A stretch of 64,000 nucleotides of DNA from an uncultured Myxococcales bacterium. Its GTDB lineage: Bacteria; Myxococcota; Kuafuiibacteriia; Kuafuiibacteriales; Kuafuiibacteriaceae. This document shows, one piece after another, positions 1 through 64,000 of the stretch. Under the pieces are notes generated by a model. The model saw only the letters and a list, made by a program, of their open reading frames with translations, did not search any database and had not been told where the DNA came from. The stretch lies in the NCBI GenBank assembly GCA_964519665.1, contig CAZFIV010000008.1, forward strand, positions 14,913 through 78,912, written 5' to 3'. The position numbers were made by a program, and so were the translations under genes. Every line of letters begins with the position of its first letter. Position 1 is the stretch's first letter.

Positions 1-56
1 GCGCCACCTACGGCCGCCCTTTGCCCTCCGGAGCGCCCTGAAGTACACGTCGGTGC

Positions 57-1157
57 ATGTTGCTCCGGATCGCTAGCGCCGCCCGCTGGCTCAGTTTCAT
101 TGCCATTGTCGTGTTCGCGGCCGGCCAGCCGGCCACCGCGTGGAGCCAGGAGCCTCCGCCCGATTCTTCCGAACTTCGGGTGGGAATCAGCCCGTTCGCC
201 CCCTTCGTGGTGGATGGTCCATCGCCCGAAGGCTACAGCATCGATCTCTGGGAAGAGATCTCCCGCCGGATCGACCGAAAGTACAAGTTTGTCATGTGCA
301 AAGGGGCCGCCGACAAGCTCGAGCGACTTCAGCGCGGCGAGCTCGACGTCGCCATCGGCGGGTTGACCACGTCTCGCGAGCGCGAGAGTCAGATCGACTT
401 CACCCACGCGACGTACCGCTCCGGCCTGGGGATCATGCTGGCCGGCCAACCGACCCCGCCGACGGTCTGGGATCGCATCTCCGGCGCCCTCAGTCGGGCC
501 AACTCGACGATCGTCATTGCGTTCATCCTATTCGTGGTCGTCGCGGGCAACCTGGTCTGGCTCTTCGAACGAGGCAAAGACAGCTTCGACCGGCGTTATC
601 TGCCGGGGCTGTTTGAAGGCATGTACTGGGTCGTCGTCACCGCCAGCACCGTCGGCTACGGCGACAAAGCGCCGCTGAAGTACTCAGGCCGCATCCTAGC
701 CATGATCATCATCATCATTTCCTTGCCCATGTTTGCCCTCTTTACGGCCGAGCTCGCGTCGGCGTTCACTCTTCAGAGCATCACCGCGGCGGTCAGTGGG
801 CCCGAAGATTTGATCGGAAAGAAGGTTGGCGTCATCCGTGGCACGTCATCGGCCAGGTTCGCCGCCGAACGGGGCCTATCGCTCCGCCAAGTCGACAACG
901 CCGAGCAGATGTATGAAACGCTCCTCGATAACAAGGTCGCGGCGGTCATCTACGATGCACCCAGCCTCAAGTATTTCGAGCAAACGGAAGGACAAGACAA
1001 AGTGTATCTCGCGGAGCGCACCTTCGACATCCGAGACCTCGCGATCGCCACCCGACAGGGCAGCGCGCTGCGCGAACAGATCAATCGGGCCATTCTCGAT
1101 TTGGAAGCCACCGGCGAGATGACCGAGCTGCGAGTAAAGTGGTTCGGAAGCCAGTGA
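57..1157 (+). CDS. Ligand-gated potassium channel, GluR0-like (periplasmic solute-binding domain split by an M1-P-M2 pore)
   Basis: A signal peptide is followed by a type-3 solute-binding-protein lobe 1 (LRVGISPFAPFVV...DVAIGGLTTSRERESQIDFTHATY). TM helix M1 follows, then a pore loop with the canonical K+ selectivity filter TASTVGYGD (nt ~642-668), then helix M2 (ILAMIIIIISLPMFALF). SBP lobe 2 follows (KKVGVIRGTSS...VAAVIYDAPSLKYF). This S1-M1-P-M2-S2 topology is that of prokaryotic ionotropic glutamate receptor homologues. Confidence 0.8.
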   Translation: MLLRIASAARWLSFIAIVVFAAGQPATAWSQEPPPDSSELRVGISPFAPFVVDGPSPEGYSIDLWEEISRRIDRKYKFVMCKGAADKLERLQRGELDVAIGGLTTSRERESQIDFTHATYRSGLGIMLAGQPTPPTVWDRISGALSRANSTIVIAFILFVVVAGNLVWLFERGKDSFDRRYLPGLFEGMYWVVVTASTVGYGDKAPLKYSGRILAMIIIIISLPMFALFTAELASAFTLQSITAAVSGPEDLIGKKVGVIRGTSSARFAAERGLSLRQVDNAEQMYETLLDNKVAAVIYDAPSLKYFEQTEGQDKVYLAERTFDIRDLAIATRQGSALREQINRAILDLEATGEMTELRVKWFGSQ

Positions 1158-1159
1158 CG

Positions 1160-2164
1160 TCAACGCACCCGGCAAGCCCGGTAGGTCGACCGCGTCGGGT
1201 CACACCAGCAGACCGCCACCCGACGACTCAACAGGTCGAGCGCATGGGCGAAGGCCGTTCCCTCCGTCTTTCGAGCTTCGATGAGTAGAGCGCTGCGATC
1301 GGCTTCAGCCCACCGAAAACGAGTCTGCTGTTGGGCCAGCTTGCGCCGCAACGAGCGGCAACGTCGCTCGTGGGGCCGGTCGTCGCAGTGCTCGGCCCTC
1401 TTCGCCTCACTCTTGGCGATGTCCTTGACCACCTTGCAGCGCGCCTTTTCGGCCTTCGCCATTTTACGGATGTACTGACGCCGGTGGCGGGTCTCGCCCA
1501 GCCGGCGGGCGAATGCGAGCAGCGATCCCGACGTGGACGACGGCACGTCCCAGTGATGCTCATCGACTTCCACCGCATCGGCCTTCCATTGCGCGGTTTG
1601 CGATTCGCCCAACACCGTCTTCGGGCTGACATCCGGTGCCGCGTCTGAATCGGCTACCCCCTCGGCGAGCCGGTTCTCGCCGGCGGCGACCGATGCTGGC
1701 GCCCCGGTCAGTTGACCGATGGCTTGATCCAGCGAGCGAAGAACTTCCAACCCGGTGCACGCCCCGCGGGCGGTTCCGGCACCTTCCGACGCCGACGTGG
1801 CCAGATCGAACAGACGGAGGTTCACCAAACACAACCCGCCGAACTTGCGGATACTCCCCACGACGACCTTTTCGGCGGCGAGCTCTTTGCCGACCTCGAT
1901 CTGGCAACTCTCGTCGTAGCAGGCCTCGAAGCTCACCTTCTTCTGGGCCGCGAGGGTCCGCTTGATCTCGGAGCGCGGGACGACCTTGAAACGCCCCGAA
2001 GCCGCGACCTGGGTCGACACATACTCGCTCAGATACTCAAACTCGTCGGACTTGAACTCGGACGCGTCGCCTTGAAGATTGAACACCGCGACCACCGGCG
2101 TTCGTTCGGATTCACCAGGCGCGCCCATCAGGGTGAAGGCCAGGGCCGCGATTCCCGTGAGCAT
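1160..2164 (-). CDS. Hypothetical secreted protein with a possible LpoB/CsgG-like N-terminal fold and a charged C-terminal region
   Basis: The N-terminus is hydrophobic. The segment VAVFNLQGDASEF...SGRFKVVPRSEIKRTLAAQKK...CYDESCQIEVGKELAAEKVVVGSI resembles the LpoB/CsgG/TolB-N type alpha/beta fold. The 3' third of the ORF is Arg-rich and GC3 is only moderate, so the C-terminal extent is uncertain. Confidence 0.45.
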   Translation of the reverse strand: MLTGIAALAFTLMGAPGESERTPVVAVFNLQGDASEFKSDEFEYLSEYVSTQVAASGRFKVVPRSEIKRTLAAQKKVSFEACYDESCQIEVGKELAAEKVVVGSIRKFGGLCLVNLRLFDLATSASEGAGTARGACTGLEVLRSLDQAIGQLTGAPASVAAGENRLAEGVADSDAAPDVSPKTVLGESQTAQWKADAVEVDEHHWDVPSSTSGSLLAFARRLGETRHRRQYIRKMAKAEKARCKVVKDIAKSEAKRAEHCDDRPHERRCRSLRRKLAQQQTRFRWAEADRSALLIEARKTEGTAFAHALDLLSRRVAVCWCDPTRSTYRACRVR

Positions 2165-2212
2165 GACGCCAAGGTGTCCGGTCGGGCCGATTCAGGCAAG
2201 GGACCACCGCGG

Positions 2213-3349
2213 TCACATTCGTTCGATCACGGCCTCGGTGACCGTCGACATCGACGCGGCCCGATCATCTCCGGCGAGATCGAAGGTTAGGGGCTCTCCA
2301 GCGCGTAAAACGGCTCGAATCGCTTCTTCGACGCTGGAGGCGGCCAGCTGCAGCTCTCGCAGCTGACGCCGTCCGCCCAACCATCGAAGGCCCTCCGCCA
2401 CCGCACCGATCATGGCCATGGGGTTGAGCTTGTCCTGGCCCGCGAAAGGAGGCGCCGTTCCGTGTATCGGTTCGAACATGCCGTGCTGGTCGCCCACGTT
2501 GCATCCGACGGCCAAACCCATGCCCCCCTGTAGGACGGAGGCGAGGTCGGTCACGATGTCGCCGAACATGTTCGTCGTCACGATGACGTCGTAGCGCTCG
2601 GGCTCGGTGATCAACCACTGGGTAAAAGCGTCGACGATCGCGACGTCCGGCTCGACGTCTGGAAACTCCCGCGAGACCTCGAAAAAAATCTCCACGAACA
2701 TGCGACAGCCCTCCAGCACGTTGTTCTTCACGACCGCCGTCACCCGTTTTTGGCCGTCTTTGGGCGCTCCGAGCCGGCGATGGGCCGTCTGAAACGCGAG
2801 TCGAATGATCCGTTCGGACGCTCTTCGAGTGACCACCCGCGTGTCGGTCGCCACGTGGGCCACCCCCGCTGGCCGAAGGATCGCGCCCGCGCCGACGTAG
2901 AGGTCTTCGGTGTTCTCGCGCAGGAAGACCATATCGACGTTGGCCGGCTCCCAGACGGGGCGCCGACGGCCCGAGATCCGGTGCTGAACCCCTTCGTAGA
3001 GGCGGACCGGCCGAATATTCGCGTATAGGTCGAGGCGCATCCGGTTGCCGATGACCGGATTCCAGCCGGCCATGCGTCCGTCTTTCATCGTGATCGGGCC
3101 TCGTCCGGTTGGATCCGGCCATCCGACCGCGCCGAGGAGGATGAGGTCGGCCTCCGCGCAGCGAACCTCGCTGCCCTCGGGCCAGTCCCGGCCGTGCTGC
3201 AGATAATACTGCCCCCCGCACGGGATCTCATCGAGGTCGAAGCGGAGCGCGAATCGTTGAGTCACCCGGGCCAGGACGCGCTTGGCCATTTCGATGACTT
3301 CAACCCCGGCGCCGTCGCCCGGCAGCAGCACGAATCTGAATGGCTTCAT
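2213..3349 (-). CDS. Isocitrate/isopropylmalate dehydrogenase family protein (tartrate dehydrogenase or 3-isopropylmalate dehydrogenase-like)
   Basis: The ORF is full length (378 aa). It carries the family signature NMFGDIVTDLASVLQGGMGLA and the start MKPFRFVLLPGDGAG, as in the beta-decarboxylating dehydrogenases. Confidence 0.85.
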   Translation of the reverse strand: MKPFRFVLLPGDGAGVEVIEMAKRVLARVTQRFALRFDLDEIPCGGQYYLQHGRDWPEGSEVRCAEADLILLGAVGWPDPTGRGPITMKDGRMAGWNPVIGNRMRLDLYANIRPVRLYEGVQHRISGRRRPVWEPANVDMVFLRENTEDLYVGAGAILRPAGVAHVATDTRVVTRRASERIIRLAFQTAHRRLGAPKDGQKRVTAVVKNNVLEGCRMFVEIFFEVSREFPDVEPDVAIVDAFTQWLITEPERYDVIVTTNMFGDIVTDLASVLQGGMGLAVGCNVGDQHGMFEPIHGTAPPFAGQDKLNPMAMIGAVAEGLRWLGGRRQLRELQLAASSVEEAIRAVLRAGEPLTFDLAGDDRAASMSTVTEAVIERM

Positions 3350-3454
3350 CGCTGCGACTCGACCGAAACTGCGGCCCGGCCCCCCTGGAGGCTTCGATAC
3401 CTCGGATAGCTCTGGGTGCGAAGTACTCGAGCAAAGCGTCAGCGGATCGGCTCT

Positions 3455-4006
3455 CTAGCCCACGGGTATGAGGGGCGCGACCCCAACGAGCTCGGCGTCG
3501 TCGAAGATGCCATCGACGAAGGCGTCGGGTCCTTTGACATCAAACACCTGCTCGACCAGGCGCTTGGCGTTCCCCAGTTTCTCGCTGAACAAGCGTGCCT
3601 GGTCATCGAGATGCCTGGCGACAACCGCTCGCGCGTACCAAGGCGGCTCCCAGTAGTTGATGTCGACCACTTCCGTCGCCGCACCGTAGTGCGCCGGCTC
3701 GAAGGTCTGGACGTGGCGAGCGCCTTTGAGCGGCCAGCTCGTGAAATGGTCTTCATACTCCCGATGAACCCGGATGTTGTGCGTGCGGAACCTCAGTTGC
3801 AGGCTGTGACGGCCCTGCCGAATCTGCACCGGATACTCGACACCGCATTTCCGAACGCAACCCGTCTGGGGGCACCACTCCTGACGACCTTCGGTGCTGA
3901 TGAACCGAAGATGATCGAGTTGGGCAAAGAACCGAAAAACCACCTCTGGGGGCGCTTCGATTGTGATGACGGACTCGAGCTTCACGAGCCGTCCGGATGC
4001 TAACAC
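3455..4006 (-). CDS. SRPBCC (START/Bet v1/polyketide-cyclase-like) domain protein
   Basis: The 183-aa product opens with a beta-rich stretch (LESVITIEAPPEVVFRFFAQLDHL) typical of the SRPBCC ligand-binding fold. This is an inference from sequence pattern only. Confidence 0.55.
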   Translation of the reverse strand: MLASGRLVKLESVITIEAPPEVVFRFFAQLDHLRFISTEGRQEWCPQTGCVRKCGVEYPVQIRQGRHSLQLRFRTHNIRVHREYEDHFTSWPLKGARHVQTFEPAHYGAATEVVDINYWEPPWYARAVVARHLDDQARLFSEKLGNAKRLVEQVFDVKGPDAFVDGIFDDAELVGVAPLIPVG

Positions 4007-4046
4007 GCCACCATGCCCGTGCGCCTCGCCTCATTTTTGTTCGGCA

Positions 4047-5699
4047 CTACCGGGCTTTCTCTAAGCGCATCAGGGCGACGTCGATCTGCGATAGGGCCTC
4101 TCGTGTTCGAGCTCGGCTCAGTCGCGCTCCGAGCGCCGTCAGGCGCCGCTGCCACTCAACATCGTATTTCACCTTACGGAGCTGCTTGATGCGGACCAGC
4201 AGCGCCTCCTTTTCGGCTCGTAGCGCCGGAGTCAGCGTCGGTACCGATCGCTCCGGGGTCGCTGACTCGCTCGGCGCTTCATCGTCGCGGTCGCTCGATG
4301 GGACGATTTCGGCCACTGGTGACAGGGGAATCGATGTCGATGAAGGAGTCTCGGTCGGGACTCGAATCGACTCGACGTAGACCACGGCATGAGAGGGAAG
4401 CATCAGCCAAACCGTCATCCCGGCAACCGCGCAGACCACCCCCACGAAGGTCGAGAAAACGGCGACGACGCCGGTGACCGTCCGATTCTGAAAGGCCTCG
4501 AACATATCCGCGGGGACCGCCACGAGGGCCCTGAGAGCTTCCCGCAGGAGCCCCTCTCGAGGTCCGGCTGGCGACGATGCCGCCGAAGAACCGGGCGAAG
4601 ACCGATCGTCGAGCTCACCGACGAAGATCTCGACCTGCGAAGACGCCCCCCCGAAGACTGGGACCTGCTGCCGTACCTGCTGCCCTAGCTGCTGCCCTAG
4701 CTGCTGCCCTAGCTTCTGCCCTACCTGCTGCCGAACCTGCTGGAGCGCCCGGCGCTCGCGGGCAATGATCGTCGCGCAAGCCGCGTCCAGCCAGCCACGA
4801 ACGGAGGTCGGGTGCTGAAACCGACGAACTCGCCGCAGCTCGTTCTCCAGACCGACCCGAAGCTCGTGGGCCGACGCCAGGCGCCGCTCGGGCTCCGGAT
4901 CCATCCCCTGCTGAAGAAGCTGTTCGAGGCTTGCCGGCGCGTCCGGGCGACGGTCGCGCAGAGTTTCAGGCCGCGCTTCGAGCGCTCGCCGCACGCGGTC
5001 GGCCAGGTTGTCTTCGCGGACTCTCTTGACGCCCGCAAGGAGCTCCCAGATCGAAACGGCGGCCGCGTACACGTCGGCCCGGGCATCGACGACCGCCCCT
5101 AGCGCCTGTTCGGGTGGCATGTAATCCGGGGACCCGGCGAGCACTTCGACCGCGGTGTGCCAATCGGCGAGGATCGACTTACCGAGGCCGAGATCGATGA
5201 GGCAGACCTGCCCATCGAAGCCGACCAACACATTGCGGGCCCCGACGTCGCGATGCACCAGTCCGAGCGCCGCCCCGGTCGTGAGGTGCCGGGCGCCGTG
5301 CACCGCCTCGAGGCCTGATGCCAGTTTTATTGCCACTTGCAGGGCGACCTGCACGGGTACGGGTTCGATCGCGGCTCGGTGGACCCGGTCCACGATTTGG
5401 CTAAGCTGGATCCCAAACACGAACTCGGTCGCGAGAAACGGTTCTCCGTCGACGGTGCCCATGGCCACGAGTGCGGCAACGTTGCGGTGGCGCACATGAC
5501 TAGCGACCTCGGCTTCATGTACGAACCGTTTGAAGAGTGTGGGCTCCCGCACCATGCCGGGGTGCATCCGCTTGACGACGAGGAGGCCGTCGGTGCCCGG
5601 GTGGGCGGCCAAATAGGCCGAGCCCATCCCGCCGGCGCCGAGGCGTTTGAGCAAAATGAAGGGGCCGAAGGACTCGGGACTGTCGGCGACGGAGCCCAC
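4047..5699 (-). CDS. Transmembrane Ser/Thr protein kinase (Hanks-type) with an (LGQQ)n repeat linker
   Basis: The kinase domain shows subdomain I (LGAGGMGSAY), a catalytic loop (HRDVGARNVLV) and DLGLGK. It is followed by QQVGQKLGQQLGQQLGQQV, a TM helix (VTGVVAVFSTFVGVVCAVAGMTVWLML) and a roughly 130-aa extracytoplasmic coiled-coil tail. Confidence 0.9.
   Translation of the reverse strand: MGSVADSPESFGPFILLKRLGAGGMGSAYLAAHPGTDGLLVVKRMHPGMVREPTLFKRFVHEAEVASHVRHRNVAALVAMGTVDGEPFLATEFVFGIQLSQIVDRVHRAAIEPVPVQVALQVAIKLASGLEAVHGARHLTTGAALGLVHRDVGARNVLVGFDGQVCLIDLGLGKSILADWHTAVEVLAGSPDYMPPEQALGAVVDARADVYAAAVSIWELLAGVKRVREDNLADRVRRALEARPETLRDRRPDAPASLEQLLQQGMDPEPERRLASAHELRVGLENELRRVRRFQHPTSVRGWLDAACATIIARERRALQQVRQQVGQKLGQQLGQQLGQQVRQQVPVFGGASSQVEIFVGELDDRSSPGSSAASSPAGPREGLLREALRALVAVPADMFEAFQNRTVTGVVAVFSTFVGVVCAVAGMTVWLMLPSHAVVYVESIRVPTETPSSTSIPLSPVAEIVPSSDRDDEAPSESATPERSVPTLTPALRAEKEALLVRIKQLRKVKYDVEWQRRLTALGARLSRARTREALSQIDVALMRLEKAR
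4665..4742. repeat. Tandem 12-bp repeat (ctgctgccctag x ~6.5, imperfect at the ends) inside the kinase gene
   Basis: Direct reading gives ctgctgccgtac / ctgctgccctag x3 / cttctgccctac / ctgctgccgaac. The repeat is in frame and encodes the (QQLG)n block of the kinase on the minus strand. Confidence 0.85.
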
Positions 5700-5747
5700 G
5701 CGGGTTCAAATTACCTCGACGCTGCGGGTAGGCCAAACCACGCCTGA

Positions 5748-6695
5748 CTATGCGGCCACTACGACGGTGGGGTCTTCATGGTATTCGTTGAGCCACTCCG
5801 GCTCTTCGAGGGGCAGACAAGCGGCCATAATCCGGTCGATGGCGCCCATCCACGCCCGAGCGCAGGTGGGACGCCGGTCGGGGTCCAGATCGAGGCTCTT
5901 CACCACCACCGGTGCCAACCGAGCCAGCTCCTCAGAATGCGGAACGGCCGCATCGGCGAGCGCGTCGAGAAAATCAGCCGGGGGGCGCTCAGCGATCGCC
6001 AGGGCGACGGCGGCCAACACCGAGGCCTCCCACGGCCTCCGCGTCGCGAAAAGGTCGTAGGCGAGCACCCCGAGCTGAAAAACGTCCGCTCGGTGGGTCA
6101 CCGGCGCCTGCTGGAGCTGCTCGGGGGCCATGATGTGCGGGGTGCCCAGAACACAACTCGGCTTGGCCCCCTCCTTCATCGCGATCCCGAAATCGATGAG
6201 CCACGGACGCCCCTCCTCATCGATGATGATGTTCGCGGGCTTGATATCGCCGTGGACGATGCCATCGAGTCGAAGGTGATCCACGGTCTCGGCGATGTCG
6301 CGAATGATCCGAAGGCGCTGTTGCATCGACAACTCGCCTTTGGCCAAAGCGATGGCCAGCGACTCGCCTTCTATCAGGTCCATCGCGATCCACACCTGGT
6401 CATCGAAATGCCCGTACTCGTGCACACGCGGCACCCTCGGGGCCGAAGTGCCGCCCAGCAGCTCGGCCTCTTGCCGATGCTGGTCGAGCAAGCCTTCCGG
6501 CAATCCCTGGAAGGTGACCTTGAGGGCCGCCCGGCGACCCGTGTGGCGGTGGGTCGCTGCGAACACTCGTCCCATCCCGCCAGAGCCGATCTGGCGACCG
6601 AGGACGTACTGCGGGAGCTTCTGCCTCAGCGACATGTCCCGTTCGTCTGCACGTTTCGTGCCGACGACCGAGACATGCGAGACTCGCCGGAGCAC
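5748..6695 (-). CDS. Ser/Thr protein kinase (soluble, Hanks-type)
   Basis: Motifs present are IGSGGMGRVFAATH, HGDIKPANIII, DFGIA and APE (IMAPEQ). The gene lies in tandem with, and on the same strand as, the upstream kinase. Confidence 0.9.
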   Translation of the reverse strand: MLRRVSHVSVVGTKRADERDMSLRQKLPQYVLGRQIGSGGMGRVFAATHRHTGRRAALKVTFQGLPEGLLDQHRQEAELLGGTSAPRVPRVHEYGHFDDQVWIAMDLIEGESLAIALAKGELSMQQRLRIIRDIAETVDHLRLDGIVHGDIKPANIIIDEEGRPWLIDFGIAMKEGAKPSCVLGTPHIMAPEQLQQAPVTHRADVFQLGVLAYDLFATRRPWEASVLAAVALAIAERPPADFLDALADAAVPHSEELARLAPVVVKSLDLDPDRRPTCARAWMGAIDRIMAACLPLEEPEWLNEYHEDPTVVVAA

Positions 6696-6758
6696 CGTCT
6701 GGCCCCGAAGACGGGCCGCCCGGAAATTAGTCGTACTCCGTCTCGTCGAAGAGACAGG

Positions 6759-7559
6759 TCAGGCGGCCCGAGCCTCCAACTCGCGAGCGAGCTGGATATA
6801 ACTTTGAGACCCTCGGCTCGCCAGATCGTAACTAATGCATGGCTTGCCGTGTGAAGGCGCCTCCGACAGCCGGATATTTCGAGGGATCATCGTCTCGAAG
6901 CACTGGTCGGTGTAGAAGCCCTTCACTTCGGTGACGACCTGATGGGACAGGTTGTTCCGGGGGTCATACATCGTGAATAGAATGCCCTCGATCCTGAGCT
7001 CAGGATTCAGAGAGTCCCGGACCATCTCGATGGTGTCCATCAGCTTCGAGAGCCCTTCCATCGCGTAGTACTCGCATTGAACGGGCACGAGGACGGTATC
7101 GGCGGCCGAAAGACCATTGATGGTCAAAAGGTCGAGCGAAGGTGGGCTGTCTACCACAAGGTAGTCATAGTGCTCCTTGATGGGGGCCAAGACATCGCGA
7201 AGTCGCAGATGGGGCTGTTCCAGCTGCGCCAATTCGAGACCCGCGCCCGCGAGGTCACGGTTCGAAGGGGCGATGAACAGGGTCTCGATCTCCGTGCTGC
7301 GCACGATCTCCCCCAGCGACCGGTTCCCCAGCAGGGCATCGTACACCCCGCTGGATAGCTCATGAACCGCTATTCCGACGCCGGAAGAAGCGTTGCCCTG
7401 AGGGTCCATATCGACGATGAGGACCCGTCGACCGTCAGCGGCCAGCGAAGCACCAAGGTTCACGGCCGTAGTTGTCTTGCCAACCCCACCCTTTTGGTTG
7501 GCGATCGAGATAACGCGTCCCACGATAAACGTTGCACGCGGTAGCACGTAGTGACTCAC
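6759..7559 (-). CDS. ParA/Soj/MinD-family P-loop ATPase (orphan, no adjacent parB)
   Basis: A deviant Walker A motif is present (ISIANQKGGVGKTTTAVNLGASLA). The ParA-type length and motifs fit (VLIVDMDPQGNAS; DYLVVDSPPSL). Confidence 0.9.
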   Translation of the reverse strand: MSHYVLPRATFIVGRVISIANQKGGVGKTTTAVNLGASLAADGRRVLIVDMDPQGNASSGVGIAVHELSSGVYDALLGNRSLGEIVRSTEIETLFIAPSNRDLAGAGLELAQLEQPHLRLRDVLAPIKEHYDYLVVDSPPSLDLLTINGLSAADTVLVPVQCEYYAMEGLSKLMDTIEMVRDSLNPELRIEGILFTMYDPRNNLSHQVVTEVKGFYTDQCFETMIPRNIRLSEAPSHGKPCISYDLASRGSQSYIQLARELEARAA

Positions 7560-7684
7560 ACCGGCAACGGTTGACAGCCACCTCGGTGAAGCCTAGGTCC
7601 CAATATACACCGGGGGTGACACGCCGCGCCACTCGCTTCGGTGCTGCGCTCGTTTCCTACGGCTGCATAGAAGGAGAACCCGTC

Positions 7685-8473
7685 ATGAAAATTCTCGCCA
7701 CCGTGAAGCGCGTCACGGACTATGAGCGGAAGGTCAAGATCGCCCCTGATGGCGCGAGCCTCATCACCGACGGCATGAACTTCGTGCCGAATCCTTTCGA
7801 CGAGATCGCCGTCGAGGAGGCGCTTCGGCTGGTGAAAGCCCATGGCGGCGAAGTCGTCGCCGTCAGCGTCGGTCCGAAGGAAGCGACCCAACAGATTCGA
7901 CAAGCCCTCGCCATGGGGGCCCAGCGCGGTATTCTGGTTGTCGCCGAGGAGACCGATTCCGACGCGTATGCTCGCGTTCTGGTCAAGCTGGTCGAAAAAG
8001 AGTCCCCTGATTTGGTCCTGATGGGCAAGCAGGCGACCGACGACGATGCGAACCAAGAAGGTCAGCTTCTCGCTGGCTATCTCGGCTGGCCGCAGGCCAC
8101 CTTCGCTTCAAAGGAAGTCGGCCTCGACTCCGCGGAAGAGAAGGCTCAAAAGCCCGGCGTAGTGGTTGAAGGCAGCTCGGCGGTGGTGGTTCGCGAAGTC
8201 GATGGAGGCCTCGAACACGTCAAGTTCGACCTCCCCGCAGTGATCACCACCGACCTGCGTCTCAACCATCCCCGGTTCGCCTCGCTGCCGGGCATCATGA
8301 AGGCCAAGAAGAAAAAGATCGAAGAGATCCCGGTCGATAGCCTGGGTATCGACGTGGCGCCGAAGGTTCGGATGGTCAAGTTCGCCGAGCCGCCGACCCG
8401 AAGCGCTGGCCAAACAGTGGCCGATGTGGACGAGCTTCTCGCGAAGCTCAAGAACGAAGCGAAGGTGCTCTGA
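7685..8473 (+). CDS. etfB: Electron transfer flavoprotein beta subunit
   Basis: The N-terminus MKILATVKRVTDYERKVKIAPDG... is typical of EtfB. An ATG at 7685 is preceded by a GAAGGAGAA RBS, so the longer track ORF starting at 7532 is an overcall. Confidence 0.9.
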   Translation: MKILATVKRVTDYERKVKIAPDGASLITDGMNFVPNPFDEIAVEEALRLVKAHGGEVVAVSVGPKEATQQIRQALAMGAQRGILVVAEETDSDAYARVLVKLVEKESPDLVLMGKQATDDDANQEGQLLAGYLGWPQATFASKEVGLDSAEEKAQKPGVVVEGSSAVVVREVDGGLEHVKFDLPAVITTDLRLNHPRFASLPGIMKAKKKKIEEIPVDSLGIDVAPKVRMVKFAEPPTRSAGQTVADVDELLAKLKNEAKVL

Positions 8474-8475
8474 TC

Positions 8476-9429
8476 ATGTCCAATATTCTCGTAGTCGCCG
8501 AAGTCGCTGATGGTGGTCTCAAGAAGGCCACCCTCACCACCGTCACGTTCGCCCGACAAGCGTCCGTCCGTCAGGGCGGCGATGTCTTAGGCCTGGTCAT
8601 CGGGGCCGATGTGGGGGGAGCCGCCGAAGAGCTGGCAAAGTACGTCTCGACCGTCCACGTCGTCGACAACGCCGCCCTCGCAAGCCCTACCGCTGAGGCC
8701 TACGCCGCGGTCGTGAAGGCGGCGGCCGAAGCGAGCAACGCCAATCTGATCTGCATGGCCGCGACCGCTCACGGCAAAGACATCATGCCCCGAACCGCAG
8801 CCCTCCTAAACGCGGGCATGGCGTCCGATATCCTCGGCTTCGCGGAGGACGACGGCCTGCACATGCTGCGCCCGATCCAAGCCGGCAATGTCATCGCCAC
8901 GGTCGAGATCACCACTGACGTGAAGCTGGTGACCACGCGGCCCACCGAATTCGACGCTGCCCAGCCCGCCGACGCGGCCGGTGCCGTCCAGGCGCTCGCG
9001 TTCAGCCTGCCGGAGACCAAGACCGCCTTCTTGAAGTTCGATAAGGTCGCCTCCGAGCGTCCTGAGCTCAGCGACGCCGAGGTGGTCATTGCCGGCGGGC
9101 GGGGCCTCAAAGAGCCGAGCAACTTCGGTCAGGTCATCGAACCCCTCGCCGACAAGCTGAACGCGGCGATCGGCGCCACTCGAGCCGTCGTCGACGCCGG
9201 TTGGGTGCCCAACGACATGCAGGTCGGTCAGACCGGTAAGGTCGTCGCACCCAATCTGTACGTCGCCGTCGGCATCTCCGGCGCGATTCAGCATATCGCC
9301 GGCATGAAAGGGTCGAAGACCATCGTAGCCATCAACAAAGACCCGGAAGCGCCCATCTTCCAGATCTCGGACTACGGGCTGGTGGCCGACCTGTTCAAAG
9401 TGGTTCCCGAGCTGACCGAGAAGGTCTAA
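8476..9429 (+). CDS. etfA: Electron transfer flavoprotein alpha subunit
   Basis: The N-terminus MSNILVVAEVADGGLKKATLTTVTFA and the FAD-binding C-terminal half (VAVGISGAIQHIAGMKGSKTIVAINKDPEAPIF) match EtfA. The stop of etfB is 2 bp upstream, so the two are translationally coupled. Confidence 0.9.
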   Translation: MSNILVVAEVADGGLKKATLTTVTFARQASVRQGGDVLGLVIGADVGGAAEELAKYVSTVHVVDNAALASPTAEAYAAVVKAAAEASNANLICMAATAHGKDIMPRTAALLNAGMASDILGFAEDDGLHMLRPIQAGNVIATVEITTDVKLVTTRPTEFDAAQPADAAGAVQALAFSLPETKTAFLKFDKVASERPELSDAEVVIAGGRGLKEPSNFGQVIEPLADKLNAAIGATRAVVDAGWVPNDMQVGQTGKVVAPNLYVAVGISGAIQHIAGMKGSKTIVAINKDPEAPIFQISDYGLVADLFKVVPELTEKV

Positions 9430-9480
9430 CGACGACTCCGCCGCCCCCGGTTATAGATCCTCATCGCCTCGTGTCCCGGA

Positions 9481-9656
9481 CTAGAGCGCCGATTCACTTG
9501 GAGCGTGCTGTTGTCGCGCCGGAATCGGCCCGTCGGGTCGTCGCGTGAGGAGGGCGCGTATCGGGAATACGCAACCGACGAAAGCCGAAGGCGGCGCGGC
9601 GAGCAGATGGGGTGAGAACCAGCGACAATAGTGCGATCCAAGTGAATCGGCGCTAG
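9481..9656 (+). ncRNA. Candidate structured RNA: imperfect inverted-repeat arms of about 35 nt enclosing about 105 nt with internal hairpins
   Basis: Arm 9481-9518 (ctagagcgccgattcacttggagcgtgctgttgtcgc) pairs with arm 9622-9656 (gcgacaatagtgcgatccaagtgaatcggcgctag). Three of the mismatches are G:U-compatible only in a plus-strand transcript. The interior contains the perfect hairpin GCGTAT-cggga-ATACGC. No family can be assigned by eye. Confidence 0.25.
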
Positions 9657-9780
9657 GGAGCGCGACATCGTTCAGCGTCCTCTCCAATCCATCCGATCCC
9701 GGCCCCTTTCGCCGGTCGAAATCGCGAGCAGGTACAGCAGACGGGGCCGAGCTCGTCGAGCGCGCCGCGCCGTCGGGTTA

Positions 9781-9804
9781 CCGACTATCGGTGGCGATAG
9801 TCGG
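9781..9804. repeat. Perfect 9-bp inverted repeat (ccgactatc-N6-gatagtcgg) upstream of the first hybrid kinase
   Basis: The palindrome is read directly from the sequence and lies about 50 bp upstream of the 9855 ORF. It could be an operator or a hairpin. Confidence 0.4.
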
Positions 9805-9854
9805 TGGCTTAAGGTTGCCTACTACCTGCCGATCGGTGTGGGCTAGAGAGCTGC

Positions 9855-11750
9855 GTGCAGTCTTGGGGAGAAAGCCTCGTCCCGCAGGCGAGTCAAGACC
9901 TCGCCCGCCGCGCCGGGCCGGGCATCGCTCTGCTCCCCCTCGTCTTCGTAGCGATGGCCCTGCCGGCGGTTCCTCTGTGGCCGTCGATGCTGTGGTCGGT
10001 GGGCATCTCGATCGGCTTGGTCTCGGCCTTGCGAATCGCTCTGACCCGCTCGCTCTTGGCTCGACCCGCGAGCCCCGCTGGTGACCGCCGCCTTTGGGCG
10101 TTCGGAGCCCTCACTACGCTCGCCGCCATTCTGTGGTCTTTCGGAACAATAACTGTCGTCTTGAGGTACGGGTACACACCGGAGACCTACCTGATGATCA
10201 TCGGTACGGCCGGGGTGTCGGCGGGCGCCGTGACCTCCCTGAACGTCTCGCGCTGGATGGTCCTCAGCTATTGTTTGGTGTTGATGGTCCCGCTGCTCGT
10301 GGCCACCGTCTGGATGACCATCTACCACGACGGCTACATCAGCATGCCGTTCATGGGCGTCCTGTACATCGTCCTGATCTTGGTCACGGCGGAGCGCGCC
10401 AACCGCGAATACTGGAGCCGGTTGCTGGCCCGACACCAGATCGAGCTGCAACAGCGCGTCCTCGCAAAGGCTCACCGCGACGCCCGAGCGGCGGCAGTGG
10501 CCAAGACTCAGTTTCTCGCGTCGATGTCTCACGAAATTCGGACCCCGATGAATGGCGTCATGGGCGCTGCTCAGCTTCTCCGAGATACCCGGCTGTCGCC
10601 GGAGCAAGCCCAACTGGTCCGAATGCTCGAGTCGTCCGGCAGAGCGCTCCTTCACATCATCGATGACATCCTCGACTTCTCGAAGATCGAAGCTGGCCGG
10701 ATGAAGGTCGAGGATATTCCGTTCGACTTGTTCGAGCTGGTCGACGACGCGGCGATGATGATGGGCAGCCAGGCGACCACCAAGGGGCTGAGCCTCGAAG
10801 TCGACTACGCCACCGGAACTCCTCAACATGTCCGAGGGGACCCGACGCGCATCCGCCAGATCCTGCTGAATCTGCTGTCCAACGCGATCAAGTTCACCGA
10901 AGTCGGCGGCATCGAGGTCAAAGTCATGGAGTCGCTGGGGCCATCCGCGCCTCCGGCGAGCCGCGAGAGCACCGACGACCCGCCCTCCGCCGAAAGCGAA
11001 GAAGAACGTCGGCACATCGTCCGGCTCGAGGTCCATGATACCGGCCCTGGGGTTCCCCCCGAGAGTCGTAGCCATCTCTTCAAAGCGTTTAGCCAAGCCG
11101 ATGCATCCACGACCCGTCGGCACGGCGGGACCGGACTCGGCCTCGCGATCAGCAAACGGCTATGCCTGCTGATGAATGGGACCATCGGCTTTTCACCTCG
11201 ACCGGGGGGCGGGTCCGTATTCTGGTTCAGCATCGGGTTTGCGCAGGCACCGGCCCCCGTGGTCGTGCCCAAGGCCGCCGTCGAGCCGCCTACCGGGCGA
11301 CCCGGGTCGGAAGAGCGACCCCGAATCCTGATCGTCGAGGATAATCAGGTCAATCAGCTCCTCGCGGCCCGGTTCCTCGAACGGGCGGGATTCGGGTGCG
11401 AAGTCGCCTCGTCGGGGGAGCAGGCGCTGCGGGTGCTCGAGAATCACCGGTTCGACGCCGTCCTGATGGACTGCCAGATGCCAGGCATGGACGGCTTGGC
11501 GACCACTCGCGCCATCCGCCAACAAGAGGCACCGAACGGCCCTCGACTGCCGATCGTCGCCCTCACCGCCGACGCTATGGACGGCACCCGGGAACGCTGC
11601 CTGGACGCCGGCATGGACGATTTTCTGACCAAACCCGTGCAGGCCGACGAGATGGCCGAGGTGCTCCACCGCGTGCTCAGCCAGGACACCGCGGCCACTT
11701 ACCCCTCCCAAGCCGTCGAAGAAAGTGCCCGTCTCGGCCGCGCCCCTTGA
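9855..11750 (+). CDS. Hybrid sensor histidine kinase/response regulator with a polytopic (~6 TM) membrane-embedded N-terminal sensor
   Basis: About six TM helices are followed by HisKA (FLASMSHEIRTPMNGVMGAAQLL), HATPase_c (GGTGLGLAISKRL) and a C-terminal receiver (ILIVEDNQVNQLLAARFL...DAVLMDCQMPGMDG...LTKP). The true start may lie downstream of 9855. Confidence 0.85.
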   Translation: MQSWGESLVPQASQDLARRAGPGIALLPLVFVAMALPAVPLWPSMLWSVGISIGLVSALRIALTRSLLARPASPAGDRRLWAFGALTTLAAILWSFGTITVVLRYGYTPETYLMIIGTAGVSAGAVTSLNVSRWMVLSYCLVLMVPLLVATVWMTIYHDGYISMPFMGVLYIVLILVTAERANREYWSRLLARHQIELQQRVLAKAHRDARAAAVAKTQFLASMSHEIRTPMNGVMGAAQLLRDTRLSPEQAQLVRMLESSGRALLHIIDDILDFSKIEAGRMKVEDIPFDLFELVDDAAMMMGSQATTKGLSLEVDYATGTPQHVRGDPTRIRQILLNLLSNAIKFTEVGGIEVKVMESLGPSAPPASRESTDDPPSAESEEERRHIVRLEVHDTGPGVPPESRSHLFKAFSQADASTTRRHGGTGLGLAISKRLCLLMNGTIGFSPRPGGGSVFWFSIGFAQAPAPVVVPKAAVEPPTGRPGSEERPRILIVEDNQVNQLLAARFLERAGFGCEVASSGEQALRVLENHRFDAVLMDCQMPGMDGLATTRAIRQQEAPNGPRLPIVALTADAMDGTRERCLDAGMDDFLTKPVQADEMAEVLHRVLSQDTAATYPSQAVEESARLGRAP

Positions 11751-11792
11751 CCCGCGAACCTCGAGGCTCCTGAATAACGGGTACGCCCGACG

Positions 11793-13862
11793 ATGGAGCT
11801 CCACTTGTGCCCGCCCATGCATCGTCAGATGCAGCAGGATCTCGGGGTCTACGCCCAGCCCGGCCTCTACATGTTTCCGGGATTGATAGCCGGCTTCGCC
11901 GCGCTCAGCCCGGACGTGCGCGAGCTGGGGCCGACCTTCTGGGCGCCCGCGACCGTGATGACGTTGTTGGTCGTGGCCCGCCTCCCGCTCGCGCGACGAC
12001 TGGCCTCGAACCCGCCCACCGCCCACCGACACCCGATCGGATGCGCGTTCGTCTGGCTGGCCTGGATCGGAGCCGCCGGTTGGGGCCTGACCGTCGCGGT
12101 CACCCTCCACCAAGCAGGGTACAGCGAGGGCACCTATCTGCTCATCATGGCGACCGCGGGCGTCGCCGCCGGGGCGACCGCCGCCCTGTCGGTGTCGGAA
12201 CGCATCATCGTGCCCTACGTGGTCGTGCTCCAGGCCCCGCTGTGCGTAGCGACGACCATCCTCGGCCTGAGTGGACGCGGTACCCTGGTCATGCCGCTGA
12301 TGTACGTCATGTTCACCGGCTACATCGTCTTCATGGGGGCGCGTCTCAGCCGGGCCTACCAGAGCAAACTCAGCGTCATCGTCGATGCGCAAGCCGCAGT
12401 GATGGCCGCGGAGGCCAAGCGGCGTTTCCTGGCATCGGTCGCGCACGAACTAAGAACACCGATGAACGGAATCATGGGCGTTTCGGACCTCCTCAAGGAG
12501 ACCGAGGTCCGCCCCGAGCAAGTAGAATTGCTGGCGACATTCGACGAAGCGTCGAAGGCCCTGCTTCGGATTATCGACGAGGTCCTGGACTTCGCCAAGG
12601 CCGAGGATGGCCACGTCGAGATCATCAACGCTCCGTTCAGCCCTACGGACTGCGTCGAAGAGGTCGTCGGCGTCATGGAACCGGTGGCCCGGAGTAAGCA
12701 ACTCGAGCTGTCGATGTGGTTCGCCCAGGACCTACCCGAGTTAGTGATCGGCGATCAGGGCCGACTTCGACAGATCCTGATCAACTTGGCCGGTAACGCC
12801 ATCAAGTTCAGTCGGGTCGGCGGGGTTCACTTCCAGGTTCGCCGCCGAGCGGCCGGCCCCGGTCTTCGGTTGTCGGTCACCGACACCGGTCCCGGGCTCG
12901 AAGCAGGCTTTCAACCGTTCGAGCCTTTCGCCCAGGGCGCCGCCGGTGCCGAGCACGGAGGAACGGGGCTCGGCCTCGCCATTTGCGACCGATTGACGAA
13001 GCTGATGGGCGGTGCGATCGGCTTTGAACAAGCTGACCGGGGCGGTACGACGTTCTGGCTCGAGGTGCCTTTCGAAACGCACACACCGCGACGAGACCCG
13101 CCCCGCTTCGGCCGCGCGGCTTGGGTCATCGACCGTTGGGCCCCCGGCCGGTCGGCCACCGTCCAGCTTCTTCGGCGGTGCGGCGTCCACGCCGAGGCGG
13201 TGGCCCATGATGCGGGTCCGCCGCCCCCCGGCATCGACGTGTGGCTGGCCATCGACGACGCAACCCCCGACACGCAGGATGAATTGACACGACTGCGAGG
13301 CCCGGACACCCGGCTCGTCGTGATGACCACCCGCGAGCGTCACGCTGCCATGAGTGATGTCCTCGGCGGTCGGGCCGACTTCGTCACGACGCGGCCGTTG
13401 ACCCATCGCCTGGTCGAGCGAGTGTTGGACCGCCACCCATCGCCCGACGTCTCGAGGGCCGGTCCCCGGCCTCGCGTGGAGCTCGACTCGCCTCGGCGCG
13501 TCCTGATCGTCGAAGACAATCGGGTCAACCGAATGGTCGCCGAACGATTCGTGCGCGAAGCCGGCTTCGACAGCGAGGTCGCTCATTCGGGCCGGGAGGC
13601 TCTTCTTCGATTCTCGGAGACCTCGTGGGACGCGATTCTGCTCGACTGTCGGATGCCGGAGATGGACGGATGGGAAACCGCCCGGGCCATTCGCCGCCTG
13701 GAAGCCGACTCCGAGCGTCGGGTTTCGATCATTGCCATGACCGCCGACGTGGAAGACCTCACCCGCGAGCGCTGCTTCGAGGCGGGCATGGATGCATACC
13801 TCCCGAAGCCGGTCGACCCCGCGGCGTTGGTGAACCTTCTGCGGCAGGTCACAAAAGCCTGA
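11793..13862 (+). CDS. Hybrid sensor histidine kinase/response regulator, paralogue of the upstream gene
   Basis: The architecture is the same. Its TM core GTYLLIMATAGVAAGATAALSVSERIIVPYVVVLQAPLCVATTIL aligns with ETYLMIIGTAGVSAGAVTSLNVSRWMVLSYCLVLMVPLLVATVWM of the upstream gene. HisKA is FLASVAHELRTPMNGIMGVSDLL. An extra roughly 150-aa linker precedes the receiver (VLIVEDNRVNRMVAERFV...ILLDCRMPEMDG). Confidence 0.85.
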   Translation: MELHLCPPMHRQMQQDLGVYAQPGLYMFPGLIAGFAALSPDVRELGPTFWAPATVMTLLVVARLPLARRLASNPPTAHRHPIGCAFVWLAWIGAAGWGLTVAVTLHQAGYSEGTYLLIMATAGVAAGATAALSVSERIIVPYVVVLQAPLCVATTILGLSGRGTLVMPLMYVMFTGYIVFMGARLSRAYQSKLSVIVDAQAAVMAAEAKRRFLASVAHELRTPMNGIMGVSDLLKETEVRPEQVELLATFDEASKALLRIIDEVLDFAKAEDGHVEIINAPFSPTDCVEEVVGVMEPVARSKQLELSMWFAQDLPELVIGDQGRLRQILINLAGNAIKFSRVGGVHFQVRRRAAGPGLRLSVTDTGPGLEAGFQPFEPFAQGAAGAEHGGTGLGLAICDRLTKLMGGAIGFEQADRGGTTFWLEVPFETHTPRRDPPRFGRAAWVIDRWAPGRSATVQLLRRCGVHAEAVAHDAGPPPPGIDVWLAIDDATPDTQDELTRLRGPDTRLVVMTTRERHAAMSDVLGGRADFVTTRPLTHRLVERVLDRHPSPDVSRAGPRPRVELDSPRRVLIVEDNRVNRMVAERFVREAGFDSEVAHSGREALLRFSETSWDAILLDCRMPEMDGWETARAIRRLEADSERRVSIIAMTADVEDLTRERCFEAGMDAYLPKPVDPAALVNLLRQVTKA

Positions 13863-13991
13863 GGTCACGGCATGAGACGCCGCCGAATCGACCGATTCGG
13901 CTCGACGATGTACGACACTGCCGCCAACTAGATCGTGCGGAAGACGAACTTCTCTTCGAACTCGGCTTCGGGAGCAGTAAGCTAGCCCCGA

Positions 13992-15560
13992 ATGGAGGTT
14001 GAAATCCTCGTCAGCCGCGCGCACGGCGAAACACGGGTCGCTGTGCTCGAAAACGAAGTCATTCAAGAGATCCACGTCGAACGTGATCATCGCCGCGGGG
14101 TCGTCGGCAACATCTACGCCGGTCGAGTCAGTCGGGTCTTGCCCGGCATGCAGGCCGCATTCGTCGAAGTCGGGCTTGATCGGGCTGCGTTCCTATATGT
14201 CGACGACGTCGTCCTTCCTGGGGAGCTTCAGGAAGATGACAGCGACGAAGGGCCGGAGCTCGATGACGATGAAGGCGATCCCGAGGCGCTACCGACCGTC
14301 TCGGAGGCCGCACAAACACCCGCCGAAGAAGTCCCCGAACGCCCCCCCATCGAGCAGCTCCTTCGAGAAGGCCAGCCCGTGACGGTGCAGGTAGCCAAAG
14401 CCCCAATCGGGACCAAGGGCGCCCGGGTCACGACCTACATTACCCTGCCCGGCCGTTACGTGGTGTATATGCCCACCATGCGCCGGATCGGCGTCTCTCG
14501 GAAAATCACGTCCGACGTCGAACGCAAGCGGCTCAAGGACCTTCTGACCGAGATCCGCCAGCCCGGCGAAGGCGGCTTCATCGCTCGCACGGTTTGCCAA
14601 GGCCTCGATGAGACCCGCATTCGGCAAGATGTCGAGTTTCTCCGCTCATTGTGGGCCGAGGTCCTCGCGAAGACCCGCAACCAGACCGAGGCCGGTCTCG
14701 TCATGCCCGATCTCGATCTGGTCCTGCGAGCGACCCGGGACTTCTTCAACGACGACGTCGGCCGGATGCTGCTCGATGACACCCAGGAGGCCGAGCGTGT
14801 CCGCCGGCTCCTCGATTCGAGCGCCCCGCACCTCGCCGACCGAGTCGAACTCTACGAGGGCCCTTCGTTGTTCGACGAAAGAGGCGTCGAAGCCGCCCTC
14901 CGTCGCGCGCTTTCGCGGGAGATCCATTTGAAGAGCGGCGCGGCCATCGTGGTCGACGAGGCCGAAGCATTGACCGCGATCGATATCAACACGGCCAGCT
15001 TCGTCGGCTCCAGGGACCTCGAAGCCACGATCCTCAAGACGAATCTTGAATCCATCGACACCATCGTCGAGCAGATCCGGCTGCGCAACCTCGGCGGAAT
15101 CATCATCGTCGACTTCATCGACATGCAGCGTCCGGAGTCGCGGGAGCTGGTCTACAATCAGTTCCTGGAGGCCCTGGGGCGAGATCGCTCGCGGACTCAC
15201 GTGCAGCCGATGAGCGGTCTGGGCCTCGTCGAAATGACCCGCAAGCGGGTCCGACCGTCGCTGGGGCGGCTGCTGACGGAACCGTGCCCCTACTGTTCGG
15301 GGCGAGGCCGGGTGCGGTCGACACGGACGATCTGCAAGGAGATCTTCCGGGAAATCGAGCGACAAGCACTCTTGCATCCCGACGCCGGCCTGGTGGTCAC
15401 CGCCATGCCCGAGGTCGTCACGATGCTGAGCGGAGAAGAAGAGCTGCACCTGCTGGCCCTCGAAAGACGGCTCGGACGGCCGGTGGTGATCGAAGCCCGC
15501 AGCGATTTTCACCAAGAAACGTATCAGGTCGCGGCGCGACCATCGACGGCGCGACCATGA
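13992..15560 (+). CDS. rng: Ribonuclease G (RNase E/G family, short form)
   Basis: An S1 domain (VGNIYAGRVSRVLPGMQAAFVEVG) is followed by the RNase E/G catalytic core (IVVDEAEALTAIDINTASFVG; IIIVDFIDM). The length is 522 aa. Confidence 0.85.
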   Translation: MEVEILVSRAHGETRVAVLENEVIQEIHVERDHRRGVVGNIYAGRVSRVLPGMQAAFVEVGLDRAAFLYVDDVVLPGELQEDDSDEGPELDDDEGDPEALPTVSEAAQTPAEEVPERPPIEQLLREGQPVTVQVAKAPIGTKGARVTTYITLPGRYVVYMPTMRRIGVSRKITSDVERKRLKDLLTEIRQPGEGGFIARTVCQGLDETRIRQDVEFLRSLWAEVLAKTRNQTEAGLVMPDLDLVLRATRDFFNDDVGRMLLDDTQEAERVRRLLDSSAPHLADRVELYEGPSLFDERGVEAALRRALSREIHLKSGAAIVVDEAEALTAIDINTASFVGSRDLEATILKTNLESIDTIVEQIRLRNLGGIIIVDFIDMQRPESRELVYNQFLEALGRDRSRTHVQPMSGLGLVEMTRKRVRPSLGRLLTEPCPYCSGRGRVRSTRTICKEIFREIERQALLHPDAGLVVTAMPEVVTMLSGEEELHLLALERRLGRPVVIEARSDFHQETYQVAARPSTARP

Positions 15561-15809
15561 CCGCTCACCTCTTGCCGATCTCGCTCATGGGCATCGCGCG
15601 AGCCGTGCTCGACCGAGGTGGGATCAGAGCCGCGTGGGCAGGTCGACCGGTGCATCCGGTCGCCGGTCGGGCGGTGACTCGAGGGCCTGCCCGGGCGGCC
15701 GGGGCGGTCCCCCAAGCGGGCTTCGGGTTTTACCAAAAAGGATGGGCACTCTCATGGGCGGCGGGGATCGGAGCACCACGCCGGAGCGGAGCCCTTCCCG
15801 GCTGTCGAG

Positions 15810-17384
15810 GTGAGCTTGGGTACCGTCACGGGGCGTGAATCGCGACCTCGGCTCGAGCGTCGGTTTTGGGTGGGGGGGCCGGCAATGGATCGACGGTGGT
15901 TACGTCGGGCTCGGGTCTTGGAACCGAGGTTCTCCAACCAAGAACGTCTGGTTCTTCGATCCCGCTCACTCGCCCCGCTGGCCGCTTTCGTTCTCGTATT
16001 GGGAGGAGGCTTCGGGGCGGTCCCGACCGGGCTCGCATCGGCCGCACCGACAACCACGACGGCCGACAGTGCGGCCCAGGTCTTCGATGACCCGTCCGCT
16101 TTCGACCGCCTGTTCGATGAGCGGGGTCAACCTTTCGACGAGGTCCGGGCGCAGTTCATCGAAGGCATCGACCTGGTCGGCAATATCAAGACCAGCCGCA
16201 CGGTCATCGAGCGACGACTCCTCGTCGCGCCGGGCGACCTTCTCGACGAGGAGAAGCTGGAAGAGTCTCGCCTCCGCCTGCTGAATACAGGCTTCTTCAA
16301 GCGGGTCGAATTCAGTCTGCGACGGGGGTCCCGGCGGGGTCAGGTGCTGTTGATCCTAGAGGTCGAGGAACGGAACACGCTCGTCATCGACCAGGTGTAT
16401 TTCGGTCATTCCCAGGTCGCGCCGTTCTTCGGCGGATTGGGGCTGGCCGATACCAATTTCCTTGGTCGCGGGGTCACGGTCGGCGGCCGTTTCGTCGTGG
16501 GCGCTGACCGACGGGGCGTTGAAGCGAGGCTCTTTGTGCCTCACCTGTCGGACACCTCGCTGCAGCTTTCGGCGTCCGCCATATTCGTGCAGGGCGCGGA
16601 GGCCGTCGATGACAGTGACCCTGAAGGCGCCCAACTTTTTTACAGTCGCTGGGGGGGCACCCTCGGCATCGGGGTGGGCGTCGCGCCCGCCCAACGGGTG
16701 TCGCTGACCTATCGACTGGAGGCGGTGCAAGCCGACCGACTCCCAAACCTCAACCCATCGATCCTCCGCCGGGCACCGTCGATCCTGTTCGATGAGTCGG
16801 TCCTGTCGACCTTGGCCTTGACGTACGAGCGAGACACCCGCGATGACCCCTTCGTTCCCCATCAGGGCCATCGGGTGGCGCTCGCGGTGGAAGTCGGCAC
16901 GACGCTGTTGGGCTCGAGCTACGAATTCAGTAAGTACACCGGCGAAGTACAGCTCGCATCTTCACCGTTCGGAGAGCACAGCGTCATCGTCCGCGGTTTC
17001 GGAGGCCTCATTCAGGGCCAGACGCCGTTCTTCAACCAGTTCTTCATCAGCGACTTCGCCTACTTCGCCTGGAATCGAGATTCCTTGCCCCGAAGCTCGC
17101 AGATCAACTTCTCCGAGTCGAACGACTACGACGACCTCGTCATCAGCGTCGGCGCCGACTACAGCATTCCGGTCGTATCGGGCGGCGACGTTCTCTACCG
17201 AATGTATGTCTACGGCGGCCTCGACCTGACGATGACCGCATCGCTCGACGAACTCCAGGAAGATCGGACGGGCCGGGGAATCGGGGGCAACTTCCCGGTT
17301 TCTTTCGATACCGGGCTCAAGTTCGATACCTCGTTCGGCTATTTTACCCTCTCGCTGTCCTACTTGCTGGACCTGGGCTATTAA
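15810..17384 (+). CDS. Omp85-family outer-membrane protein (single POTRA plus beta-barrel; BamA/TamA/TpsB-like)
   Basis: It has a signal peptide (LAPLAAFVLVLGGGFGAVPTGLASAAP) and a POTRA-like segment (IKTSRTVIERRLLVAPGDLLDEEKLEESRLRLLNTGFFKRVEF...VLLILEVEERNTLVI). The C-terminal half has alternating-hydrophobic beta-strands and ends in an aromatic residue. The start may be the internal Met at 15885. Confidence 0.7.
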   Translation: MSLGTVTGRESRPRLERRFWVGGPAMDRRWLRRARVLEPRFSNQERLVLRSRSLAPLAAFVLVLGGGFGAVPTGLASAAPTTTTADSAAQVFDDPSAFDRLFDERGQPFDEVRAQFIEGIDLVGNIKTSRTVIERRLLVAPGDLLDEEKLEESRLRLLNTGFFKRVEFSLRRGSRRGQVLLILEVEERNTLVIDQVYFGHSQVAPFFGGLGLADTNFLGRGVTVGGRFVVGADRRGVEARLFVPHLSDTSLQLSASAIFVQGAEAVDDSDPEGAQLFYSRWGGTLGIGVGVAPAQRVSLTYRLEAVQADRLPNLNPSILRRAPSILFDESVLSTLALTYERDTRDDPFVPHQGHRVALAVEVGTTLLGSSYEFSKYTGEVQLASSPFGEHSVIVRGFGGLIQGQTPFFNQFFISDFAYFAWNRDSLPRSSQINFSESNDYDDLVISVGADYSIPVVSGGDVLYRMYVYGGLDLTMTASLDELQEDRTGRGIGGNFPVSFDTGLKFDTSFGYFTLSLSYLLDLGY

Positions 17385-17386
17385 CC

Positions 17387-18031
17387 GTGAGCGCGCGGCG
17401 CGGTTTGCAGGTCAGCTTTCTGCTGGCCGGGATTTTCTCCATGGCGGCCGCGGAGGCACAGGTCGAGCCTTTGAAGGCGCGTCTTGTGTCGGATGGCACG
17501 CACTTGCGCGCCCAGTTCAGCATCACCAATGCTTTTACGGAGTCGTTTCGGAAACGGATGGCCGGCGGTCTGACGAATCGAGCCGTGCTGGCCATCGAAC
17601 TGCTCGACATGAGTTCAGATGTGTTCGTCGTTCGACAACGCAAGTGTGAGCTACGGGTAGACGTCTGGGACGATCGGGTATACGCGCGCGTCACCGATGA
17701 AGACCGGGAGCGGCGGCGGATTTACGCCCTCATCGATGATGGACTTCGGGCCTGCGGCCTGGTCGACGTCCCCCTGACGACGGTCGACAGGCTCACCGCC
17801 CCGACATACCGACTCCGCGTTCAGATCGCCCTCAACCCGATTTCACCGGAGCTTCGCGAACGAAGTCGGGAGTTCATGTCGAACCCCCAAGGCACCGCAT
17901 CCAGCCGTACCCCGGCATTCTTTGGCGCCGTCGCGCGTTTGTTCCGGTCGGAATCCGCTGCCGGTGGCACGGTGTTCGTGTTCCAATCCGGCCGATTGAA
18001 GAATCCGGTGAGCGAGGAGACGCCGCGGTGA
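17387..18031 (+). CDS. DUF4390-like periplasmic protein (often encoded immediately upstream of NtrY-type sensor kinases)
   Basis: The 214-aa product has a signal peptide (VSFLLAGIFSMAAAEA) and overlaps the downstream kinase start by 4 bp. The family assignment is from memory of the family pattern and has not been verified. Confidence 0.45.
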   Translation: MSARRGLQVSFLLAGIFSMAAAEAQVEPLKARLVSDGTHLRAQFSITNAFTESFRKRMAGGLTNRAVLAIELLDMSSDVFVVRQRKCELRVDVWDDRVYARVTDEDRERRRIYALIDDGLRACGLVDVPLTTVDRLTAPTYRLRVQIALNPISPELRERSREFMSNPQGTASSRTPAFFGAVARLFRSESAAGGTVFVFQSGRLKNPVSEETPR

Positions 18032-19566
18032 GGTGGCCGAGGTTTTCGAGGTTCGAGGGTCGAATCTTGGGCGCTATTTTCTTATGCGCCACCACCCCCT
18101 TCGTCATCTCGATCATGTTCATCCCCGGGATTATCCAGTCGCGCCTGGCTCTCGCCATGCACGATGACGTTCGCAGCCAGCTGGAGCGGTCCGCGGTCTT
18201 CTTCAAAGATTTTTTTGACGCCAAAAAGGCCGAGTACTCCGCTCGCGCCGAGACGATCTCCCGGGATCCGGTCCTCATTCGGGCGGCGCGGGCGGGTGAA
18301 GCCGACGACGTCTCGGCCCGGCTTCAGCAGTTCGTCGCCGACCACGAGGCCATTCGGGAGCTGCGAGTCTACGATCCGATCGGTGCACTGCTCGCTCGCG
18401 CCGAAGGACCACCGGAGCGCCAGGGCGATCGGTTCGTTCCCAAAACCATCGCGTTGCCGCTCGGTGTGGGCGACGCGCCCCGACTCGAAGCGGTGTTCAT
18501 CCTGTCGCGCGTCTATCTGAACGAACGCGACAAGGCGGAGTCGATCTCCCTATTGTACAGCGTGTCGCTGCGTGACGAGAGCAGTCGGGCGAATGGTTTC
18601 TATCGCGCCTACGTGGCCATCGCCCTCGTGGTGATGCTGGTGGCGGTGGCGATCGGCTACTTCCTCGCGCGAGGCGTGACCAAACGCATCGCGGAGCTCG
18701 CCCACGCCACCGAGCGGGTGGCCCAAGGCGAATACGGCTTCACGGTACCCGTGGGCGGCAATGATGAAATCACCGAGCTGACCGACGGCTTCAACCGAAT
18801 GATTCACGAGGTGGCGCAAGCCCGCGACCGGATCGTCTACCTCGAGAAGGTCTCGGGCTGGCAGGAGCTCGCCCGTCGACTCGCGCACGAAATCAAAAAC
18901 CCGCTGACCCCGATCCGGTTGGCCATCCAGGAGCTTCGACGCCGTGCGCCAGAGGGCGATGGTCGCTTCCGGCGACTGGTCGACGAGTCGACCGACATGG
19001 TCGAGGAAGAGATCGGGGCCCTGACCCGACTGGTCGACGAGTTCTCACGCTTCGCCAAGCTTCCCGAAGTCATGCCCGTCCATGTCGAAGTCCGCGAGTT
19101 CCTGGCCGACTTCCTCGGTGCGTACAACAACTTCGAGCCCGACGCGCGAGTGACCTTCGAGACCCCAAACGAACCGCTCGTCGCAGGGATCGACCGGGTC
19201 CTCATGCGACGCGTTCTGCACAATCTGGTCACCAACGCCATTCAGGCGGCGGGTCCGGGCCAAGCCGAGTTGAGCATCCGGTGCTTCGGCGCCGAAAAGG
19301 AGCGCATCGAGCTTCGGGTGGAAGACAACGGACCGGGTGTGCCCGACGACCAGGCGCACAAGGTTTTCGAACCTTATTTCACGACCAAGGCCACCGGCAC
19401 CGGCCTCGGCCTGGCGATCGTCAAGAAGATCGTTCTGCAGCATCGCGGCACCATTGTCCTCACCCGCTCCGAGGCGGGCGGAGCGGCCTTCGTCATCACC
19501 CTTCCCGCGGCGCCCGCGGGCGTCACCCCCGAGCGCGGCGATGCGCCGCCTTCCCGGCCGATCTAG
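18028..19566 (+). CDS. Sensor histidine kinase, NtrY/AtoS-like (2 TM, HAMP, HisKA, HATPase)
   Basis: Present are TM1, a periplasmic domain, TM2 (AIALVVMLVAVAIGYFLA), a HAMP domain, an H-box LAHEIKNPLTPIRLAIQEL, and N/G boxes (HNLVTNAIQA; GTGLGLAIVKKIVLQHRGTI). No response regulator is adjacent. Confidence 0.85.
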   Translation: MRWPRFSRFEGRILGAIFLCATTPFVISIMFIPGIIQSRLALAMHDDVRSQLERSAVFFKDFFDAKKAEYSARAETISRDPVLIRAARAGEADDVSARLQQFVADHEAIRELRVYDPIGALLARAEGPPERQGDRFVPKTIALPLGVGDAPRLEAVFILSRVYLNERDKAESISLLYSVSLRDESSRANGFYRAYVAIALVVMLVAVAIGYFLARGVTKRIAELAHATERVAQGEYGFTVPVGGNDEITELTDGFNRMIHEVAQARDRIVYLEKVSGWQELARRLAHEIKNPLTPIRLAIQELRRRAPEGDGRFRRLVDESTDMVEEEIGALTRLVDEFSRFAKLPEVMPVHVEVREFLADFLGAYNNFEPDARVTFETPNEPLVAGIDRVLMRRVLHNLVTNAIQAAGPGQAELSIRCFGAEKERIELRVEDNGPGVPDDQAHKVFEPYFTTKATGTGLGLAIVKKIVLQHRGTIVLTRSEAGGAAFVITLPAAPAGVTPERGDAPPSRPI

Positions 19567-19572
19567 ATCGCC

Positions 19573-20550
19573 TTGCCGCAACGGCGACGGCCGCATAGGG
19601 TCGGCGTGGTGCGCATCCCCACCGGTCTACTGCTATGCGTCATCGCGGCCTGTGCCGCGGGGGACCAACGGGGGCCCGAGCGTCCGAATGCAGGGACCGC
19701 TGATCGACGCCCTTCCGGTCCTCCGAGCGGTAGTCATGGCCCCGCCGGGCATCTCGAGCTCAAAGCCGCGGCGGCCGCCGCGGGGGCCGGCAATCTACCG
19801 TTGGCTTATCAACACTGTCTGGACGCCATCCGGAAGAATCCCCAGCTGGAACATGCGTACCGGCTAGCGGCCAGCATCTGCGCCATGCAGGGCAATGCGG
19901 AATGCGAACGGCAGAACTACGATGATGGTCTGACGGCGCTTCCCCGATCACCGGCCCTGCTGCGAGACCGCGCCTTGTTACATCTCGAGCAAGGCCAGTA
20001 CGCGGCCGCGGTCAACCGATATGAACGAGCCCTGGCCATCACCGGCGAGACCTCCCCCGAGGCGATGGCCGATCTCGCGTACGCCTACGTCTATGTCGAT
20101 CGACTCGACGAAGCCGATCGACTCGCCCGGCGGGCGGTCGAAATCGACGACGCGTGTTTCTCATGCCAAATGGCCCTCGGGCAGGTGTGCTTATCCAGCA
20201 ACGACTTCCCCGACGCGGTCACCGCGTTTAGCCAGGCCCGAAACCTGTCGCCTCGCGACCCGGACGCGCGCCGGTCCGAAGCCAAAGCACGCTTCTTGGC
20301 CGGTGAGGTGCGGACCGCACACCAGCTGTATGAGGCGCTGGTCGTCGAATATCCGGACGACGCGCGGCTGCGAGTTCAGGCCGCCCAGGTCGCAATGGGC
20401 GCCAAAGCATACGATGCCGCGGTGACCCACCTTGAGGTGGTCGCGGCCGCCAACCCCGATCAAGAACAACTGCTGCGCCTGTTGGCCAAGGCCCGAACGA
20501 AGGCAAAGAACGCGCGCAGGGCGACGTCCAGGTCGCGCACAAGCGAGTGA
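19573..20550 (+). CDS. TPR-repeat lipoprotein
   Basis: It has a signal peptide with a lipobox-like segment (LLLCVIAACAAG). Multiple 34-aa TPR-like repeats are present (AYRLAASICAMQGN..., ALLHLEQGQYAAAVNRYERAL...). The start is 7 bp after the kinase stop. Confidence 0.75.
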   Translation: MPQRRRPHRVGVVRIPTGLLLCVIAACAAGDQRGPERPNAGTADRRPSGPPSGSHGPAGHLELKAAAAAAGAGNLPLAYQHCLDAIRKNPQLEHAYRLAASICAMQGNAECERQNYDDGLTALPRSPALLRDRALLHLEQGQYAAAVNRYERALAITGETSPEAMADLAYAYVYVDRLDEADRLARRAVEIDDACFSCQMALGQVCLSSNDFPDAVTAFSQARNLSPRDPDARRSEAKARFLAGEVRTAHQLYEALVVEYPDDARLRVQAAQVAMGAKAYDAAVTHLEVVAAANPDQEQLLRLLAKARTKAKNARRATSRSRTSE

Positions 20551-20638
20551 GGTCAAGTGAACGACAAGCCGAACCCCAGCCAGATCAAGGTCAACATCGA
20601 TCTCGATTCAGTGTCCTTGAAGAAGTTCCGAGGCCTTG

Positions 20639-22903
20639 CTAAGGCCGCGCGCCGACCGGCGTCGCTTTGAGCGCGGCCTTGCCGTCCTTCTTGTAGACCT
20701 GAAAACGTACCGTTCGACAATTGTACTTCTTCATGAGGCTGTCGCGGTTCTTGACCAGCTTCGCGAGGAAGCGCTCGAAGGCGAGATCGTTCGTCGGCTC
20801 CCCACAGCGGCGCCGGAGATCGATGAAGCGTTCATACACTTCCTTGAAGTGCTCGTGGTCCTCGGGATCGAGGGTGGCGGACGGCGGCGCGGCCGCCCGA
20901 GACGTCGGGTCCCTTGCCGCCGACTGCGCCAGCAGGTCGGCCGGAACGGTCGCCACGACCGTAGCGTCGGGCTTGTCGTCCTGAGAGAAGGTATGGCGAC
21001 CGGTCAGGTCTTCGCGGGCCGATTGCGCGAGCAGCTCCGATGCGACCGGGGCGACGACGGTCTCCTCCGGTCCGAAGGCGGCCCGCTCCTCCTCGTTCAC
21101 ATGAGGCAAGGCCGCCGGTTGGCGGAGGTCGAGGCTGCCCCCCCCTCGAACACCGGGCCTGGGAGCGACGGGCCCGGAAGGAGGAATGCTGACTTCCTCG
21201 ACCGGTCCGGCCGCCTCGAGACTGCCGGCCATGGGTCGCCCTCGGATGTCCGCGGCTGATCTTCGGCTGCCTGCCGAGGCATCCGCCGGTCCGCCTTCGA
21301 GTTGCGCGATCGCCTCGGCGATCGCTTCTTCCGCCCCTGGCGTCGAGGGTACACCGAGCGCGGCCATATCCGACGGGTGGGTATCAGCGGGAGGGGCGAG
21401 CGCTTCCGTCTGCTCGCTGAGTTCGAACTGCGATCGTGCGGGCGTCGTATTGACCACCGGAGTGGGCACCGACGGAGGAACCGGCGACGGCGGTAAGCTC
21501 TCGAAAGACAGGCTGTCGAGACCATCGGCGCCGAGCACTAGGTCGGGGCCCTTGTCGTCGCCGGCCGACGGCGGGGGTGGGGGCGGCGCGGCCAGAGGCG
21601 GCGCCGGCGGAGGCGACGCAGGCGGAGGAGAAATCGGTTGAGGAGGCGAACGCAGCGACGAGATCCCGGACGGCCCGCCCGGCGCCCCCGGCGGATTGGT
21701 TCCGAGAGGACCTAGATCGCCCAACGAGAGCTCCTCTTCGGGCCCGACCATCCCCGGCGGCCGGGTCGACATGCTCCCGATGTCCGCCGTGGGAACGAGG
21801 GCGCGGTTCGGGATCTTCAGCACGGTCATGTTGACCAGCTTCACGATGCGGCGAAAGGGACGGCTCACCTCGTTCTCGGGCATCTGGAGGTCGCCCTTGC
21901 CCATATTGAGGTCAGACAAGTGCTCGGCGATCTTGTGAATCGGCACCACGAAACCTCGGAAGTTCAGAATCCCCACCAACAGCGCGACCAGAAACGCCGC
22001 CACCATCGCCCCCAACACGCCGCTCTGACGCTCGGCGATCTCGTCGAGCCCGGCCGTCGCATCGACCGAAACCACCCAGCTGAATTGGGGCGGCGCGCCC
22101 TCCACATGGGTCGAATAGGACACCAGCGCATGCCCGGTGGCTCGATGGTCGACGAAAAGCGGCAGTAGCGGAATGGTGTCGTCGGTGAGAGGTTCTTCGC
22201 TCTGCCCCGAGAAGTTGACGACCTCTTTCTTGGACGCCTCGACGACGGTCTTTGCGAGGGCGTCGGGCGCCGAACTCACGAGGACGCGCTTGTCGGAGGA
22301 TAGCGTCACGTGGCCTCCGAGGCTCCCGCCCCAGGCGGTCACGGCCTCTTTGTCGATCGGCCGCCCGAGCACGATCGCGCCGAGGATGTCGCCGTCGTCA
22401 TCGACCAGGGGTGCTCCCACGGCCACGACGAACTCGGGACGGGCGCTCCACAGTCCGTCCAGAGCGTAACCGAGCTGCGTTGAAACGAAGATCGGGTGGC
22501 CGTCGATCGACGGAGGGTTCTCGTCGATGTTCGATCGACCGGCCGACAAGAGAACGCGGCCCCGCCGATCGACCAGCCAGGCGAACCCGCGTTTTGGCTT
22601 CGCGGCTTCGAGCAACTTCAGGAGCCCCGTCAGGGCTCGTTCGCCCCGGGAGCCGGAGCGGCCGAGGTCGGCGACCTTGTTGCCGATGACCGCTTCGTGC
22701 GCGGTCGCCATCACTTCCGTGAGCGAGTCGTAGGCGTCTTTCTCGACCATCCGGAGCAGACGGGGCACCGCCTGCTGCACGTAATCTCGACTTCTCTTTT
22801 GCGCCTGCTCGACCACCGAGGTCGTGTCGATGTACAGCGCAACCCCGAACGGTGTGAGGACCGTCAGGACCAACAAGGCCGCGTGTCGAGTCCAAAAGCT
22901 CAT
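20639..22903 (-). CDS. Membrane receptor: TM, dCache-like periplasmic domain, TM, HAMP-like segment, a roughly 250-aa Pro-rich linker and an unrecognised C-terminal domain
   Basis: TM1 (HAALLVLTVLTPFGVALYI) is followed by a roughly 250-aa periplasmic Cache-like region, then TM2 (VLGAMVAAFLVALLVGIL) and a HAMP-like helix (IHKIAEHLSDLNMGKGDL). A PPPASPPPAPPLAAPPPPPP-rich low-complexity stretch follows, and the protein ends in a compact domain ...HEHFKEVYERFIDLRRRCGEPTNDLAFERFLAKLVKNRDSLMKKYNCRTVRFQVYKKDGKAALKATPV. Confidence 0.7.
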   Translation of the reverse strand: MSFWTRHAALLVLTVLTPFGVALYIDTTSVVEQAQKRSRDYVQQAVPRLLRMVEKDAYDSLTEVMATAHEAVIGNKVADLGRSGSRGERALTGLLKLLEAAKPKRGFAWLVDRRGRVLLSAGRSNIDENPPSIDGHPIFVSTQLGYALDGLWSARPEFVVAVGAPLVDDDGDILGAIVLGRPIDKEAVTAWGGSLGGHVTLSSDKRVLVSSAPDALAKTVVEASKKEVVNFSGQSEEPLTDDTIPLLPLFVDHRATGHALVSYSTHVEGAPPQFSWVVSVDATAGLDEIAERQSGVLGAMVAAFLVALLVGILNFRGFVVPIHKIAEHLSDLNMGKGDLQMPENEVSRPFRRIVKLVNMTVLKIPNRALVPTADIGSMSTRPPGMVGPEEELSLGDLGPLGTNPPGAPGGPSGISSLRSPPQPISPPPASPPPAPPLAAPPPPPPSAGDDKGPDLVLGADGLDSLSFESLPPSPVPPSVPTPVVNTTPARSQFELSEQTEALAPPADTHPSDMAALGVPSTPGAEEAIAEAIAQLEGGPADASAGSRRSAADIRGRPMAGSLEAAGPVEEVSIPPSGPVAPRPGVRGGGSLDLRQPAALPHVNEEERAAFGPEETVVAPVASELLAQSAREDLTGRHTFSQDDKPDATVVATVPADLLAQSAARDPTSRAAAPPSATLDPEDHEHFKEVYERFIDLRRRCGEPTNDLAFERFLAKLVKNRDSLMKKYNCRTVRFQVYKKDGKAALKATPVGARP

Positions 22904-22909
22904 TGGTCG

Positions 22910-23647
22910 TTACTCACCCTGGGGGATAACGGTCACCCCCACATCCAGTTGACCGAGGTTGAGGTCGTTATTGGCGACCGTCACCTTTTGCCGCAAAACG
23001 ATGCCGTCGCGTCCGATGACGCGAAGCTCGTAGTCACCCTGCGGAGCATCGAACGTGAAGCGCCCCCTGTCATCGGGAACGGCGGCCACCCCCACCTCTC
23101 CGACGTAGACCAGCGCCTGCATATGCGGCCATTGCTCGACCCGAATGACTCTCAGCGGCTGACCGGGGCTGCACACGTAGGTCTTCTGAGCGCCCGGCTC
23201 GACCGTGGCGAACGCTTCGCCATCGACCGTCACCGTGACCGCGTCGCGATCGGCATTCACGAAGCTGACCTGGGCGTCCGATGCACACGATGCGATGTTG
23301 GGGGAGAACTTCAGCCCCTCGATGGTGATCGACTGGTGCGCGGTCGGAGCCGGAATCGGAAGCGAGTTGCCGTCTTCAACGGCCAGGAACAGGGCGACAG
23401 CCGGCTTGCTGAGGGTCGCCGATGGAGGTAGCGTGACGATCCGCTTGCGAGCGAAGCCGATCCGGTTACCGACCCGCGAGGTTTCGGCGACGGATATCGT
23501 TCCCTTGACCCGAGCCGCCCAAGCCACTCCCATGGCGGCGGTCATCAGCACCGTTGCCAACACGAGCCCGCCGGCACAAACACCGCCCCAGCGAGAATTG
23601 CGGCGGGAAACGAAACGACCCAAAAGGCGAAAAAGCGTACGCATCAC
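22910..23647 (-). CDS. Hypothetical membrane-anchored or secreted beta-rich protein (Ig/CarboxypepD_reg-like?)
   Basis: It has an N-terminal TM/signal segment (GGVCAGGLVLATVLMTAAMGVAWA) and a beta-strand-rich C-terminus (GDYELRVIGRDGIVLRQKVTV). It sits 6 bp upstream of, and in the same orientation as, the receptor gene. Confidence 0.55.
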   Translation of the reverse strand: MMRTLFRLLGRFVSRRNSRWGGVCAGGLVLATVLMTAAMGVAWAARVKGTISVAETSRVGNRIGFARKRIVTLPPSATLSKPAVALFLAVEDGNSLPIPAPTAHQSITIEGLKFSPNIASCASDAQVSFVNADRDAVTVTVDGEAFATVEPGAQKTYVCSPGQPLRVIRVEQWPHMQALVYVGEVGVAAVPDDRGRFTFDAPQGDYELRVIGRDGIVLRQKVTVANNDLNLGQLDVGVTVIPQGE

Positions 23648-23681
23648 AAGGCCTTCGGCTTGATCGCAGGTTGATAATCAC

Positions 23682-25115
23682 GTGTCAAACAACCGTCCCG
23701 CAGCCCATGCATTTCCGACGCAAATCGCGCTACTCAGTGCGATTTGGCTGGTGGGTCTTCTCTGGTGCCTGAGCCTCGATGATCCTCGCCTGCGCTACGG
23801 ATCATTTCTGGGCGGCATGGCCGTCGCCAATCTGGGTTGGCTCGGCTTGATTCGCGCCGTCAATCATCCCCGCATCCTGGGCGCCTCCGACGATATCCGG
23901 GCCGCACGTACGACGCGGATCTTCGGGGCCCTGATCGTGCTCGGGCTCGGGGCAAGGTTCGCTGCCTGGTGGTTACCACCCGCATTCTCGGAAGACGTCT
24001 TTCGCTACGTGTACGAAGGACGCGTCGTTTGGTTCTATGGCTGGGCATTTCCATTCACGCACCCGCCTGCCGATGCGCCCTCGTTGGGGGTCGCGCCCGA
24101 GCTGCTCGACCACGCGTGGCTGCGCATCAACCATCCCGAGCTGTCCACGATCTATCCCCCACTGGCCCAGATCACATTCGCGGTCGCCGGTGGATTGGGC
24201 GAGCTCGCGGGAGGTGGGCATCTCGGCTTCCTCAAAGCACTGTTGGTGGGCGCGGATCTGCTGACTTGGCTCCTGGTCACGCTCAGTCTGCGGGCCGTGG
24301 GCCGGTCGGCGCTCGAATCCGTGGGGTGGGGTCTCAATCCGCTGGTCGTCCTCGAAGTGGCACGCGAGGGCCACGCCGATAGCCTGAGCGCACTCGGACT
24401 CGGGCTTGGCCTGTACGGGTTCGTAGTGGCCCGGCCCCGTCTCGGCTACCTCGGCTTCGCCGCCGCAGCGATCGCCAAGCTCAACGGCCTCATCGTGTTG
24501 CCGGCGGCGGCGCGCACGACGCGGCGAGGATTGGGCCTCGCGATCGCGGTGTGCACCCTGGTGACCCTTCCCTATCTGTTCGCTGGCGGCACCGCCGGCG
24601 ATGGATTGAGCGCGTACGCCTCGAAGTGGCGAGCCGGTGATGGTGCATTCTCGGTCCTGCTATCCGGAGCCGAGCTCATCCTCGGCGGCGATTGGGCCCG
24701 TTTGCCGGGCTGGAGCTCGACGGGCGAAATAACATTGACTCGACATCAGCTCGCCCGTTGGATGGTCGCGGGGCTGTTCGGAGGTTGGGCGCTGCTGGTC
24801 ATCGTTCGGCCCGCGCCGATGAGCGCGGTCCCCGGACGAGCGGGGATGCTTCTTCTCGGCGTGCTGCTCCTGTCGCCGACCCTTCATCCTTGGTACGTTC
24901 TGTGGCTCCTGCCGTTCGTGGCCGCCGCCCCCAACTTCGAAGGCCGACGAGCGGCGGTGGCGCTCGCGGTACTCGCCCCCGCCCTTCATCATCCCGGGTG
25001 GATCGAGCTGACCACCGGGCAATGGAGCGACCTCGGATGGGTTCGAGGCCTGGTCCACCTACCGGTCTGGGTGATGCTGAGCGCTGACCTGGCGATACCC
25101 CGCCGAACCCGGTAG
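23682..25115 (+). CDS. Polytopic integral membrane protein, GT-C-like glycosyltransferase fold (DUF2029/PMT_2-like) candidate
   Basis: At least 9 predicted TM helices are present. A conserved extracytoplasmic loop (FRYVYEGRVVWFYGWAFPFTHPP) resembles the lipid-linked sugar transferases of the GT-C superfamily. This is an inference. Confidence 0.55.
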   Translation: MSNNRPAAHAFPTQIALLSAIWLVGLLWCLSLDDPRLRYGSFLGGMAVANLGWLGLIRAVNHPRILGASDDIRAARTTRIFGALIVLGLGARFAAWWLPPAFSEDVFRYVYEGRVVWFYGWAFPFTHPPADAPSLGVAPELLDHAWLRINHPELSTIYPPLAQITFAVAGGLGELAGGGHLGFLKALLVGADLLTWLLVTLSLRAVGRSALESVGWGLNPLVVLEVAREGHADSLSALGLGLGLYGFVVARPRLGYLGFAAAAIAKLNGLIVLPAAARTTRRGLGLAIAVCTLVTLPYLFAGGTAGDGLSAYASKWRAGDGAFSVLLSGAELILGGDWARLPGWSSTGEITLTRHQLARWMVAGLFGGWALLVIVRPAPMSAVPGRAGMLLLGVLLLSPTLHPWYVLWLLPFVAAAPNFEGRRAAVALAVLAPALHHPGWIELTTGQWSDLGWVRGLVHLPVWVMLSADLAIPRRTR

Positions 25116-25129
25116 CCTGGTCACCGACC

Positions 25130-25951
25130 ATGCCTCTGCAAGACGGTCTGCTCATCGCCGTGAAGGACGGCGTCGTCGAGCTCACGGCAAACCTCGTCGA
25201 ACCCCACGGGGACGACCCGGCCAGCTTCACGGAGGCGCTTCAGCAACGCCTCGCAGAACACCAACACCAAGCGATGACCGATGACACGATCATGGGCGAC
25301 GAACTCGCACTGGCGAGCTGCATCGTGTGTCGGGACCCCATCCCCGATGCGTTGAAAGATCCGCTGCTCGGTCTCGGGTTTGCACCGGAAGATACCCCCC
25401 CAGGGGGACAACAACCGCGCTCGCTCTTCGGTCGGCTCGGCAGCAGCAAGCAACGGTCCCGCCTCGAGAAGTGGACGCTCCGATATCATCGAAGCGATGA
25501 ACTCGATCCGAGACTAGCCGCCTTCGAAGCCGCGTTGGTCGACGAAGTGCCGGCGGGCGCGCTTCCCGAGGTCGCTCTCGAAGGCGCGCACCGAGTCATC
25601 GACGGGGCGCGAACCTACCTGCAACTGCTGCTCGCTCCCGGGCTCGCCGGTCTCGAGGCCCTGGAACGTCAGCTCGATCAACTTCGGCGAGCCAAGAGCG
25701 GACGGTGGATTCTTCATGCGCGGGCCGTGCGGGGACTCGCCGGATTCACCGTTCAAAGCATCGCCGCCGAAGCGCCCGACACCCAATGGGGCCCCGACGA
25801 AGATGACAGTCCGCTGTGGGTTCGAGCGCCCCACGGGATCACGGTCGCGACCGACCCCGAGTATCGAACCGTCGAATTCATTCGCCGAGGCCTGCGAGCG
25901 TCCCTCTCCGACTACGTTCGCGACGTCCTTCGACAGTCGAAGAATCATTGA
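25130..25951 (+). CDS. Hypothetical protein
   Basis: The 273-aa ORF has no recognisable motifs. GC3 is consistent with coding, and it is immediately followed by the next plus-strand gene. Confidence 0.5.
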   Translation: MPLQDGLLIAVKDGVVELTANLVEPHGDDPASFTEALQQRLAEHQHQAMTDDTIMGDELALASCIVCRDPIPDALKDPLLGLGFAPEDTPPGGQQPRSLFGRLGSSKQRSRLEKWTLRYHRSDELDPRLAAFEAALVDEVPAGALPEVALEGAHRVIDGARTYLQLLLAPGLAGLEALERQLDQLRRAKSGRWILHARAVRGLAGFTVQSIAAEAPDTQWGPDEDDSPLWVRAPHGITVATDPEYRTVEFIRRGLRASLSDYVRDVLRQSKNH

Positions 25952-25970
25952 CCGAGGCCCTTCGAACGGC

Positions 25971-27293
25971 ATGCTATGGTCGACAGGGATGACCGCACTC
26001 CGTTCTGCCTTTGCTTCGGCCATCGGCGTGGCTCTGCTCACCTCGGCCACCGCAGCGTCGGCTGCACCCGACCCGGTGCCCGACGAGCAGCGCGGGTCGA
26101 CGGCGACCGAACCCGTTGCGGTGTTGGTGCTTCCGTACCAACCCATTCTGCGGTCGGTGCCTCAGGCGAAGGTGAAGCAAGCGACCGAGTACTTGCTCAA
26201 GGAGCTGAAAGCGACCGAAGGGCTCAGGGTGCTTCAAGGCGGCGTCGCCACGAGCCAGGGCGCCCCCGCCTCGCTCGAAGCGGCGGTAAAGCATAAGAAC
26301 CAGGCGCTCGAGGCGGAAACCGCCAAGAAGATCAAGCAGGCGATCCACCACCACCGAGAGGCGATCGCCGCTTTCGAAAAGAACGCGTCGGCGCTGCAGG
26401 ACGCCAGCGTCTATATCCGTACCCATCACGAGCTGGCGCGGGCCCTGATGTGGTCCGGCGCCGACGACGATGCGAAGGCGACGATCGACGTCGCGGCTCG
26501 ACTCGATCCGAGTTTCGAGCTCAAGCCGGACCAGTACTCCCGCCTGTACCGCGCTTGGTTTTTCGCAGCGGCCCAAAAGGTCGTTCGGGAGCGACCGGGC
26601 GCACTGATGGTGAAGAGCGCGCTGCCGGGAGCAACGGTCCAACTCGATGGCCGGCCGATGGATGTCGCGCCCGTCCTCATCGACCGAGTGGTTCCCGGTA
26701 AGCACCTCGTCACCGCCTCCGTCGATGGAGTGCCTCCCTTTGGCATCGTCGTTACGGTCGAGAGCCGGAAGCGATCCGAACTCGGGCTCGACTTCGCCGG
26801 GGTATTGGGGGGGCTAGAAGTGGGCGACGTGACCGATGCGGTCGCTCGCAACGAGCTGCCTCGGGAAGCCGTGGCCCAGGCGGCACAGGCCGGAGAAAAC
26901 GCCAGGGCCGAGTACGTCGTCGCGGGTGGTCTTGCCAATGACCGAGTGGGCAACGACCTCAACGTGCACACGTTTGTTGTCCGGGTCGCCGACAGGCGGG
27001 TCATGAGCCTGAACCCGGTCGATTTCGACAGCGAGCTCCTGACCGCCGAGTCGGACGTGATCCGGGTCGTCCGCCAGGTCGCAGCGGCGATCGAGGAGTT
27101 CAGCGACGCCTCGACGAGCATCGCGGTGATCGAAAAGCGAACCAGCGGATTTGCCCGCACCACGCTCAATCAGGTCAACGGCGCACCCGAACCACCCTCT
27201 CGTCGAGCCGCGGCTCGTCGTTCGACCGGCCCCCGTAAGGTCTTCAAAGCGCTCGAAGGCGGGACGATCCGCATTCAAGACGAAGAAGAGTGA
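25971..27293 (+). CDS. Secreted hypothetical protein with a PEGA-like beta-domain
   Basis: The ATG at 25971 gives a clean signal peptide (MTALRSAFASAIGVALLTSATAASAAP). The segment GATVQLDGRPMDVAPVLIDRVVPGKHLVTASVDG looks like a PEGA/Ig-like beta domain. Confidence 0.55.
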   Translation: MLWSTGMTALRSAFASAIGVALLTSATAASAAPDPVPDEQRGSTATEPVAVLVLPYQPILRSVPQAKVKQATEYLLKELKATEGLRVLQGGVATSQGAPASLEAAVKHKNQALEAETAKKIKQAIHHHREAIAAFEKNASALQDASVYIRTHHELARALMWSGADDDAKATIDVAARLDPSFELKPDQYSRLYRAWFFAAAQKVVRERPGALMVKSALPGATVQLDGRPMDVAPVLIDRVVPGKHLVTASVDGVPPFGIVVTVESRKRSELGLDFAGVLGGLEVGDVTDAVARNELPREAVAQAAQAGENARAEYVVAGGLANDRVGNDLNVHTFVVRVADRRVMSLNPVDFDSELLTAESDVIRVVRQVAAAIEEFSDASTSIAVIEKRTSGFARTTLNQVNGAPEPPSRRAAARRSTGPRKVFKALEGGTIRIQDEEE

Positions 27294-27298
27294 CGTGG

Positions 27299-29479
27299 CT
27301 ACTTCTTGAAAGCGCCGCCCACGGCGCCGTTGCCCCGGCTGCCTGGCGAACTCGACCGCTGTTGATTGGCCAGGAGCCGTAACCCCCGCGCCGCCTCAAC
27401 GTTGTTGGGTTCCCACTCCAGGCACCGCTGCCACCACTTTTGCGCCTCGACCGGATTGCTGCGAGCATACGAAATATTGCCGAGGTACTGGTACGCCACC
27501 GGCAGGTTCTCTTGCTCCTGCACGGCCTTTTTCAGCAGCTGTACGGCCTTCGAAAGGTTCACCGGAGAGTTCGGGTCGAGGCTGAAGGTGACCCAGCCCA
27601 GGGTGGCGAAGTAGATAGGGTCTGGGTTGAGACGTACGGCTTCGGCCAAGACTTGCTGCGCGTTCGGAAAGTCTTTGCGCCGGATCATGTTCATCGCCTG
27701 GTCAAAGAGCTGCTCGCCTCGCAGGATTTCATTCACATCGGTCGGCAAGCCTTTGGCTTTACGGTCGAGGTAAATGATGTACTCGGGTCGCTTGGTCGGA
27801 TCGGTGATCGTTTCGTAGGCTTCGGTGATGCGCGCGAAGATCTCATTGAGCTTTTGCTGCGCCGGGCCGAGGTCGACATCGGAAAACCCGTCTATGTGCC
27901 ACTTTTTGGCGAGCTCGAAGTAGGCAGCCTTAATGTCGGCCTCGGGCGTGCGGCGGGTCGCCCGAAAGATTTGAAAGAAGTCCTGCGACATAATTTCCGC
28001 GTGAAACCGGTTGACCCGCGCCTGGGCCCGCTGATCGGCACCGAGCGCTCCCCGAGCGGTGCCATCGTCAGGACCGTCGTCGAGCTCGAGCACCAGACTG
28101 CCGTTATCGCGGTCGAGGTTCTCGATTTCGGCCGCCGCCACGTTGACCGCGACCTCCATCGCGTTGTCGTCGTTGACTTCGGGCAGAACGGTCATGCCGC
28201 TGGTGACCAGCCCGAATAGTTGCGGCACGATCGTGGCCGCTTCGGAAGCACGAACCCGGGAGAGCTGCCGATACGTCTTGCTCCCGTCGATGTGACCAGC
28301 GACGGTCACCCCACCGAACACCCGCTGAAAGTACGGCAACAACCGCTCGAACTCGGTCGTCGGCACCAGCGGCACATCTTCGCGTCCGACGAAGAACTTC
28401 AGGATCTGAGGCGGATGCACGTGCTGCTTGATGCCTTCGAAGAGGACCTGGACAGGTTCGAAGCGACCTTCCGGCACTCGACCCACGAAGGCATCGGTTT
28501 CGCGCCAGCGATAATTCCCGAACGCCATCCCCAGAGCGAGCGGCAGGAGCTGCCCCGCCAGCAACTTGTAGGCCGTCGCAAGGTCGGCCTCGGTCACGAG
28601 CCGCAGCTCGAGCAGACTCTGCTGCAAGGTTCGGGCGCGGTCTTTCATGAACCGGAGGCACCGTTCGAAATCGGGCTCGGTAATGCGACCGCGGTGCAAG
28701 AGCAACGCGCCGACGTTTTCGCTCTCGGCGTTCGACTGCATGAAAGTCGGGTTGCCGTCGATGATGTAGATGCGGCGGTGGGTTCCCGCATCGTTGTTCA
28801 TGTCGAGCATGCCCGTTCCCCGGTCGTATCGAACCGTCGACAGCAGGAGGGCGACCGGCAACTCCTCGAGGGACCCGGCCTCCGCGAGTCTCGGAAAGGG
28901 CCGCCCATGAAAGACCCCATCGACGATCTCGCCCGCCTGGTCGGCCACCGAGGCGCCCGAAACGCCGGACAAGGCCGAGGTCACGGAGTACCCCCGCCCG
29001 GACACCGGGCGAGCCGCGTGGGCGGTCGCCAGTTCGGCCGGGTCGGCGTTGTGCAGCCGTAAAGAGGCGTGGCGCGCCGGCGGTTCCGACTCGAAGGCGC
29101 TCGTGGGTACGTCGAGCAACGCGTCCGCAATGATCTCCTCGAGTCTGCGCAGGTCGAGCGGCTTCGAGAGGAAATCCACGACCTGATACTTGTCGCGAGC
29201 TTCAACGGCGGTCTTCGGATTCTTGAATACCCCGCTCATCATCACGATCGCCGTGTGGGGCGCATCGCTCGAACGGATCGCCTCCGCCACCGCGAAGCCG
29301 TTTTTCTTCGGCAGCAGAAAATCGATGAGCGCGAGGTCGGGTCGAGACCGCTGGAAGGCCTCGATGCCATCCTCGCCATCCACCGCGACGGTCACCCGAT
29401 ATCCGCGGCCCTCCAGGTACTCGTGCAGCAAGTCCCGGATGGCCTCCTCGTCGTCTACGACCAGCACCCGATGCGGCAT
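27299..29479 (-). CDS. Response-regulator receiver fused to a DUF4388-like domain, a degenerate J-domain and C-terminal TPR repeats
   Basis: The receiver MPHRVLVVDDEEAIRDLL...DLALIDFLLPKKNG...LSKPLD has its Asp and Lys residues in place. A DUF4388-like block follows (LEELPVALLLSTVRYDRGTGMLDM...NVGALLLHRGRITEPDFERCL). The J-domain-like segment DFFQIFRATRRTPEADIKAAYFELAKKWHIDGF has HPD replaced by HID. TPR repeats follow at the C-terminus. I take the ATG at 29479 as the start. Confidence 0.8.
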   Translation of the reverse strand: MPHRVLVVDDEEAIRDLLHEYLEGRGYRVTVAVDGEDGIEAFQRSRPDLALIDFLLPKKNGFAVAEAIRSSDAPHTAIVMMSGVFKNPKTAVEARDKYQVVDFLSKPLDLRRLEEIIADALLDVPTSAFESEPPARHASLRLHNADPAELATAHAARPVSGRGYSVTSALSGVSGASVADQAGEIVDGVFHGRPFPRLAEAGSLEELPVALLLSTVRYDRGTGMLDMNNDAGTHRRIYIIDGNPTFMQSNAESENVGALLLHRGRITEPDFERCLRFMKDRARTLQQSLLELRLVTEADLATAYKLLAGQLLPLALGMAFGNYRWRETDAFVGRVPEGRFEPVQVLFEGIKQHVHPPQILKFFVGREDVPLVPTTEFERLLPYFQRVFGGVTVAGHIDGSKTYRQLSRVRASEAATIVPQLFGLVTSGMTVLPEVNDDNAMEVAVNVAAAEIENLDRDNGSLVLELDDGPDDGTARGALGADQRAQARVNRFHAEIMSQDFFQIFRATRRTPEADIKAAYFELAKKWHIDGFSDVDLGPAQQKLNEIFARITEAYETITDPTKRPEYIIYLDRKAKGLPTDVNEILRGEQLFDQAMNMIRRKDFPNAQQVLAEAVRLNPDPIYFATLGWVTFSLDPNSPVNLSKAVQLLKKAVQEQENLPVAYQYLGNISYARSNPVEAQKWWQRCLEWEPNNVEAARGLRLLANQQRSSSPGSRGNGAVGGAFKK

Positions 29480-29545
29480 CGCGTTTTGTCGGCCCCAGGA
29501 GGGCCCACCCTTCTCCCGTGATGGCCCTACCACGCGCCCCGACGG

Positions 29546-31951
29546 TCAGTCGACCGAGACGCTCCACGGGAACCAGGCGAGCGGCTCGGGGGCGCCGGAT
29601 CGAGTCGTCTCGAACGACAGCAGCGGGCCGAAGAGCTGTTCGACACCATCGGGCCATATCGGCGCCTCGTCGGGCTGCGCCGAGATGACACCGGCGTCTT
29701 GGGCCAACCGGATGGCGACGGGTAACGGTTCGATACTCTCCGGGAAATTGCTGATCCGGAACTCCGCATGGTCAGCCAAACCCGCTTCCTGGCGCGCCCG
29801 ACGGATCGCGTCGACCAGGCCGCCGATCTCGTCGACCAGCCCCCGTTCCTGGGCATCGAGCCCCGTCCACACGCGCCCCCTCGCGATCTTCTCGACTTGA
29901 GCTCGCTCGAGCTTTCGCCCCTCGGCGACCGTGGTCAGGAACCGCCGATAGGCGGCATCGACCCCCAGCCGCGCGATGCGACGCTCGGCCGCAGTCGAGT
30001 CCAGGAACGGGCTCGGGCTACCGATGCCGGGCCCGAGCCGCTCCGAGTTGATCCCGAACCGACGGACGAGTCCCTCGACCGAAAAGCGGAGCGAGAACAC
30101 CCCGATCGATCCGGTCAGCGTGGTCGGCTCGGCATAGATGACCTGCGCCCCGGAAGCCGCGTAGTAACCTCCGCTCGCCGCCACGTCCCCAAAGCTGGCG
30201 ATCACCGGCTTCTCTTCGGCGACCTTCCGTACGCCGCGGGCGATCAGGTCTGACGCGAACGCACCACCCCCAGGGCTGTCGACCCGCAGCACCACCGCCT
30301 TGATGTCGGGGCGGCGCCGAGCCTCTTCCAGCGCGCGAAGGATCGAAGTGGCGCCAACGTTCCGTCCAAATCCGAAAGGTAGATTGCGAGACGAGCCGGA
30401 CACGATCGTGGCGTCGATGTGGATGACCGCGATCGTGGGAGGGGGAGCCCACCGGGGACGTTCCGGTTGAAGCGCCCGTTCGCCCTGCGCGAAGGTTATG
30501 CGCCCTCGGTGCCGCTCGCGAACCCACTTCTCGACTTCATCCGGGTAGAGAACAGCATCGACCATATCGAGGGCGACCGCCTGCGTCGCAGTGACCGCCC
30601 CCCGCCGCAGGATCTTCCTGACCTCGGCATCGGGCAGCCCCCGACCTTCCGCCATCGCGAGCTCGAGCGTCGCCTGAATCCGGTCGAGCACCCGTCCCAG
30701 GCTCTCTCGCTGGGCCGAACTGATGCCGGACCGGGTAAAGGTCTCGGGGCTGGTCTTGTACTCTTCGCGACGGTGGACTTCGGCCTCGACACCGTAGCGC
30801 TCGAGCGCATCGCCGAAGAACAGCAGCTTGGCCTGCACTCCGTTGACGGCGAGGACCATCGCTGGCGGGATGATGATCGTCGAACAAGCGGTCGCGACGA
30901 AATACGACTTGTCGTCGGCCCCGGTAAGCTGGCAGTCGACACGACGGCCGGCTTGACGCAGCCTCTCAAGGCCGGCTCGGACCTCTTGTAGAGTTGCCCA
31001 GCCGACCTTCAGGTTTCCGATCCGCGCGAGCACGCCGACGACTTCGTCGTCTTGCCGCAACCGTTCGAGATACACGGGCAGCCCGCCGTAGGGGGCCGGC
31101 CGAAAGCCTCCGCGAAGCAGCGAAAAGGTCGGCTGGGGCCGGAGCCGGCCGGAGAGGTCGAGGACGGCGACGCGCTGGCTCCTTAGCACCGACGGCCGAC
31201 GATAGCCGCGAAGGGCCAGCTCCGCCGTGAACCCGATCTGGTCGTCGTCGACGACGTCGACCTGACCGGAGACCGACCCATATTCTCGCTGAAGGGTCAG
31301 TTGGACGAGGAACCGGCCGTCGAGGTCGCCCAACGCCCCGACCAAGAGCCCGGGGATCGGCTCGACCTCGCCGCGAAACGCTAGGTCGAGGCTGTCGCCG
31401 TCGAGCACCTCGTTCTCTTCGTAGCGCCACCGAACCCCCAAAGTGAGCCGAGGCGAGGGCCGAATGGCGAGCCCGGTGTCGTATTGCCGGTCGGAAACCG
31501 ATTGGGAAAGGTCGCGACTCGTGAAGCCGAGCGAAAGCCACCGGGACGGCCGAAGTTGGGCGCCGAGCGACCATACACCTCGGTCCTCGCCCTCGATCGG
31601 CCAGTCGATGGTGTACGAAAAGCCGAGGCTCAACGGCCCTCGGCCGGTCCCCAAACCCAACGAGAGCGCCCGGCGGAAGTCTCCGTTTTCGGCGTCCGCC
31701 TCGACGCCGAGACCGACCGTAGCGGCTCCGAACACGGGGAGAGCCGCGTAGCCGCCAAATCCGTAATCCGTATTCGAGAGGTCGGGCACAGAACGGTCGC
31801 GGCCCGCGAACAGCCGCAGCTCGGGGCCGTCGAGACGCCCCAGTCCCGCGGGGTTGAATCGCAGGGCGTATGCATCGTCGACCTCGGCCGGGAGTCGGAC
31901 CGGTACCGGGGCCGTCATCAGGAGGGCGGCCAACCCAAGCGCGGCGCTCAT
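29546..31951 (-). CDS. Signal peptide peptidase SppA (S49 family, two S49 domains) with a roughly 270-aa beta-strand-rich N-terminal extension
   Basis: The active-site region is DSPGGGAFASDLIARGVRKVAEEKPVIASFGDVAASGGYYAASGAQVIYAEPTTLTGSIGVF. An earlier degenerate S49 repeat is present. The internal Met at 31951 gives a signal peptide (MSAALGLAALLMTAPVPV). The N-terminal part has amphipathic beta-strand periodicity (LSLGFSYTIDW, WLSLGFTS, RLTLGVRWRY). Confidence 0.8.
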   Translation of the reverse strand: MSAALGLAALLMTAPVPVRLPAEVDDAYALRFNPAGLGRLDGPELRLFAGRDRSVPDLSNTDYGFGGYAALPVFGAATVGLGVEADAENGDFRRALSLGLGTGRGPLSLGFSYTIDWPIEGEDRGVWSLGAQLRPSRWLSLGFTSRDLSQSVSDRQYDTGLAIRPSPRLTLGVRWRYEENEVLDGDSLDLAFRGEVEPIPGLLVGALGDLDGRFLVQLTLQREYGSVSGQVDVVDDDQIGFTAELALRGYRRPSVLRSQRVAVLDLSGRLRPQPTFSLLRGGFRPAPYGGLPVYLERLRQDDEVVGVLARIGNLKVGWATLQEVRAGLERLRQAGRRVDCQLTGADDKSYFVATACSTIIIPPAMVLAVNGVQAKLLFFGDALERYGVEAEVHRREEYKTSPETFTRSGISSAQRESLGRVLDRIQATLELAMAEGRGLPDAEVRKILRRGAVTATQAVALDMVDAVLYPDEVEKWVRERHRGRITFAQGERALQPERPRWAPPPTIAVIHIDATIVSGSSRNLPFGFGRNVGATSILRALEEARRRPDIKAVVLRVDSPGGGAFASDLIARGVRKVAEEKPVIASFGDVAASGGYYAASGAQVIYAEPTTLTGSIGVFSLRFSVEGLVRRFGINSERLGPGIGSPSPFLDSTAAERRIARLGVDAAYRRFLTTVAEGRKLERAQVEKIARGRVWTGLDAQERGLVDEIGGLVDAIRRARQEAGLADHAEFRISNFPESIEPLPVAIRLAQDAGVISAQPDEAPIWPDGVEQLFGPLLSFETTRSGAPEPLAWFPWSVSVD

Positions 31952-32201
31952 CTGGCCCGGAAGGTACGGGGGTGTGCTCTTTGGAGCAACTACAGACCCT
32001 GGACGCCGATACAAAGAAGGCGTGAGACCCCCGCCCCATCCGGCCACCGCGGCCACTGCGAGTGCCAACCCGCAGCGAGCGGAGCGAGCGAAGACGGCCG
32101 GTGAGGTCGACCTTCAGGCTTCGCAGTGCACCCGTCGAGGGCCCGAGGCGTCGGAGCGCGGGCGGCGATTCGCGTACGTCGAAGCCCAGCGGGCCGAAGA
32201 A

Positions 32202-32543
32202 ATGGCTGCCTTGCGCAGCTCGCTGCGTCTGCTCGACCTCCTGGCGCGCAACGGGCGGGCCGACGGTGAAGACCAGGCCGAGGCGATGTTCCACCGCCAC
32301 CGACTTCCGTCGGGCAACGTGACGGCGACCATGGCCCTCGCGAGCCACCTCCGGCGGCAAGCGCGCAAGCGGGTCGGCAGTAAACCGGGCCCCCGCAAAA
32401 GGCGAAAGTGGTCGAAAGGGCTGCACCCCGGCTTATGGGCAGTCAGCGAAACCGGCACCAACCCGAACGAACGCGCCTATCAGCCGCGGGCCGTTCGCCG
32501 CGACGACACGATGTCCAATGTTGGCGTCGTTGCCATCCGTTAA
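32202..32543 (+). CDS. Small hypothetical protein (about 113 aa, basic C-terminus), not annotatable
   Basis: In this frame about 80% of third codon positions are G or C across 32150-32543. The region is otherwise a 490-bp gap between two minus-strand genes. The start codon is uncertain (ATG at 32202). Confidence 0.3.
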   Translation: MAALRSSLRLLDLLARNGRADGEDQAEAMFHRHRLPSGNVTATMALASHLRRQARKRVGSKPGPRKRRKWSKGLHPGLWAVSETGTNPNERAYQPRAVRRDDTMSNVGVVAIR

Positions 32544-32562
32544 CGACCCGACACAGCGACGA

Positions 32563-33966
32563 TCAGACCACGGCCGGGCGGCTCGATTCATCGAGCCCTT
32601 CGGCCTCCACCGGCGCCGCGACCCGCACCAATTCGAGCAGATTGGTCGTTCCGAGGGCGTCGGTGCGCGCTTGGTCGCCTCGTTGGAGACGTGCTCGAGC
32701 CAGCCGACCCGCTGGGTCGTCCTGTCGGCCCGCCACTTCCGCTTGAGTGCCGGCGGTCTGCAATACGTTGACGACGTCAGCGAGGGTCATCGACTCGAGC
32801 GGCCGACCAGGCACGTACGCGGTGTCTCGACCGTCGCGGGTCGACGTTTCCGCCAACAGCTCGGCCTCCACCAAGGCGCCGAGCACCAGCCGGGCCAACC
32901 GGGCCGAGATCCGTGCCTCGTCGAGCAACATCTCGATCGACATGACGCCTTGCCCTCGGTTGAAGTGATGCGCCACCGCCAACATGAGTCGCGCGGCGAC
33001 GAGTTCTTTTTCGCGCTGGGAGTTGGGGCGTTCGGGCTCGTAGGTTCCCGCTGACTGGACGGCGAACGTCACGGTCGCTCCCAGCAGCGCGACCGTCCAG
33101 CTAACGTACAACCAAATGATGAAGAGCGGAACCGCTCCCAGCGATCCGTAGATCGCGGAGTACGAGATCGCGTTCGCCGCGTACACCGCGTACAGCTGCT
33201 GGGCGATCACCCACAGGGTTCCGGCCACCGTGCCCCCGACGCCCGCGGAAGAGATAGCGACCCGCGTGTTGGGCATGAAATGATACAGCAGCGTAAACGA
33301 TACGCAGGTCAGAAACACCGGCACTACCCGGCCGAACAAGCCCACGATTGGGATCGTGTCGACGACCTGCTTCACCGCATCGCTCGCTTCGAAAGACGCG
33401 GTCAGAGACAGCGATAACCCCAGCAGCAGCGGTGCGATCGTGAGCAACGGCCAATAGACTTGGAACCGCTCCACCCAGCTCCGCCCCTTGGTGACGCCCC
33501 AGATGTCATTAAAGGCGGTCTCGATGTTGGCGAGGGTCGATATGACCGTGAAGAACAGCACAATCAGGCCGATCGCGCCCAGACGGCCTGCGTGCACCTG
33601 GCCCACGAACTGGTCGAGATAAGTGAGGACTTCGTCCTGGTTCTGAACCGCCAGCACGTTGACGATGAATCCCCGCAGCTGCTGTTGAACGTCTCGAAGC
33701 CCCCCAAACGCGGTAAAGATGGAGAACACCACCGCCAGCGCCGGTACCAGCGACAATAGGGTCATGTACGTGAGCGCGGCCGCTCGCAGCCGAATCCGCT
33801 CCCGACGGAACGCGTCTACGACAATGTAAAGAATCCTCGCCAAGAGGTAGAGCACCTCGGTCAATGGAGGCTGATCGGCGCGAAGGCGGTTGGCATCCCA
33901 TATCTCACGGGTCCAGAAGCGCTTCTGCTTCCGCCAGAGGGCGATCCAGTAATCGGCGCGCGCCAT
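32563..33966 (-). CDS. YihY/BrkB-family membrane protein with a C-terminal cytoplasmic extension
   Basis: The N-terminal signature is RAAALTYMTLLSLVPALAVVFSIFTAFGGL, and about 6 TM helices are present. The extra roughly 170-aa C-terminal domain is common in this family. Confidence 0.85.
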   Translation of the reverse strand: MARADYWIALWRKQKRFWTREIWDANRLRADQPPLTEVLYLLARILYIVVDAFRRERIRLRAAALTYMTLLSLVPALAVVFSIFTAFGGLRDVQQQLRGFIVNVLAVQNQDEVLTYLDQFVGQVHAGRLGAIGLIVLFFTVISTLANIETAFNDIWGVTKGRSWVERFQVYWPLLTIAPLLLGLSLSLTASFEASDAVKQVVDTIPIVGLFGRVVPVFLTCVSFTLLYHFMPNTRVAISSAGVGGTVAGTLWVIAQQLYAVYAANAISYSAIYGSLGAVPLFIIWLYVSWTVALLGATVTFAVQSAGTYEPERPNSQREKELVAARLMLAVAHHFNRGQGVMSIEMLLDEARISARLARLVLGALVEAELLAETSTRDGRDTAYVPGRPLESMTLADVVNVLQTAGTQAEVAGRQDDPAGRLARARLQRGDQARTDALGTTNLLELVRVAAPVEAEGLDESSRPAVV

Positions 33967-34007
33967 ATCCGCACCATAGCAGTCTCGTGTGGTAAACCAA
34001 CGATCCG

Positions 34008-35555
34008 ATGGTTGCGCGGCCCGATCGACCCATCGACGTCAGTGATCTCGACCTATCCGAGCTTTCCAAGGGCCCCTCGATTCGTCAGGATGCGCAAGCT
34101 CCGCTGCACCGCCTGCTGGGTCAGCCAGTGGGTCTCGAAGGCCTCTCCCGACTGTTTCAGCCGTCTTTCCCTGGCGTCCGGACCTTCGCCATCGGAGTCC
34201 GCGCAACGCCGGATCAAGCCGTCGAGCTCACGCTGGTCGGCATCGCCCGCGACGGCGTACCGGTATGGACGGGAACCCGCACGTTCAGTCGAGGGCCCAG
34301 CGGCGGCCTCGAAATGGACATCGGGTTCGATGAGGTCGATCCCCGCTTTCGCTCCCGCAACATCATCGTCGATGCGGTGACCCGGCAAGTTCAGCTATTG
34401 CGTCGACTCGACGGCAGTCCGCCGTGTCGGCTGACGATCGATGCCGACGGAACGGGCCGCTACGTGTGCGCGCTGCACGGCTTCGTCTTCGCCGATGAGA
34501 CCGAAGAAGGACCGTCGCCGCGCTCACGATGGGCAATGGCGCCGGCCGGCGACCGAGCGCGGATCATCGAAACGGGGCAGACGATCATCAAGGCTCACGC
34601 CGACCGACTGGGACTCGGCAAGCTCGCGTTGGAGGACGCGATCGAGCAGCTGCGAGCGGCTCGATCGGGCTGGGACCTGGCTCGGCTCAGCTTTTCGGAT
34701 TCGTCTTTTCCGCCCGACGCCGACTCCGATGAGGCCCTCGGCATCGGTCCCCTCGGTCGCGCGCTGCTGCTCGACGACTCGACGCCGGGCTGGCGCGGCG
34801 CGCTGTACCCCGACGAGCGGTTCTGGGAGCTGAACCAACGCGGCGACGCTTATCGTCGTCATAAAACCGCGCGTTCTCGAGCCAGGCTTCGACTCGAGGT
34901 CGAAATGGCGCGACAGGGGCTTTCGAGCCCCCATCGGGCCGAGCGCATTCGCAGTCTGGAGACGCTCGGTCGCGTCGGGGACCCATCGATTGTTCCAGAG
35001 CTGAACGCGTTCGCATCCGGCAAAGAACGGCGGATGGCCGCGCTGGCTCGGCGGATGCTGGACCTGATCCATGGCAACGGCCTTGCCGAACGGTTGTTGG
35101 AGTACGCAAACGATACGCGACATCCTACGCGGCAGAGGGCGTTGGCCTATCGCGTCTTGGCTGAACATTTCCCGAAGCATCTCGCCGAAAAAACCCCCAT
35201 GCTTCGTGTTGATCCGGACGCGCGCATCCAGCGGGCCGCCGTTCCTTTGGTCGCGCGGCAGCCGCATGACCCGGGCCCAGCCCTGGCCGCGATGCTGGCC
35301 GCAAACCCCCTCGACAGCGCCGACCGACAACGGCCGGGGCTCGCCGCACTGCGGCTCGACATCATCGAGTGGCTCACGATTTTGGCCGACCCACGGACGT
35401 TGCTTCCGCTCAGTCTCGCATTTCAAAATCAGCCACCGCCCCCGCCCGCAGAGGCGCTTGCTCTGTCTCGGGCCATCGTCACGTTCAACGATCCTCGCGC
35501 CAAGATGGTATTGCGCGCCGGCAGCTTTCCCCTGACCCGCCCCGACGTGCCTTGA
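34008..35555 (+). CDS. Hypothetical protein with C-terminal HEAT/PBS-lyase-like repeats, directly upstream of the MglA paralogue
   Basis: Repeated helical hairpins are present (ERIRSLETLGRVGDPSIVPELNAF; RALAYRVLAEHFP; DARIQRAAVPLVARQP). The roughly 200-aa N-terminal portion is mixed alpha/beta and unassigned. Confidence 0.6.
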   Translation: MVARPDRPIDVSDLDLSELSKGPSIRQDAQAPLHRLLGQPVGLEGLSRLFQPSFPGVRTFAIGVRATPDQAVELTLVGIARDGVPVWTGTRTFSRGPSGGLEMDIGFDEVDPRFRSRNIIVDAVTRQVQLLRRLDGSPPCRLTIDADGTGRYVCALHGFVFADETEEGPSPRSRWAMAPAGDRARIIETGQTIIKAHADRLGLGKLALEDAIEQLRAARSGWDLARLSFSDSSFPPDADSDEALGIGPLGRALLLDDSTPGWRGALYPDERFWELNQRGDAYRRHKTARSRARLRLEVEMARQGLSSPHRAERIRSLETLGRVGDPSIVPELNAFASGKERRMAALARRMLDLIHGNGLAERLLEYANDTRHPTRQRALAYRVLAEHFPKHLAEKTPMLRVDPDARIQRAAVPLVARQPHDPGPALAAMLAANPLDSADRQRPGLAALRLDIIEWLTILADPRTLLPLSLAFQNQPPPPPAEALALSRAIVTFNDPRAKMVLRAGSFPLTRPDVP

Positions 35556-35601
35556 CCCGCCGCTTGGCCGGTTGGAAACTCTCAGCTCCCAGCGGGTTTA
35601 C

Positions 35602-36621
35602 ATGCCGACTTACAACTACAAGTCCCGCGAGCTCATCGCGAAAATCGTCTACTACGGCCCCGGTCGGTGCGGTAAGACCACGAACTTGCAGCAGATCCAC
35701 GCGCGGATGCGTCCGGAAACGCGAAGCGACCTGCTCAGCGTGGCGACCGAAACCGATCGCACGATCTACTTCGACCTGCTGCCTCTCAATCTGGGGACCA
35801 TCAGCGGGATGAAGTTCATGGTCCGGCTCTTTACGGTTCCGGGTCAGGTCTACTACAGCGAGACGCGCAAGCTAGTCCTAAAGGGCGCTGACGGCATCGT
35901 CTTCGTCGCTGATTCCCAAGACCACATGGTAGATGAGAACCGCCAGTCGCTTCATGACTTGAAGACGAACCTGGCGGCCAACGGGCTCGATTACAACACG
36001 ATCCCGCTGGTGCTGCAGTGGAACAAGCGGGACTTGCCGCATCTCATCCCCGAAGCGGAGCTCGACTCGACCTTGAATGACCGGGGCGTCAAGTCGATCA
36101 ACGCCGTCGCGTCGCAGGGCACCGGCGTACTCGAAACCCTCCGCCATATTACTCTGGCCGTGTTCAATCACATCAAGGCTGGGGGCCAGGTCGGTCCGGC
36201 GCCCCGCGCTCGGCCGGGCCAAGCGATGCCTCCTCCCCCGCCGCCGCCCGAAGGGACCGCGAACGCCAGCGGGCCGACAGCACCGCCCAGTGAAGCCCCC
36301 GGAGGCCGGCAGGCGGTCGGCACCGTCGCTCCCGGTTCGTGGTCATCGTCCATCCCGCGCGCGAACCCCGGCCCCGACGCGAGTGGGGCCGCCACACCAG
36401 CCGTATCGGCAAGGCAACCTGCACCACCGCCGCCTCCGCCGCGCGAGGGACCTTCGGGCATGGCGATCAGCGCCGATATGGTGGTCGAAGAGTTCAAGCA
36501 TCTCGCGGTGGTTCAAAGCCAGATGAGCGAGCGCCTGAGCTCACTCGAAAGCGAGCTGGCTCGACTTGGGCGCGAAAATCAAGAGATCCGCGAGATATTG
36601 GCACGACACATCCGCGCCTGA
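35602..36621 (+). CDS. MglA-family Ras-like GTPase with a roughly 150-aa Pro-rich plus coiled-coil C-terminal extension
   Basis: The product is about 55% identical by eye to M. xanthus MglA over about 195 aa. Shared features are the P-loop YYGPGRCGKTT, the switch region TETDRTIYFDLLPL (Arg-finger-equivalent R), TVPGQ (catalytic Gln), NKRD and a terminal KAGG. Then follow PPPPPPPEG...PPPPPPREG and a heptad coiled coil (EEFKHLAVVQSQMSERLSSLESELARLGRENQEIREIL). An ATG at 35602 is in frame with the longer track ORF. Confidence 0.85.
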   Translation: MPTYNYKSRELIAKIVYYGPGRCGKTTNLQQIHARMRPETRSDLLSVATETDRTIYFDLLPLNLGTISGMKFMVRLFTVPGQVYYSETRKLVLKGADGIVFVADSQDHMVDENRQSLHDLKTNLAANGLDYNTIPLVLQWNKRDLPHLIPEAELDSTLNDRGVKSINAVASQGTGVLETLRHITLAVFNHIKAGGQVGPAPRARPGQAMPPPPPPPEGTANASGPTAPPSEAPGGRQAVGTVAPGSWSSSIPRANPGPDASGAATPAVSARQPAPPPPPPREGPSGMAISADMVVEEFKHLAVVQSQMSERLSSLESELARLGRENQEIREILARHIRA

Positions 36622-37264
36622 TCTCCGCGGAACAGCCTATCCGTTCGCCTTCCGTCAAGTGTCAGTTGCCCAACAAACAGTATTCCTAGTTTCGGGACCC
36701 ACGACTCAACACTGCGACCGACTATCCGATCAATCTGGGTTTGGCATTGGTCGTGGTTCACGATCGACGGTCGTCCGAGGTCCGCGGACAACTTTCAGAT
36801 GAGCGCTGGTATCGCTTGGCGGACCGCAGGGCTGTGCTAAGATAATTATAGTGGTTGGCCACGACGACCAAACGCTGGCCGTTTCCAGATACTCTGAGGG
36901 CGAGCGGCACAACGAGGCCGAGGTCATCGACCTCGTTCGCCTGCCTTTGGGTACCCGGCCGACGCCCATATGCGAGGTCGAATACGACGAAGTCCCTCGG
37001 CTGCGGCAGATGGACTGCGACTTCTACCAGCGGTGCCTAGGGTTTGCGGCGCAAGTTCGCTGGCGTAGCTTTCATTGTCGGCAGTGCCCTCGACATCCGG
37101 ATCGCGTAGCCCGAGATCCGGCTGCCGCCGACGCTGAGCCGCGCCCATTGCCCCACAACGTTATCCCTTTGCGAGAGCTTTGATCGCCCTTTCGGTTCAA
37201 GTGAGGTCACCGACGCCATGGGCTGAGTGACAGCTCCGGTGATGCCTGCTAGCGTGGAAGGTCG

Positions 37265-38425
37265 ATGGAGCTCAATGACGTCTTGTCCGTCGCCGTCAAG
37301 GGGGGCGCTTCGGATATCCATCTGAAAGCCGGATTGCCCCCGATGTTTCGGGTCAACGGCAAGCTCGTGCCCCTCAAAGACCGTCAACGTCTATCTCCCG
37401 AGGAGATGTCTCGGATGGCGTTGGCCATCATGAACAACTACCAGCGAGAGCGATTCAAGCAATACAACGAGATGGACTTGGCGTACGGCGTCCCGGGGCT
37501 CGGGCGCTTTCGCGTCAACGTGTTTCAGCAGCGCGGCACCGTCGGCATCGTTCTTCGGGTCATTCCATTCAAGCTCCGTTCGCTCGACGACCTCAAGCTA
37601 CCGCCGGTCCTCAAAGAGATCGCCATGGAAGAGCGAGGCCTGGTCCTGGTCACCGGCACGACGGGGTCCGGTAAGAGCACCACCCTGGCGGCGATGATCG
37701 ACCATATCAACACGTCGAAGACGGTCCACGTGATGACGGTTGAAGACCCGATCGAGTTCCTCATTCGCGATAAGCGCTCGGTGATCAATCAGCGTGAGGT
37801 CGGGGTCGACACCCTGTCGTTCAGCCAAGCCCTCAAATCCGCGCTGCGCCAGGATCCCGACGTGATCCTCGTGGGTGAGATGCGCGACCTAGAGACGATC
37901 GAAACCGCGCTGCTGGCCTCGGAGACCGGTCACCTGGTCATGTCCACCCTGCACACCCTTGACGCCACGGAGACCGTATCCCGGATCGTGGCTGTATTCC
38001 CTCCTCACCAGCAGCGGCAGATTCGCCTCCAGCTGGGAGCGACGGTCAAAGCGATCCTGAGCCAGCGGTTGGTCCCGACCCGCGACGGGGCGGGCCGGGT
38101 CGCAGCACTCGAAATACTTCGAAGCACGCCCCGAATCCGAGAGATGATCGAGGACAAAGACCGAACCAAAGAGCTACCCGAAGCGGTCGCCGAAGGCGCT
38201 TCCACCTACGGCATGCAGACCTTCGACCAAGCCCTTATGGGTCTCTTAAAAGCCAAGATCATCAGCTACGACGAAGCGCTCAAGCAGGCGACCAACCCCA
38301 GTAACTTCGCGCTTCGCGTCCAGGGCGTCGAATCATCGTCCGACTCCAAGTGGAACGAGTTCGAGCGAAACGAAGGGACCGGCGTTCATCGGTTGCCGCC
38401 GACGCGTCGTCCGTCGCGAACCTGA
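37265..38425 (+). CDS. pilT: Type IV pilus retraction ATPase PilT
   Basis: The start MELNDVLSVAVKGGASDIHLKAGLPPMFRVNGKL and the Walker A motif VLVTGTTGSGKSTTLAAMIDHIN fit, as do the PilT-specific C-terminal motifs. A GGAAGG RBS lies 4 nt upstream. Confidence 0.9.
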   Translation: MELNDVLSVAVKGGASDIHLKAGLPPMFRVNGKLVPLKDRQRLSPEEMSRMALAIMNNYQRERFKQYNEMDLAYGVPGLGRFRVNVFQQRGTVGIVLRVIPFKLRSLDDLKLPPVLKEIAMEERGLVLVTGTTGSGKSTTLAAMIDHINTSKTVHVMTVEDPIEFLIRDKRSVINQREVGVDTLSFSQALKSALRQDPDVILVGEMRDLETIETALLASETGHLVMSTLHTLDATETVSRIVAVFPPHQQRQIRLQLGATVKAILSQRLVPTRDGAGRVAALEILRSTPRIREMIEDKDRTKELPEAVAEGASTYGMQTFDQALMGLLKAKIISYDEALKQATNPSNFALRVQGVESSSDSKWNEFERNEGTGVHRLPPTRRPSRT

Positions 38426-38429
38426 CCCG

Positions 38430-38888
38430 ATGCGACGGGGTCCACGGTCCCAAACCCCGCTTGCCGCAGCCATGCAGCTGCTGGCCCGTCGCTCCCATGG
38501 GCGCGCCGAGCTCAGCAGAAAGTTGCGACAGAAAGGATTCGACTCGGCCGCAGTCGATGAAGCGATCGACCGAGCTCTGGAGCTCGGTCTCACCGAAGCC
38601 GATGATCGAGTGGCCCTGCGATACGCCACCGAGTTGGCCGATAAGAGCGGGTCTACGCCCCGCTGGGCGGAGCATAAGCTCCGTTCTAGGGGATTTTCAG
38701 ACTCCTCGATCCGAGCCGCGATCGATGCCGCCTTCGCCGACTGGGATGCCCGGGGTGCGGCACTTTCGTACGTCGGCAGCGACGAAAATGCCCCTCGGGT
38801 AGCCCGAAGGCTCGAGAGAAGGGGCTTTCCTGCCGATGTGGTAGGGTGGATGGTCCGGCATCTGCAGTCGGACCCCGAGGAGATGTGA
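38430..38888 (+). CDS. recX: RecX-family regulatory protein
   Basis: The 152-aa product is made of three helical repeats (ALQLLARRSHGRAELSRKLRQKGF; DRALELGLTEADDRVALRYA; RRLERRGFPADVV) typical of RecX. No recA is adjacent. Confidence 0.75.
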   Translation: MRRGPRSQTPLAAAMQLLARRSHGRAELSRKLRQKGFDSAAVDEAIDRALELGLTEADDRVALRYATELADKSGSTPRWAEHKLRSRGFSDSSIRAAIDAAFADWDARGAALSYVGSDENAPRVARRLERRGFPADVVGWMVRHLQSDPEEM

Positions 38889-40660
38889 AGTTGGGTGCTT
38901 TTGCGGATGTGCCAGTAGGAAGGAACAAAGGGACGCCGGTGCCCGACCATCCGAGATCGCCGCCCCAGGGCCGTCGCCCCCGCTACGAGCTGCTTCGGGT
39001 CGTCAACCGAGGAGGCATGGGGGAGATCGCGCTCGCCAAGGCGGTCGGGACCAAGGGCTTCGAAAAGCTCGTCGTGCTCAAGCGCCTGCGGGCCGATGCT
39101 GAACGCGACGATCACGTCGCGATGTTCGACGTCGAGCAGGAGGTCATGTCCCGCATCGAGCACCCGAACATCGTCAAGGTCTTCGACCAACCGATCGTCG
39201 ACGGCGTTCCTTACATGGCGATGGAGTACGTACGGGGCCGCAACCTCGACCAGGTCGTGCGGTCCGCCAATCACGCCGGCGATGCGCTTCCGTACCAGTA
39301 CTGTTTGACCGTGGTGAGCGAGGTCCTCCGAGGCCTCGCCTTTGTGCACCGCCTCAAGGACGCCGAAGGTCGAGCGTTGGGCGTCGTTCACCAGGACATG
39401 ACGCCCAGCAACGTGATGGTCTCGTTCTTCGGCGAGGTCAAAATCACGGACTTCGGAATCAGCTACGTCACGTCCCGCGATGGCGGCCTTCGCCGCGGCG
39501 TGCTCAAGGGCAAACCCCGATACGTCGCACCTGAAGTGCTCGCCGGTAAACGGGTCAACAATACAGCGGACATCTACGGAGTCGGGGTCGTTCTGTTCGA
39601 AATGCTCACCGGGCGCGCCCTGTTCGCCCGGCCGTCGGTCAAAGAAACGCTCTCCGCCGTCGCCCGCAACGAGCTACCGAATCTGGCCGAGGAGCTGGCC
39701 GATTTCGGTCCCGGCATCGTTGCCGTCATGGAGCGAGCCCTGAAGAAGGCGCCGAGCGAGCGCTACCGGACGGCCGAAGAAATGGCCGCCCACATCCTGA
39801 ACGAGCTCGCCAAACTTGGCGGCCCGATGCCGCCCGCGAATCTGGGCTTTCTGACGCGCAAGTACTTCAGCAACGATCCCGACGTTCCGGAGATCGACCC
39901 GGCGCTCGAGCAAGCCATCCGGCATGGCTCGGCATCCACTCCCGAGCTGGCGCCCAAAGACCTCGAATCCACCTTGCTCGAGCTCGACAAGCTGCTCGGC
40001 AAGGACGACTCGGTCGACCTCTTCTCGGTGCCCGAAGACATCATGCCGGAGCTCCGAGAGCTGCCGGACATGGATCCTTTTCAGGCGCATACCCCCCTGC
40101 CGGAATTCGTGCGCGACGCGAAGAGCGACGAAGAAATCCTCGCTAGGGCCGGCGTTCACCTCACGACGAACGCCGTCGAGTCGATGTTCGATGCTCCGCC
40201 CCGGGGCGGCGGCCTCACGAAAAAAGACCCGCCCTTTCCCTATGCCCCTCAGCAGCTCAAGCTGGCTCCGTTCGACTTTGCACCGGCGCCCACGTCGCCC
40301 TCCTCGGCGTGGACACCGGCCGAGCTCCTGCCACAAGTCGACGATGGTCCCACCATCGACCAGGCCACCGAGGCGCCAGAACCACTCGACGGCCGCCCGT
40401 CGTTATTGGAGCCCGGTCCCCACTCGCCTGCCCAACCGAGACCGGAAACCCCACCGTGTGAGGCCCCCGAGCCCAGCCTGGACCACGAAGGACCCAACGC
40501 CAAACCGGCAACTTCGGAATTTCTTGAACCCGACCCCCACCCCACACCCGCGCATGTGATCCAGACTGACAGTTGGTCTGGAGTCTGGGTGGGGTTCGCG
40601 TTCGGATTTGCAACCGGACTGGCCGCCGGCGCCATCCTGTACGCCGCGTTGACTCACTGA
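38885..40660 (+). CDS. Ser/Thr protein kinase with a Pro-rich linker and a C-terminal TM anchor
   Basis: Present are subdomain I RGGMGEIALAK, VVLKRL, HQDMTPSNVMV, KITDFGISY and APE. The C-terminus has a TM helix (VWVGFAFGFATGLAAGAILYAAL). The start is taken as the GTG at 38885 or TTG at 38891, downstream of a GAGGAG RBS. The track ATG at 38846 would overlap recX. Confidence 0.85.
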   Translation: MKLGAFADVPVGRNKGTPVPDHPRSPPQGRRPRYELLRVVNRGGMGEIALAKAVGTKGFEKLVVLKRLRADAERDDHVAMFDVEQEVMSRIEHPNIVKVFDQPIVDGVPYMAMEYVRGRNLDQVVRSANHAGDALPYQYCLTVVSEVLRGLAFVHRLKDAEGRALGVVHQDMTPSNVMVSFFGEVKITDFGISYVTSRDGGLRRGVLKGKPRYVAPEVLAGKRVNNTADIYGVGVVLFEMLTGRALFARPSVKETLSAVARNELPNLAEELADFGPGIVAVMERALKKAPSERYRTAEEMAAHILNELAKLGGPMPPANLGFLTRKYFSNDPDVPEIDPALEQAIRHGSASTPELAPKDLESTLLELDKLLGKDDSVDLFSVPEDIMPELRELPDMDPFQAHTPLPEFVRDAKSDEEILARAGVHLTTNAVESMFDAPPRGGGLTKKDPPFPYAPQQLKLAPFDFAPAPTSPSSAWTPAELLPQVDDGPTIDQATEAPEPLDGRPSLLEPGPHSPAQPRPETPPCEAPEPSLDHEGPNAKPATSEFLEPDPHPTPAHVIQTDSWSGVWVGFAFGFATGLAAGAILYAALTH

Positions 40661-40860
40661 GCGCTCGTATCGAGCTCGATCAGTCGAGTTCGAATCGAAG
40701 AACGACCGTCTCGCTATCTCTGGGGAGCGGGCTGGGCTGAATGGTCGTCAGCTTGAAAGTACCACTGGGCGACGTCTTCTGCTTCTGCGGCATCGTCCAG
40801 AATGCGGAGGCAGAACCCATAGACCCGGTCTTCTCGACCAAGGCCATGGGGTCGTGCGAC

Positions 40861-42387
40861 TCAGGCGCTCACCCGTTCGATGTAGGCCAGGAGCGTCCGG
40901 ACCGCGAAACCCGTCCCTCCTTTGTTGACGTAGCCAGATTCTTTGGCCGCGCTGACCGGGCCCGCGATATCGAGATGGGCCCATCGCACGTCATCGTCGA
41001 TGAACGCCTTGAGGAACAGCGCGGCCGTGATCGCGCCGCCCCAGCGCTCACCGATGTTCTTGATGTCGGCCGTCTCACTCTTCAGCTGCTCTTGAAGCTC
41101 GGCATTGAGCGGCATCCGCCAAAAAGACTCGCCCGAGTCGGCCCACGCGGCCGCGAGGTCGGCCGCCATCTGGTCGTCATCGGTGAACGCGGCCGCCATG
41201 AGGCGGCCCAGAGCGACCATGCAAGCGCCGGTCAGCGTCGCCAGGTCGATCAGGTCGGTCGGCTTGAGCTCTTGAGCGTACGCGAGCGCATCGGCCAACA
41301 CCAAGCGACCTTCCGCGTCGGTGTTGAGCACCTCGACCGTAATACCTTTCTTTCCTTCGATGATGTCTCCGGGCCGAATCGCGGCGCCGTCGGGCATGTT
41401 CTCGGCCGCACCGACGATGCCGTGCACGACACAGGGCGGACGAATCTGGGCGACCGCTTCCATCGCCCCGAGAACCGCGGCCGCTCCACCCATGTCGATC
41501 TTCATGTCCATCATGCCCTCGGACGTCTTGAGCGACAGGCCACCCGCGTCGAAGGTTATCCCCTTGCCGACGAGGCAGACGACGCGATCGGACCGACCGC
41601 GGTCTTCAGGGCTGTAGGTCACGTGGATCAGGCGCGGCTCGTTGCGGCTGCCCTGCCCGACGCCGAGGTGAAGACGCATCTTCTGGCGTTCGAGGTCGCG
41701 CACGCCGAGCACTTTGCAGGCGAGCTCGTTCTTCTTGGCCATCGCACGGGCGCGATCGGCCAGCTCGTTCGGGGTCAGCTCGTTGGGGGGCATATTGACG
41801 AGGTCGCGAGCGAACGCGACCGCCGCGGCCACCCGTTGCCCCTTTCGGAGCGCGTCGCGAAGCGCGGCACCCTTGAGCCCTTGAACGTCTTCGGCGGCGA
41901 AGACGACGTGAACCTCATTCAGCTTGTTCTCGGTCTTCTCTTTGCGCCGGTAAGCGTCGAATCGATAGTAGCCGAGCTCGGCTCCCTCGGCGAGACTCTG
42001 CATGAGCATCAACACGCGCTCTTCGGGCGCCGGTACGTCGAGGACGCTGAGTTGAAGGGCCATCGATTCGGCGCCGACCTTGCGCGCGAGCCTCGCCGCG
42101 CTCCCTGCGAAACGACGCGCCGACTCGGCGGTGTACGCTTCACGGGGGCCGTAGCCGTAGATCATGATTCGACGGGCGCCCTGCTCGGCGGCGACGTTCA
42201 CGACGACCGTCTGCCCAGGCTTGCCCTTAAAGTCTTCATCTTTGCACGCCTGCGCGAGGGTCCCGTTCAGCGCCGTGTTCAGCTGGGAAAAGGCTAAGCC
42301 GCGGTCGGGCTCGTCGGAGAAGACGCCCAGGGCGACGAGGTCGACCGGGGCCTCGCGTAGATCGTCCGTGTACAAAGACAGCTTCAT
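40861..42387 (-). CDS. pepA: Leucyl aminopeptidase (M17 family)
   Basis: The M17 signature NTDAEGRLVLADAL and the metal-binding residues are present. The start is taken at MKLSLYTDDL. Confidence 0.9.
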   Translation of the reverse strand: MKLSLYTDDLREAPVDLVALGVFSDEPDRGLAFSQLNTALNGTLAQACKDEDFKGKPGQTVVVNVAAEQGARRIMIYGYGPREAYTAESARRFAGSAARLARKVGAESMALQLSVLDVPAPEERVLMLMQSLAEGAELGYYRFDAYRRKEKTENKLNEVHVVFAAEDVQGLKGAALRDALRKGQRVAAAVAFARDLVNMPPNELTPNELADRARAMAKKNELACKVLGVRDLERQKMRLHLGVGQGSRNEPRLIHVTYSPEDRGRSDRVVCLVGKGITFDAGGLSLKTSEGMMDMKIDMGGAAAVLGAMEAVAQIRPPCVVHGIVGAAENMPDGAAIRPGDIIEGKKGITVEVLNTDAEGRLVLADALAYAQELKPTDLIDLATLTGACMVALGRLMAAAFTDDDQMAADLAAAWADSGESFWRMPLNAELQEQLKSETADIKNIGERWGGAITAALFLKAFIDDDVRWAHLDIAGPVSAAKESGYVNKGGTGFAVRTLLAYIERVSA

Positions 42388-42458
42388 CGGAGCGGTCCTT
42401 ATCGAACGGGCGACCAGGGCTGGCAAGAGGGGAATGCCGCTGCTACGATCCGCGCGCC

Positions 42459-44540
42459 TTGGCCACTCGGGCGCCGGACACTTTCGTCAAGACCCTCGTC
42501 CTGGCCCTCTGGGTCGGGACCGTCGCTTTGGGATCATTCTCTCAGGCGCACGCCCAAGCCGCGCCTGACCCCGCACCCGACGGCGCATCGGAGGACAAGC
42601 GTCCGCGAAGCCGAGATCCTCGGCGGGTAGCGATCGACGCCCGGCTGCAAACCATCCGGCCGAGCTCGACCCAACTCTCGATGGCTCCGGGAGACACCGT
42701 TTTCCTCGAATCATCCTTGCGCGTACCGGCGGGCCGGCTTCGAGGTCCCAAGTCGGATTACGAGGCCGTCGTCAGCGGTATCATCGCTCCCGAGGGGGTG
42801 GTCGTGCACCGCCGGGCCCATCGGTTCAGCCTCCGGACCCGAGGCACTGACGTGGAGGTACGGTTCGTCTACGCGGTCCACGTCGAACCGGGCACGCTGG
42901 TCGGGGGGCCGGTCCAGCTCGACCTGACCGTCGTCGAGCGGCGCGGTCTCGCCAACACCATGGCCAAAAAGGCGATCAAACATCGAATCCGATTGGACCC
43001 GGTTCGGCCCGCACCCGAAGACCTGGCCGCCGATTTCTACGGGTACCGGTTCTATAAGCGACGGGCCGAGCGACGTCGCAAAGCCCTGCTCCGGGCGGGT
43101 TTGCGCCTGCCGATGCCCGATGAGAAACGCCTCCCGCCCCTCGACCGCGCGTCGGCGAAGGTCGCGGCCCAGGTTTATCAATTCGCTCGAGAGCGCCGGT
43201 TGCTGTGGGTCGCGCACCGGCATTTGGTCGCCGCGCGCCAGCACCCCGACCCGGAAGTTCAGCGACTTGCGCAGGCTTTCCTGCAGAACCTCGATCGTCC
43301 GCGCCAGGCCTGGGATGGGGTCCCGTCGATCCCGCTGGTCGCCCGACCACCTGACCGGGCCGAAGGGGCGGACGCTTTCACGCCCTCGGCGAGGGCCGAA
43401 GGAGCGGACGCTTTCACGCCCTCGGCGAGGGCCGAAGCAGCCGGCGAGCCCCCGTCGTCAGCCGACCCGAGTCGACCGAAAAGGCTCGAACCGAGCCTCG
43501 AGTACGAGCTGGGCACCGAGCGAACACCGCCTCCAGCAGAGCCGCCTCGCCGTCCGATCGAGCCGGAGCCACCGGTCGAAGTCGAGCCACCGAAGAACCC
43601 CGAGCCGACCGACGAGGAAGAGAACCTTGACGAGGTCATCTACGAGGACGATCCGTTCTCGGATCAGCCCCGCCGACGCCTGACGCCGATTCCTAGCTAT
43701 TACCGTGGATTGCTGCTCGACGACGGCAACATCGGTCACGGAGGTGGCATTCGGGCCTTGTTCGCATCGATCGAAACGAGAGAGTCGGCCGACACCGTCT
43801 CTCTATTCTTCTTCGCGCAAGCGGCGGTGACTCGCGATCTGGGCATCGAGCTGACCGTCCCCACTCAGTATCTCGACATCACGAGCTTCCCGGGGGATCG
43901 CAATCCGCCCGCGCAGTACGAATTTGGCAACCCGCTGCTGGCCGTGAAGTACCGGTTTCATCTTCCTAAAGTGCAGGGGCGGCGCCCCGCCCTCACCGTG
44001 AGGGCGCGGTGGGGCGTGCCCGTTGCGCCTTTGCACGGGATCCCGGCCACCGAGCTGAACGTCGAGGAGTTCACCCGCGAGGTGAACTTTGCGGACACCT
44101 ACGCTTTTTTCCTGGAGAACCACTCCCTCGGGCTCGGGGCCAACTTCGCCTGGCGGTGGAAGTGGCTGTACACCGGCGTCCAGCTCTACGGGGATGCGTT
44201 CATCCCCGTAGGCGAATCCAGCCAGAACACCGCGTTCACCTCGGTGAGCTACGGTGCGTCGGTCGGTGTACTGCCGTTCGGTGACTGGGTGGGCTTCTTC
44301 GCCGAAGGACGGGGCACCAGCCTGTTCATCGGCGGCGGCCGTAACGAGTTCTTTACGTATCTAGGCGCGCGAGGCCGCGTGTTCGACCGCTTCGAACCCG
44401 CGGTCTGGATAGCGGTGCCGGTCGGCTCCGTACAAGACGTGAGCCCCATTCAGTTCGGCTTCGAGCTGCGCTTCGCGTACGACATCGACGGCGTCGAGGA
44501 ACCCGACCGAATCCGGCGCGAACAGGATATTCTGGAATAG
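42459..44540 (+). CDS. Secreted hypothetical protein with a Pro/Glu-rich repeat region and a beta-rich C-terminal domain
   Basis: It has a signal peptide (LVLALWVGTVALGSFSQAHA). An internal 12-aa tandem repeat AEGADAFTPSAR sits next to PEPPVEVEPPKNPEP. The C-terminal roughly 250 aa show OMP-like strand periodicity. Confidence 0.6.
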   Translation: MATRAPDTFVKTLVLALWVGTVALGSFSQAHAQAAPDPAPDGASEDKRPRSRDPRRVAIDARLQTIRPSSTQLSMAPGDTVFLESSLRVPAGRLRGPKSDYEAVVSGIIAPEGVVVHRRAHRFSLRTRGTDVEVRFVYAVHVEPGTLVGGPVQLDLTVVERRGLANTMAKKAIKHRIRLDPVRPAPEDLAADFYGYRFYKRRAERRRKALLRAGLRLPMPDEKRLPPLDRASAKVAAQVYQFARERRLLWVAHRHLVAARQHPDPEVQRLAQAFLQNLDRPRQAWDGVPSIPLVARPPDRAEGADAFTPSARAEGADAFTPSARAEAAGEPPSSADPSRPKRLEPSLEYELGTERTPPPAEPPRRPIEPEPPVEVEPPKNPEPTDEEENLDEVIYEDDPFSDQPRRRLTPIPSYYRGLLLDDGNIGHGGGIRALFASIETRESADTVSLFFFAQAAVTRDLGIELTVPTQYLDITSFPGDRNPPAQYEFGNPLLAVKYRFHLPKVQGRRPALTVRARWGVPVAPLHGIPATELNVEEFTREVNFADTYAFFLENHSLGLGANFAWRWKWLYTGVQLYGDAFIPVGESSQNTAFTSVSYGASVGVLPFGDWVGFFAEGRGTSLFIGGGRNEFFTYLGARGRVFDRFEPAVWIAVPVGSVQDVSPIQFGFELRFAYDIDGVEEPDRIRREQDILE
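43358..43440. repeat. Tandem 36/37-bp direct repeat x ~2.3 (ggccgaagg(g/a)gcggacgctttcacgccctcggcgag)
   Basis: Read directly from the sequence. It is in frame and encodes the AEGADAFTPSAR repeats. Confidence 0.85.
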
Positions 44541-44542
44541 CC

Positions 44543-45940
44543 ATGAACACGAACAACGCGTCCGTTGCGGGCCGGTGGATAAAGTGGTTGGGCTGGCTCG
44601 GGGCGCCGGTCGCGCTGGTCGGTCTCGCCATCGCCATCGCGCAACCCGGCTGCGCCGACAATTCGTGCACGCCCAGCGACGGCGACAACACCTCGCCGGG
44701 CCCCGCGTTCGAATGCTCCGCCCGCGAGGTCTGCTATCTCGGCGTGTGCCGGGCAACCTGCAGCGCAGGCGGCGAGTGCACGAACGACGACGACTGCGGC
44801 GGCGCCCGCCCCAATTGTGTCGCCGGCTTCTGTTCATCGTGCCAGGCCAACGAAACCTGCGTTCCGACCCTCAACATTTGCCAACCGGTCGGCGAGGTCG
44901 AGCGTCCGTCAGAGCTCGATCGACCGGTCGATGGGCCGCGCTCCGTACCGCGCCCCCTCGATGCGGGCTTTACGCCGGGCGGGGTCGTGCGCCCGGAGAG
45001 AGACGCCGGAAACGCCGAGCAGCCCCAAAACCAACCGGTCACCGTCGCTGCCGTCGTCGACCTCGGCCGGGAGTTCGACTACACGCTCGCCTCTCCCGGC
45101 GAACGAGCGATCACCATCGTTCGGGCCTTCGACACCGCAAGCGACACCCGCGCCGGGCTCAAGTGGCGAGCCGACGTCCTCCCGCCTCGGATCGAAGAAC
45201 CCTTCTCGCCCGAGGAGCTCGAACCTACGACCAACCCGATCGACGAATTTTGCGAGGTCCGTAAGCTCGCCCAACCGCAGAGCGCCCCGGCCCCGACCAA
45301 TCTCGGAGAGATCCGCATGGTGAACCCCGCCGACTTTCAGGGTTCGATCGATCCCGAGCTGACCGCGCGCTACGACGTTGCTTCCAGTGCCTACGTCGTG
45401 ACGCCCGGGCCTCTGCCGCCCGAATTCCTGACCTTCAGCGTATCGGTGCCGACCGATCCGCACTTCGTGTTCGTGAGCGGCAGCGCCCTACCCGGCGTCG
45501 TGGAGCGGGGATGGCCCGAAACGGTCGACTTTGGGCACCACGTACCCTTCGAACTCGTCCCGAGCGCGGCGACTCGCGAACGCCTGGCCGCCGGCTATGA
45601 GGTCGCCGAAGCCGCCGACCAAGATCTGATCTTCCGCTACGACCGCATCGAGACAGGCAACGATGGCTTCGAGGCCGTGTTCGTGCGGGTGGAGGGCGCC
45701 CGAAGCGAGATCTTCTGTGAGCAACGGGAAGGACCCGGCCTCGGAGGTGAGCTTAGAGTTCGGGCGGCTATCCTCGATGCGTTCCGAGACGCGGAAGACC
45801 TCGCGCAAACGGCGACGTACGAGCTCTTCTTCGAGCGGGCCAGCCGCGAACGACTGCAGCCGGCGTCCCCCGAAGGCGAGTTGGTACTGGTCACGATCCG
45901 GATCCGACACTCCCTGAAGACATCGATCGTCTTTCGATAA
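44543..45940 (+). CDS. Secreted Cys-rich hypothetical protein
   Basis: It has a signal or lipoprotein-like N-terminus and a Cys-rich module (CADNSCTPSDGDN...CSAREVCYLGVCRATCSAGGECTNDDDCGG...CVAGFCSSCQANETCVPTLNIC). The start is 3 bp after the upstream stop. Confidence 0.6.
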   Translation: MNTNNASVAGRWIKWLGWLGAPVALVGLAIAIAQPGCADNSCTPSDGDNTSPGPAFECSAREVCYLGVCRATCSAGGECTNDDDCGGARPNCVAGFCSSCQANETCVPTLNICQPVGEVERPSELDRPVDGPRSVPRPLDAGFTPGGVVRPERDAGNAEQPQNQPVTVAAVVDLGREFDYTLASPGERAITIVRAFDTASDTRAGLKWRADVLPPRIEEPFSPEELEPTTNPIDEFCEVRKLAQPQSAPAPTNLGEIRMVNPADFQGSIDPELTARYDVASSAYVVTPGPLPPEFLTFSVSVPTDPHFVFVSGSALPGVVERGWPETVDFGHHVPFELVPSAATRERLAAGYEVAEAADQDLIFRYDRIETGNDGFEAVFVRVEGARSEIFCEQREGPGLGGELRVRAAILDAFRDAEDLAQTATYELFFERASRERLQPASPEGELVLVTIRIRHSLKTSIVFR

Positions 45941-45968
45941 ACGGGGACGTCGGTCCTCTCGCCGTCGC

Positions 45969-47078
45969 CTATAGCAGCAGAAAAGCGACGAACGCCGCGG
46001 CGGCGAGAAAGAAGACCGCTCCTAGGATCAGAATCATGAGCTCCCAAGCGGCGCCCTTTCGGGTGACCTTCTCGATCTCACTGTTCATCGCCCGAAGGAC
46101 TTCGGGGTCGACGCCGTCGTCGATGACGGGAGGCGGCCCGGTGTTGGGAGGCGACAGTTCCAGGCCGTCGTCGACGGGGGCCGGAGGTTCATCGACGTAT
46201 AGGTCGGACGCGGCGTCCGGTACGTCGGAGACCTCAGGCATCGCATGGTCGAACTCGCGACTATCCCCGGCCGCCGTATCGTCGGTGGCGCGGGGACCAA
46301 GGCCCGTTTCTTCCGGTCCGCCCATCTGATCAAGAAGCCGAGAGGGAGGATCGATGAAGATGAGTTTCACCCCACCGACCTGCAGTTCGTCGCCGTCCTT
46401 GAGCATTGGAGCGCCGTCGATCTGCTTACCGTTGAGCAGGACACCGTTCTTACTTGCCAGGTCTTGGGCAGTAAAACCGTGCCAGTTGCGCTTGATCAGG
46501 CAGTGCCGGCGCGAGGTGTTCTGGTCATTGAGGGTGATGTCGCAGTCAGGGCTCCGACCGATCGTGATCTCCGCGGCGTCCTCCGACAGCTCGAAGCGGC
46601 GCCCCTCATCGGTGCCGTTCATGATGCGCAGCGCGGGCGGATCCGCCTGATTGGAGCCCAGCGACGCTAGCACTTCCTGGACCATCCGGCGGGCGAGCGC
46701 CTCGGTCTTCTCGCCGGGCTTGCGGTCGAGCATCGTGCCGACCGTGGTCTTGAAGGTGATGTGAAACGACATGATTTTGATCATGTCGCCGTCGCGAAGG
46801 AGGCGCTTTTCGCCAGGCGCAACCTTGCGGCCATTGTGTTCAGTGCCGTGGGTAGAGCCGAGGTCTTCGAGGAAGTAGTCCCCCATCTCGAAAAAGATTC
46901 GCGCATGACGCCGAGAAACCGTCGTTAGGGGCACTTGAATGTCGTTGGCGGGGTCGCGGCCGAGCGAGATGACCGACTGCTGAAAGTCGTAGGAAAACGC
47001 GCGGGGCTCCCGTTGGGGGAGCGTCAGTTCGACTTTCAGATGAACTGGCGGGGTTTGCCTAGCAGCCGACTCGCCCAT
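45969..47078 (-). CDS. Dual-FHA-domain protein with a C-terminal TM anchor
   Basis: FHA1 is ISLGRDPANDIQVPLTTVSRRHARIFF...LGSTHGTEHNGRKV. FHA2 is ITIGRSPDCDITLNDQNTSRRHCLI...DLASKNGVLLNGKQI. The protein ends in a TM helix (LMILILGAVFFLAAAAFVAFLLL). Confidence 0.85.
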   Translation of the reverse strand: MGESAARQTPPVHLKVELTLPQREPRAFSYDFQQSVISLGRDPANDIQVPLTTVSRRHARIFFEMGDYFLEDLGSTHGTEHNGRKVAPGEKRLLRDGDMIKIMSFHITFKTTVGTMLDRKPGEKTEALARRMVQEVLASLGSNQADPPALRIMNGTDEGRRFELSEDAAEITIGRSPDCDITLNDQNTSRRHCLIKRNWHGFTAQDLASKNGVLLNGKQIDGAPMLKDGDELQVGGVKLIFIDPPSRLLDQMGGPEETGLGPRATDDTAAGDSREFDHAMPEVSDVPDAASDLYVDEPPAPVDDGLELSPPNTGPPPVIDDGVDPEVLRAMNSEIEKVTRKGAAWELMILILGAVFFLAAAAFVAFLLL

Positions 47079-47096
47079 AGGTACCGACGCGGTGTT

Positions 47097-48320
47097 CTAC
47101 TCCATCTGAAGCTTCTTCACGAGTTGCTTGCACTCGCCGACCTGAGATGGCCACTGGGGGACCGTTCGGTCTTTGTTCACCTCGGTTGCACAGGTGATGA
47201 AGTCCTGGCACAGGCGGATGGTTTTGGCCGTCTCGAAGTTCTTGTCGGCGGCCTTCGCGAGCTCGTAATAAGCCGGGCAGTAGTAGGGGTCGAGCTTCAC
47301 GGTGTTTTCCCATTCATTGACCGCCTGGTCAGGCAGTCCTTTCTCCGCGTAGATATTGCCCAAATCGAAGTGGTTGGTCGGGTTGCCCGGATCCAAGCGG
47401 ATACGGTCCAAGAACTGCTTGATGGCCGCGTCGTTGCGGGCGCACCGCTCGTACGCCACGCCGAGGTTTTGGCGCGCGCCGACGGCGACATCGTTCGCTC
47501 CCTTGCTCCGCAGCGCGGTGATGTAAGACTGGATGGCTTCCCCACATCGTGAGGTCTCGAGATAGGTGTTTCCGAGATTGTAAGCGCAGATGGGGTTCTC
47601 GGGATCGATCTCCAGGCATCGCTTGAAGTTCTGTTCCGCCGAGGCGAACTTCTTTTCGATCAGGTCCATGAACCCCAGATGATGGCGGGCGTTGAAGTTC
47701 TCGGGGTTCATCTCGAGGAGCCGGATCAAGTGTCGGCGAGCCTCGCGGTAGTGTTCGCGCCGCCCTTCGGTATCCCCCTGATCGCCGATGATGGTGCCCT
47801 GGCGCATCAGGCACATCCCCCGGTTTTCGCGCGCGTCGAAATAGCCCGGATCGATCTCCAACGCGGCCAAGTACTCATCGCACGCCGCCGAGTAGTTCGG
47901 GGGGTTCTGGCGGAAGAACACGGTACCGAGGTTGTTGTGGGCCTGAGCGAAGTCGGCGTTCACCGCGAGTGCGTCTTTGAAGTGCTGCGCTGCCTGCTCG
48001 AGATCACCGTGGCAAGACAGCGCGACCATTCCGAGGCAGTTGTAGGGATGCTCGAAGTTTGGACCGTACTCGAGGGCCAGGCGACACCGCTCTTCGGCCT
48101 GCACGCATAGGCCTTGCTCGAGGTAGGTGACGCCGAGGTCATGGTGCTTGATGGCCTCGCGATGAACCCCCCGGTCGGTGCACGACGCGCAGTCCGCGGT
48201 CATGAACGCCGCGACCAACAGGAACCCGAAGGTGCGGCGATGACCAGGGAGCGGGGCCCAGCCGAGGCTACGGCGCTCCGCGCCGGATACGTGTGGTCTT
48301 TGGTGGGGCCGTTTTTTCAC
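47097..48320 (-). CDS. TPR-repeat protein (secreted or lipoprotein)
   Basis: Many tandem TPR units are present (YNCLGMVALSCHGDLEQAAQHFKDAL; AHNNLGTVFFRQ...; AYNLGNTYLETSR...). There is an N-terminal hydrophobic segment with a Cys. Confidence 0.8.
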   Translation of the reverse strand: MKKRPHQRPHVSGAERRSLGWAPLPGHRRTFGFLLVAAFMTADCASCTDRGVHREAIKHHDLGVTYLEQGLCVQAEERCRLALEYGPNFEHPYNCLGMVALSCHGDLEQAAQHFKDALAVNADFAQAHNNLGTVFFRQNPPNYSAACDEYLAALEIDPGYFDARENRGMCLMRQGTIIGDQGDTEGRREHYREARRHLIRLLEMNPENFNARHHLGFMDLIEKKFASAEQNFKRCLEIDPENPICAYNLGNTYLETSRCGEAIQSYITALRSKGANDVAVGARQNLGVAYERCARNDAAIKQFLDRIRLDPGNPTNHFDLGNIYAEKGLPDQAVNEWENTVKLDPYYCPAYYELAKAADKNFETAKTIRLCQDFITCATEVNKDRTVPQWPSQVGECKQLVKKLQME

Positions 48321-48472
48321 AGCGAATCTCCGTCATCCAAGCTTTGGCAGGTCAGAGCGATAACGTCGATGGCGAGCGCAGACCAGGACCGGTTGGTGAT
48401 GGCTTCGTGTCGGTCGACGCTTGCCAACGCGCGGTTGACTCCCGTCGCCGCCGCGGAAAGCCTCTCACCGTC

Positions 48473-49036
48473 GTGCGTCATTTCAGCCTCTCTCTGCTGC
48501 TCGCGGCCAGCGCCGCGGCCGCGTTGGCCGGACTCACCGTCCCGACGTCGGCCCACGCCCAATACAAGAACAACCAATTCGGGTTCGAGGGCGGATACAT
48601 GTACATCGGCGACGGCACCGGTCTCGATTCCAGCGGGGCGCTGATCGGCATGCGCGCCGCATACAAAGCCAGCGACCATTGGTGGTTTTCGGCTCGAGCG
48701 GGTCTTTCGTTTCGTGGAGACGAGATTCCGGGCGTCGGCAGCACTCGCGATAACACCGTCGTATTGTTCCATTTGGTACCGGTGGCGGCTCGCTATTACT
48801 TCCTGACCGACTTCACGCGACCCTTCGTGGGCGTCACCAACTCGCTATTGTTTCTGACCAATCAAGAGGTCGATACGAGCGTGCTGTGGGGGCCCGGCGT
48901 CAGCGCAGGGATAGAATTTCGGCTGCGCCGCGACCTGTTTTTAGGCTTTCAGGCCGACGCGTATTACATGATTTCCCTAGATATCGACGACGCCCCGCTG
49001 GTGACTTTCACCACGCAGATCAACTTCTTTCTCTAA
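48473..49036 (+). CDS. Small outer-membrane beta-barrel protein (OmpW/OmpA-N-like)
   Basis: A GTG start at 48473 gives the signal peptide MRHFSLSLLLAASAAAALAGLTVPTSAHA. Alternating-hydrophobic strands follow, and the protein ends in a C-terminal aromatic (...QINFFL). Confidence 0.65.
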   Translation: MRHFSLSLLLAASAAAALAGLTVPTSAHAQYKNNQFGFEGGYMYIGDGTGLDSSGALIGMRAAYKASDHWWFSARAGLSFRGDEIPGVGSTRDNTVVLFHLVPVAARYYFLTDFTRPFVGVTNSLLFLTNQEVDTSVLWGPGVSAGIEFRLRRDLFLGFQADAYYMISLDIDDAPLVTFTTQINFFL

Positions 49037-49166
49037 ATGTAGCATTGGCACCTACCAAAGCTGCGCCGAAAACCAGGGATCGTCCGGGGCTCCTCAGAAA
49101 TCCCTAGGCGGCAACGGGCTACGAGGTAGACAAGCCGTCCGTGCTTGAGTGATACGGTACTCCTCT

Positions 49167-49775
49167 ATGGTGTTGCGGTCCTCTCTCGACCTCGAACTGC
49201 GACCCTTGCTGAAAGCTCTGCGAAACCGAATCGACGGGCTGCGGGGTACGGTAATGGAGCCTAAGGACCGGCTCGAGGTGTTCAGCCGCGACGGGGTGCC
49301 GTTCATGCAGCTCGAGATTCGACGAGACCACATGAACGTCGACCTATGGCTGTCCGAGGATAAGCTGAGAGAGGCTCGAGCTACGGATCTCGCCCGGCCC
49401 CACCCGTTCGACCCGGAGCACGCGGTGGTCGTCCGCTTCGAGCGCGCGACCGACCTCACAAAAGTCGCGCGATGGCTCGAAGACGCTCACGCGTACGCGA
49501 AAGTTCGCAAAAAGACTTATTCGAGTGGTCCCGCCGCCCCGGCGGAACCGAAACGGGCCCCGAGCAAATCCCGACCGCCGGTGGTCGTCGAAGCCAAGCC
49601 CGCCAAGAAGGCTGCCGCTCCCAAGAAGAAGACCGCCCGAAGCTCGAAGGCTGCCCGGAGCGCGAAGCCCCCCGCCACGGTGACCAAGGCCAAGAAGACG
49701 CCGGTCAAGAAGGCGACCGCCGGCGCGGCCAAGCGACCGAGCGCAAAGCGATCGACCGCCGCCCGCCGAGCGTGA
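49167..49775 (+). CDS. Protein with a histone H1-like Lys/Ala/Pro-rich C-terminal tail
   Basis: An N-terminal globular domain of about 120 aa is followed by PVVVEAKPAKKAAAPKKKTARSSKAARSAKPPATVTKAKKTPVKKATAGAAKRPSAKR, which are AKKA/PKKA-type DNA-binding repeats. Confidence 0.6.
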   Translation: MVLRSSLDLELRPLLKALRNRIDGLRGTVMEPKDRLEVFSRDGVPFMQLEIRRDHMNVDLWLSEDKLREARATDLARPHPFDPEHAVVVRFERATDLTKVARWLEDAHAYAKVRKKTYSSGPAAPAEPKRAPSKSRPPVVVEAKPAKKAAAPKKKTARSSKAARSAKPPATVTKAKKTPVKKATAGAAKRPSAKRSTAARRA

Positions 49776-49813
49776 GTTACCCGCCGCCCAGTCAGCCTCC
49801 CGTTGAATGACCC

Positions 49814-49834
49814 GCCGAGTCGGATTCGCTCGGC
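49814..49834 (+). terminator. Possible stem-loop (GCCGAG-tcggattcg-CTCGGC) 39 nt after the stop of the histone-like gene
   Basis: The hairpin is read directly from the sequence and has no U-tract. Intrinsic terminators are poorly defined in high-GC genomes. Confidence 0.2.
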
Positions 49835-49979
49835 TTGGTGAAGTTGATCTCCGGTTTGAGACACGCGGCCGCCCCAAGCAAACTTGAGGCCGTTCCGTGG
49901 CCGCTGAGGGCTCGGGTGAGGAGCAACACTTTCGATGGTACGACCCGCTCCTCTCGACCACAACATCTAGTGCCGGTGA

Positions 49980-52814
49980 TTGACACCGCCAAAGTGCCGA
50001 CTCTACCGTTTGGAACCCATGCAAGCCCCTGAGACCGCCCCCCCTTTCCCACCCAACGGCGAGCCCGTCGATATCCAAGCCGGCGACCGGGTGCAGCACC
50101 TCGCGGTGCGAGCCCCCGAGATTCAGCGCCGCGGTGTCGAGGTCGACCGGATGTTCACGCAGCCCGGGGAGCAGGTCTGGGACACCGTCCAATGGGAGAA
50201 GCGAACCGCGACGATCACCGACGGCAAGGGTCAGGTGGTCTTCGAGCAAACGAACGTCGATGCGCCATCCTCCTGGAGCCCGCTCGCGGTCAACGTCGTC
50301 GCGTCGAAGTATTTCCGGGGGCACCTGGGAACCAAGGAGCGCGAGACGTCGGTCAAGCAGCTCATCAAGCGGGTGGCCCACACCATCTACGAATGGGGTC
50401 GCGCCGACGGGTACTTCGAGACACAAGCGGACGCCGAGGCGTTTCGCGACGAACTGACGTTCATGCTCCTTCACCAGTACTACGCCTTCAACTCGCCAGT
50501 CTGGTTCAACGTGGGCGTCGAGCCTCATCCGCAGTGTTCAGCCTGCTTCATCAACTCCGTGGACGACTCCATGGAGTCGATCATGGAGCTTGCGAAGACT
50601 GAAGCGCGCCTCTTCAAGGGCGGGTCGGGCGCCGGCGCCAATCTCTCGAAGATTCGGGGCAGCATGGAAAAGCTGAACGGCGGGGGAACCGCCTCCGGCC
50701 CGGTGAGCTTCATGCGCGGGTTCGACGCGTTCGCGGGGGTCATCAAGTCGGGCGGCAAGACCCGCCGGGCGGCGAAAATGGTCATCCTGGACTGCGACCA
50801 TCCAGACATTCAGGCCTTCATCGATTGCAAGGCCGACGAAGAGAAGAAGGCGTGGGCCCTGATCGAGCAAGGGTACGACGGCTCCTTCACCGGCGAAGCG
50901 TATGGTTCGGTCTTCTTTCAGAACGCCAATCACTCGATCCGAGCGACCGATGACTTCATGCGGGCCGCCGTCGAAGACCGCAAGTGGACGCTTCACGGTC
51001 GCCATGACGCGAGCATCACTTCCGAGGTCTCGGCCCGGCAGCTGCTGATGTCGGCGGCCGAGGCCACCCATGTGTGTGGCGACCCCGGCATCCAGTACGA
51101 CTCGACGATCAACCTTTGGCACACGTGCCAGGCGACCGACCGCATCAACGCCTCGAATCCGTGCTCCGAGTACATGTTCCTCGACGACTCGGCCTGCAAC
51201 CTGGGGTCGCTCAATCTCCTGCGATTCGCCGACGAAAACGGCGAGTTCCAGACCGAACGCTTCCGCCATGCGTGCGTGATCGCCACGATGGCGCAGGAGA
51301 TCATCGTCGACAACGCGAGCTACCCGACCGCTCTCATCGCGCAGAACAGCCACGACTACCGGCCACTGGGGTTGGGGTACGCCAACCTGGGCGCCCTCTT
51401 GATGGCGCGCGGTGCTCCCTACGACGCCGACAGCGGGCGAAACCTGGCCGCGGGCATCACGGCGCTCATGACCGGTACGGCGTACGCGACCAGCGCGGAG
51501 ATCGCCCAAGCGCGCGGGCCGTTCACCGGTTACCTCGCGAATCGGTCCTCGTTCCTCAGCGTCATGAACATGCACCGCGACCACGCGTACGCCCTCGATG
51601 ACGCCATGATTCCGGCCGACCTTCGCACCGCGGCGCTGCGCGCCTGGGACGAGGTCGTCCGGCGCGGCGAAGTCCACGGCTTCCGAAACGCCCAGGTCAG
51701 CGTCCTCGCTCCCACGGGCACCATCGCCTTTATGATGGACTGCGATACGACGGGCATCGAACCGGATATCGCCCTCATCAAATACAAGCGCCTCGTCGGC
51801 GGCGGCATGCTGAAGATCGTCAACCAGACGGTTCCGCGGGCCCTGCACCGGCTCGGCTACTCCGAAAAAGAGATGGCCGGGATTCTCGAGTATATCGAGA
51901 AGGAAGAGACGATCGAAGGCGCTCCATTCCTCAAGGACGAGCACCTGCCGGTGTTCGACTGCGCCTTCCGGGCCCAAAAGGGCACTCGCTCGATCGCTCC
52001 GATGGGCCATATCAAGATGATGGCGGCCGTGCAGCCCTTCCTGTCCGGCGCTATCTCGAAGACCGTCAACGTGCCGGAAGACGCGAGCGCCGACGACATC
52101 TTCGAAATGTACGTGCAGGCGTGGCGGCTGGGCCTGAAGGCGGTCGCCGTCTATCGCGACAACTCGAAGCGCTCGCAACCACTCGCGACCAACAAAGACA
52201 AACAGTCAGGCCCGCAAAACGCCTCGACCCCGACCGGCACGGATGCAAAGCCCTGGCGCCGGCCGCTGCCCACCGAGCGGGCCGCCATTACCCACAAGTT
52301 CGCGGTCGGCGGTCACGAAGGCTACCTCACGGTCGGCCTCTACGACGACGGCACCCCAGGAGAACTGTTCATCACGATGTCCAAGGAGGGGTCCACGATC
52401 TCCGGCTTGATGGACACCATCTCCACATCGATTTCGCTGGCGCTCCAATATGGTGTTCCTGTGGGCGTGCTGGTCGATAAGTTCAGCCACATGCGGTTCG
52501 AGCCATCGGGCTTTACGGGCAACCCGAACATCCCGATTGCGAAGTCGATCGTCGATTACATCTTCCGCTGGATCGGTCAGAAATTCATCAAGACCGAAGA
52601 GGCTGTCGACTCGACGATGAGCACCCAGGCGGAGCGAGCGCTTCAGGCGGCTCTCGGCCAAAATCAGATGTCGCTGCCGATGGAGAGCTACGAAAAAGAG
52701 GTCTTTCGAACCCAAGCCGACGCTCCGCCCTGCCCTCAGTGCGGAAGCATCACTGTGCGGTCGGGGGCCTGCTACGCGTGCACCAACTGCGGCGCGACCA
52801 CCGGGTGTAGTTAA
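49980..52814 (+). CDS. nrdJ: Adenosylcobalamin-dependent ribonucleotide reductase (class II)
   Basis: The active-site region is NPCSEYMFLDDSACNLGSLNL, and the C-terminal Zn ribbon is CPQCGSITVRSGACYACTNCG. The length of about 930 aa is typical of myxobacterial and actinobacterial NrdJ. The start may be the Met at 50019. Confidence 0.9.
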   Translation: MTPPKCRLYRLEPMQAPETAPPFPPNGEPVDIQAGDRVQHLAVRAPEIQRRGVEVDRMFTQPGEQVWDTVQWEKRTATITDGKGQVVFEQTNVDAPSSWSPLAVNVVASKYFRGHLGTKERETSVKQLIKRVAHTIYEWGRADGYFETQADAEAFRDELTFMLLHQYYAFNSPVWFNVGVEPHPQCSACFINSVDDSMESIMELAKTEARLFKGGSGAGANLSKIRGSMEKLNGGGTASGPVSFMRGFDAFAGVIKSGGKTRRAAKMVILDCDHPDIQAFIDCKADEEKKAWALIEQGYDGSFTGEAYGSVFFQNANHSIRATDDFMRAAVEDRKWTLHGRHDASITSEVSARQLLMSAAEATHVCGDPGIQYDSTINLWHTCQATDRINASNPCSEYMFLDDSACNLGSLNLLRFADENGEFQTERFRHACVIATMAQEIIVDNASYPTALIAQNSHDYRPLGLGYANLGALLMARGAPYDADSGRNLAAGITALMTGTAYATSAEIAQARGPFTGYLANRSSFLSVMNMHRDHAYALDDAMIPADLRTAALRAWDEVVRRGEVHGFRNAQVSVLAPTGTIAFMMDCDTTGIEPDIALIKYKRLVGGGMLKIVNQTVPRALHRLGYSEKEMAGILEYIEKEETIEGAPFLKDEHLPVFDCAFRAQKGTRSIAPMGHIKMMAAVQPFLSGAISKTVNVPEDASADDIFEMYVQAWRLGLKAVAVYRDNSKRSQPLATNKDKQSGPQNASTPTGTDAKPWRRPLPTERAAITHKFAVGGHEGYLTVGLYDDGTPGELFITMSKEGSTISGLMDTISTSISLALQYGVPVGVLVDKFSHMRFEPSGFTGNPNIPIAKSIVDYIFRWIGQKFIKTEEAVDSTMSTQAERALQAALGQNQMSLPMESYEKEVFRTQADAPPCPQCGSITVRSGACYACTNCGATTGCS

Positions 52815-52835
52815 ACTGCAGCCGCCCCGCTGGGG

Positions 52836-54212
52836 TCACGCGGCGTGGATTTCCGCCCCCACCATCTTCTCCCAGTAGGGAACCAAGTCGAGCTGCAGGT
52901 CGAGGCGCTTCAGCATGTTGAAGATGCCCCCAAGCTTGCGATGCAGAAAGATGAGCTTTCTCGGCGGCGGCGAATACTGAAGGCTCTGCGAAAAGTTGTA
53001 CCCAATCTCGCGGGCCTGCTGAGAGTAATCGCTGTTACTGAACTTGAAGGGCTGCCGGTGCGGGGTGAAAGGCACCATCGCCGACTGCAAGAGGTCCGCA
53101 AAGAGGTTGCGAGCTTCGTCGCCTTCCCGCGCATCCAAGAGATCGAACTCGATCCCGGCCTCGATGATCGCTTCGCGATTGCCCGTCCCGAGTACGGTCA
53201 ACAGGCGCACGTAGTTTTGTCGGAAGCTGTCGTCGTAGGACATCGCAGCTCCGAGATCGAGCAGCACCAATCGCCGCTCGGCCCCCCGAACCAGGAAGTT
53301 TGATGGATTGGGGTCGGTCTGCACGAATCCCCACTCGAAGAATTCAAGGCAGTACAGATCGAGGATCGTCCTCCCCAGCCACTCACGGTCGGCGTACGAA
53401 GGGTCGGTGCCCAGCCATTGCCGCATCGATACGCCCTCTTCCCAAGTCATGGTCAGGACACGTTGACTGGACACATCGGCGAACGGGCGAGGCACGATGA
53501 ATCGATGTTCCCCGCTCAGCAGTCGACGATAGTGCTCGAGATGCTTTGCCTCCTCGCGGTAGTCGGCCTCCTGTAGCAGGAGGGTCTTCATCTCTTCGAA
53601 GATCCCCGCGAGGTCGATCTTCTTGCCGGTGAGCGACATCCAGCTCTGCGAGACCCGCTGGAGCATCGCGACATCCGACTCGATCGACTTGTCGATGCCG
53701 GGATACTGGACCTTCACCGCCACCGGCGTCCCTTCGAAGCGAGCCTGGTGGACCTGTCCGATGCTCGCGGAAGCGGCGGGCGTCGTGGAGAAGCCTTCGA
53801 GACGATCCGGCCACTCGGGCCCCAGCTCGCTGTCGAGGACGCCCTTGATGACCTCGAAGTCGACCGGCTCAGCGTCGGACTGGAGCTTGCCCAGAATCTC
53901 GATCGCTTCCCGGGGCAGATAGTCGCTCGCATCGAGGCTCAGTAGCTGTCCGGCCTTCATGGCCGCGCCCTTCAACTGGCTGAGATTCTCGGTGATGATT
54001 TGGGCTTGGCGGATCTTCGTCTTCAACGTGTCGGACGCCAGCGCGTCGACCGATCGACTAAGGGTCTTTTTGACCTTATGGGTGACTTCATGACCAGCGA
54101 TCTGCGCCGCCATGTTGAGGATTTTGCTCGACCGGCTGAAGATCCCGGTTTTCGGTCCTTTGTTTGCCACGACGACTACATCGATGTAGGGCTCGACCGG
54201 GGGTCCGTTCAA
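52836..54212 (-). CDS. UbiB/ABC1-family atypical protein kinase
   Basis: ABC1 motifs are present (AASASIGQVHQARFEGTPVAVKVQYPGI; HADPHPGN-equivalent TDPNPSNFLV; LLDLGAAM). The track ORF begins with TTG, so the true start may be the internal ATG. Confidence 0.85.
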   Translation of the reverse strand: MNGPPVEPYIDVVVVANKGPKTGIFSRSSKILNMAAQIAGHEVTHKVKKTLSRSVDALASDTLKTKIRQAQIITENLSQLKGAAMKAGQLLSLDASDYLPREAIEILGKLQSDAEPVDFEVIKGVLDSELGPEWPDRLEGFSTTPAASASIGQVHQARFEGTPVAVKVQYPGIDKSIESDVAMLQRVSQSWMSLTGKKIDLAGIFEEMKTLLLQEADYREEAKHLEHYRRLLSGEHRFIVPRPFADVSSQRVLTMTWEEGVSMRQWLGTDPSYADREWLGRTILDLYCLEFFEWGFVQTDPNPSNFLVRGAERRLVLLDLGAAMSYDDSFRQNYVRLLTVLGTGNREAIIEAGIEFDLLDAREGDEARNLFADLLQSAMVPFTPHRQPFKFSNSDYSQQAREIGYNFSQSLQYSPPPRKLIFLHRKLGGIFNMLKRLDLQLDLVPYWEKMVGAEIHAA

Positions 54213-54243
54213 GGATCAAATAAGGATCAAATAAGGATCAAAT
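54211..54243. repeat. Tandem 11-bp repeat (aaggatcaaat x3) between the YkgJ-like gene and the UbiB-like gene
   Basis: Read directly from the sequence. On the coding (minus) strand of both flanking genes it reads TTGATCCTTAT x3, immediately upstream of the UbiB start region. Confidence 0.85.
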
Positions 54244-54948
54244 CGCTCCCCAATCCAACGAACGGTCGTCTAGCCAATGCCCGTACCGCTGAAACCACCA
54301 GGGGTAAACTTGGACCGGCCCCACGCCCGGCACAAGCTCCCGGAACCATCGTCGCATCTGTCGCGCCCCCGCTAGCCGATCCACCCGCTCCGTCGGCAAG
54401 ATACGAAGCCGCTCATGGGTCCGATGACAGCCGTAGGGTTCGCCTCGCGCCTCGTCGCGGGCTTGTCCGAAGGTCCGGGCATTGAGCTCGCGCACGGGAT
54501 AGACCGAACACTTTCCCCCCTGCGCCAATAGTGGACACCGAAAACGGATCCGAGCAGCCACTTCGTCTCGCTCCGGTCCGGGCTCAATCCAATCCAGAAG
54601 GGCGAGTTCATCCTCGAACTGCCCAGCGATCTGACGCATCTCGTCGGAGATCCGCCGGCGCTCATCGACGGTCCTGGATCGGAGCAGGTCGTCGGCGACG
54701 AGCAGGAACTCGGGCGCTGAAACGAAGACCGCCTCGTGACAACAGTCATCGCAGCCCGCCCGGCACGGCAGACTCAGGCCGAGGGCCCCGGACTCCACGG
54801 CGGCGTCGATCATTCGGTAGACCTGTCGGACCGCGGCCAAAACGGGCCCTGGTTCAGCCCCGAGCCCCATCTCGCGGCTCAGTCCTCGTACCGCGGCGCG
54901 ATGCTCACCCGACGACCGACGGTCGTCGCTATCGCCCGCTGGCTTCAT
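54238..54948 (-). CDS. YkgJ/UPF0153-family Cys-cluster (putative Fe-S or Zn) protein
   Basis: It carries the CxxxCxxCC signature (CRAGCDDCCH) and downstream conserved Cys residues (RCPLLAQGGKCSVYPVR). Confidence 0.7.
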   Translation of the reverse strand: MKPAGDSDDRRSSGEHRAAVRGLSREMGLGAEPGPVLAAVRQVYRMIDAAVESGALGLSLPCRAGCDDCCHEAVFVSAPEFLLVADDLLRSRTVDERRRISDEMRQIAGQFEDELALLDWIEPGPERDEVAARIRFRCPLLAQGGKCSVYPVRELNARTFGQARDEARGEPYGCHRTHERLRILPTERVDRLAGARQMRRWFRELVPGVGPVQVYPWWFQRYGHWLDDRSLDWGAI

Positions 54949-55381
54949 CGGCGCCCACCACGATATCGAAGTGGTCCTGGGGCGTTATCAGCAACGCTCG
55001 CTGTGGCCGGTAGTGCACATCGGGCGGCAAGCCTTGAGGATCTCGAAAGTCGCGTAAGTCAATGCCGTGGGGACCGACCTCCAGCCGAGAAATCGGGTAG
55101 CGATACTTCCCATCAAGCACGAGTTGGGCGTTCGTCAGCACCCGAGTCCGGTTGCGGACGACGACGAGCCGAGTCTCGTACTCGGCCCGGTAGGAGACCG
55201 CGACCGACCCATCGCCCAGACTCAACATGAACACGAACACCCCGGTGGCGATGACATCGACCACCAAGAACGAGATGATCATGATCCGGAGGCGCTGAAA
55301 ACGTCCGAGGTCACGGTAGGCTTCCCGGGCCTCGCGAAAGGCCCGATCGAGGCGCCGTTTGATATCGTCGAAGCCAGCCAT
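54929..55381 (-). CDS. Hypothetical small membrane protein
   Basis: The 150-aa product has one TM helix (IMIISFLVVDVIATGVFVFMLSL). It overlaps the downstream gene by 20 bp. Confidence 0.5.
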   Translation of the reverse strand: MAGFDDIKRRLDRAFREAREAYRDLGRFQRLRIMIISFLVVDVIATGVFVFMLSLGDGSVAVSYRAEYETRLVVVRNRTRVLTNAQLVLDGKYRYPISRLEVGPHGIDLRDFRDPQGLPPDVHYRPQRALLITPQDHFDIVVGADEASGR

Positions 55382-55636
55382 TCAGAAGACGCCGCCTAAG
55401 CTGATGAGCGGCGACGGTGCGCCGACCACCCCGGGATCGTCCGGTGCTTGGGTCTTCGTACGGAGCAACGGGATCGTCAAGCCCAACGCGGTCCCCAGGA
55501 ACGCACCCACGACGACGTCCGTCAGGAAGTGCTTGCCGGCGACGACCCGGGTCGTCCCAACGCCGATCGCCCCGAAGTCAGCCCAGCTGCACCGACGACC
55601 AATGCCCCATCTCGCACGGATGAAAGACCGGCTCAC
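55382..55636 (-). CDS. Small ORF with a PAP2 phosphatase motif-3-like segment (possible gene remnant)
   Basis: The segment RVVAGKHFLTDVVVGAFLG resembles the SRxxxxxHxxxD C3 motif of PAP2 enzymes, but motifs 1 and 2 are absent. A GTG start overlaps the upstream stop (GTGA). Confidence 0.3.
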   Translation of the reverse strand: MSRSFIRARWGIGRRCSWADFGAIGVGTTRVVAGKHFLTDVVVGAFLGTALGLTIPLLRTKTQAPDDPGVVGAPSPLISLGGVF

Positions 55637-57567
55637 GATGCCTCCAAAATCTTGGTGATCCGAAGCGCCATCGGATGGCTGAGGTCGGGCGTCTGGTCCA
55701 TGATCATCGCGGCCGCGCGAAACTCACCGTCCTCGGCCAGCGCCAGCGCCATGCAGAGCTTCAGTCGCCAATCGTAGGCGTTCAACTCGACCTGCTCCTG
55801 CAGCATCCCGAGGAGAGCGCGCGCGTCAGCCGCTCGCTGCCCATCCGGAGCCCGGATGACGTCGAGCACGCCGAAGTACGCGCTGAGGTCGCTGCGGGAA
55901 GGATCGAGTCGCTCGGCCCAGCTCAGCAGGAGCGTCGCTTCGCCGGTTCGACCCGCCCCCATCGCGCGCACGGCGCGGTCGACCTTCGGCTCCGCTTCGA
56001 CCGCCCGCCGCTCCCGATCGATGGGAGAGAGCTTCTCTCCACGCTCGACCAGATGTGCGTACCGACGCGCCGATTCTCCGTCTTTGAGGACTTCGTAGGC
56101 CTCGTGCAGCAGGTCGAGAACCGGGCCTGCGCCCTGTCGATCGATATCCTCTTCGAACCGTCGGACCAAGAACCGGTACGCTCGGTCGAGCTGAGCGGCG
56201 TCGGTATCCGCCGACACGCGGAGAATCTGGAAGTAGTTCTGCCCGAAGTACGGCGTCAGTCGGTCGCGTACCGCTACGTATTCTCGGTCGTGAGCGTTGC
56301 CTCCGACCGCGGCCTCGGTTCGAATCTGCGAGGTTACCCGAACGACCGGCGGACGGGTATCGATCGCGCCACTGCTACGCCGGTGCACGACCAATCCTTC
56401 CCCACCGCCAGCAACCCCTCCGGGCCCTCCGGACGGCGAACTCGGCGAGGCGGTGCCCGGCGGAGCCCGTTCGCTCGCCGACCACGCGGGCTCGGCGACC
56501 CCGGGAGATGCTGCTTCATCGACGTCGGCGGCCACGTTCGGCGACGATGGGAGCGCTCCGCCGGCGGACGCCAGCCCCGCGGCGGGACCGCTGGGCGCCG
56601 CGGTGGGCCGGACCGCCGAAGCGCCCGCCGGTGCGTCGAGGGGATCGCTCGGGGACGACGTCGCCTCGATCCGACGGCCTTGATGCCCGGATTTGGGGCC
56701 GCTCATCGAAGCCGAAGCCGAAGAAGCGGACGAAGTCGTGAGCCCGCGAGGCCGGCCCGCCTCGCGCAGGTCGACCATGTCGGTCAGATGAAGGGCGGTC
56801 AGCACCGCCGCCGCGCAGTCGGGCTCCAGCCCGGCTCGCTCGAGATCCGCGAGCCGCGCCGGAAAGTGCAGGGACTCCAACGCGGTCTCGACCGAAGGCC
56901 CCCATTCGAAGGGATCGACGTTCCGTGGATAGGTCGCCGAGAGAGTGAATCTGCTCTCGATGTGCTTGGCCAGGAAACGCTGAACCACCGACCGGTCGCG
57001 CGCGTGGCGCAAGCCTTCGTACACTATGGGCAAGGGCTGCAAAATGGTGAGGATGCCATCCTCCAGCGCTTGAATGCCTTCGACGAACCGAAACTCGATT
57101 GGGCCGGCGTCGAACAGCTTCACCAGCTGCCTACGGGCCCATCGAACTTGCGCCTGGTGCAAATCAACTTGCGATAAGAGCTCGGCGCGCCGGATCACGT
57201 CGGCCGCCGAATGGCCCGACGATTCGCCTTCCCGCAGGAGCTCGAGACCCGTATCCTCCCGGATGCGGTCCTCGCTGATGAGCAGCTGAATCAGTGAAAG
57301 CGGACCGTCGGGCAGATCGACCACGATCGGAACGCCGTCCCGGAAGTGGACGCGGTTTCTTGGCTCCGGATGAAGGAAAACATCGAGCCGCCCCGTGAGA
57401 TTGCCGCGCAGAATCCCCAGCAGCAGCTCGGCGAGCGGATAGGTTGCAAACGTCGCATCCAGCGTGCCGCCCGGACGGATACTCTCAATCTTGGGCATGG
57501 TACGTCGTCGACCGGCCGCCGGCTCTCGACGGCCCATCTCCTTTGCTCGCTGCGCAGCTCCGCCCAA
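55633..57567 (-). CDS. DUF4388-like domain protein with a degenerate J-domain and C-terminal TPR repeats (paralogue of 27299-29479, lacking the receiver)
   Basis: The N-terminal block is GTLDATFATYPLAELLLGILRGNLTGRLDV. The J-like helix pair is NYFQILRVSADTDAAQLDRAYRFLVRRFEED, with no HPD. A Ser/Pro/Ala-rich linker and TPR-like repeats follow at the C-terminus. The start may be the Met at 57498. Confidence 0.75.
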   Translation of the reverse strand: MGGAAQRAKEMGRREPAAGRRRTMPKIESIRPGGTLDATFATYPLAELLLGILRGNLTGRLDVFLHPEPRNRVHFRDGVPIVVDLPDGPLSLIQLLISEDRIREDTGLELLREGESSGHSAADVIRRAELLSQVDLHQAQVRWARRQLVKLFDAGPIEFRFVEGIQALEDGILTILQPLPIVYEGLRHARDRSVVQRFLAKHIESRFTLSATYPRNVDPFEWGPSVETALESLHFPARLADLERAGLEPDCAAAVLTALHLTDMVDLREAGRPRGLTTSSASSASASMSGPKSGHQGRRIEATSSPSDPLDAPAGASAVRPTAAPSGPAAGLASAGGALPSSPNVAADVDEAASPGVAEPAWSASERAPPGTASPSSPSGGPGGVAGGGEGLVVHRRSSGAIDTRPPVVRVTSQIRTEAAVGGNAHDREYVAVRDRLTPYFGQNYFQILRVSADTDAAQLDRAYRFLVRRFEEDIDRQGAGPVLDLLHEAYEVLKDGESARRYAHLVERGEKLSPIDRERRAVEAEPKVDRAVRAMGAGRTGEATLLLSWAERLDPSRSDLSAYFGVLDVIRAPDGQRAADARALLGMLQEQVELNAYDWRLKLCMALALAEDGEFRAAAMIMDQTPDLSHPMALRITKILEAS

Positions 57568-57761
57568 GACGGAGCAGCGCCGGTTCTGCGCAATCGGGTC
57601 TCTTCAGCCACGATATCACATCCCGATGCTTCGGAAGACGGTCGACCAAGGCCGTCCGGGCGACCTCACCGACCGCATCGGACCCATCGTGCAGAAGATC
57701 AAAGACGTCGGGTTCTTCGCGTTCGTGAACCCGATGACCGTTGCCCTCGTCGGCCGGAGCC

Positions 57762-58505
57762 TCAACCCAGAGGTCCGGCAGCCTTCGGATGTGTCGTGGG
57801 GATTGGGGGCTCGAGTTCCAGGAACGCCCAAAGCTTCGAATCCATGAGCGACTCGACCACCAGGTCGGCCCCCGCCGCCAAGAGCGCGTCTCGGTGGCGG
57901 GAGCCCGCCAAGACTCCGATCGCCCGAGCTCCGGCCGCGTGTGCAGCGGCGACGTCTTTTTCGGTGTCCCCGAGCACGACGATCTCATCGGGCACGAACC
58001 GCCGGTTGTACCGCTGTTCGGCGATCGTTTGCCCGCGCTCGATGCCACGGCGCACCAGCTCTGTGCGGTCACTGGCGTCGGACCCGTATCCGCCGAAATC
58101 GAAGAGCGACCAGAGTCCGCCGTGAGAGAGCTTGAGCTCCGCCCCCGCCTCGACGTTGCCGGTCGCCAAGCCGACCGCATATCGACCGGCGCTCCGAGCG
58201 GCCAAGGGGAGGGCTTCGGCACCCGGAAGGACCGTGTACTCGGGCCCCGAATTCTCCAGTTCGATCTCCAGCTCCGCCAGATAGGCCCCGATGACTCGAC
58301 GCCACTCGTCGTCGCCCGCCAGCGGCCGCCCCAAGTGCTGCCGAAATGCGTCGTCGAGGATGACCGGGTCGGTGCTACCGTGTAGGCGCACGCCTTTCAG
58401 GGCACCATCGACGCCCGCTACCTTGTGAATCGCCGTGCTCAGAGCGCGTCGGCCGGCACCTCCCGTGTCTACGAGGGTCCCGTCGATATCGAATAACAGC
58501 AACAT
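57762..58505 (-). CDS. HAD-superfamily hydrolase (phosphoglycolate phosphatase-like)
   Basis: Motif I is MLLLFDIDGTLVDT. Motif III or IV VLGDTEKDVAAAHAAGA is also present. Confidence 0.8.
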   Translation of the reverse strand: MLLLFDIDGTLVDTGGAGRRALSTAIHKVAGVDGALKGVRLHGSTDPVILDDAFRQHLGRPLAGDDEWRRVIGAYLAELEIELENSGPEYTVLPGAEALPLAARSAGRYAVGLATGNVEAGAELKLSHGGLWSLFDFGGYGSDASDRTELVRRGIERGQTIAEQRYNRRFVPDEIVVLGDTEKDVAAAHAAGARAIGVLAGSRHRDALLAAGADLVVESLMDSKLWAFLELEPPIPTTHPKAAGPLG

Positions 58506-58720
58506 GCTTCATCTCCTGGTGGTCCGTTGAGATCGGACCGCTGAGGCCGTCCGGGTGCGCTCGACGGCCCAGCTCGGCAAGCGGCCTTCGAAAGCCCAGC
58601 GGGGCTGCGCACGGGCTGGGCTCCACCCAACGCCCTCCGCCGCCCCGCCCGGCCCTCCGAACGCTCGCCGGGGGCGCCCGTGTGTTTTCGCTGGTCGGCG
58701 CTGCATGACCAGGAAAGGCC

Positions 58721-60061
58721 TCATGACGTTGAATCTTGATCCTTCGCGGATGCTTCGACCTCAGCGCTAGACTCTTCGGAGCTGGACTCGACCTCATCGC
58801 CTGACTCGACTTCGCGGCGGACCACACCGGGGGACGCATCGGCGTTCGGGGGCCCATCGGCGGTTGGAGCGTCCGTCTCCGGCGATTCGAGGTCCGAGGA
58901 TTCGGACGCGGCCGAGACTTCGGACGAAGGCGCGAGCACCCCGCCCGACGGCACCCACGAGACCGGAACGCCCGCCGCATCGGCGCTCGGACCCGGCAAC
59001 TCGGTCGCCGCCCGGAACCCGTGCGCGCGTGAGCTCGCGATTGAGAGATCGACACCCTCAGGCTCCTCGGGCTGCTCCAATGGAAGGTCGAGGACCGTTC
59101 GGAGGCCGGGGGCCATCGATACCACCACGGAGACCGCGGACAGAACCGTGGCCACGGTACATTGGTCCCCTGGAAGCTCCCCTTCAAAGTGCAGAGGAGG
59201 TTCTCCCACGATATCGATCGTATCACGGGGTTCGGGCTCATCGACCGCGATGATCAGTTCGAGCGTGATGACTTCCCGGTCGCCGCGATAGCCACGAGCG
59301 ACCTGATGAATGCCACGGACCCGGCCCGAGGGCACCGCTCCGATCGTGGAGGTCGTGGGACTGGCCGCGAGCACCGGCGTGAACACCTCAGCCGTCTTAT
59401 CCAACGGAACGCCGACCCCCCGGGCGATCAACTTCAGCGAGGCGGCCAAACCCACGTGGCCCACGTGGCCATGTCGAATCGCCTCACTGAAGCCGTGGGG
59501 AGTAAGGCCCACGCCCGCCTTCTGCTGCAGCTGGGCCCGTCGAGTTCCGGCATCCACGAAGCGGGCGACGCGGATTCGCCGAATGTTCCGGGTCGCTTGG
59601 GCGAGCACGACCGGCAGCCGATCCATCGCGAACCCTGGATTGACGCCCGTCGCGAGCACCACGACGCCCGCCCCGCGGGCTCGGTCGTCGAAATCGGCCG
59701 CCAGCTGACCGCGGCCCAGGTCGGGGTCGACCAGATTTTCGCAGGTGGTCAGCACGTGGGCGCCCTGAGCGACGCAGGCGTCCAAGATCGGAGCCACCGT
59801 TTCGATGTCGGTCTCAGTGCACACGACGGCGACCTCCGGTCGCGCGCGCGCCAACATGCCCTCCGCGGTGGACTCGATCGGAAGGCCCAGGCGCCCCTCG
59901 CCAATGAGCTCTCCGAGGTCGCGTCCCGCTTTCATGGGGTCGGAATCGGCGATTCCTACGAGCTTGACCCGCGGATCTTCCAGGGCCGCCCGGGCCACTT
60001 CCTGCCCGACCCAACCCAGGCCGACGATCCCGAACCGGATCCGCTCCTTCAGCCGCCCCAT
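58721..60061 (-). CDS. NAD(P)-binding dehydrogenase (DapB-N/dihydrodipicolinate-reductase-like fold) with an acidic Ser/Glu-rich C-terminal tail
   Basis: A Rossmann motif is present (IRFGIVGLGWVGQEV). The catalytic part is about 330 aa. The tail ...SSEVSAASESSDLESPETD...EVESSSEESSAEVEASAKDQDSTS is low-complexity. Confidence 0.65.
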   Translation of the reverse strand: MGRLKERIRFGIVGLGWVGQEVARAALEDPRVKLVGIADSDPMKAGRDLGELIGEGRLGLPIESTAEGMLARARPEVAVVCTETDIETVAPILDACVAQGAHVLTTCENLVDPDLGRGQLAADFDDRARGAGVVVLATGVNPGFAMDRLPVVLAQATRNIRRIRVARFVDAGTRRAQLQQKAGVGLTPHGFSEAIRHGHVGHVGLAASLKLIARGVGVPLDKTAEVFTPVLAASPTTSTIGAVPSGRVRGIHQVARGYRGDREVITLELIIAVDEPEPRDTIDIVGEPPLHFEGELPGDQCTVATVLSAVSVVVSMAPGLRTVLDLPLEQPEEPEGVDLSIASSRAHGFRAATELPGPSADAAGVPVSWVPSGGVLAPSSEVSAASESSDLESPETDAPTADGPPNADASPGVVRREVESGDEVESSSEESSAEVEASAKDQDSTS

Positions 60062-60197
60062 CGCGCCGAGGCTAACCCGATGTGGGCACGCCGACCATGG
60101 TGCGATCGCCGGCGAGCCGGCCTTGACGTTCGTCCCTCTTCCGATGAGCGTACGGGCCGTGCCGAGCCAAGCCTATGGGTCCGAAGAGACCTCCCGC

Positions 60198-60240
60198 GTC
60201 TCGGCCAATGTCTCGGCCAATGTCTCGGCCAACGTCTGGG
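60198..60240. repeat. Tandem 12-bp repeat (gtctcggccaat x3.5) in a divergent intergenic region
   Basis: The copies are gtctcggccaat / gtctcggccaat / gtctcggccaac / gtctggg, read directly. The repeat lies between the minus-strand dehydrogenase start (60061) and the plus-strand ORF at 60519. Confidence 0.85.
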
Positions 60241-60518
60241 CTGGTCGGGAGGTCGCACCCGCGCAGCCCATACCCGACGGCGCCTCGCCGACTCCGGGAC
60301 CCGAATCGAGTGACCGTGCCCCCCATCAGCCGGCACTCTCGCCCGCCCACCTTCGTCAGGCCGTGATGTTTGCCGTTTCACCGATGACGCGGTTGTGGGT
60401 CGCGACGACCCTGGGGCTGGGTGGCGCATTCTTGGGGGTGGCGCTCTTTCGCAGCTTGGGCGCGGTTCTGATGTCGCTCGAACACCGTGCCCTCGAGGCG
60501 CTCTTGCTGCCCTGACCC

Positions 60519-61094
60519 ATGATTGCCTTCGAGATGTTAGTGGCGGAACCAGCGATGCTCGCGCTGGTCGTCGCGGGGGTTGGATTCGCGCTGGTCGTCG
60601 TACTGCTGGCCGCCCGGGCCCAACAGCGTCTCGACGAGCAGAGTCAGTTGCTGCTCGGCCTCGCCTTGACGGGCCGAGCTGACGAAGCACGAATTCAGGC
60701 CCGGCAAAACCCCCGCGACCTCGGTCCCATGTTGTCGGCCTTGGGCGGTCGACTGACTCCACCGTCCCCCCGGCCCGTGGCGCGGGACCTCGTCGCGGTG
60801 ATCGGCGTTTCGACCTTCCCGCTCCTCGCCGTAGTTGGAGGGTGGCAAGCCTCACTGTCACCGAGCGCTGGCGCCCGCGTGACGGGGATAGCCGCGAGTT
60901 TCGCCGCTTTCGCAGTCCTGCTGCCCACCGCGGTGGCGGCGACGACGCTCGTGATCAGCCTCGGACGCCGAGCCGCCCGCGTCGTTCGCGGGGCCGCGGT
61001 TCAGCTCTTGGCGAGAGGCGTCAAGGCGGCCGTCGACGCCGAGCTGCTCGACAACCTTCGACGGAGATCCTCGCGCGACCCGCGAGGCGAGTGA
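60519..61094 (+). CDS. Hypothetical membrane protein
   Basis: The 191-aa product has 3-4 TM helices. Its stop is 3 bp before the next ORF. Confidence 0.5.
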   Translation: MIAFEMLVAEPAMLALVVAGVGFALVVVLLAARAQQRLDEQSQLLLGLALTGRADEARIQARQNPRDLGPMLSALGGRLTPPSPRPVARDLVAVIGVSTFPLLAVVGGWQASLSPSAGARVTGIAASFAAFAVLLPTAVAATTLVISLGRRAARVVRGAAVQLLARGVKAAVDAELLDNLRRRSSRDPRGE

Positions 61095-61097
61095 GCC

Positions 61098-62573
61098 ATG
61101 GTCGAATCGATGGCCTGGGGGATCGTCGCCCTCATCGTTCTGCTGGCGCTTTCTCAGAGCCTCGTCGAGTGGAGCACCCTGCGACGACTGGTGATCCTCG
61201 CCGATCGGCCGGATCGTCTTCACCGGGCCATTCGTTCACTCGGCAACCCCTACCGCCGCGTGTTCAGTACCTTCGTCGACAGTCATGAGCGCGCGGCATC
61301 GATCGACGAAGCCTTGGCGAGAGCGCTCGTCCAGGGCGCTCAGTCTCCATTTTCGGCCCCGCTGTTCTTTCATATCTTCGCCGTCATACTGACCGTGGGC
61401 GCCATCTTCGCCCCGGCCGTCTCGGCTCTCTTGCAAGCAGCCACGACGGTGGTCGAATTATTCGACGAAGGTCGGACTCAGTCCGTGCGCTCTCGGTACC
61501 TATACGGCGCCACCGGTTTGCATCCGGCGTTCGTCGAGCTCGGCGAGGCGTTCGAGACCACGGCCTGGCTCACCGCTGCTCTCGCGGTGGCGTGGGCCCT
61601 TCGGTGGTGGCTCCTGCGCCCCGAGGTCCGCGAAGCCCGCCTGACCCGTGCCCTGATCGAATGCGCCGGACGCATGAAACCCGGCGCCAGTGCACCGGTC
61701 AGCACCCGGCTGGCGGAGCTCATCGCGCCCGACCGGGGCCTTGCCCGCCCCGTTCTGGCGACGGCAATGTGGACCGTTGCCGTCACGGTCGGTTGGCTCG
61801 CCCTGATCGGGGGCGCACAGATTCGAATCGCGAGCCAGCGGCCGCGCCCCTTCGCGGTCTGGCCACCGGAGAGCGCGCGGCGAATCGAGATCTACCACGG
61901 GGTGGTGCTGCCCCGGGCTCACGCCGGAGCGCCGCTCGTGCGGACGGAAAGACCCTCCCTGACTTTCGGCCCGTCGGAGGTCTTTTTTCACAACGTTTCG
62001 ATGATGCGGCTGGTCGACGGTCGTACGCCCGCCAACTGGGCCGAGTCCGCCCCCGAACTCGCGCGGAGCCTCGCTGATTTTCCGCGCCCCCTCGAAGTGA
62101 CCGTCCTGGCCCACCGATCGGTGAAACTCGACGTCGTGGTGCCCGTGTTGCGCCGACTGGCCGCCCGATACGACATCGCCAAGTACCACCTGATTCTCGA
62201 GCGCGACGTCGGCACTCCGGACGGAGGCCGTTTGCAATCTGTCCTGCCGCTCGAAGTCCGATCGGAACGGGAGTCAACGCTGCTGAAGATGCACATCGAG
62301 GCGACCGGGGTCCAGATTTCGCCGACGGGGGCCTTCGTTCCCTTCGAGTCGAAGGACTGGCGCACCGACCTTCGAGACGAGATCCGGGCGTCGCCGGCTC
62401 TTCGGGAGAGCCCGCAGGCGCCGGTCGTTGCCCTCGCGGTGGGTTCCGAGATGCTGGCCCAAGGCGACTATCGGCGCCTCATTGGCGCTATGAGCGCGGC
62501 GGACTCCTCGTGCGCCGATCGCTTCGATTGCGGGCTCCCCGGCCTCGGGCTCCGGTTCACCATCGCGCCTTAG
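61098..62573 (+). CDS. Hypothetical membrane protein
   Basis: The 491-aa product has N-terminal TM helices and a large soluble C-terminal domain. There are no recognisable motifs. Confidence 0.5.
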   Translation: MVESMAWGIVALIVLLALSQSLVEWSTLRRLVILADRPDRLHRAIRSLGNPYRRVFSTFVDSHERAASIDEALARALVQGAQSPFSAPLFFHIFAVILTVGAIFAPAVSALLQAATTVVELFDEGRTQSVRSRYLYGATGLHPAFVELGEAFETTAWLTAALAVAWALRWWLLRPEVREARLTRALIECAGRMKPGASAPVSTRLAELIAPDRGLARPVLATAMWTVAVTVGWLALIGGAQIRIASQRPRPFAVWPPESARRIEIYHGVVLPRAHAGAPLVRTERPSLTFGPSEVFFHNVSMMRLVDGRTPANWAESAPELARSLADFPRPLEVTVLAHRSVKLDVVVPVLRRLAARYDIAKYHLILERDVGTPDGGRLQSVLPLEVRSERESTLLKMHIEATGVQISPTGAFVPFESKDWRTDLRDEIRASPALRESPQAPVVALAVGSEMLAQGDYRRLIGAMSAADSSCADRFDCGLPGLGLRFTIAP

Positions 62574-63373
62574 GCGTCATCCAGGTACTTCCAGTCGGTC
62601 AGGATGTCGTACCCGGTCGCGGTGACGAGCACGGTGTGCTCAAACTGGGCCGACAGCCGTCCGTCCTGAGTCCGGACCGTCCAGCGATCGAGAGGGTCGA
62701 GCACCGTCTCGTGGGTGCCCAGATTGATCATGGGTTCCACTGTGAAAATCATGCCTTCGCGCAAGCGAAGGGTGGGCCCCGGGTTCCGCCAATGGGGAAT
62801 CTGGGGCGCTTCGTGAAAGCTCCGGCCGATGCCATGTCCGACGTACTCCCGAACCACTCCGTAGCCAAACTGCTCAGCGTACGTCTGAATGGCGACACCA
62901 ATATCGCGAACCCGGCTCTTCGGCTTGATGGTCTCGATACCGCGGTACATGCAGGACCAGGTCACTTCGACGAGCTGCTGCGCTTCCGGGCTCACTTCGC
63001 CTACCAGAAAGGTCCGCGAGGTATCGCCGTGAAAGCCATCAAGGATGCTAGTGACATCGATATTGATAATGTCGCCGTCGCGGAGAATCTCGTCGCGACT
63101 CGGAATACCGTGACAAATGACATCATTCAGCGAGGTGCAGACGGACTTCGGGAAGGGCGGAATGCCCCGGTCCGGGTCCTCACCGTAGTTGAGCGGCGCC
63201 GGCGTAGCACCATGATCGAGGGTGTACTGATGAACCGCTTCGTTGATCTCTTCGGTCGAAATGCCGGGCTTGACCAGCTCGCCGGCCATCCGAAGCGTCC
63301 GGGCGGCGAGCTTGCACGCCTCCCGCATGGCGTCGATTTCGGCGGCACTCTTGACGATCGGATGCTTACTCAC
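62570..63373 (-). CDS. map: Methionine aminopeptidase type I
   Basis: Family motifs are FHGDTSRTFLVGEVS, metal ligands in the D...D...H...E...E pattern, and HGIGRSFHE. The GTG at 63373 is preceded by a GGAGG RBS with a 5-nt spacer, so the track ORF starting at 63412 is an overcall. Confidence 0.9.
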   Translation of the reverse strand: MSKHPIVKSAAEIDAMREACKLAARTLRMAGELVKPGISTEEINEAVHQYTLDHGATPAPLNYGEDPDRGIPPFPKSVCTSLNDVICHGIPSRDEILRDGDIINIDVTSILDGFHGDTSRTFLVGEVSPEAQQLVEVTWSCMYRGIETIKPKSRVRDIGVAIQTYAEQFGYGVVREYVGHGIGRSFHEAPQIPHWRNPGPTLRLREGMIFTVEPMINLGTHETVLDPLDRWTVRTQDGRLSAQFEHTVLVTATGYDILTDWKYLDDA

Positions 63374-63717
63374 GTGAGCCTCCACAGTAGCCACTACCAC
63401 CCACAACGACAATCTGTACTCACCACCGACCGTTGATTTGGCGGTACCATGCTGCGGTGAGCGACGAGCGGGAGGACCAGCAAGCCAAGCGGAGAGTGCG
63501 CCAAGCGAGCGGGGCCGGAGATGACGACGACGCCCAGCCCGCGTCGAAGCACCCGCAAGCGCCGTCCGATCAGGCCTCAGCGAGTGTGAGCGATGGGTGC
63601 GACGGCGCCCGAGCCGAGCTCGACAGGCACACGAGACGCGCCGTCGATCATCGCTTCGTGGCTACCCAGCGAGTCCGGTGGCCGGAGAAAAACCCGCAAA
63701 TAGAGAGGAAGGCTACC

Positions 63718-64000
63718 TTGCGCCAAGATAGCCACACCGTCGCGAACCCGGACTCATCGCCCCCCGCTTCAGCGGACGAGCCCTCCCGCGACGACGCGTT
63801 CGCGGGCTCTTCGATACAGCCGCAGAACGCGCTCCCCGCGGACGCGTCCCTATACGACCGATTGGAGCAAACCGATGAACCCGGAGAGCTCGATGAAGTG
63901 CGAGCGCAGCTCGAAGCGGCCCTTTGGAATGACGGGACCGAGCCGTCGGCTGCACCCGCCCTCATCGAAGATACCCTGAATCGTTCGTCCGGCCACCCAT
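63718..64000 (+). CDS. Partial ORF running off the window end (hypothetical, Asp/Glu/Pro-rich N-terminus)
   Basis: A TTG at 63718 lies 6 nt after the RBS GAGAGGAAGG. The frame is open to 64000 and GC3 is high. Confidence 0.3.
   Translation, partial: MRQDSHTVANPDSSPPASADEPSRDDAFAGSSIQPQNALPADASLYDRLEQTDEPGELDEVRAQLEAALWNDGTEPSAAPALIEDTLNRSSGHP

Follow-up and report, generated by a model that had tools for sequence, protein, structure and literature searches.

In the window, that is the whole 64-kb stretch of DNA analysed here, a 176-nt intergenic element (CTAGAGCGCCGATTCACTTGGAGCGTGCTGTTGTCGC ... GCGACAATAGTGCGATCCAAGTGAATCGGCGCTAG; 9481-9656) separates etfA from a hybrid histidine kinase gene, beyond which follow a second kinase gene and an RNase E/G gene (Table 1). 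The best-named relatives of the encoded EtfA come from Myxococcota or 'Deltaproteobacteria' MAGs. The element has no coding capacity and no match to a protein family; the ORFs that cross it are artefacts of the antisense strand, and the protein collection does not contain them. The 64-kb window encodes no transposase, reverse transcriptase or HUH enzyme. A scan of 9300-9950 returned neither a sigma-70-like promoter nor a U-tract terminator, and directly 3′ of the element's hairpin the sequence reads GGGAGCGCGAC, rather than the U-tract that follows the GC-rich hairpin of an intrinsic terminator.

Table 1. Features of the element and its two neighbouring genes in the window
Feature	Position	Strand	Evidence or remark
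etfA, upstream gene	8476..9429	+	stop 52 nt before the element
left CTAG	9481..9484	.	sequence; the diverged homologue on contig L025 opens with the same CTAG, and the flanks diverge directly outside it
left arm, terminal inverted repeat (33 nt)	9485..9517	+	base-by-base pairing with 9622-9654
inner part, rod continued	9518..9621	+	G-rich on the plus strand (44 G against 27 C); taken alone, beats shuffles on the plus strand only (z -2.3; minus strand, z -0.2)
conserved core/apical domain: closing stem and two hairpins	9532..9606	+	alignments with L025 and with the L026 tandem array; covariance-model matches at model positions 65-121
perfect apical hairpin, GCGTAT-CGGGA-ATACGC	9556..9572	+	L025 counterpart GCATAT-CCGGC-ATATGC
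right arm, terminal inverted repeat	9622..9654	+	holds the three G:U partners and the A of the G.A mismatch
right CTAG (TA 9654-9655)	9653..9656	.	overlaps the last two paired bases, because the tip of the window copy is 2 nt shorter here than at the left end
hybrid histidine kinase, downstream gene	9855..11750	+	start 198 nt after the element

In the minimum-free-energy fold of the plus strand, the two arms join in 32 pairs, with a single 1x1 G.A mismatch (9503/9636) and three wobble pairs between them (U9506:G9633, G9507:U9632 and G9510:U9629). At the arm tip the two sides are offset by 2 nt, left CTAGAGCGCC facing right GGCGC--TAG or, in a shorter view, AGAGCGCC facing GGCGC--T. The initial annotation, which had described the arms as complementary save for a 2-nt bulge, one G:A mismatch and three wobbles, is exact in this fold, the bulge being the tip offset. 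The inner 104 nt prolong the rod, which finishes in a three-way apical domain that carries the perfect GCGTAT-CGGGA-ATACGC hairpin. This hairpin, already noticed among the inner ones, was located together with a small one, GCC-GAA-GGC, at 9584-9592.

Taken as RNA, 9472-9667 reaches a minimum free energy of -114.8 kcal/mol on the plus strand (z -9.2; none of 200 shuffles equalled it) and -91.1 kcal/mol on the minus strand (z -5.6). As ssDNA, the same segment reaches -61.9 kcal/mol on the plus and -54.3 kcal/mol on the minus strand, and this fold is significant as well (z -7.4). The gap between the strands thus amounts to 23.7 kcal/mol with RNA parameters versus 7.6 kcal/mol with DNA parameters, a roughly threefold difference. 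These z-scores rule out a chance palindrome. The arms form the strongest inverted repeat within the 64-kb window, and a 19-mer taken from them occurs in the window at the two arms only.

The element's size had been placed in the range of 6S RNA and other small RNAs. When we ran cmscan against Rfam 15, the whole window gave no match at the gathering score and 9350-9900 gave none at E<=10, 6S RNA (RF00013) included, which rules out 6S and every other curated Rfam family. The element shares with 6S RNA a comparable length and an overall rod shape; unlike 6S RNA, it is without a large central bubble, is multi-locus and mobile, and has no conserved locus. A retron ncRNA (msr-msd) was also rejected: long outer repeats are present, but the window holds no RT.

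Strand-specific pairing in a diverged homologue

A HMMER search with the 80-aa antisense ORF of the element led to two spurious ORFs, P0247 and P0246. Their contigs are long and come from ENA sample ERZ26696514, in which the relatives with 80% EtfA identity are found as well. P0247 is the antisense translation of the element and P0246 that of a core array; both are labelled 'hypothetical proteins'. Five further proteins from a profile search (P0241-P0245) are genuine repeat proteins unrelated to the element.

On a related metagenomic Myxococcota contig, L025:5003-5193(-) is a full-length, diverged homologue of the element, placed between two unrelated, co-oriented genes and non-syntenic with the window. 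It opens with CTAGGGTGCCGGTTCC, compared with CTAGAGCGCCGATTCAC in the window copy, and closes with ...GCGCTAAGG; its ends, beginning CTAGGGTGCCGG, are paired too. The upstream gene takes its TAG stop from the CTAG of the homologue, which ends in CTAA on the other side. The core is ~85% identical to window 9532-9606, and the apical hairpin differs by a compensatory change of G-C to A-U (pair 81:93), reading GCATAT/ATATGC versus GCGTAT/ATACGC in the window. The homologue folds as the same rod, at -95.3 kcal/mol (z -3.5) in the sense direction versus -71.8 kcal/mol (z -1.25) in the antisense direction. Its tips match those of the window copy poorly as DNA (7/12), yet they pair as RNA.

The core alone recurs on the minus strand of L026:5197-5558 (= L030:10197-10558) as a tandem array of 5-6 units of 54 nt (GCGCGTATCCGGCCTGCGCAACCGACGAAAGCCGAAGCCGCCCCGGCGCGCA), in which the apical hairpin is partly degenerate, being partly broken in three identical units. 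The array, which follows 60 nt of unusually AT-rich sequence, is situated upstream of a methyltransferase gene, in the intergenic region between divergent genes.

RNAalifold, applied to the window and L025 elements, yields a 53-pair sense-strand rod with a consensus energy of -77.15 kcal/mol; the antisense alignment yields 44 pairs and -41.9 kcal/mol. The plus-strand G:U asymmetry that had been noticed in the window copy is real and recurs in the diverged L025 element, the opposite strand losing 9 pairs and ~35 kcal/mol. Fifteen of the 53 consensus pairs carry double changes and 6 carry one-sided changes, all through G:U, with none broken; these counts are drawn from two sequences, and the structure itself derives from the same two. 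As a control, sliding the partners by 1-3 columns left 0-3 double changes and 30-44% pairing. Six of the 15 double changes belong to helices 3 and 4 rather than to the arms and are therefore not explained by the matching of both transposon ends to one transposase. At opposed positions, G:U outnumbers A.C by 7:1 in the window copy and by 6:1 in the L025 copy, or by 12 to 2 when a shared pair is counted once (rough binomial p ~0.01). The remaining mismatches in both are G.A and G.G.

These patterns fit a fold that would have been selected in a single-stranded, probably RNA, form of the plus strand. The larger asymmetry with RNA than with DNA parameters favours RNA, though not decisively, over ssDNA as the selected form. 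In the initial annotation the asymmetry had been taken as the mark of a transcribed RNA helix and as speaking against a MITE. Selection on the plus-strand fold is supported; the exclusion of a MITE is invalid, because MITE-like bacterial repeats with an RNA-level fold are known. Among them are bcr1, with compensatory changes (PMC3184786), and, according to the parts of PMC3049150 and PMC2649163 that treat them, Correia elements with RNase III, ERIC with RNase E, BOX and RUP.

Copies, insertion junctions and synteny

When we searched the six-frame translation of the element against the protein collection, a single protein, P0121, was returned. P0121 is a 489-aa GH16 beta-glucanase, the last 59 aa of which are 96% identical to one minus-strand frame of the element, so that the element lies antisense to the gene reading into it. 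Eight GH16 homologues (71-79% identity) end 2-3 residues past ...DYVRVY[A/S], where P0121 reads on into the element, which places the insertion 2-3 codons ahead of the gene's usual stop. Its two junctions, VYSR|APIH and NRR|SRQ*, contain a duplicated Ser-Arg, and removal of the element leaves ...VRVYSRQ*, a normal C-terminal length. Read back from the codons, the junctions would fit the signature of a target duplication (TA or CTAG) within TCTAGR. Likewise, the Ser-Arg-Ala-Pro junction would fit an undeleted tip, TCTAGAGCGCC, and the tail appears consistent with ...TCTAG|flank at the left end.

The P0121 copy differs from the window copy by two amino acids: one reflects GCAGATGG>GCAGACGG within the core, the other CCAAGTG>CCGAGTG within the right arm, a change that adds one U:G pair on the plus strand. 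This copy is known from its protein tail alone, which leaves its ends inferred and its origin in the same genome not demonstrable. No near-identical Logan version of P0121's GH16 gene exists. The 90% clusters of P0121, P0246 and P0247 contain one member each.

Three full-length members are thus at hand, each in a different, unrelated context: between etfA and the histidine kinase gene in the window, in the tail of the GH16 gene encoding P0121, and between a TonB_C gene and an unknown gene on L025. Near-identical copies scattered in the genome had been named in advance as pointing to a MITE or REP. This was borne out in part, in that one second copy with a junction duplication came to light, in the P0121 tail; within the 64-kb window the density is 1 copy.

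Wider searches met chance matches. An 18-mer common to both arms gave 10 single chance matches in 185,579 species genomes, all in unrelated taxa and with no second arm, the window itself going unmatched; the same 18-mer gave 8 single chance matches in JGI metagenomes, and a metagenome scan for the paired-arm pattern gave none. A match in Myxococcaceae (L003), read by eye, consists of a single arm only. Two matches of the core motif in viral contigs both fall inside coding sequence and were dismissed as chance, and blastn of the element against plasmids and phages returned nothing. Our covariance model (R1), run on the window and on ~90 kb of related contigs, identified no further full-length member. 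The copy number may therefore be low and the family narrow, though the DNA collections searched did not reach the source genome.

Logan contigs of SRR6462991 (SRR6462991_11264 and _31241) match the window at 100% identity, breaking off at 9507 and resuming at 9625. These breaks lie 27 and 32 nt inside the element's two ends, within both arms, as we would expect of a k=31 graph at a repeat. The argument is only suggestive, because Logan contigs also break in unique sequence: another contig ends within coding sequence that is unique, near window position 35,640. The same organism is present at lower contiguity in a second run, SRR6462992.

In three relatives with 80-81% EtfA identity (L021, L022 and L023/L024), the order parA-etfB-etfA-(0 or 1 kinase)-rng-bamA is kept, and the spacers after etfA (66, 333 and 241 nt, respectively) hold nothing similar to the element. 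Conservation in related genomes, on which the reading as an RNA gene had been made to depend, thus failed at this position in all three. In the window, two tandem hybrid histidine kinase genes (HisKA-HATPase_c-Response_reg) occupy 9855-13862 between etfA and the RNase E/G gene. Judged from the none or one kinase in these relatives, this two-kinase segment is apparently a lineage-specific insertion beside the MITE.

Nature of the element and competing explanations

The element is probably a MITE of ~170-176 bp, from an undescribed family in uncultured Myxococcota, which would be mobilised in trans and which likely forms the 3′ hairpin of the etfBA mRNA. We read it as mobile DNA with an additional RNA-type fold and not as a resident sRNA gene; the family is new, but the kind of element is ordinary. 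We assign it to the MITEs because it is small (176 nt) and non-coding, has 33-nt terminal repeats (32 pairs) and TA/CTAG ends, shows a junction duplication in P0121, occurs at non-homologous loci in unrelated contexts, and is absent from the syntenic position in relatives.

The flanks, C-TA-[element]-TA-G in the window and C-TA-...-TA-A on L025, suit a TA duplication and a 4-bp IS5-type duplication alike. CTAG is palindromic and could itself belong to the terminal repeat, the target duplication being read here without a DNA-level empty site. For IS630, the duplicated target is TA, with a preference for TA inside CTAG (Tenzen & Ohtsubo 1991, as cited in PMC2170065), and the IS5-type MITEPsy1 duplicates CTAG or YTAA (PMC3189936). 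On an IS630-type model the TA at 9482-9483 would be the duplicated target, and on an IS5-type model the whole left CTAG. No transposase with matching ends (GAGCGCCGATTCAC..., GAGCGCCGATTCACTTGG-like) was found, and none is encoded in the window or in the related loci examined.

We envisage a transposase encoded elsewhere that would recognise the arms and paste the element into CTAG/YTAR sites, duplicating either TA, as IS630/Tc1-mariner elements do, or a tetranucleotide, as some IS5-type MITEs do. Such sites are often TAG stop codons in a ~65% GC genome, which would explain why two copies lie at gene ends. In the window, the conserved strand of the element coincides with the coding strand of etfBA, and no terminator is predicted between etfA and the element; the etfBA mRNA therefore most likely ends in the transcribed element. 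The transcript would then carry a hairpin of about -107 kcal/mol, which, by analogy with REP, ERIC, Correia and bcr1, could block 3′ exonucleases and/or attenuate read-through into the kinase genes. It might also be a substrate of double-strand-specific RNases.

The MITE assignment accounts for an odd intergenic structure without a new RNA gene and documents a MITE family in uncultured Myxococcota; a full-text literature search for reports of MITEs or repeat elements in myxobacteria yielded nothing relevant. It also adds a clean case in bacteria of a MITE that keeps its fold over the whole length on one strand, as seen in 15 compensatory pairs when two members are compared. Elements of this kind are able to rewire operon boundaries, and here one sits between etfBA and two kinase genes that are absent there in the relatives. 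In practical terms, the element breaks short-read assemblies, gives rise to false gene extensions (P0121) and creates spurious ORFs (P0246 and P0247). The extension in P0121, an annotation artefact of the element, spans 59 aa at the C-terminus.

Several known repeats resemble the element in part. The bcr1 repeat of the Bacillus cereus group, as treated by Delihas 2011 after Klevan et al. 2007 (PMC3184786), is likewise non-coding, has ~155-175 bp and short direct repeats, is distributed non-syntenically among related genomes, and keeps a double-stranded RNA-level structure through compensatory changes. It differs in its unrelated sequence and phylum, in having direct repeats of 5 bp, and in a cruciform-like fold made up of two stem-loops; our element has an apparent target of TA or CTAG, folds as one rod that ends in a three-way apical domain, and is known here from sequence alone.

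Correia elements (CREE/nemis) of Neisseria are MITEs of ~100-155 bp with 26-bp inverted repeats and a conserved core, as is the case here, and they duplicate a TA target. In the passages of PMC2649163 and PMC3049150 devoted to them, they are co-transcribed with neighbouring genes into a hairpin that is bound or cleaved by RNase III. By contrast with our element, they have no sequence similarity to it, occur in hundreds of copies per genome (apparently few here), and carry IHF sites and end promoters, neither of which was detected here.

RUP of pneumococcus, for which IS630-Spn1 is the proposed mobiliser, is also a small MITE with a tightly folded RNA and pairing terminal repeats, and its ends resemble an IS630-family element (PMC3049150). 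It is shorter (107 bp), AT-rich and has a known candidate transposase, whereas here the genome has ~65% GC and no cognate IS was identified. MITEPsy1 of Pseudomonas syringae, an IS5-type element, compares with the CTAG/CTAG and CTAG/CTAA flanks seen here; unlike our element, it has 100 bp and 18-nt repeats starting GGAAGG, with no conserved rod reported.

REP/BIME and REPIN sequences are GC-rich extragenic palindromes as well, single or tandem, and stabilise upstream mRNA (PMC3184786); the core array of L026 resembles a REP/BIME cluster. REPs are 20-40 nt long and REPINs about 70-110 nt, with conserved arms, a variable loop, a dependence on RAYT and no target duplication. In our element, by contrast, conservation is highest in the core, and TA/CTAG appears to be duplicated at the ends.

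Cut-and-paste DDE transposition, as supposed for a MITE, explains neither the palindromic inner part nor the G:U pairs on one strand only, and the fold therefore needs a second explanation. One extension, which we hold to be unlikely, is that the rod RNA (~180 nt, with its conserved three-way apical domain) is itself selected, either for self-propagation or as a domesticated, portable 3′-UTR or insulator device. A wider class is hinted at because related contigs hold other ~190-nt, rod-like, strand-asymmetric elements in addition to the apical-domain tandem array.

An equally improbable explanation is that the palindrome is mobilised as ssDNA, in the manner of REPIN/RAYT or IS200/IS605-type elements, the one-strand G:T pairs then marking a hairpin for an HUH tyrosine transposase. 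The whole element is indeed a hairpin with pairing conserved on one strand only, its ssDNA folding is significant too, the core is clustered in tandem in L026 as REP units are in BIMEs, and the related contig L030 holds several further ~190-nt intergenic hairpin elements. However, the P0121 junction duplication and the TA/CTAG at both ends suit a DDE transposase, and to our knowledge IS200/605-type elements make no target duplication. Moreover, there is no conserved GTAG-type 5′ tetranucleotide, no RAYT/TnpA gene occurs in the window or in the related loci examined, the density of 1 per 64 kb is low compared with typical REPINs, and the strand asymmetry is much weaker with DNA parameters.

That the element is a resident sRNA or cis-regulatory RNA gene of the etfBA-kinase locus, encoded on the plus strand with a function unrelated to mobility, we regard as very unlikely. 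The strong plus-strand fold, the G:U asymmetry and the covariation with L025 would all be expected of such a gene, and the three intergenic rod elements whose neighbours are known (in the window, on L025 and at L030:18983-19177) are all co-oriented with both flanking genes. Yet the element has no Rfam match at E<=10 and no promoter-like or terminator-like site; it is missing from the syntenic position in relatives, its homologue on L025 stands in an unrelated context, its ends are CTAG, and a GH16 gene is fused to a near-identical copy that runs in the opposite direction.

Least probable of all is a fold that is real but not selected as RNA: a mutation bias linked to transcription, with C>T and A>G on the non-template strand, would have produced the G:U excess on a MITE palindrome, while template switching between the arms kept the symmetry. 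In its favour, every mismatched transition in the arms reads as G:U on the strand coding for the flanking genes, and both neighbours of each of the three oriented elements are encoded on the element's own strand. Against it, the sense strand is purine-rich and T-poor (T 26/176), unlike the outcome of C>T drift, 6 of the 15 double changes lie outside the arms, and the other mismatches, G.A and G.G, are tolerated in RNA helices.

Further structures in related contigs and around the locus

Contig L030 contains additional intergenic inverted repeats. The one at L030:18983-19177 (+) is unrelated to the element in sequence, ~195 nt long with 32-nt arms, and has the orientation of both flanking genes. 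On the plus strand it folds as a rod (-98.4 kcal/mol, z -2.1), which it does not on the minus strand (z -0.5), and G:U exceeds A.C by 10:3. Its presence suggests that such genomes carry several families of rod-like elements. At L030:2068-2262, 29-nt arms stand 137 nt apart, mostly in the spacer between two plus-strand genes, and the right arm extends to the start codon of the downstream gene.

A much shorter structure, a 56-nt near-perfect hairpin (TAGTGTCCCGGTCGGGAA...TTCCCGACCGGGACACTAG) at L030:17930-17985, begins ~5 nt past the stop of a GSDH gene and is bounded by TAG/CTAG. Its loop has GACCCGTACTT in common with the right arm of L030:18983-19177, and GTGTCCCGG also occurs just left of the window element, at 9471-9479. 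This hairpin may be a short derivative or a related target context.

Elsewhere in the window, 11 sizeable ORFs with coding-like GC3 (e.g. 754, 693, 525, 515 and 491 aa) have no Pfam match at E<=1e-5; they lie in 20639-27293, 34008-35555, 42459-45940 and 60519-62573. Closer to the element, a perfect 11-bp hairpin, ACCGACTATCG-GTGG-CGATAGTCGGT, occupies 9780-9805, 50 nt upstream of the kinase start codon, and may be an operator or attenuator. Directly upstream of the RNase E/G start, two of the relatives share a ~30-nt motif, CTTTTCGCCTGCTAGGCTTC..GCCGGATGGA (L021:6990-7020 and L023:5490-5521), with a weak counterpart, AAGCTAGCCCCGAATGGAG, in the window at about 13969-13987; the motif may be a 5′-UTR autoregulatory site of rng/rne.

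Follow-up and report, generated by a model that had tools for sequence, protein, structure and literature searches.

Architecture of a myxobacterial response regulator with PATAN, atypical J and TPR domains, and of its pseudo-J relative

Two multidomain proteins in the window

The DNA analysed is a 64,000-nt window of contig CAZFIV010000008.1 from an uncultured Myxococcales bacterium, and it encodes two proteins that share PATAN, J-like and TPR regions. The first, gene A, was delineated from its open reading frame and Pfam matches and occupies 27299..29479 on the reverse strand. Translation from the ATG at 29479, which lies inside the longer frame 27299..29533(-), gives a product of 726 residues that is 100% identical to the database protein P0001. 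The product is an orphan response regulator whose fully canonical receiver precedes PATAN, a J domain with an H-x-D loop and a TPR region. Approximately 90 orthologous clusters were found. The AlphaFold model has a pLDDT of 88.3, and the product has no membrane segment, as expected of a soluble cytoplasmic protein. No histidine kinase adjoins the gene; candidate kinases lie elsewhere in the window, at 9855-11750, 11793-13862 and 18028-19566.

The receiver spans residues 1-120 (29120..29479, reverse strand; Response_reg, PF00072, at residues 5-117, 80.5 bits for a cut-off of 30.2). The initial annotation had credited one of the two proteins with a complete N-terminal receiver carrying a phospho-acceptor aspartate, and this is borne out by gene A, with D53 encoded at 29321-29323. 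Residues D9, D10, D53, S82, F103 and K106 are invariant wherever the domain occurs among the 90 relatives. The modelled receiver aligns well with CheY-like receivers (r.m.s.d. of 1.2-2 Å with Foldseek), and the PDB matches returned for the full-length model were receiver domains only, with nothing for the other domains. Likewise, the best 25 NCBIfam matches of the gene A product were all response-regulator models, with no DnaJ or CbpA model among them.

The receiver is joined to the rest of the protein by a poorly conserved, disordered linker (residues 121-183; 28931..29119, reverse strand), in which the pLDDT falls below 50 at residues 130-177. The confidently modelled region that follows (residues 184-461; 28097..28930, reverse strand) comprises a PATAN (DUF4388) core with an α-helical insertion and a conserved helical extension. 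Its Pfam match is marginal (PF14332 at residues 201-350, corresponding to 28430-28879; 27.1 bits for a cut-off of 25). In the model, β-strands flank four helices at residues 256-315, forming a helical insertion in an α/β core. The PATAN region is also the densest block of invariant residues in family A. The sole hint from PDB sequences is a weak match of the insertion to the MshE N-domain (E of 0.4). The J domain (residues 497-575; 27755..27991, reverse strand) is the sole DnaJ-type part found by Pfam (PF00226 at residues 500-567, 34.6 bits for a cut-off of 27.8). It precedes a TPR region of eight modelled helices (residues 582-710; 27350..27736, reverse strand) that is matched by TPR_2 (residues 662-693, 34.2 bits for a cut-off of 27) and TPR_19.

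Gene B (55633..57567, reverse strand) encodes a relative that lacks the receiver and whose J loop is fully degenerate; its parts are arranged as PATAN, linker, pseudo-J domain and TPR-like repeat. The longest open reading frame has 644 residues, and translation probably begins further in, at the ATG at 57498, giving 621 residues. Approximately 44 orthologous clusters were found, the AlphaFold model has a pLDDT of 81.6 and Pfam detects no CheY-like receiver (PF00072). The PATAN core and its helical extension (residues 35-268 of the frame; 56764..57465, reverse strand) are modelled with confidence and recovered by hhalign, with a Pfam score that is again marginal (PF14332, 26.6 bits for a cut-off of 25); β-strands flank four helices at residues 82-143. 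The DUF4388-like block that had been proposed for both proteins is thus present in each. A long, disordered linker rich in Pro, Ala and Ser follows (56308..56751, reverse strand; pLDDT below 50). It contains one conserved motif, GLVVHRR, at 56377-56397, in which the Gly-Leu pair is at least 90% conserved; the rest of the linker is unalignable.

The pseudo-J domain of gene B (residues 444-510 of the frame; 56038..56238, reverse strand) scores 22.3 bits with the Pfam DnaJ model, under the cut-off of 27.8. The family B profile matches solved J domains with an E of 4.5e-10, and the model superposes on J domains with a TM score of up to 0.79 (r.m.s.d. of 1.6-2.4 Å over 63-67 residues with Foldseek). 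In NCBIfam the J segment alone is matched, with 24.5 bits as against 377 for DnaJ_bact and 17.4 as against 403 for the CbpA model. Neither protein thus shows the marks of a class A or B DnaJ or of CbpA, namely a G/F region, zinc finger and C-terminal substrate-binding domains with a match to the full-length model. The C-terminal helical repeat (residues 514-643; 55639..56028, reverse strand) is TPR-like. The earlier assignment of C-terminal TPR repeats to both proteins therefore holds, by Pfam for A and by structure and profile methods only for B.

The J-domain loop and the wider family

Both models contain the four-helix J fold, and both proteins lack the His-Pro-Asp tripeptide between helices II and III. 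In A, the J helices are predicted with high confidence at residues 501-504, 513-527, 540-559 and 563-575, and H528-I529-D530 (27890-27898) aligns on the HPD of the human DNAJA3 J domain (E of 2e-10); the J segment also matches that of Escherichia coli DnaJ (5nro_B, E of 6e-6). The signature residues of helices II and III are kept (Y520, L523, A524, F548 and E553-A554-Y555), and the closest PDB matches of this domain are functional J domains. In B, the corresponding loop reads RRFEEDID (56140-56163). The replacement of HPD by HID in one protein and its absence from the other, as originally described, are thus confirmed.

As judged from the family alignments, the two losses differ in kind. HPD itself occurs in none of the 90 members of family A, yet the His is kept in 81 and the Asp in 84, and the middle position is filled by 13 residue types. 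In family B the loop is E-E-D or gapped, all three positions are scrambled, and neither the His nor the Asp is conserved. B accordingly fits the description of a type IV, or pseudo-J, protein in full, and A fits it at the proline position only. In canonical J domains H33 contacts the linker residue L391 and D35 contacts R167, and P34 merely orients both (PMC13012618). Retention of the His and Asp in A is the pattern expected if both Hsp70-contacting side chains remain in use. The H-x-D loop may nevertheless be non-functional, since substitutions of Pro34 are held to inactivate canonical J domains, HPE being the only tolerated replacement described (PMC13254874).

A direct BLASTP comparison of A with B gives a weak match confined to the J region (E of 6e-6). 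The profiles of the two families align far more extensively and collinearly, over 481 columns that begin at PATAN and run through to the C-terminus (hhalign probability of 98.4%, E of 5.7e-15). The central segments are therefore J-domain-related and the homology does extend beyond the TPR region, both as the initial annotation had it. An exhaustive search with a PATAN-J-TPR superfamily profile returned 831 matches at E<=1e-10. Among 58 sampled members, DnaJ was found in 58 and DUF4388 and TPR in 55 each; the best DUF4388 scores reach an E of 6e-20, which backs the PATAN call. The profile matches A with an E of 4e-82, in two segments that flank the linker, and B with an E of 6e-66, in a single segment covering profile positions 8-535.

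Canonical HPD is present in 76 of 89 distant superfamily members. Because HPD is the rule, and a DnaJ match was found in every sampled member, the ancestral J domain was an ordinary Hsp70 co-chaperone domain, and A and B represent separate derived losses. Pseudo-J lineages other than B also exist in the superfamily, with the tripeptide wholly scrambled. In a tree with 200 bootstraps, families A and B were each monophyletic in 200 of 200, and they were recovered as sister groups in 1 of 200. A groups with receiver-bearing, HPD-carrying members; an N-terminal receiver was found in four of the 58 sampled members, and these are its nearest relatives. The profiles and the tree place A and B as separately derived branches of a widespread family of class-C J-domain proteins with the PATAN-J-TPR architecture. 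B, earlier described as a receiver-less paralogue, is not simply a copy of A without the receiver, and the tree and profile scores exclude a recent duplication of A with loss of the receiver.

Decaying pseudogenes are excluded too, as both genes are intact and highly conserved at full length in 40-90 clusters; conservation under selection runs along the whole length in family A (60 invariant columns) and in family B (44 clusters). In a species-level genome scan, family A was found in uncultured Myxococcota MAGs only and in no cultured organism, and family B is likewise known only from uncultured Myxococcota. The superfamily clusters carry only automatic metagenome labels ('CbpA', 'CheY-like' or 'DnaJ-domain-containing protein'), and a protein search by word index, using the superfamily alignment, returned mostly generic TPR proteins. 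Searches of databases, clusters, genomes and the literature found no characterised or named member of the architecture, in agreement with the first reading of the sequence, and no paper in the literature library searched names both 'PATAN domain' and DnaJ.

The same loop data bear on whether these J domains contact Hsp70 at all. Both proteins could be pure signalling scaffolds, in which the J fold is a structural helical module beside the TPR and the retained His and Asp of A contribute to intramolecular packing or to contacts with a new partner. The complete loss of HPD from family A, its repeated loss within the superfamily and the lack of chaperone genes nearby are all in keeping with this idea. 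We nonetheless regard it as a somewhat unlikely account of the pair, since A keeps precisely the two Hsp70-contacting residues that true pseudo-J lineages, including B, lose, and it also keeps the helix II and III signature and has functional J domains as its nearest PDB matches. Taken separately, a pure scaffold is plausible for B and less so for A. The initial annotation had proposed a signalling scaffold with a co-opted J fold; the prevalence of HPD in the superfamily argues against the co-option, and the scaffold role is retained chiefly for B.

Genomic neighbourhood

Immediately upstream of A, and co-oriented with it, lies an sppA-like gene for an S49 peptidase (29546..32068, reverse strand; PF01343 and TIGR00705). 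The intergenic gap is 66 nt and contains no terminator-like site, and the arrangement of the two genes suggests that they are probably co-transcribed. The sppA-like gene occupies this position in 17 of 22 related loci, including that of L023, the most divergent member, which has no receiver. This association could indicate a role in envelope or secretion quality control, and not motility, in which A might, for instance, regulate or chaperone the signal-peptide peptidase precursor or the substrates of the enzyme on the cytoplasmic side of the membrane. We consider such a role improbable: SppA enzymes are exported or sit in the membrane, whereas A is soluble and cytoplasmic, the adjacency is broken in three loci that keep A (L008, L010 and L014), and what is known of PATAN, J and TPR domains gives no hint of SppA.

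On the far side of the peptidase gene is a conserved divergent block (34008..38425) that encodes, all on the forward strand, a HEAT-like protein (34008-35555), a C-terminally extended MglA-family GTPase (35572-36621) and a PilT paralogue of the PilT/PilU ATPase family (37265-38425). The mglA-like and pilT-like genes lie 6-9 kb from A and are syntenic in most relatives; the block falls within 10 kb of A in about 15 of the 22 related loci, and the gene order suggests it as a possible functional context. The synteny is, however, part of a collinear region of about 30 kb; L005 and L018 have lost it and it is missing from L008, L010 and L013, so it may mean gene order only.

A and B lie 26 kb apart in unrelated neighbourhoods. 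Examination of the neighbourhoods of A, B and two canonical relatives found no adjoining Hsp70, GrpE or pilus gene. Members of the two families share contigs in other assemblies (P0008 and P0123 on a 727-kb contig, P0006 and P0129 on a 249-kb contig, and P0019 and P0161 on a 3.28-Mb contig). Relatives with canonical HPD are plentiful in samples of this kind, and mitochondrial Pam18-Pam16 offers a precedent for a J protein paired with a pseudo-J protein (PMC13254874). A comparable pairing here seems a distant prospect, as the two genes are so separated and the window holds no canonical paralogue, the superfamily profile matching A and B only. A role in anti-phage defence is excluded, the PADLOC matches being generic receivers only. 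Rfam and tRNA scans of the window returned nothing.

Known systems and a possible mechanism

The closest counterparts of the N-terminal half of A are the cyanobacterial PatA-type regulators (PatA, PixG, PixE and LsiR), which combine PATAN with a CheY-like receiver, act through protein-protein interactions and have the same α-helical insertion in PATAN. The sequence similarity is limited to the marginal PF14332 match. [quoted passage not shown] Because of this reversal, the analogy with PatA in signal flow is loose. PATAN serves as the output of PatA-type regulators, and in Synechocystis the domain binds PilB1 and PilC by itself; binding to PilB/PilC-type motor proteins is known for the Synechocystis proteins only (bioRxiv 10.1101/2021.06.11.447907).

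For the C-terminal half, the J and TPR regions are combined in one polypeptide in DnaJ3/Sll1384 (which acts with DnaK1, and was compared by architecture alone), DNAJC7 and DNAJC3/p58IPK. These class-C TPR J-proteins have HPD and lack PATAN and a receiver, unlike A and B, and the J domain of DNAJC3 is C-terminal (2y4t; residues 381-447 of 450), whereas in A and B the TPR region follows the J domain. The type IV or pseudo-J proteins (Pam16/Tim16 with DKE, DNAJB13 with HPL and the Plasmodium type IV proteins) resemble B in full, with a J fold in which HPD is replaced, and are unrelated to A and B outside the J domain. The H-x-D of family A, in which the middle residue alone varies, is not among the examples in a review of such proteins (PMC13254874). 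The uncharacterised metagenome PATAN-J(HPD)-TPR proteins share the collinear architecture of A and B and differ in having mostly kept HPD.

[quoted passage not shown] In cyanobacteria a TPR-containing DnaJ together with DnaK1 binds the pilus motor (PMC12288463, PMC9239167). In Myxococcus xanthus, which has 15 Hsp70 homologues (PMC11019930), the proteins found near MglA by proximity labelling include a PATAN protein, a DnaJ/TPR protein and a PilT paralogue (PMC10630675). The M. xanthus proteins SgnC (PATAN), MXAN_2049 (DnaJ/TPR) and SgmC/MXAN_1106 (a J protein and predicted partner of SglK), compared here by description only, share domain types with A and B, and domains of these types have been tied to proximity to MglA and to motility that depends on pili and EPS.

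We propose, with a probability of about 0.4, that A is a phosphorylation-controlled, PATAN-targeted atypical J adaptor that probably still engages Hsp70, and that B is a pseudo-J relative. Phosphorylation of D53 by a kinase would shift the α4-β5 face of the receiver, formed by the very conserved SGVFKNPKT segment, relative to the rest of the protein. This shift would gate an output that is a protein-protein interaction and not DNA binding. By analogy with the PatA-type regulators, PATAN would serve as the targeting and output domain, docking on the MglA polarity module or on an ATPase of the type IV pilus / type II secretion kind. The ancestral Hsp70-recruiting part would be the J-TPR module. 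The retained His528 and Asp530 suggest that A still engages an Hsp70, probably one of the many specialised myxobacterial paralogues, by way of a loop in which proline is no longer required, and such engagement would make A an adaptor under signal control that delivers chaperone activity to a PATAN-bound client. As the J loop is gone in B, that protein could at most bind or compete and would not stimulate, leaving it as a non-stimulating scaffold or antagonist.

Several observations speak against this mechanism. The PATAN Pfam scores are barely over threshold in both proteins, the nearest co-oriented neighbour of A is an exported peptidase with no obvious link to the proposed role, and the chaperone and pilus genes that it invokes do not adjoin A or B. 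More speculatively, and in our view with rather little probability, the PATAN regulators and the specialised DnaK/DnaJ-TPR systems would each supply half of a single mechanism: under the direction of a two-component signal, an Hsp70 would remodel an ATPase complex of the pilus or of cell polarity. On the same view, H-x-D would be a naturally evolved and functional alternative to HPD, suited to an Hsp70 paralogue with which it co-evolved.

If the J loops are dead, the two proteins are merely two more pseudo-J scaffolds, and ordinary. The family to which they belong is large and unstudied, with hundreds of clusters, and it physically joins a domain that acts on type IV pilus motors to an Hsp70 co-chaperone domain. 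The fusion of PATAN to J-TPR is a new type of response-regulator output and suggests in concrete terms how specialised DnaK systems might be directed to motility and polarity machines. Family A further amounts to a natural experiment on HPD, in which the proline has been dispensable over deep divergence and the His and Asp have been kept, while all three are gone from family B, its paralogous counterpart in the same genomes. Comparison of A with B could therefore separate what HPD is needed for in Hsp70 binding from what it is needed for in stimulation.

Domain architecture and J-domain identity of A and B

The open reading frame of gene A (27299..29533, minus strand) lies in DNA with a G+C content of about 64.5%, and initiation at the ATG at 29479 gives a 726-residue product that is identical to the database protein P0001 and has a Met-Pro-His-Arg start kept in its orthologues. 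Pfam places a receiver at residues 5-117 (80.5 bits), a DUF4388 (PATAN) domain at 201-350 (27.1 bits; cutoff 25), a DnaJ domain at 500-567 (34.6 bits; cutoff 27.8) and TPR_2 at 662-693 (34.2 bits). In the product of gene B (55633..57567, minus strand), Pfam places DUF4388 at residues 39-191 (26.6 bits), matches DnaJ at 444-503 only below threshold (22.3 bits) and gives no TPR match. Because 40 orthologues begin with MPKIESIRPGG, translation of B probably starts at the ATG at 57498. Outside the linkers, AlphaFold predicts both structures with confidence (pLDDT of 88.3 for A and 81.6 for B). Long ORFs of up to 500 residues run antisense to both genes (55675-57177 and 27440-28219 on the plus strand, among others); these are probably high-G+C artefacts, as a codon-position G+C test favoured only the minus-strand A and B in these regions.

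The J-like segment of A matched the J domains of human DNAJA3 (E = 2e-10) and Escherichia coli DnaJ (5nro_B; E = 6e-6), with H528-I529-D530 aligned onto His-Pro-Asp and an insertion of six residues after it. A profile of the B-family segment matched Thermus DnaJ2 (E = 4.5e-10) and about 40 further solved J domains, and the predicted structure of B superposes on J domains with an r.m.s.d. of 1.6-2.4 Å over 63-67 residues. Both segments are J domains. Pairwise BLASTP of A against B aligned the J region only (E = 6e-6). Comparison of a profile of A (61 sequences) with one of B (40 sequences) gave a probability of 98.4% and an E-value of 5.7e-15 in an alignment of 481 collinear columns that begins where PATAN begins and runs through the TPR region to its end, which shows homology across the whole shared length. 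The initial annotation had described two proteins with DUF4388, J-like and TPR regions, one of them with a receiver; this description was accurate, and the matches and alignments bear out both the J-relatedness of the central segment and the homology outside the TPR region.

The linker of B is disordered, rich in Pro, Ala and Ser and otherwise unalignable around a short motif, G-L-V-[IV]-H-R-R (56377-56397, minus strand), that is conserved across the B family. With its hydrophobic core between basic residues, the motif is reminiscent of peptides bound by DnaK, or of a docking motif. In the B-family orthologue P0126 a long tandem repeat, with units such as ADTASPSRSAARGA, is inserted in the disordered linker (columns ~530-700 of the B-family alignment A2), so the length of the linker is free to vary.

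Two families within a wider PATAN-J-TPR superfamily

The A family comprises about 90 full-length relatives (41-72% identity), every one of which comes from a metagenome or MAG labelled Myxococcota or 'Deltaproteobacteria'; a one-genome-per-species scan found 17 full-length copies, none of them in a cultured organism. For the B family there are about 44 relatives of similar origin, several of which share contigs with A-family members. Each is one orthologous family within one lineage. Conservation in A peaks in the β4-α4 segment of the receiver (MMSGVFKNPKT), in the PATAN core (TGMLD, FMQSN..ENVG, TAYKLLAG and GRVPEG) and at the start of the TPR region. A divergent A-family member of 477 residues in the related locus L023 (9899-11332, plus strand) has no receiver and carries R-P-D at the J loop; it occupies the same genomic position, directly downstream of sppA and near mglA-like and pilT-like genes. 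Members of the family can thus lose or gain the receiver.

With the B-family profile as query, an exhaustive HMM search across 1.84 billion representative proteins returned 7170 matches at E ≤ 1e-3, of which 831 reached E ≤ 1e-10. Outside the B family, dozens of the best 150 matches are proteins of 520-680 residues that align in a single stretch from profile position ~12 to ~530. Pfam identified DnaJ in all 58 such proteins scanned, DUF4388 and TPR_2 in 55 each and a receiver in four. The loop tripeptide in 89 distant members is HPD in 76, HTD in three, HED in one and other in nine, so PATAN-J-TPR is a widespread class C J-domain-protein architecture with a normal J domain. A superfamily profile matched A at 4e-82 and B at 6e-66, and the B-family profile matched A, and the A-family profile B, at only about 1e-10.

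In a neighbour-joining tree (200 bootstraps), which as an unrooted distance tree is indicative only, the A and B families are each monophyletic in 200/200 replicates and are sisters in 1/200, and A clusters with receiver-bearing, HPD-containing members. This topology indicates that a receiver-PATAN-J-TPR form with an intact HPD existed and that HPD was lost independently in A and in B. Six long superfamily members (P0228, P0244, P0280, P0281, P0291 and P0301; 1095-1186 residues), with extensions of 150-250 residues at the N-terminus and about 400 at the C-terminus, have scrambled J loops (F-D-L-G and similar) and form another independent pseudo-J lineage.

Two kinds of HPD loss

HPD is found in 0/90 A-family sequences. 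The His is kept in 81/90 and the Asp in 84/90, while the middle position holds 13 different residues (Thr in 19, Ala in 15, Val in 13 and others); the three sequences with Pro in the middle each lack either the His or the Asp. Other J signature positions are kept in A (Tyr520, Leu523, Ala524, Phe548 and Glu-Ala-Tyr 553-555). In simulations of DnaJ with DnaK, His33 contacts the linker residue Leu391 and Asp35 contacts Arg167, and Pro34 breaks helix II such that both side chains point the same way (PMC13012618). Selective retention of exactly the two side chains that contact Hsp70 argues, from conservation, that the loop of A is still in use, an Hsp70 being the simplest partner. The paralogues in family B provide an internal control: their loop is acidic, gapped and unconserved, as also seen in several further pseudo-J lineages of the superfamily, and because their His and Asp drift, B would not use the loop as A does.

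According to a recent review, HPD substitutions abolish stimulation, HPE being the sole tolerated variant known, and proteins with non-conservative replacements make up an unexplained 'type IV/pseudo-JDP' group (PMC13254874). This would fit the main alternative, that A and B are both Hsp70-independent scaffolds; set against the selective retention in A, we consider it rather unlikely. A Pam16/Pam18-like pairing of a J with a pseudo-J protein might be read from the contigs shared by the two families but seems improbable. A and B belong, in degenerate form, to a large and canonical J-domain family, and the loop of A is only partly degenerate. The initial reading, of a signalling scaffold that co-opted a J fold without HPD, was partly right but missed both of these points.

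Genomic context and proposed function

A gene for an SppA-like S49 peptidase (29546-32068, minus strand) is co-oriented with A and lies 66 nt upstream of it, and the gap contains no terminator-like site. The first ~330 of the peptidase's 840 residues, a signal-peptide-like start and then a strand-rich region, matched no Pfam or NCBIfam model; its relatives have 790-870 residues, so this extension is conserved. Divergently upstream, on the plus strand, are genes for a 515-residue HEAT-like protein without family assignment (34008-35555), a 349-residue MglA-family GTPase (35572-36621; signatures GPGRCGKTT, TVPGQ and NKRD) extended at the C-terminus by proline-rich and coiled-coil sequence, and a PilT/PilU-family ATPase paralogue (37265-38425; TIGR01420, 470 bits), followed in the same block by a Ser/Thr kinase. 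Most relatives keep this block. A tblastn survey of 22 related loci placed sppA immediately upstream of A in 17, and mglA-like and pilT-like genes within 10 kb in about 15. The synteny is only suggestive: the whole ~30-kb region is collinear in this lineage, loci L005 and L018 lack the mglA-like and pilT-like genes, and L008, L010 and L013 lack the upstream block. An envelope role linked to SppA would suit the adjacent peptidase gene, but we give it little credence.

The group at 17387-20550 (plus strand), part of a block conserved downstream of A, holds a gene with no Pfam match in the window (17387-18031; DUF4390-like in its L001 counterpart), a HAMP histidine kinase (18028-19566) and a 325-residue TPR protein. 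Receiver-containing kinase-type proteins are encoded at 9855-11750 and 11793-13862 (plus strand), with HisKA, HATPase and REC confirmed in the second. All three kinases are candidate but unproven phosphodonors for A. Gene B has housekeeping neighbours in an order as conserved as that around A (an M24 peptidase, a diaminopentanoate-dehydrogenase-like gene, a HAD hydrolase, an ABC1 kinase and a class II ribonucleotide reductase), and neither chaperone nor pilus genes occur there; the neighbourhoods of two canonical HPD relatives were uninformative. Elsewhere, a gene for a protein with two FHA/YscD-type domains (45969-47078, minus strand) adjoins one for a 407-residue multi-TPR protein (47097-48320, minus strand).

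PATAN proteins are often encoded near mglA or mglB. In Synechocystis PatA-type regulators, PATAN alone is sufficient to localize to the membrane, to bind PilB1 and the N-terminus of PilC and to reverse phototaxis (bioRxiv 10.1101/2021.06.11.447907). In cyanobacteria, a DnaJ3 that contains TPRs associates with the pilus motor together with DnaK1 and GrpE, linking the motor to the secretion of polysaccharide (PMC12288463, PMC9239167). Myxococcus xanthus has numerous PATAN proteins, of which SgnC is needed for social motility, and 15 Hsp70 homologues (PMC11019930); its J-domain protein SgmC is predicted to work with SglK, a DnaK homologue, in EPS and pilus-dependent motility. Proximity labelling of M. 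xanthus MglA recovered SgnC, MXAN_2049 (a DnaJ/TPR protein) and PilT5, a paralogue of PilT (PMC10630675). No paper in the literature searched mentions both PATAN and DnaJ.

The fused architecture places both kinds of player in one polypeptide, which is why we propose that the partner is an Hsp70 and the target lies in the pilus or polarity machinery. Phosphorylation of D53 would gate the output of A, PATAN would dock on a pilus-type ATPase or MglA module, the J-TPR part of A would still recruit Hsp70 through His528 and Asp530, and B would act as a non-stimulating scaffold or competitor. We give this combination a tentative probability of about 0.4. The kinds of protein joined here, a response regulator, a PATAN protein and a type IV J-domain protein, are each known; the finding would matter more if the H-x-D loop is functional or if PATAN and Hsp70 do link A to the pilus or polarity machinery.

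Follow-up and report, generated by a model that had tools for sequence, protein, structure and literature searches.

A recurring gene cassette was found in the window, a 64-kb stretch of DNA from an uncultured Myxococcales bacterium. We tentatively regard the cassette as clade-specific to an uncultured Myxococcota lineage and built round an orphan Group-1 MglA-type GTPase; it probably connects a known polarity switch with type IV pili in a new way. The three ORFs named in the original prediction were real, all being on the + strand in the ORF list. The GTPase gene (35602-36621, 339 aa) lay 46 bp downstream of the gene for a 515-aa protein (GNAT-HEAT) on the same strand (Table 1). All inferences on the cassette were drawn from sequences, predicted structures and the order of the genes.

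Table 1. Positions of the cassette features and flanking genes in the window.
Feature	Positions	Strand	Evidence or remark
515-aa GNAT-fold/HEAT-repeat protein, full gene	34008..35555	+	ORF; AF2 model
N-terminal alpha/beta domain, aa 1-268	34008..34811	+	GNAT-like core, helical insert, closing strand
C-terminal HEAT-repeat domain, aa 270-505	34815..35522	+	
MglA-type G domain, aa 1-196 of the 339-aa GTPase	35602..36189	+	match to PDB MglA 6h17
Disordered Pro/Ala/Gly/Ser-rich linker, aa 197-290, with PGSWS short motif	36190..36471	+	low pLDDT
Conserved C-terminal helix/short coiled coil, aa 291-338, plus last residue and stop codon	36472..36621	+	
Conserved non-coding block, promoter-like, just 5' of the small Cys4 gene	36803..36850	+	
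110-aa small protein, four invariant Cys	36851..37183	+	tblastn conservation
PilT-family hexameric ATPase, 386 aa	37265..38425	+	TIGR01420
RecX-like protein, 4 bp past pilT	38430..38888	+	Pfam RecX_HTH1, E = 6e-19
Ser/Thr protein kinase	38846..40660	+	Pfam Pkinase, E = 1e-36

Residues 3-196 of the GTPase matched M. xanthus MglA structures (6h17, E = 4.8e-63; 52% identity), with the motifs GPGRCGKT (P-loop), TETDRT (Arg53), TVPGQ (Gln82) and NKRD. The MglA-specific Arg and Gln, whose presence had been predicted, were not only found here but were invariant among 95 GTPase homologues, as were Thr54, the whole of TVPGQ (T78-V79-P80-G81-Q82) and NKRD. An intrinsic Arg finger beside the G2 Thr and TVPGQ in place of DxxGQ in G3 are hallmarks of Group 1 MglA (PMC4316618). 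On its G1 (GxxxxGKT), intrinsic-Arg and G3 features as defined in that study, the GTPase belongs to Group 1 of the MglA family and, judged from these motifs, its G domain retains every residue that GTP binding and hydrolysis of the MglA type require. In the P-loop, Leu22 was replaced by Arg22 and G21 was kept. The G domain was near-invariant throughout the family of such tailed GTPases (MglA-long), and nearly all homologues began with MPTYNYK right at the G domain, with no N-terminal extension. MglA-long formed a separate clade outside the canonical and all sampled MglB-coupled MglAs, indicating by phylogenetic placement that the subfamily is divergent and paralogue-like rather than the product of a frameshift. 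Canonical MglAs, whatever their phylum, were 46-56% identical to MglA-long, compared with 78-94% among the canonical Myxococcota MglAs themselves.

At 339 aa, including a conserved 143-aa tail, the GTPase exceeded the ~195-200 aa of a single-domain MglA. The Pro-rich spacer and heptad coiled coil expected in this tail were borne out. Tail composition across the family was 20% Pro and 18% Ala; the linker varied from 55 to 210 aa in MglA-long members, carried a PGxWS motif in 46 of 95, and had a pLDDT below 50 at residues 199-273 of the window protein. By contrast with the linker, the terminal heptad-patterned helix (residues 291-338; 48 residues) was modelled with a pLDDT of 87-96 and was almost invariant. 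It started with EF[KQR]x[LV]A in 93 of 95 members, and E297, F298, A302, E310, R311 and E316 were invariant in the 95 homologues. Hydrophobic residues filled 71% of the heptad a/d positions, with Asn326 at a core position. The helix was net-acidic, which suggests protein-protein or coiled-coil contacts rather than membrane binding. Absence of the tail from orthologues had been named in advance as grounds for rejecting the prediction; the helix motif instead proved to be conserved family-wide.

The AF2 model of the 515-aa protein had a pLDDT of 91.5 and a pTM of 0.90. In this model the N-terminal domain is a GNAT (acetyltransferase) fold, comprising a GNAT-like core (aa ~27-170), an inserted helical segment (aa ~182-255) and, to close the domain, a strand at aa 262-266. 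The divergent Roadblock domain originally considered for this region was abandoned in favor of the GNAT fold, and a longin was likewise ruled out. The C-terminal half consisted of tandem helical hairpin repeats, bearing out the predicted HEAT repeats. Neither an Acetyltransf model nor any other Pfam family matched the N-terminal domain even at E ≤ 1, and hhalign gave no signal when the profile of this domain was compared with one bona fide GNAT sequence. The CoA-pyrophosphate loop of motif A (Q/R-x-x-G-x-G/A) was degenerate, reading Q-S-R-N-I-T (consensus YQSRNIT), so enzymatic activity is uncertain; within this loop R117 was invariant and N118 was present at ≥90%. The GNAT-HEAT family comprised 88 clusters, all of ~500-520 aa and all from Myxococcota/'Deltaproteobacteria' MAGs.

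The 643-bp interval between the GTPase and pilT genes (36622-37264) had been described as a 640-bp structured spacer. It held a conserved 110-aa ORF and no excess RNA structure: the 229 nt upstream of this ORF folded no better than shuffles (z = -0.11) and the interval had no Rfam match, ruling out a structured RNA. pilT was consequently not the next gene after the GTPase, as had been supposed; the small Cys4 gene intervened and, in relatives, often a second small gene as well, encoding a signal-peptide-bearing beta-rich (secreted) protein that was missing from the window. An MglB-like identity of the relatives' small genes 3' of the GTPase was ruled out, one being Cys4 and the other beta-rich. 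The 110-aa protein had the pattern C56-x5-C62-x13-C76-x2-C79, with all four Cys invariant, and matched no Pfam family. Its gene was found by tblastn in L001-L004 at 54-80% identity and also in L005, L006, L085-L090, L092 and L094. The small-Cys family consisted of 107 clusters, all in the same MAG clade as GNAT-HEAT. Within the 229-nt gap, the promoter-like block (TTGGCG, 16 nt, TGcTAAGAT) was the only part conserved between the window and L001. This block may be a promoter; it scored under the threshold in a consensus scan for terminators and sigma-70 promoters, which found nothing above background in 33900-38500. The gap with its conserved block suggests two transcription units.

The PilT protein scored 470 bits against TIGR01420 (cut-off 319), in agreement with the predicted identity, and its Walker A, Walker B and His boxes read GTTGSGKST, DVILVGEMRD and GHLVMSTLHT. 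The top PDB match was T. thermophilus PilT (5fl3, 379 bits), ahead of Geobacter and P. aeruginosa PilT and PilU. Where the canonical PilT motif AIRNLIRE was expected, the window protein had RIREMIED and 5fl3 had YVRELLKD. The position after pilT was variable, with a RecX-like gene in the window, a methyltransferase in L004 and L092 and, in L087, L089 and L090, no RecX match in the interval from PilT to the kinase. In the window kinase a Pro-rich region was accompanied by a hydrophobic segment at the C-terminus, and a kinase gene was found downstream in every locus with enough sequence except L091. PADLOC returned generic kinase matches only (PD-T4-6) for this kinase, and none of its defense-system models matched GNAT-HEAT, the GTPase or Cys4.

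No small-GTPase polarity switch of bacteria is better understood than MglA/MglB, for which the known regulators are RomR/RomX and proteins of the Roadblock type (MglB, MglC, RomY). A tblastn search for MglB found nothing in the window (best E = 0.17) and no MglB within ~10 kb in 13 related loci (L001-L006, L085-L087, L089-L091 and L094). No Robl_LC7 Pfam match was obtained among the ~40 window proteins scanned. The query was 100% identical to a Corallococcus locus (L063) and found MglB beside ~50 of 77 canonical mglA loci; the predicted lack of an adjacent MglB therefore held with a validated query. An mglB within four genes is typical but not universal, 59 of 449 MglAs being orphans (PMC4316618). 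Clusters with the order mglA-mglB-pilT-pilT were present in other phyla (L013, L018, L066). The window GTPase kept G21, a feature linked to genomes with MglB (PMC3983030), and an MglB may be encoded elsewhere.

Our best reading of the cassette, held with some reserve, is a pilus-motor switch. The tailed GTPase would act as a nucleotide switch, and its tail would dimerize it or tether it to a fixed partner, like the hypervariable tail of eukaryotic small GTPases. The G domain in its GTP form would recruit or release the neighboring PilT-type retraction ATPase, which would set where or when type IV pili retract; MglA and SofG sort PilB and PilT (PMC4085708). The HEAT solenoid of the 515-aa protein would be the likeliest docking surface for the GTPase, in parallel with the TPR proteins SgmX and Bd2492 that bind MglA. 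The GNAT-like domain, whose CoA loop is altered, may be a binding module or an acyltransferase modifying a cassette component, and Cys4 would probably serve as a metal-binding adaptor.

The recurring gene order was GNAT-HEAT, MglA-long, small-Cys, (secreted beta-rich protein), PilT, (RecX or methyltransferase) and Ser/Thr kinase, and it spanned 38-72% identity of the GNAT-HEAT protein. In 15 of 17 loci the gene after GNAT-HEAT was MglA-long, and MglA-long, small-Cys and PilT came in this order in 13 of the 14 loci with enough downstream sequence, showing that the predicted neighborhood is kept in relatives. Fifty-two of the 88 GNAT-HEAT clusters were on a contig equal in size to that of a listed MglA-long cluster. 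A mixed-MglA profile scan of genome contigs gave mostly canonical MglAs of other species among the matches listed, together with at least two further cassette loci (L005, L006) plus L007; at least 10 loci came from a profile scan of metagenome contigs. Much of the surrounding 15-20 kb was likewise syntenic, well past the cassette, and part of the conservation may therefore reflect common descent. This is what would be expected if the GTPase were an ordinary MglA paralogue controlled in trans by a canonical MglB (with RomR/RomX) encoded elsewhere, GNAT-HEAT and Cys4 being neighbors kept by descent. We consider such control rather unlikely. It agrees with the conservation of all switch residues and of G21, which is linked to MglB-containing genomes (PMC3983030), with the two loci (L092, L088) that keep GNAT-HEAT and small-Cys without the GTPase, and with L007, where a sister MglA-long (59-60% identical, same C-terminal helix) adjoined neither GNAT-HEAT nor PilT. 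However, the core order survived at 38-50% GNAT-HEAT identity while the flanks were rearranged (BrkB present or absent, M17 relocated in L085, Mnh genes upstream in L095), and both the short same-strand gap between GNAT-HEAT and GTPase and the frequency of their adjacency argue for a closer relation.

The exceptions to the gene order bear on which genes form the core. The divergent locus L092 kept GNAT-HEAT, small-Cys, the methyltransferase and the kinase, with MglA-long and PilT both missing, a joint absence that counts in favor of the pilus-motor switch; in L088 GNAT-HEAT ran directly into small-Cys; L091 had MglA-long without small-Cys or PilT downstream. The persistence of GNAT-HEAT and small-Cys in L092 and L088, and of the kinase in L092, indicated no strict dependence on the GTPase. 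Hence GNAT-HEAT, Cys4 and the Ser/Thr kinase could be the core unit, a protein-modification or signaling module in which Cys4, not the GTPase, is the primary partner of the 515-aa protein and MglA-long with PilT is an accessory pair inserted or lost. The confinement of GNAT-HEAT and small-Cys to one clade fits this, as do the remote GNAT-like plus HEAT homologues found outside the cassette (L098-L100), which were followed by a different small ORF, none of these being a Cys4 homologue. This arrangement is nevertheless given about one chance in four in our judgment: just two loci lacked the GTPase, both the most divergent, the GTPase gene lay exactly between GNAT-HEAT and small-Cys in the other 15, and the degenerate motif A makes enzymatic activity uncertain.

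A stronger version of the switch is improbable. In it, GNAT-HEAT would be a new class of MglA regulator replacing MglB, as a non-Roadblock GAP/GEF or an acyltransferase on the GTPase or PilT; Cys4 would be a metal-dependent adaptor joining the GTP-bound, coiled-coil-tethered MglA to the PilT hexamer, and the whole would form a self-contained, MglB-independent retraction switch. A local frameshift, mis-assembly or annotation artefact as the source of the tail or gene arrangement was refuted, with next to no probability left, by the family-wide tail (among the best 120 GTPase clusters listed, most spanned 97-100% of the query and ~30 spanned 57-90%, mainly the G domain) and by the same cassette in independent ENA, NCBI, JGI and Logan assemblies, with closed contigs of 3.3 and 11.5 Mb among them.

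The preferred pilus-motor switch was compared with known systems. The window GTPase resembles M. xanthus and T. thermophilus MglA in its G-domain fold family (52% identity), Arg finger, TVPGQ and NKRD (PMC4316618), and in its genetic link to type IV pilus ATPases. It differs in its length (339 aa, not ~195, with the disordered linker and conserved C-terminal helix), the lack of mglB within ~10 kb, Arg22 for Leu22 and its clade outside the sampled MglB-coupled MglAs. With SofG it shares the character of an orphan Group-1 MglA-type GTPase with intrinsic Arg, extensions beyond the G domain, a putative functional tie to pilus ATPases and no known GAP; SofG of M. xanthus and the bactofilin BacP localize PilB and PilT (PMC4085708, PMC4316618). 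Unlike SofG, the window GTPase had no N-terminal extension, and the window showed no bactofilin gene. The N-terminal extension of SofG mediates BacP binding. The window GTPase is presumably much closer to MglA than SofG is.

In the MglB-less Bdellovibrio bacteriovorus, MglA binds the TPR protein Bd2492, providing a parallel of an MglA without MglB, an alpha-solenoid partner and type IV pilus formation at one pole (PMC3983030). That MglA has Ser21 and its TPR partner is encoded elsewhere, whereas the window GTPase has Gly21 and a candidate GNAT plus HEAT partner immediately upstream. The kinase MasK, encoded beside mgl in M. xanthus, is likewise a Hanks-type kinase near an mglA-type gene and tied to pilus-dependent motility (PMC3546991). 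Kinase genes were upstream of mglBA in Cystobacter and Myxococcaceae loci (L027, L043, L050), and their kinase domains were ~33-35% identical to that of the window; the window kinase, in contrast, is downstream on the same strand with its own Pro-rich and hydrophobic C-terminus. The combination of GNAT domain and helical-repeat scaffold recalls NatD/Naa40, Naa50 and Nat complexes with helical-repeat auxiliary subunits, but with no Acetyltransf Pfam match and the altered CoA loop the 515-aa protein is a putative acetyltransferase at most.

In overall design the window protein resembles eukaryotic small GTPases and tailed MglAs of other phyla: a flexible linker joins the G domain to a short targeting element at the C-terminus. 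MglAs of Ignavibacteria type (L013, L018) have polybasic amphipathic C-terminal segments and lie ahead of mglB and a pair of pilT genes; the window protein ends instead in a net-acidic heptad helix. C-terminal targeting tails on MglA, akin to eukaryotic hypervariable regions, appear to recur in several phyla. A constrained MglA-type G domain with a predicted built-in tether, having GNAT-HEAT and Cys4 in MglB's place near a PilT-type motor, points to a different regulatory solution, and the cassette may offer candidate partners for the switching of SofG and other orphan MglA-type GTPases between their on and off states.

The tailed GTPase (MglA-long) truly starts at the ATG at 35602, because nearly all homologues begin MPTYNYK. 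Residues 3-196 matched structures of M. xanthus MglA (E=4.8e-63), with 52% identity to M. xanthus MglA, and the match to T. thermophilus MglA reached E=1.2e-51. The hallmarks by which Wuichet and Sogaard-Andersen (PMC4316618) delimit Group-1 MglAs were found as the Arg beside the G2 Thr (TETDRT), TVPGQ in G3 and NKRD in G4; they were invariant across 95 homologues, confirming that the MglA-specific catalytic Arg and Gln are retained. The P-loop carried a family-specific change, Arg22 (GPGRCGKT vs. GPGLCGKT), and Gly21 was kept. A database search returned at least 120 clusters; among the matches listed, all came from uncultured Myxococcota or 'Deltaproteobacteria' MAGs. Most of the listed clusters were 55-90% identical to the query and aligned over 97-100% of its length, ruling out a frameshift as the origin of the tail; for about 30, the match was confined to 57-90% of the query and mostly to the G domain. 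As originally predicted, the tail was Pro-rich with a heptad C-terminal helix. Its linker measured 55-210 residues (median 101; Pro 20%, Ala 18%, Gly 11%, Ser 11%), the short motif PGxWS occurred in 46 of 95 members, and the helix was present in 93 of 95, with invariant E297, F298, A302, E310, R311 and E316. In the AF2 model, the linker was disordered (pLDDT below 50 at residues 199-273) and residues 291-338 formed a single helix (pLDDT 87-96). In the best heptad register, 71% of the a/d positions were hydrophobic with Asn at one core position, and the helix was net acidic by residue count, features that favour a coiled coil or a helix that binds proteins over a membrane anchor.

When an NJ tree and identity matrix were built from the G domains of 42 loci, the tailed family and its sister L007 fell outside all sampled MglB-coupled MglAs, which came from Myxococcota, Acidobacteriota, Nitrospirota, Gemmatimonadota and other phyla. 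The tailed family shared 46-56% identity with canonical MglAs of any phylum, whereas canonical Myxococcota MglAs were 78-94% identical among themselves. G domains of tailed-family members were 77-97.5% identical to one another, even where the neighbouring 515-aa protein had diverged to 38-50%. Judged from these sequences, the tailed GTPases form a subfamily of their own under strong constraint, rather than the vertical counterpart of M. xanthus MglA. The sister L007 (59-60% identical) had the same C-terminal helix motif (QEFQNLAVLHHRLTERVAQLEKELQRVGQEHQDLKRIV) with different neighbours, indicating that the tail is older than the present cassette. MglA tails are widespread and diverse. MglA homologues of 362-376 aa from Ignavibacteria-like and other MAGs (L013:10001-11089, L018:4171-5301 and L066) had linkers that were acidic or rich in Pro and ran into terminal polybasic amphipathic segments (KKKKKRFFLFRWFSRDKD; KGKKRKFGLFSLFRKRKK) similar to the hypervariable membrane anchors of eukaryotes. 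Acidobacteriota-type and Nitrospirae MglAs (L011:10001-, L065:276-, L016:10001-; 304-470 aa) carried other C-terminal extensions, either a short helix at the end or acidic linkers with an apparent additional domain at the C-terminus.

No MglB partner was found beside the GTPase, as predicted. The query, an M. xanthus MglB sequence, was 100% identical to a Corallococcus locus and 98% to Cystobacter; of 77 canonical mglA loci, about 50 had an adjacent MglB that it recognised, at identities as low as 24-32%. In the 64-kb window its best hit had E=0.17, in 13 related loci it matched nothing in the 8-10 kb or so around the tailed GTPase, and Pfam scans of about 40 window proteins revealed no Roadblock domain.

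The 515-aa protein upstream belongs to a family of 88 clusters (90% identity), all of about 500-520 aa and all from one MAG clade. Its AF2 model, built from 86 sequences, had a pLDDT of 91.5 and a pTM of 0.90. In the C-terminal half (aa 270-505), the family profile matched alphaRep sequences (E=3.5e-8). The N-terminal domain, ordered alpha-alpha-beta-beta-beta-beta-alpha-beta-alpha, had originally been suggested as possibly a divergent Roadblock or a novel GAP/GEF/effector. The Roadblock option was ruled out: in an independent comparison, the Foldseek matches listed included nourseothricin acetyltransferase, NatD, Naa50 and a tandem GNAT, and no Roadblock, LC7 or longin structure appeared in either structure-match list. 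GNAT motif A reads h-x-P-x-y-Q/R-g-x-G-h-G. The beta4-alpha3 segment, (I/V)DPxY(Q/R)SRNITVDL (VDPRFRSRNIIVDAV in the window), aligned with it, with Asn and Thr at the two glycine positions, and RYVCALHGFVF resembles motif B. Because the fold matches GNATs but the glycines are replaced and no Acetyltransf Pfam model matched the protein, we call the domain GNAT-like, with cofactor binding uncertain. When its profile was searched against 1.84 billion representative proteins, 72 proteins were found, 39 at E<=1e-10. Remote relatives outside the family (350-800 aa, E 1e-21 to 1e-4) also carried HEAT_2 repeats in 5 of 10 scanned, showing that the GNAT-like plus HEAT architecture, though rare, extends beyond the family. 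At three remote loci, each such gene was followed by a small gene starting at or just before its stop (L098:2068-2256, L100:1961-2161, L099:3399-3668); the products were acidic and Cys-free, two were mutually homologous (MKDE...VEDhP...EDE..WH), and they were unrelated to the Cys4 protein.

Features of the window and of the second small gene in related loci
Feature	Location	Strand	Remarks
515-aa ORF (GNAT-HEAT)	34008-35555	+	first gene of run
339-aa GTPase	ATG 35602, stop 36621	+	46 bp after 515-aa ORF
Promoter-like block	36803-36850		about 48 nt, non-coding
110-aa ORF (Cys4)	36851-37183	+	229-bp gap after GTPase
pilT	37265-38425	+	81 bp after 110-aa ORF
RecX-like gene	38430-38888	+	4 bp after pilT
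Ser/Thr kinase	38846-40660	+	Pro-rich C-terminal half, terminal hydrophobic segment
Second small gene	L002:9347-9865, L003:9503-9988, L004:9677-10183, L095:10381-10893		161-172 aa, signal peptide
Glutamate-receptor-like channel (prokaryotic)	57-1157	+	periplasmic solute-binding domain, K+-channel pore (SBP_bac_3, Ion_trans_2, Lig_chan)
Two adjacent hybrid histidine kinase/receiver proteins	9855-13862	+	no obvious link to cassette
PATAN(DUF4388)-DnaJ protein	27299-29533	-	also N-terminal receiver domain, C-terminal TPRs
PATAN(DUF4388)-DnaJ protein	55633-57567	-
Double-FHA protein	45969-47078	-	YscD-like domains; no obvious link to cassette
Class II (B12) ribonucleotide reductase	49980-52814	+	TSCPD domain; no obvious link to cassette

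The same-strand gene run extended from 34008 to 40660. The original reading of it was largely right on the ORFs, GTPase, tail and pilT, and wrong on a 640-bp structured spacer that would make pilT the next gene: this interval holds the conserved Cys4 gene. In relatives, gene callers predicted two small genes in the GTPase-pilT interval. The first corresponds to the window's Cys4 ORF; it was 54-80% identical in L001-L004, occurred in nearly all further loci and encodes invariant C56, C62, C76 and C79 with flanking motifs. Its family (107 clusters) was confined to the same clade as the 515-aa family. The second small gene, beta-rich and of unknown family, separated the Cys4 gene from pilT in many relatives and was missing from the window, L001, L005, L006 and L086. 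The 229 nt before the Cys4 gene showed no excess folding (z=-0.11) and no Rfam match. Only the promoter-like block in this gap was conserved with L001; it reads TTGGCG, 16 nt, TGcTAAGAT, ends 7 nt before the Cys4 GTG start and looks like a -35/extended -10 pair, so the Cys4 gene and pilT may have a promoter of their own, possibly of a near-leaderless transcript.

The pilT product was confirmed as a PilT/PilU family member (470 bits). Its closest match was T. thermophilus PilT (5fl3, 379 bits); Geobacter PilT, P. aeruginosa PilT and PilU all scored lower. The AIRNLIRE motif had diverged to RIREMIED. No further pilus genes were found in the window. M. xanthus has four PilT paralogues, whose role is partly unknown (PMC13584747). 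In Ignavibacteria-like and Zixibacteria MAGs (L013, L018, L066), mglA was followed by mglB and two pilT-like genes, indicating that MglA-PilT gene linkage is a recurring theme. The cassette kinase looks tail-anchored from its Pro-rich half and terminal hydrophobic segment; with the listed GTG as its start it would share 43 nt with the RecX gene, so translation may begin further downstream. On the opposite strand upstream were genes for a BrkB/YihY-type membrane protein, an S49 peptidase and the REC-PATAN(DUF4388)-DnaJ-TPR protein, the last accompanying the cassette in syntenic position at most related loci. PATAN proteins sometimes adjoin Group 1 and 5 mglA genes (PMC4316618).

The predicted neighbourhood was conserved across 17 independent loci with the 515-aa gene (window, L001-L006, L085-L092, L094, L095). 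The tailed GTPase directly followed the 515-aa gene in 15 of 17, and the Cys4 gene and PilT followed the GTPase in 13 of the 14 with enough downstream sequence. The exception, L091:12597-16071, had unrelated small and secreted-protein genes after the GTPase, with no Cys4 gene or pilT there, and may represent an insertion or rearrangement. The kinase lay downstream in every locus with enough sequence, except L091. By a cruder measure, size of the longest contig, 52 of the 88 clusters of the 515-aa family equalled a listed GTPase cluster. The flanks varied: BrkB was present or absent, extra genes were inserted, M17 was relocated in L085, Mnh antiporter genes lay upstream in L095, and a methyltransferase held the RecX position in L004 and L092. 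In the most divergent relatives (L092:9806-14609, L088:1877-3808), GNAT-HEAT directly preceded Cys4 with no tailed GTPase between. L092 (620-kb contig, 38% identity) kept PEGA, REC-DnaJ, S49, BrkB, GNAT-HEAT, Cys4, methyltransferase, kinase and M17 and lacked both the tailed GTPase and PilT, showing that these two are jointly absent at one locus and that GNAT-HEAT, Cys4 and kinase can exist there without them.

These loci define a tailed, orphan Group-1 MglA subfamily; the GNAT-like/HEAT and Cys4 proteins share one phyletic range, and the conserved cassette includes a PilT paralogue and a kinase. The original interpretation was partly supported: it stood for a tailed MglA lacking a nearby MglB in conserved order with pilT, and fell for the Roadblock domain. 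A literature search found no paper describing this cassette. Replacement of MglB by the 515-aa protein as GAP or GEF has no direct support; its N-terminal domain does not resemble Roadblock, and the protein is kept at loci that lack the GTPase. MglA and SofG sort PilB and PilT (PMC4085708); by analogy, and given the joint absence in L092, the GTPase may be a localisation or activity switch for a PilT-type motor. The HEAT solenoid would be the likeliest docking surface, by analogy with the MglA effectors SgmX (PMC7668184) and Bd2492 (PMC3983030), which are alpha-solenoids. The position of the kinase recalls MasK, which adjoins mglBA in Myxococcaceae (L027, L043, L050). The tail would tether or dimerise the GTPase; MglAs of other phyla carry different targeting tails, including the polybasic amphipathic ends of L013 and L018, whereas a heptad helix is found here.
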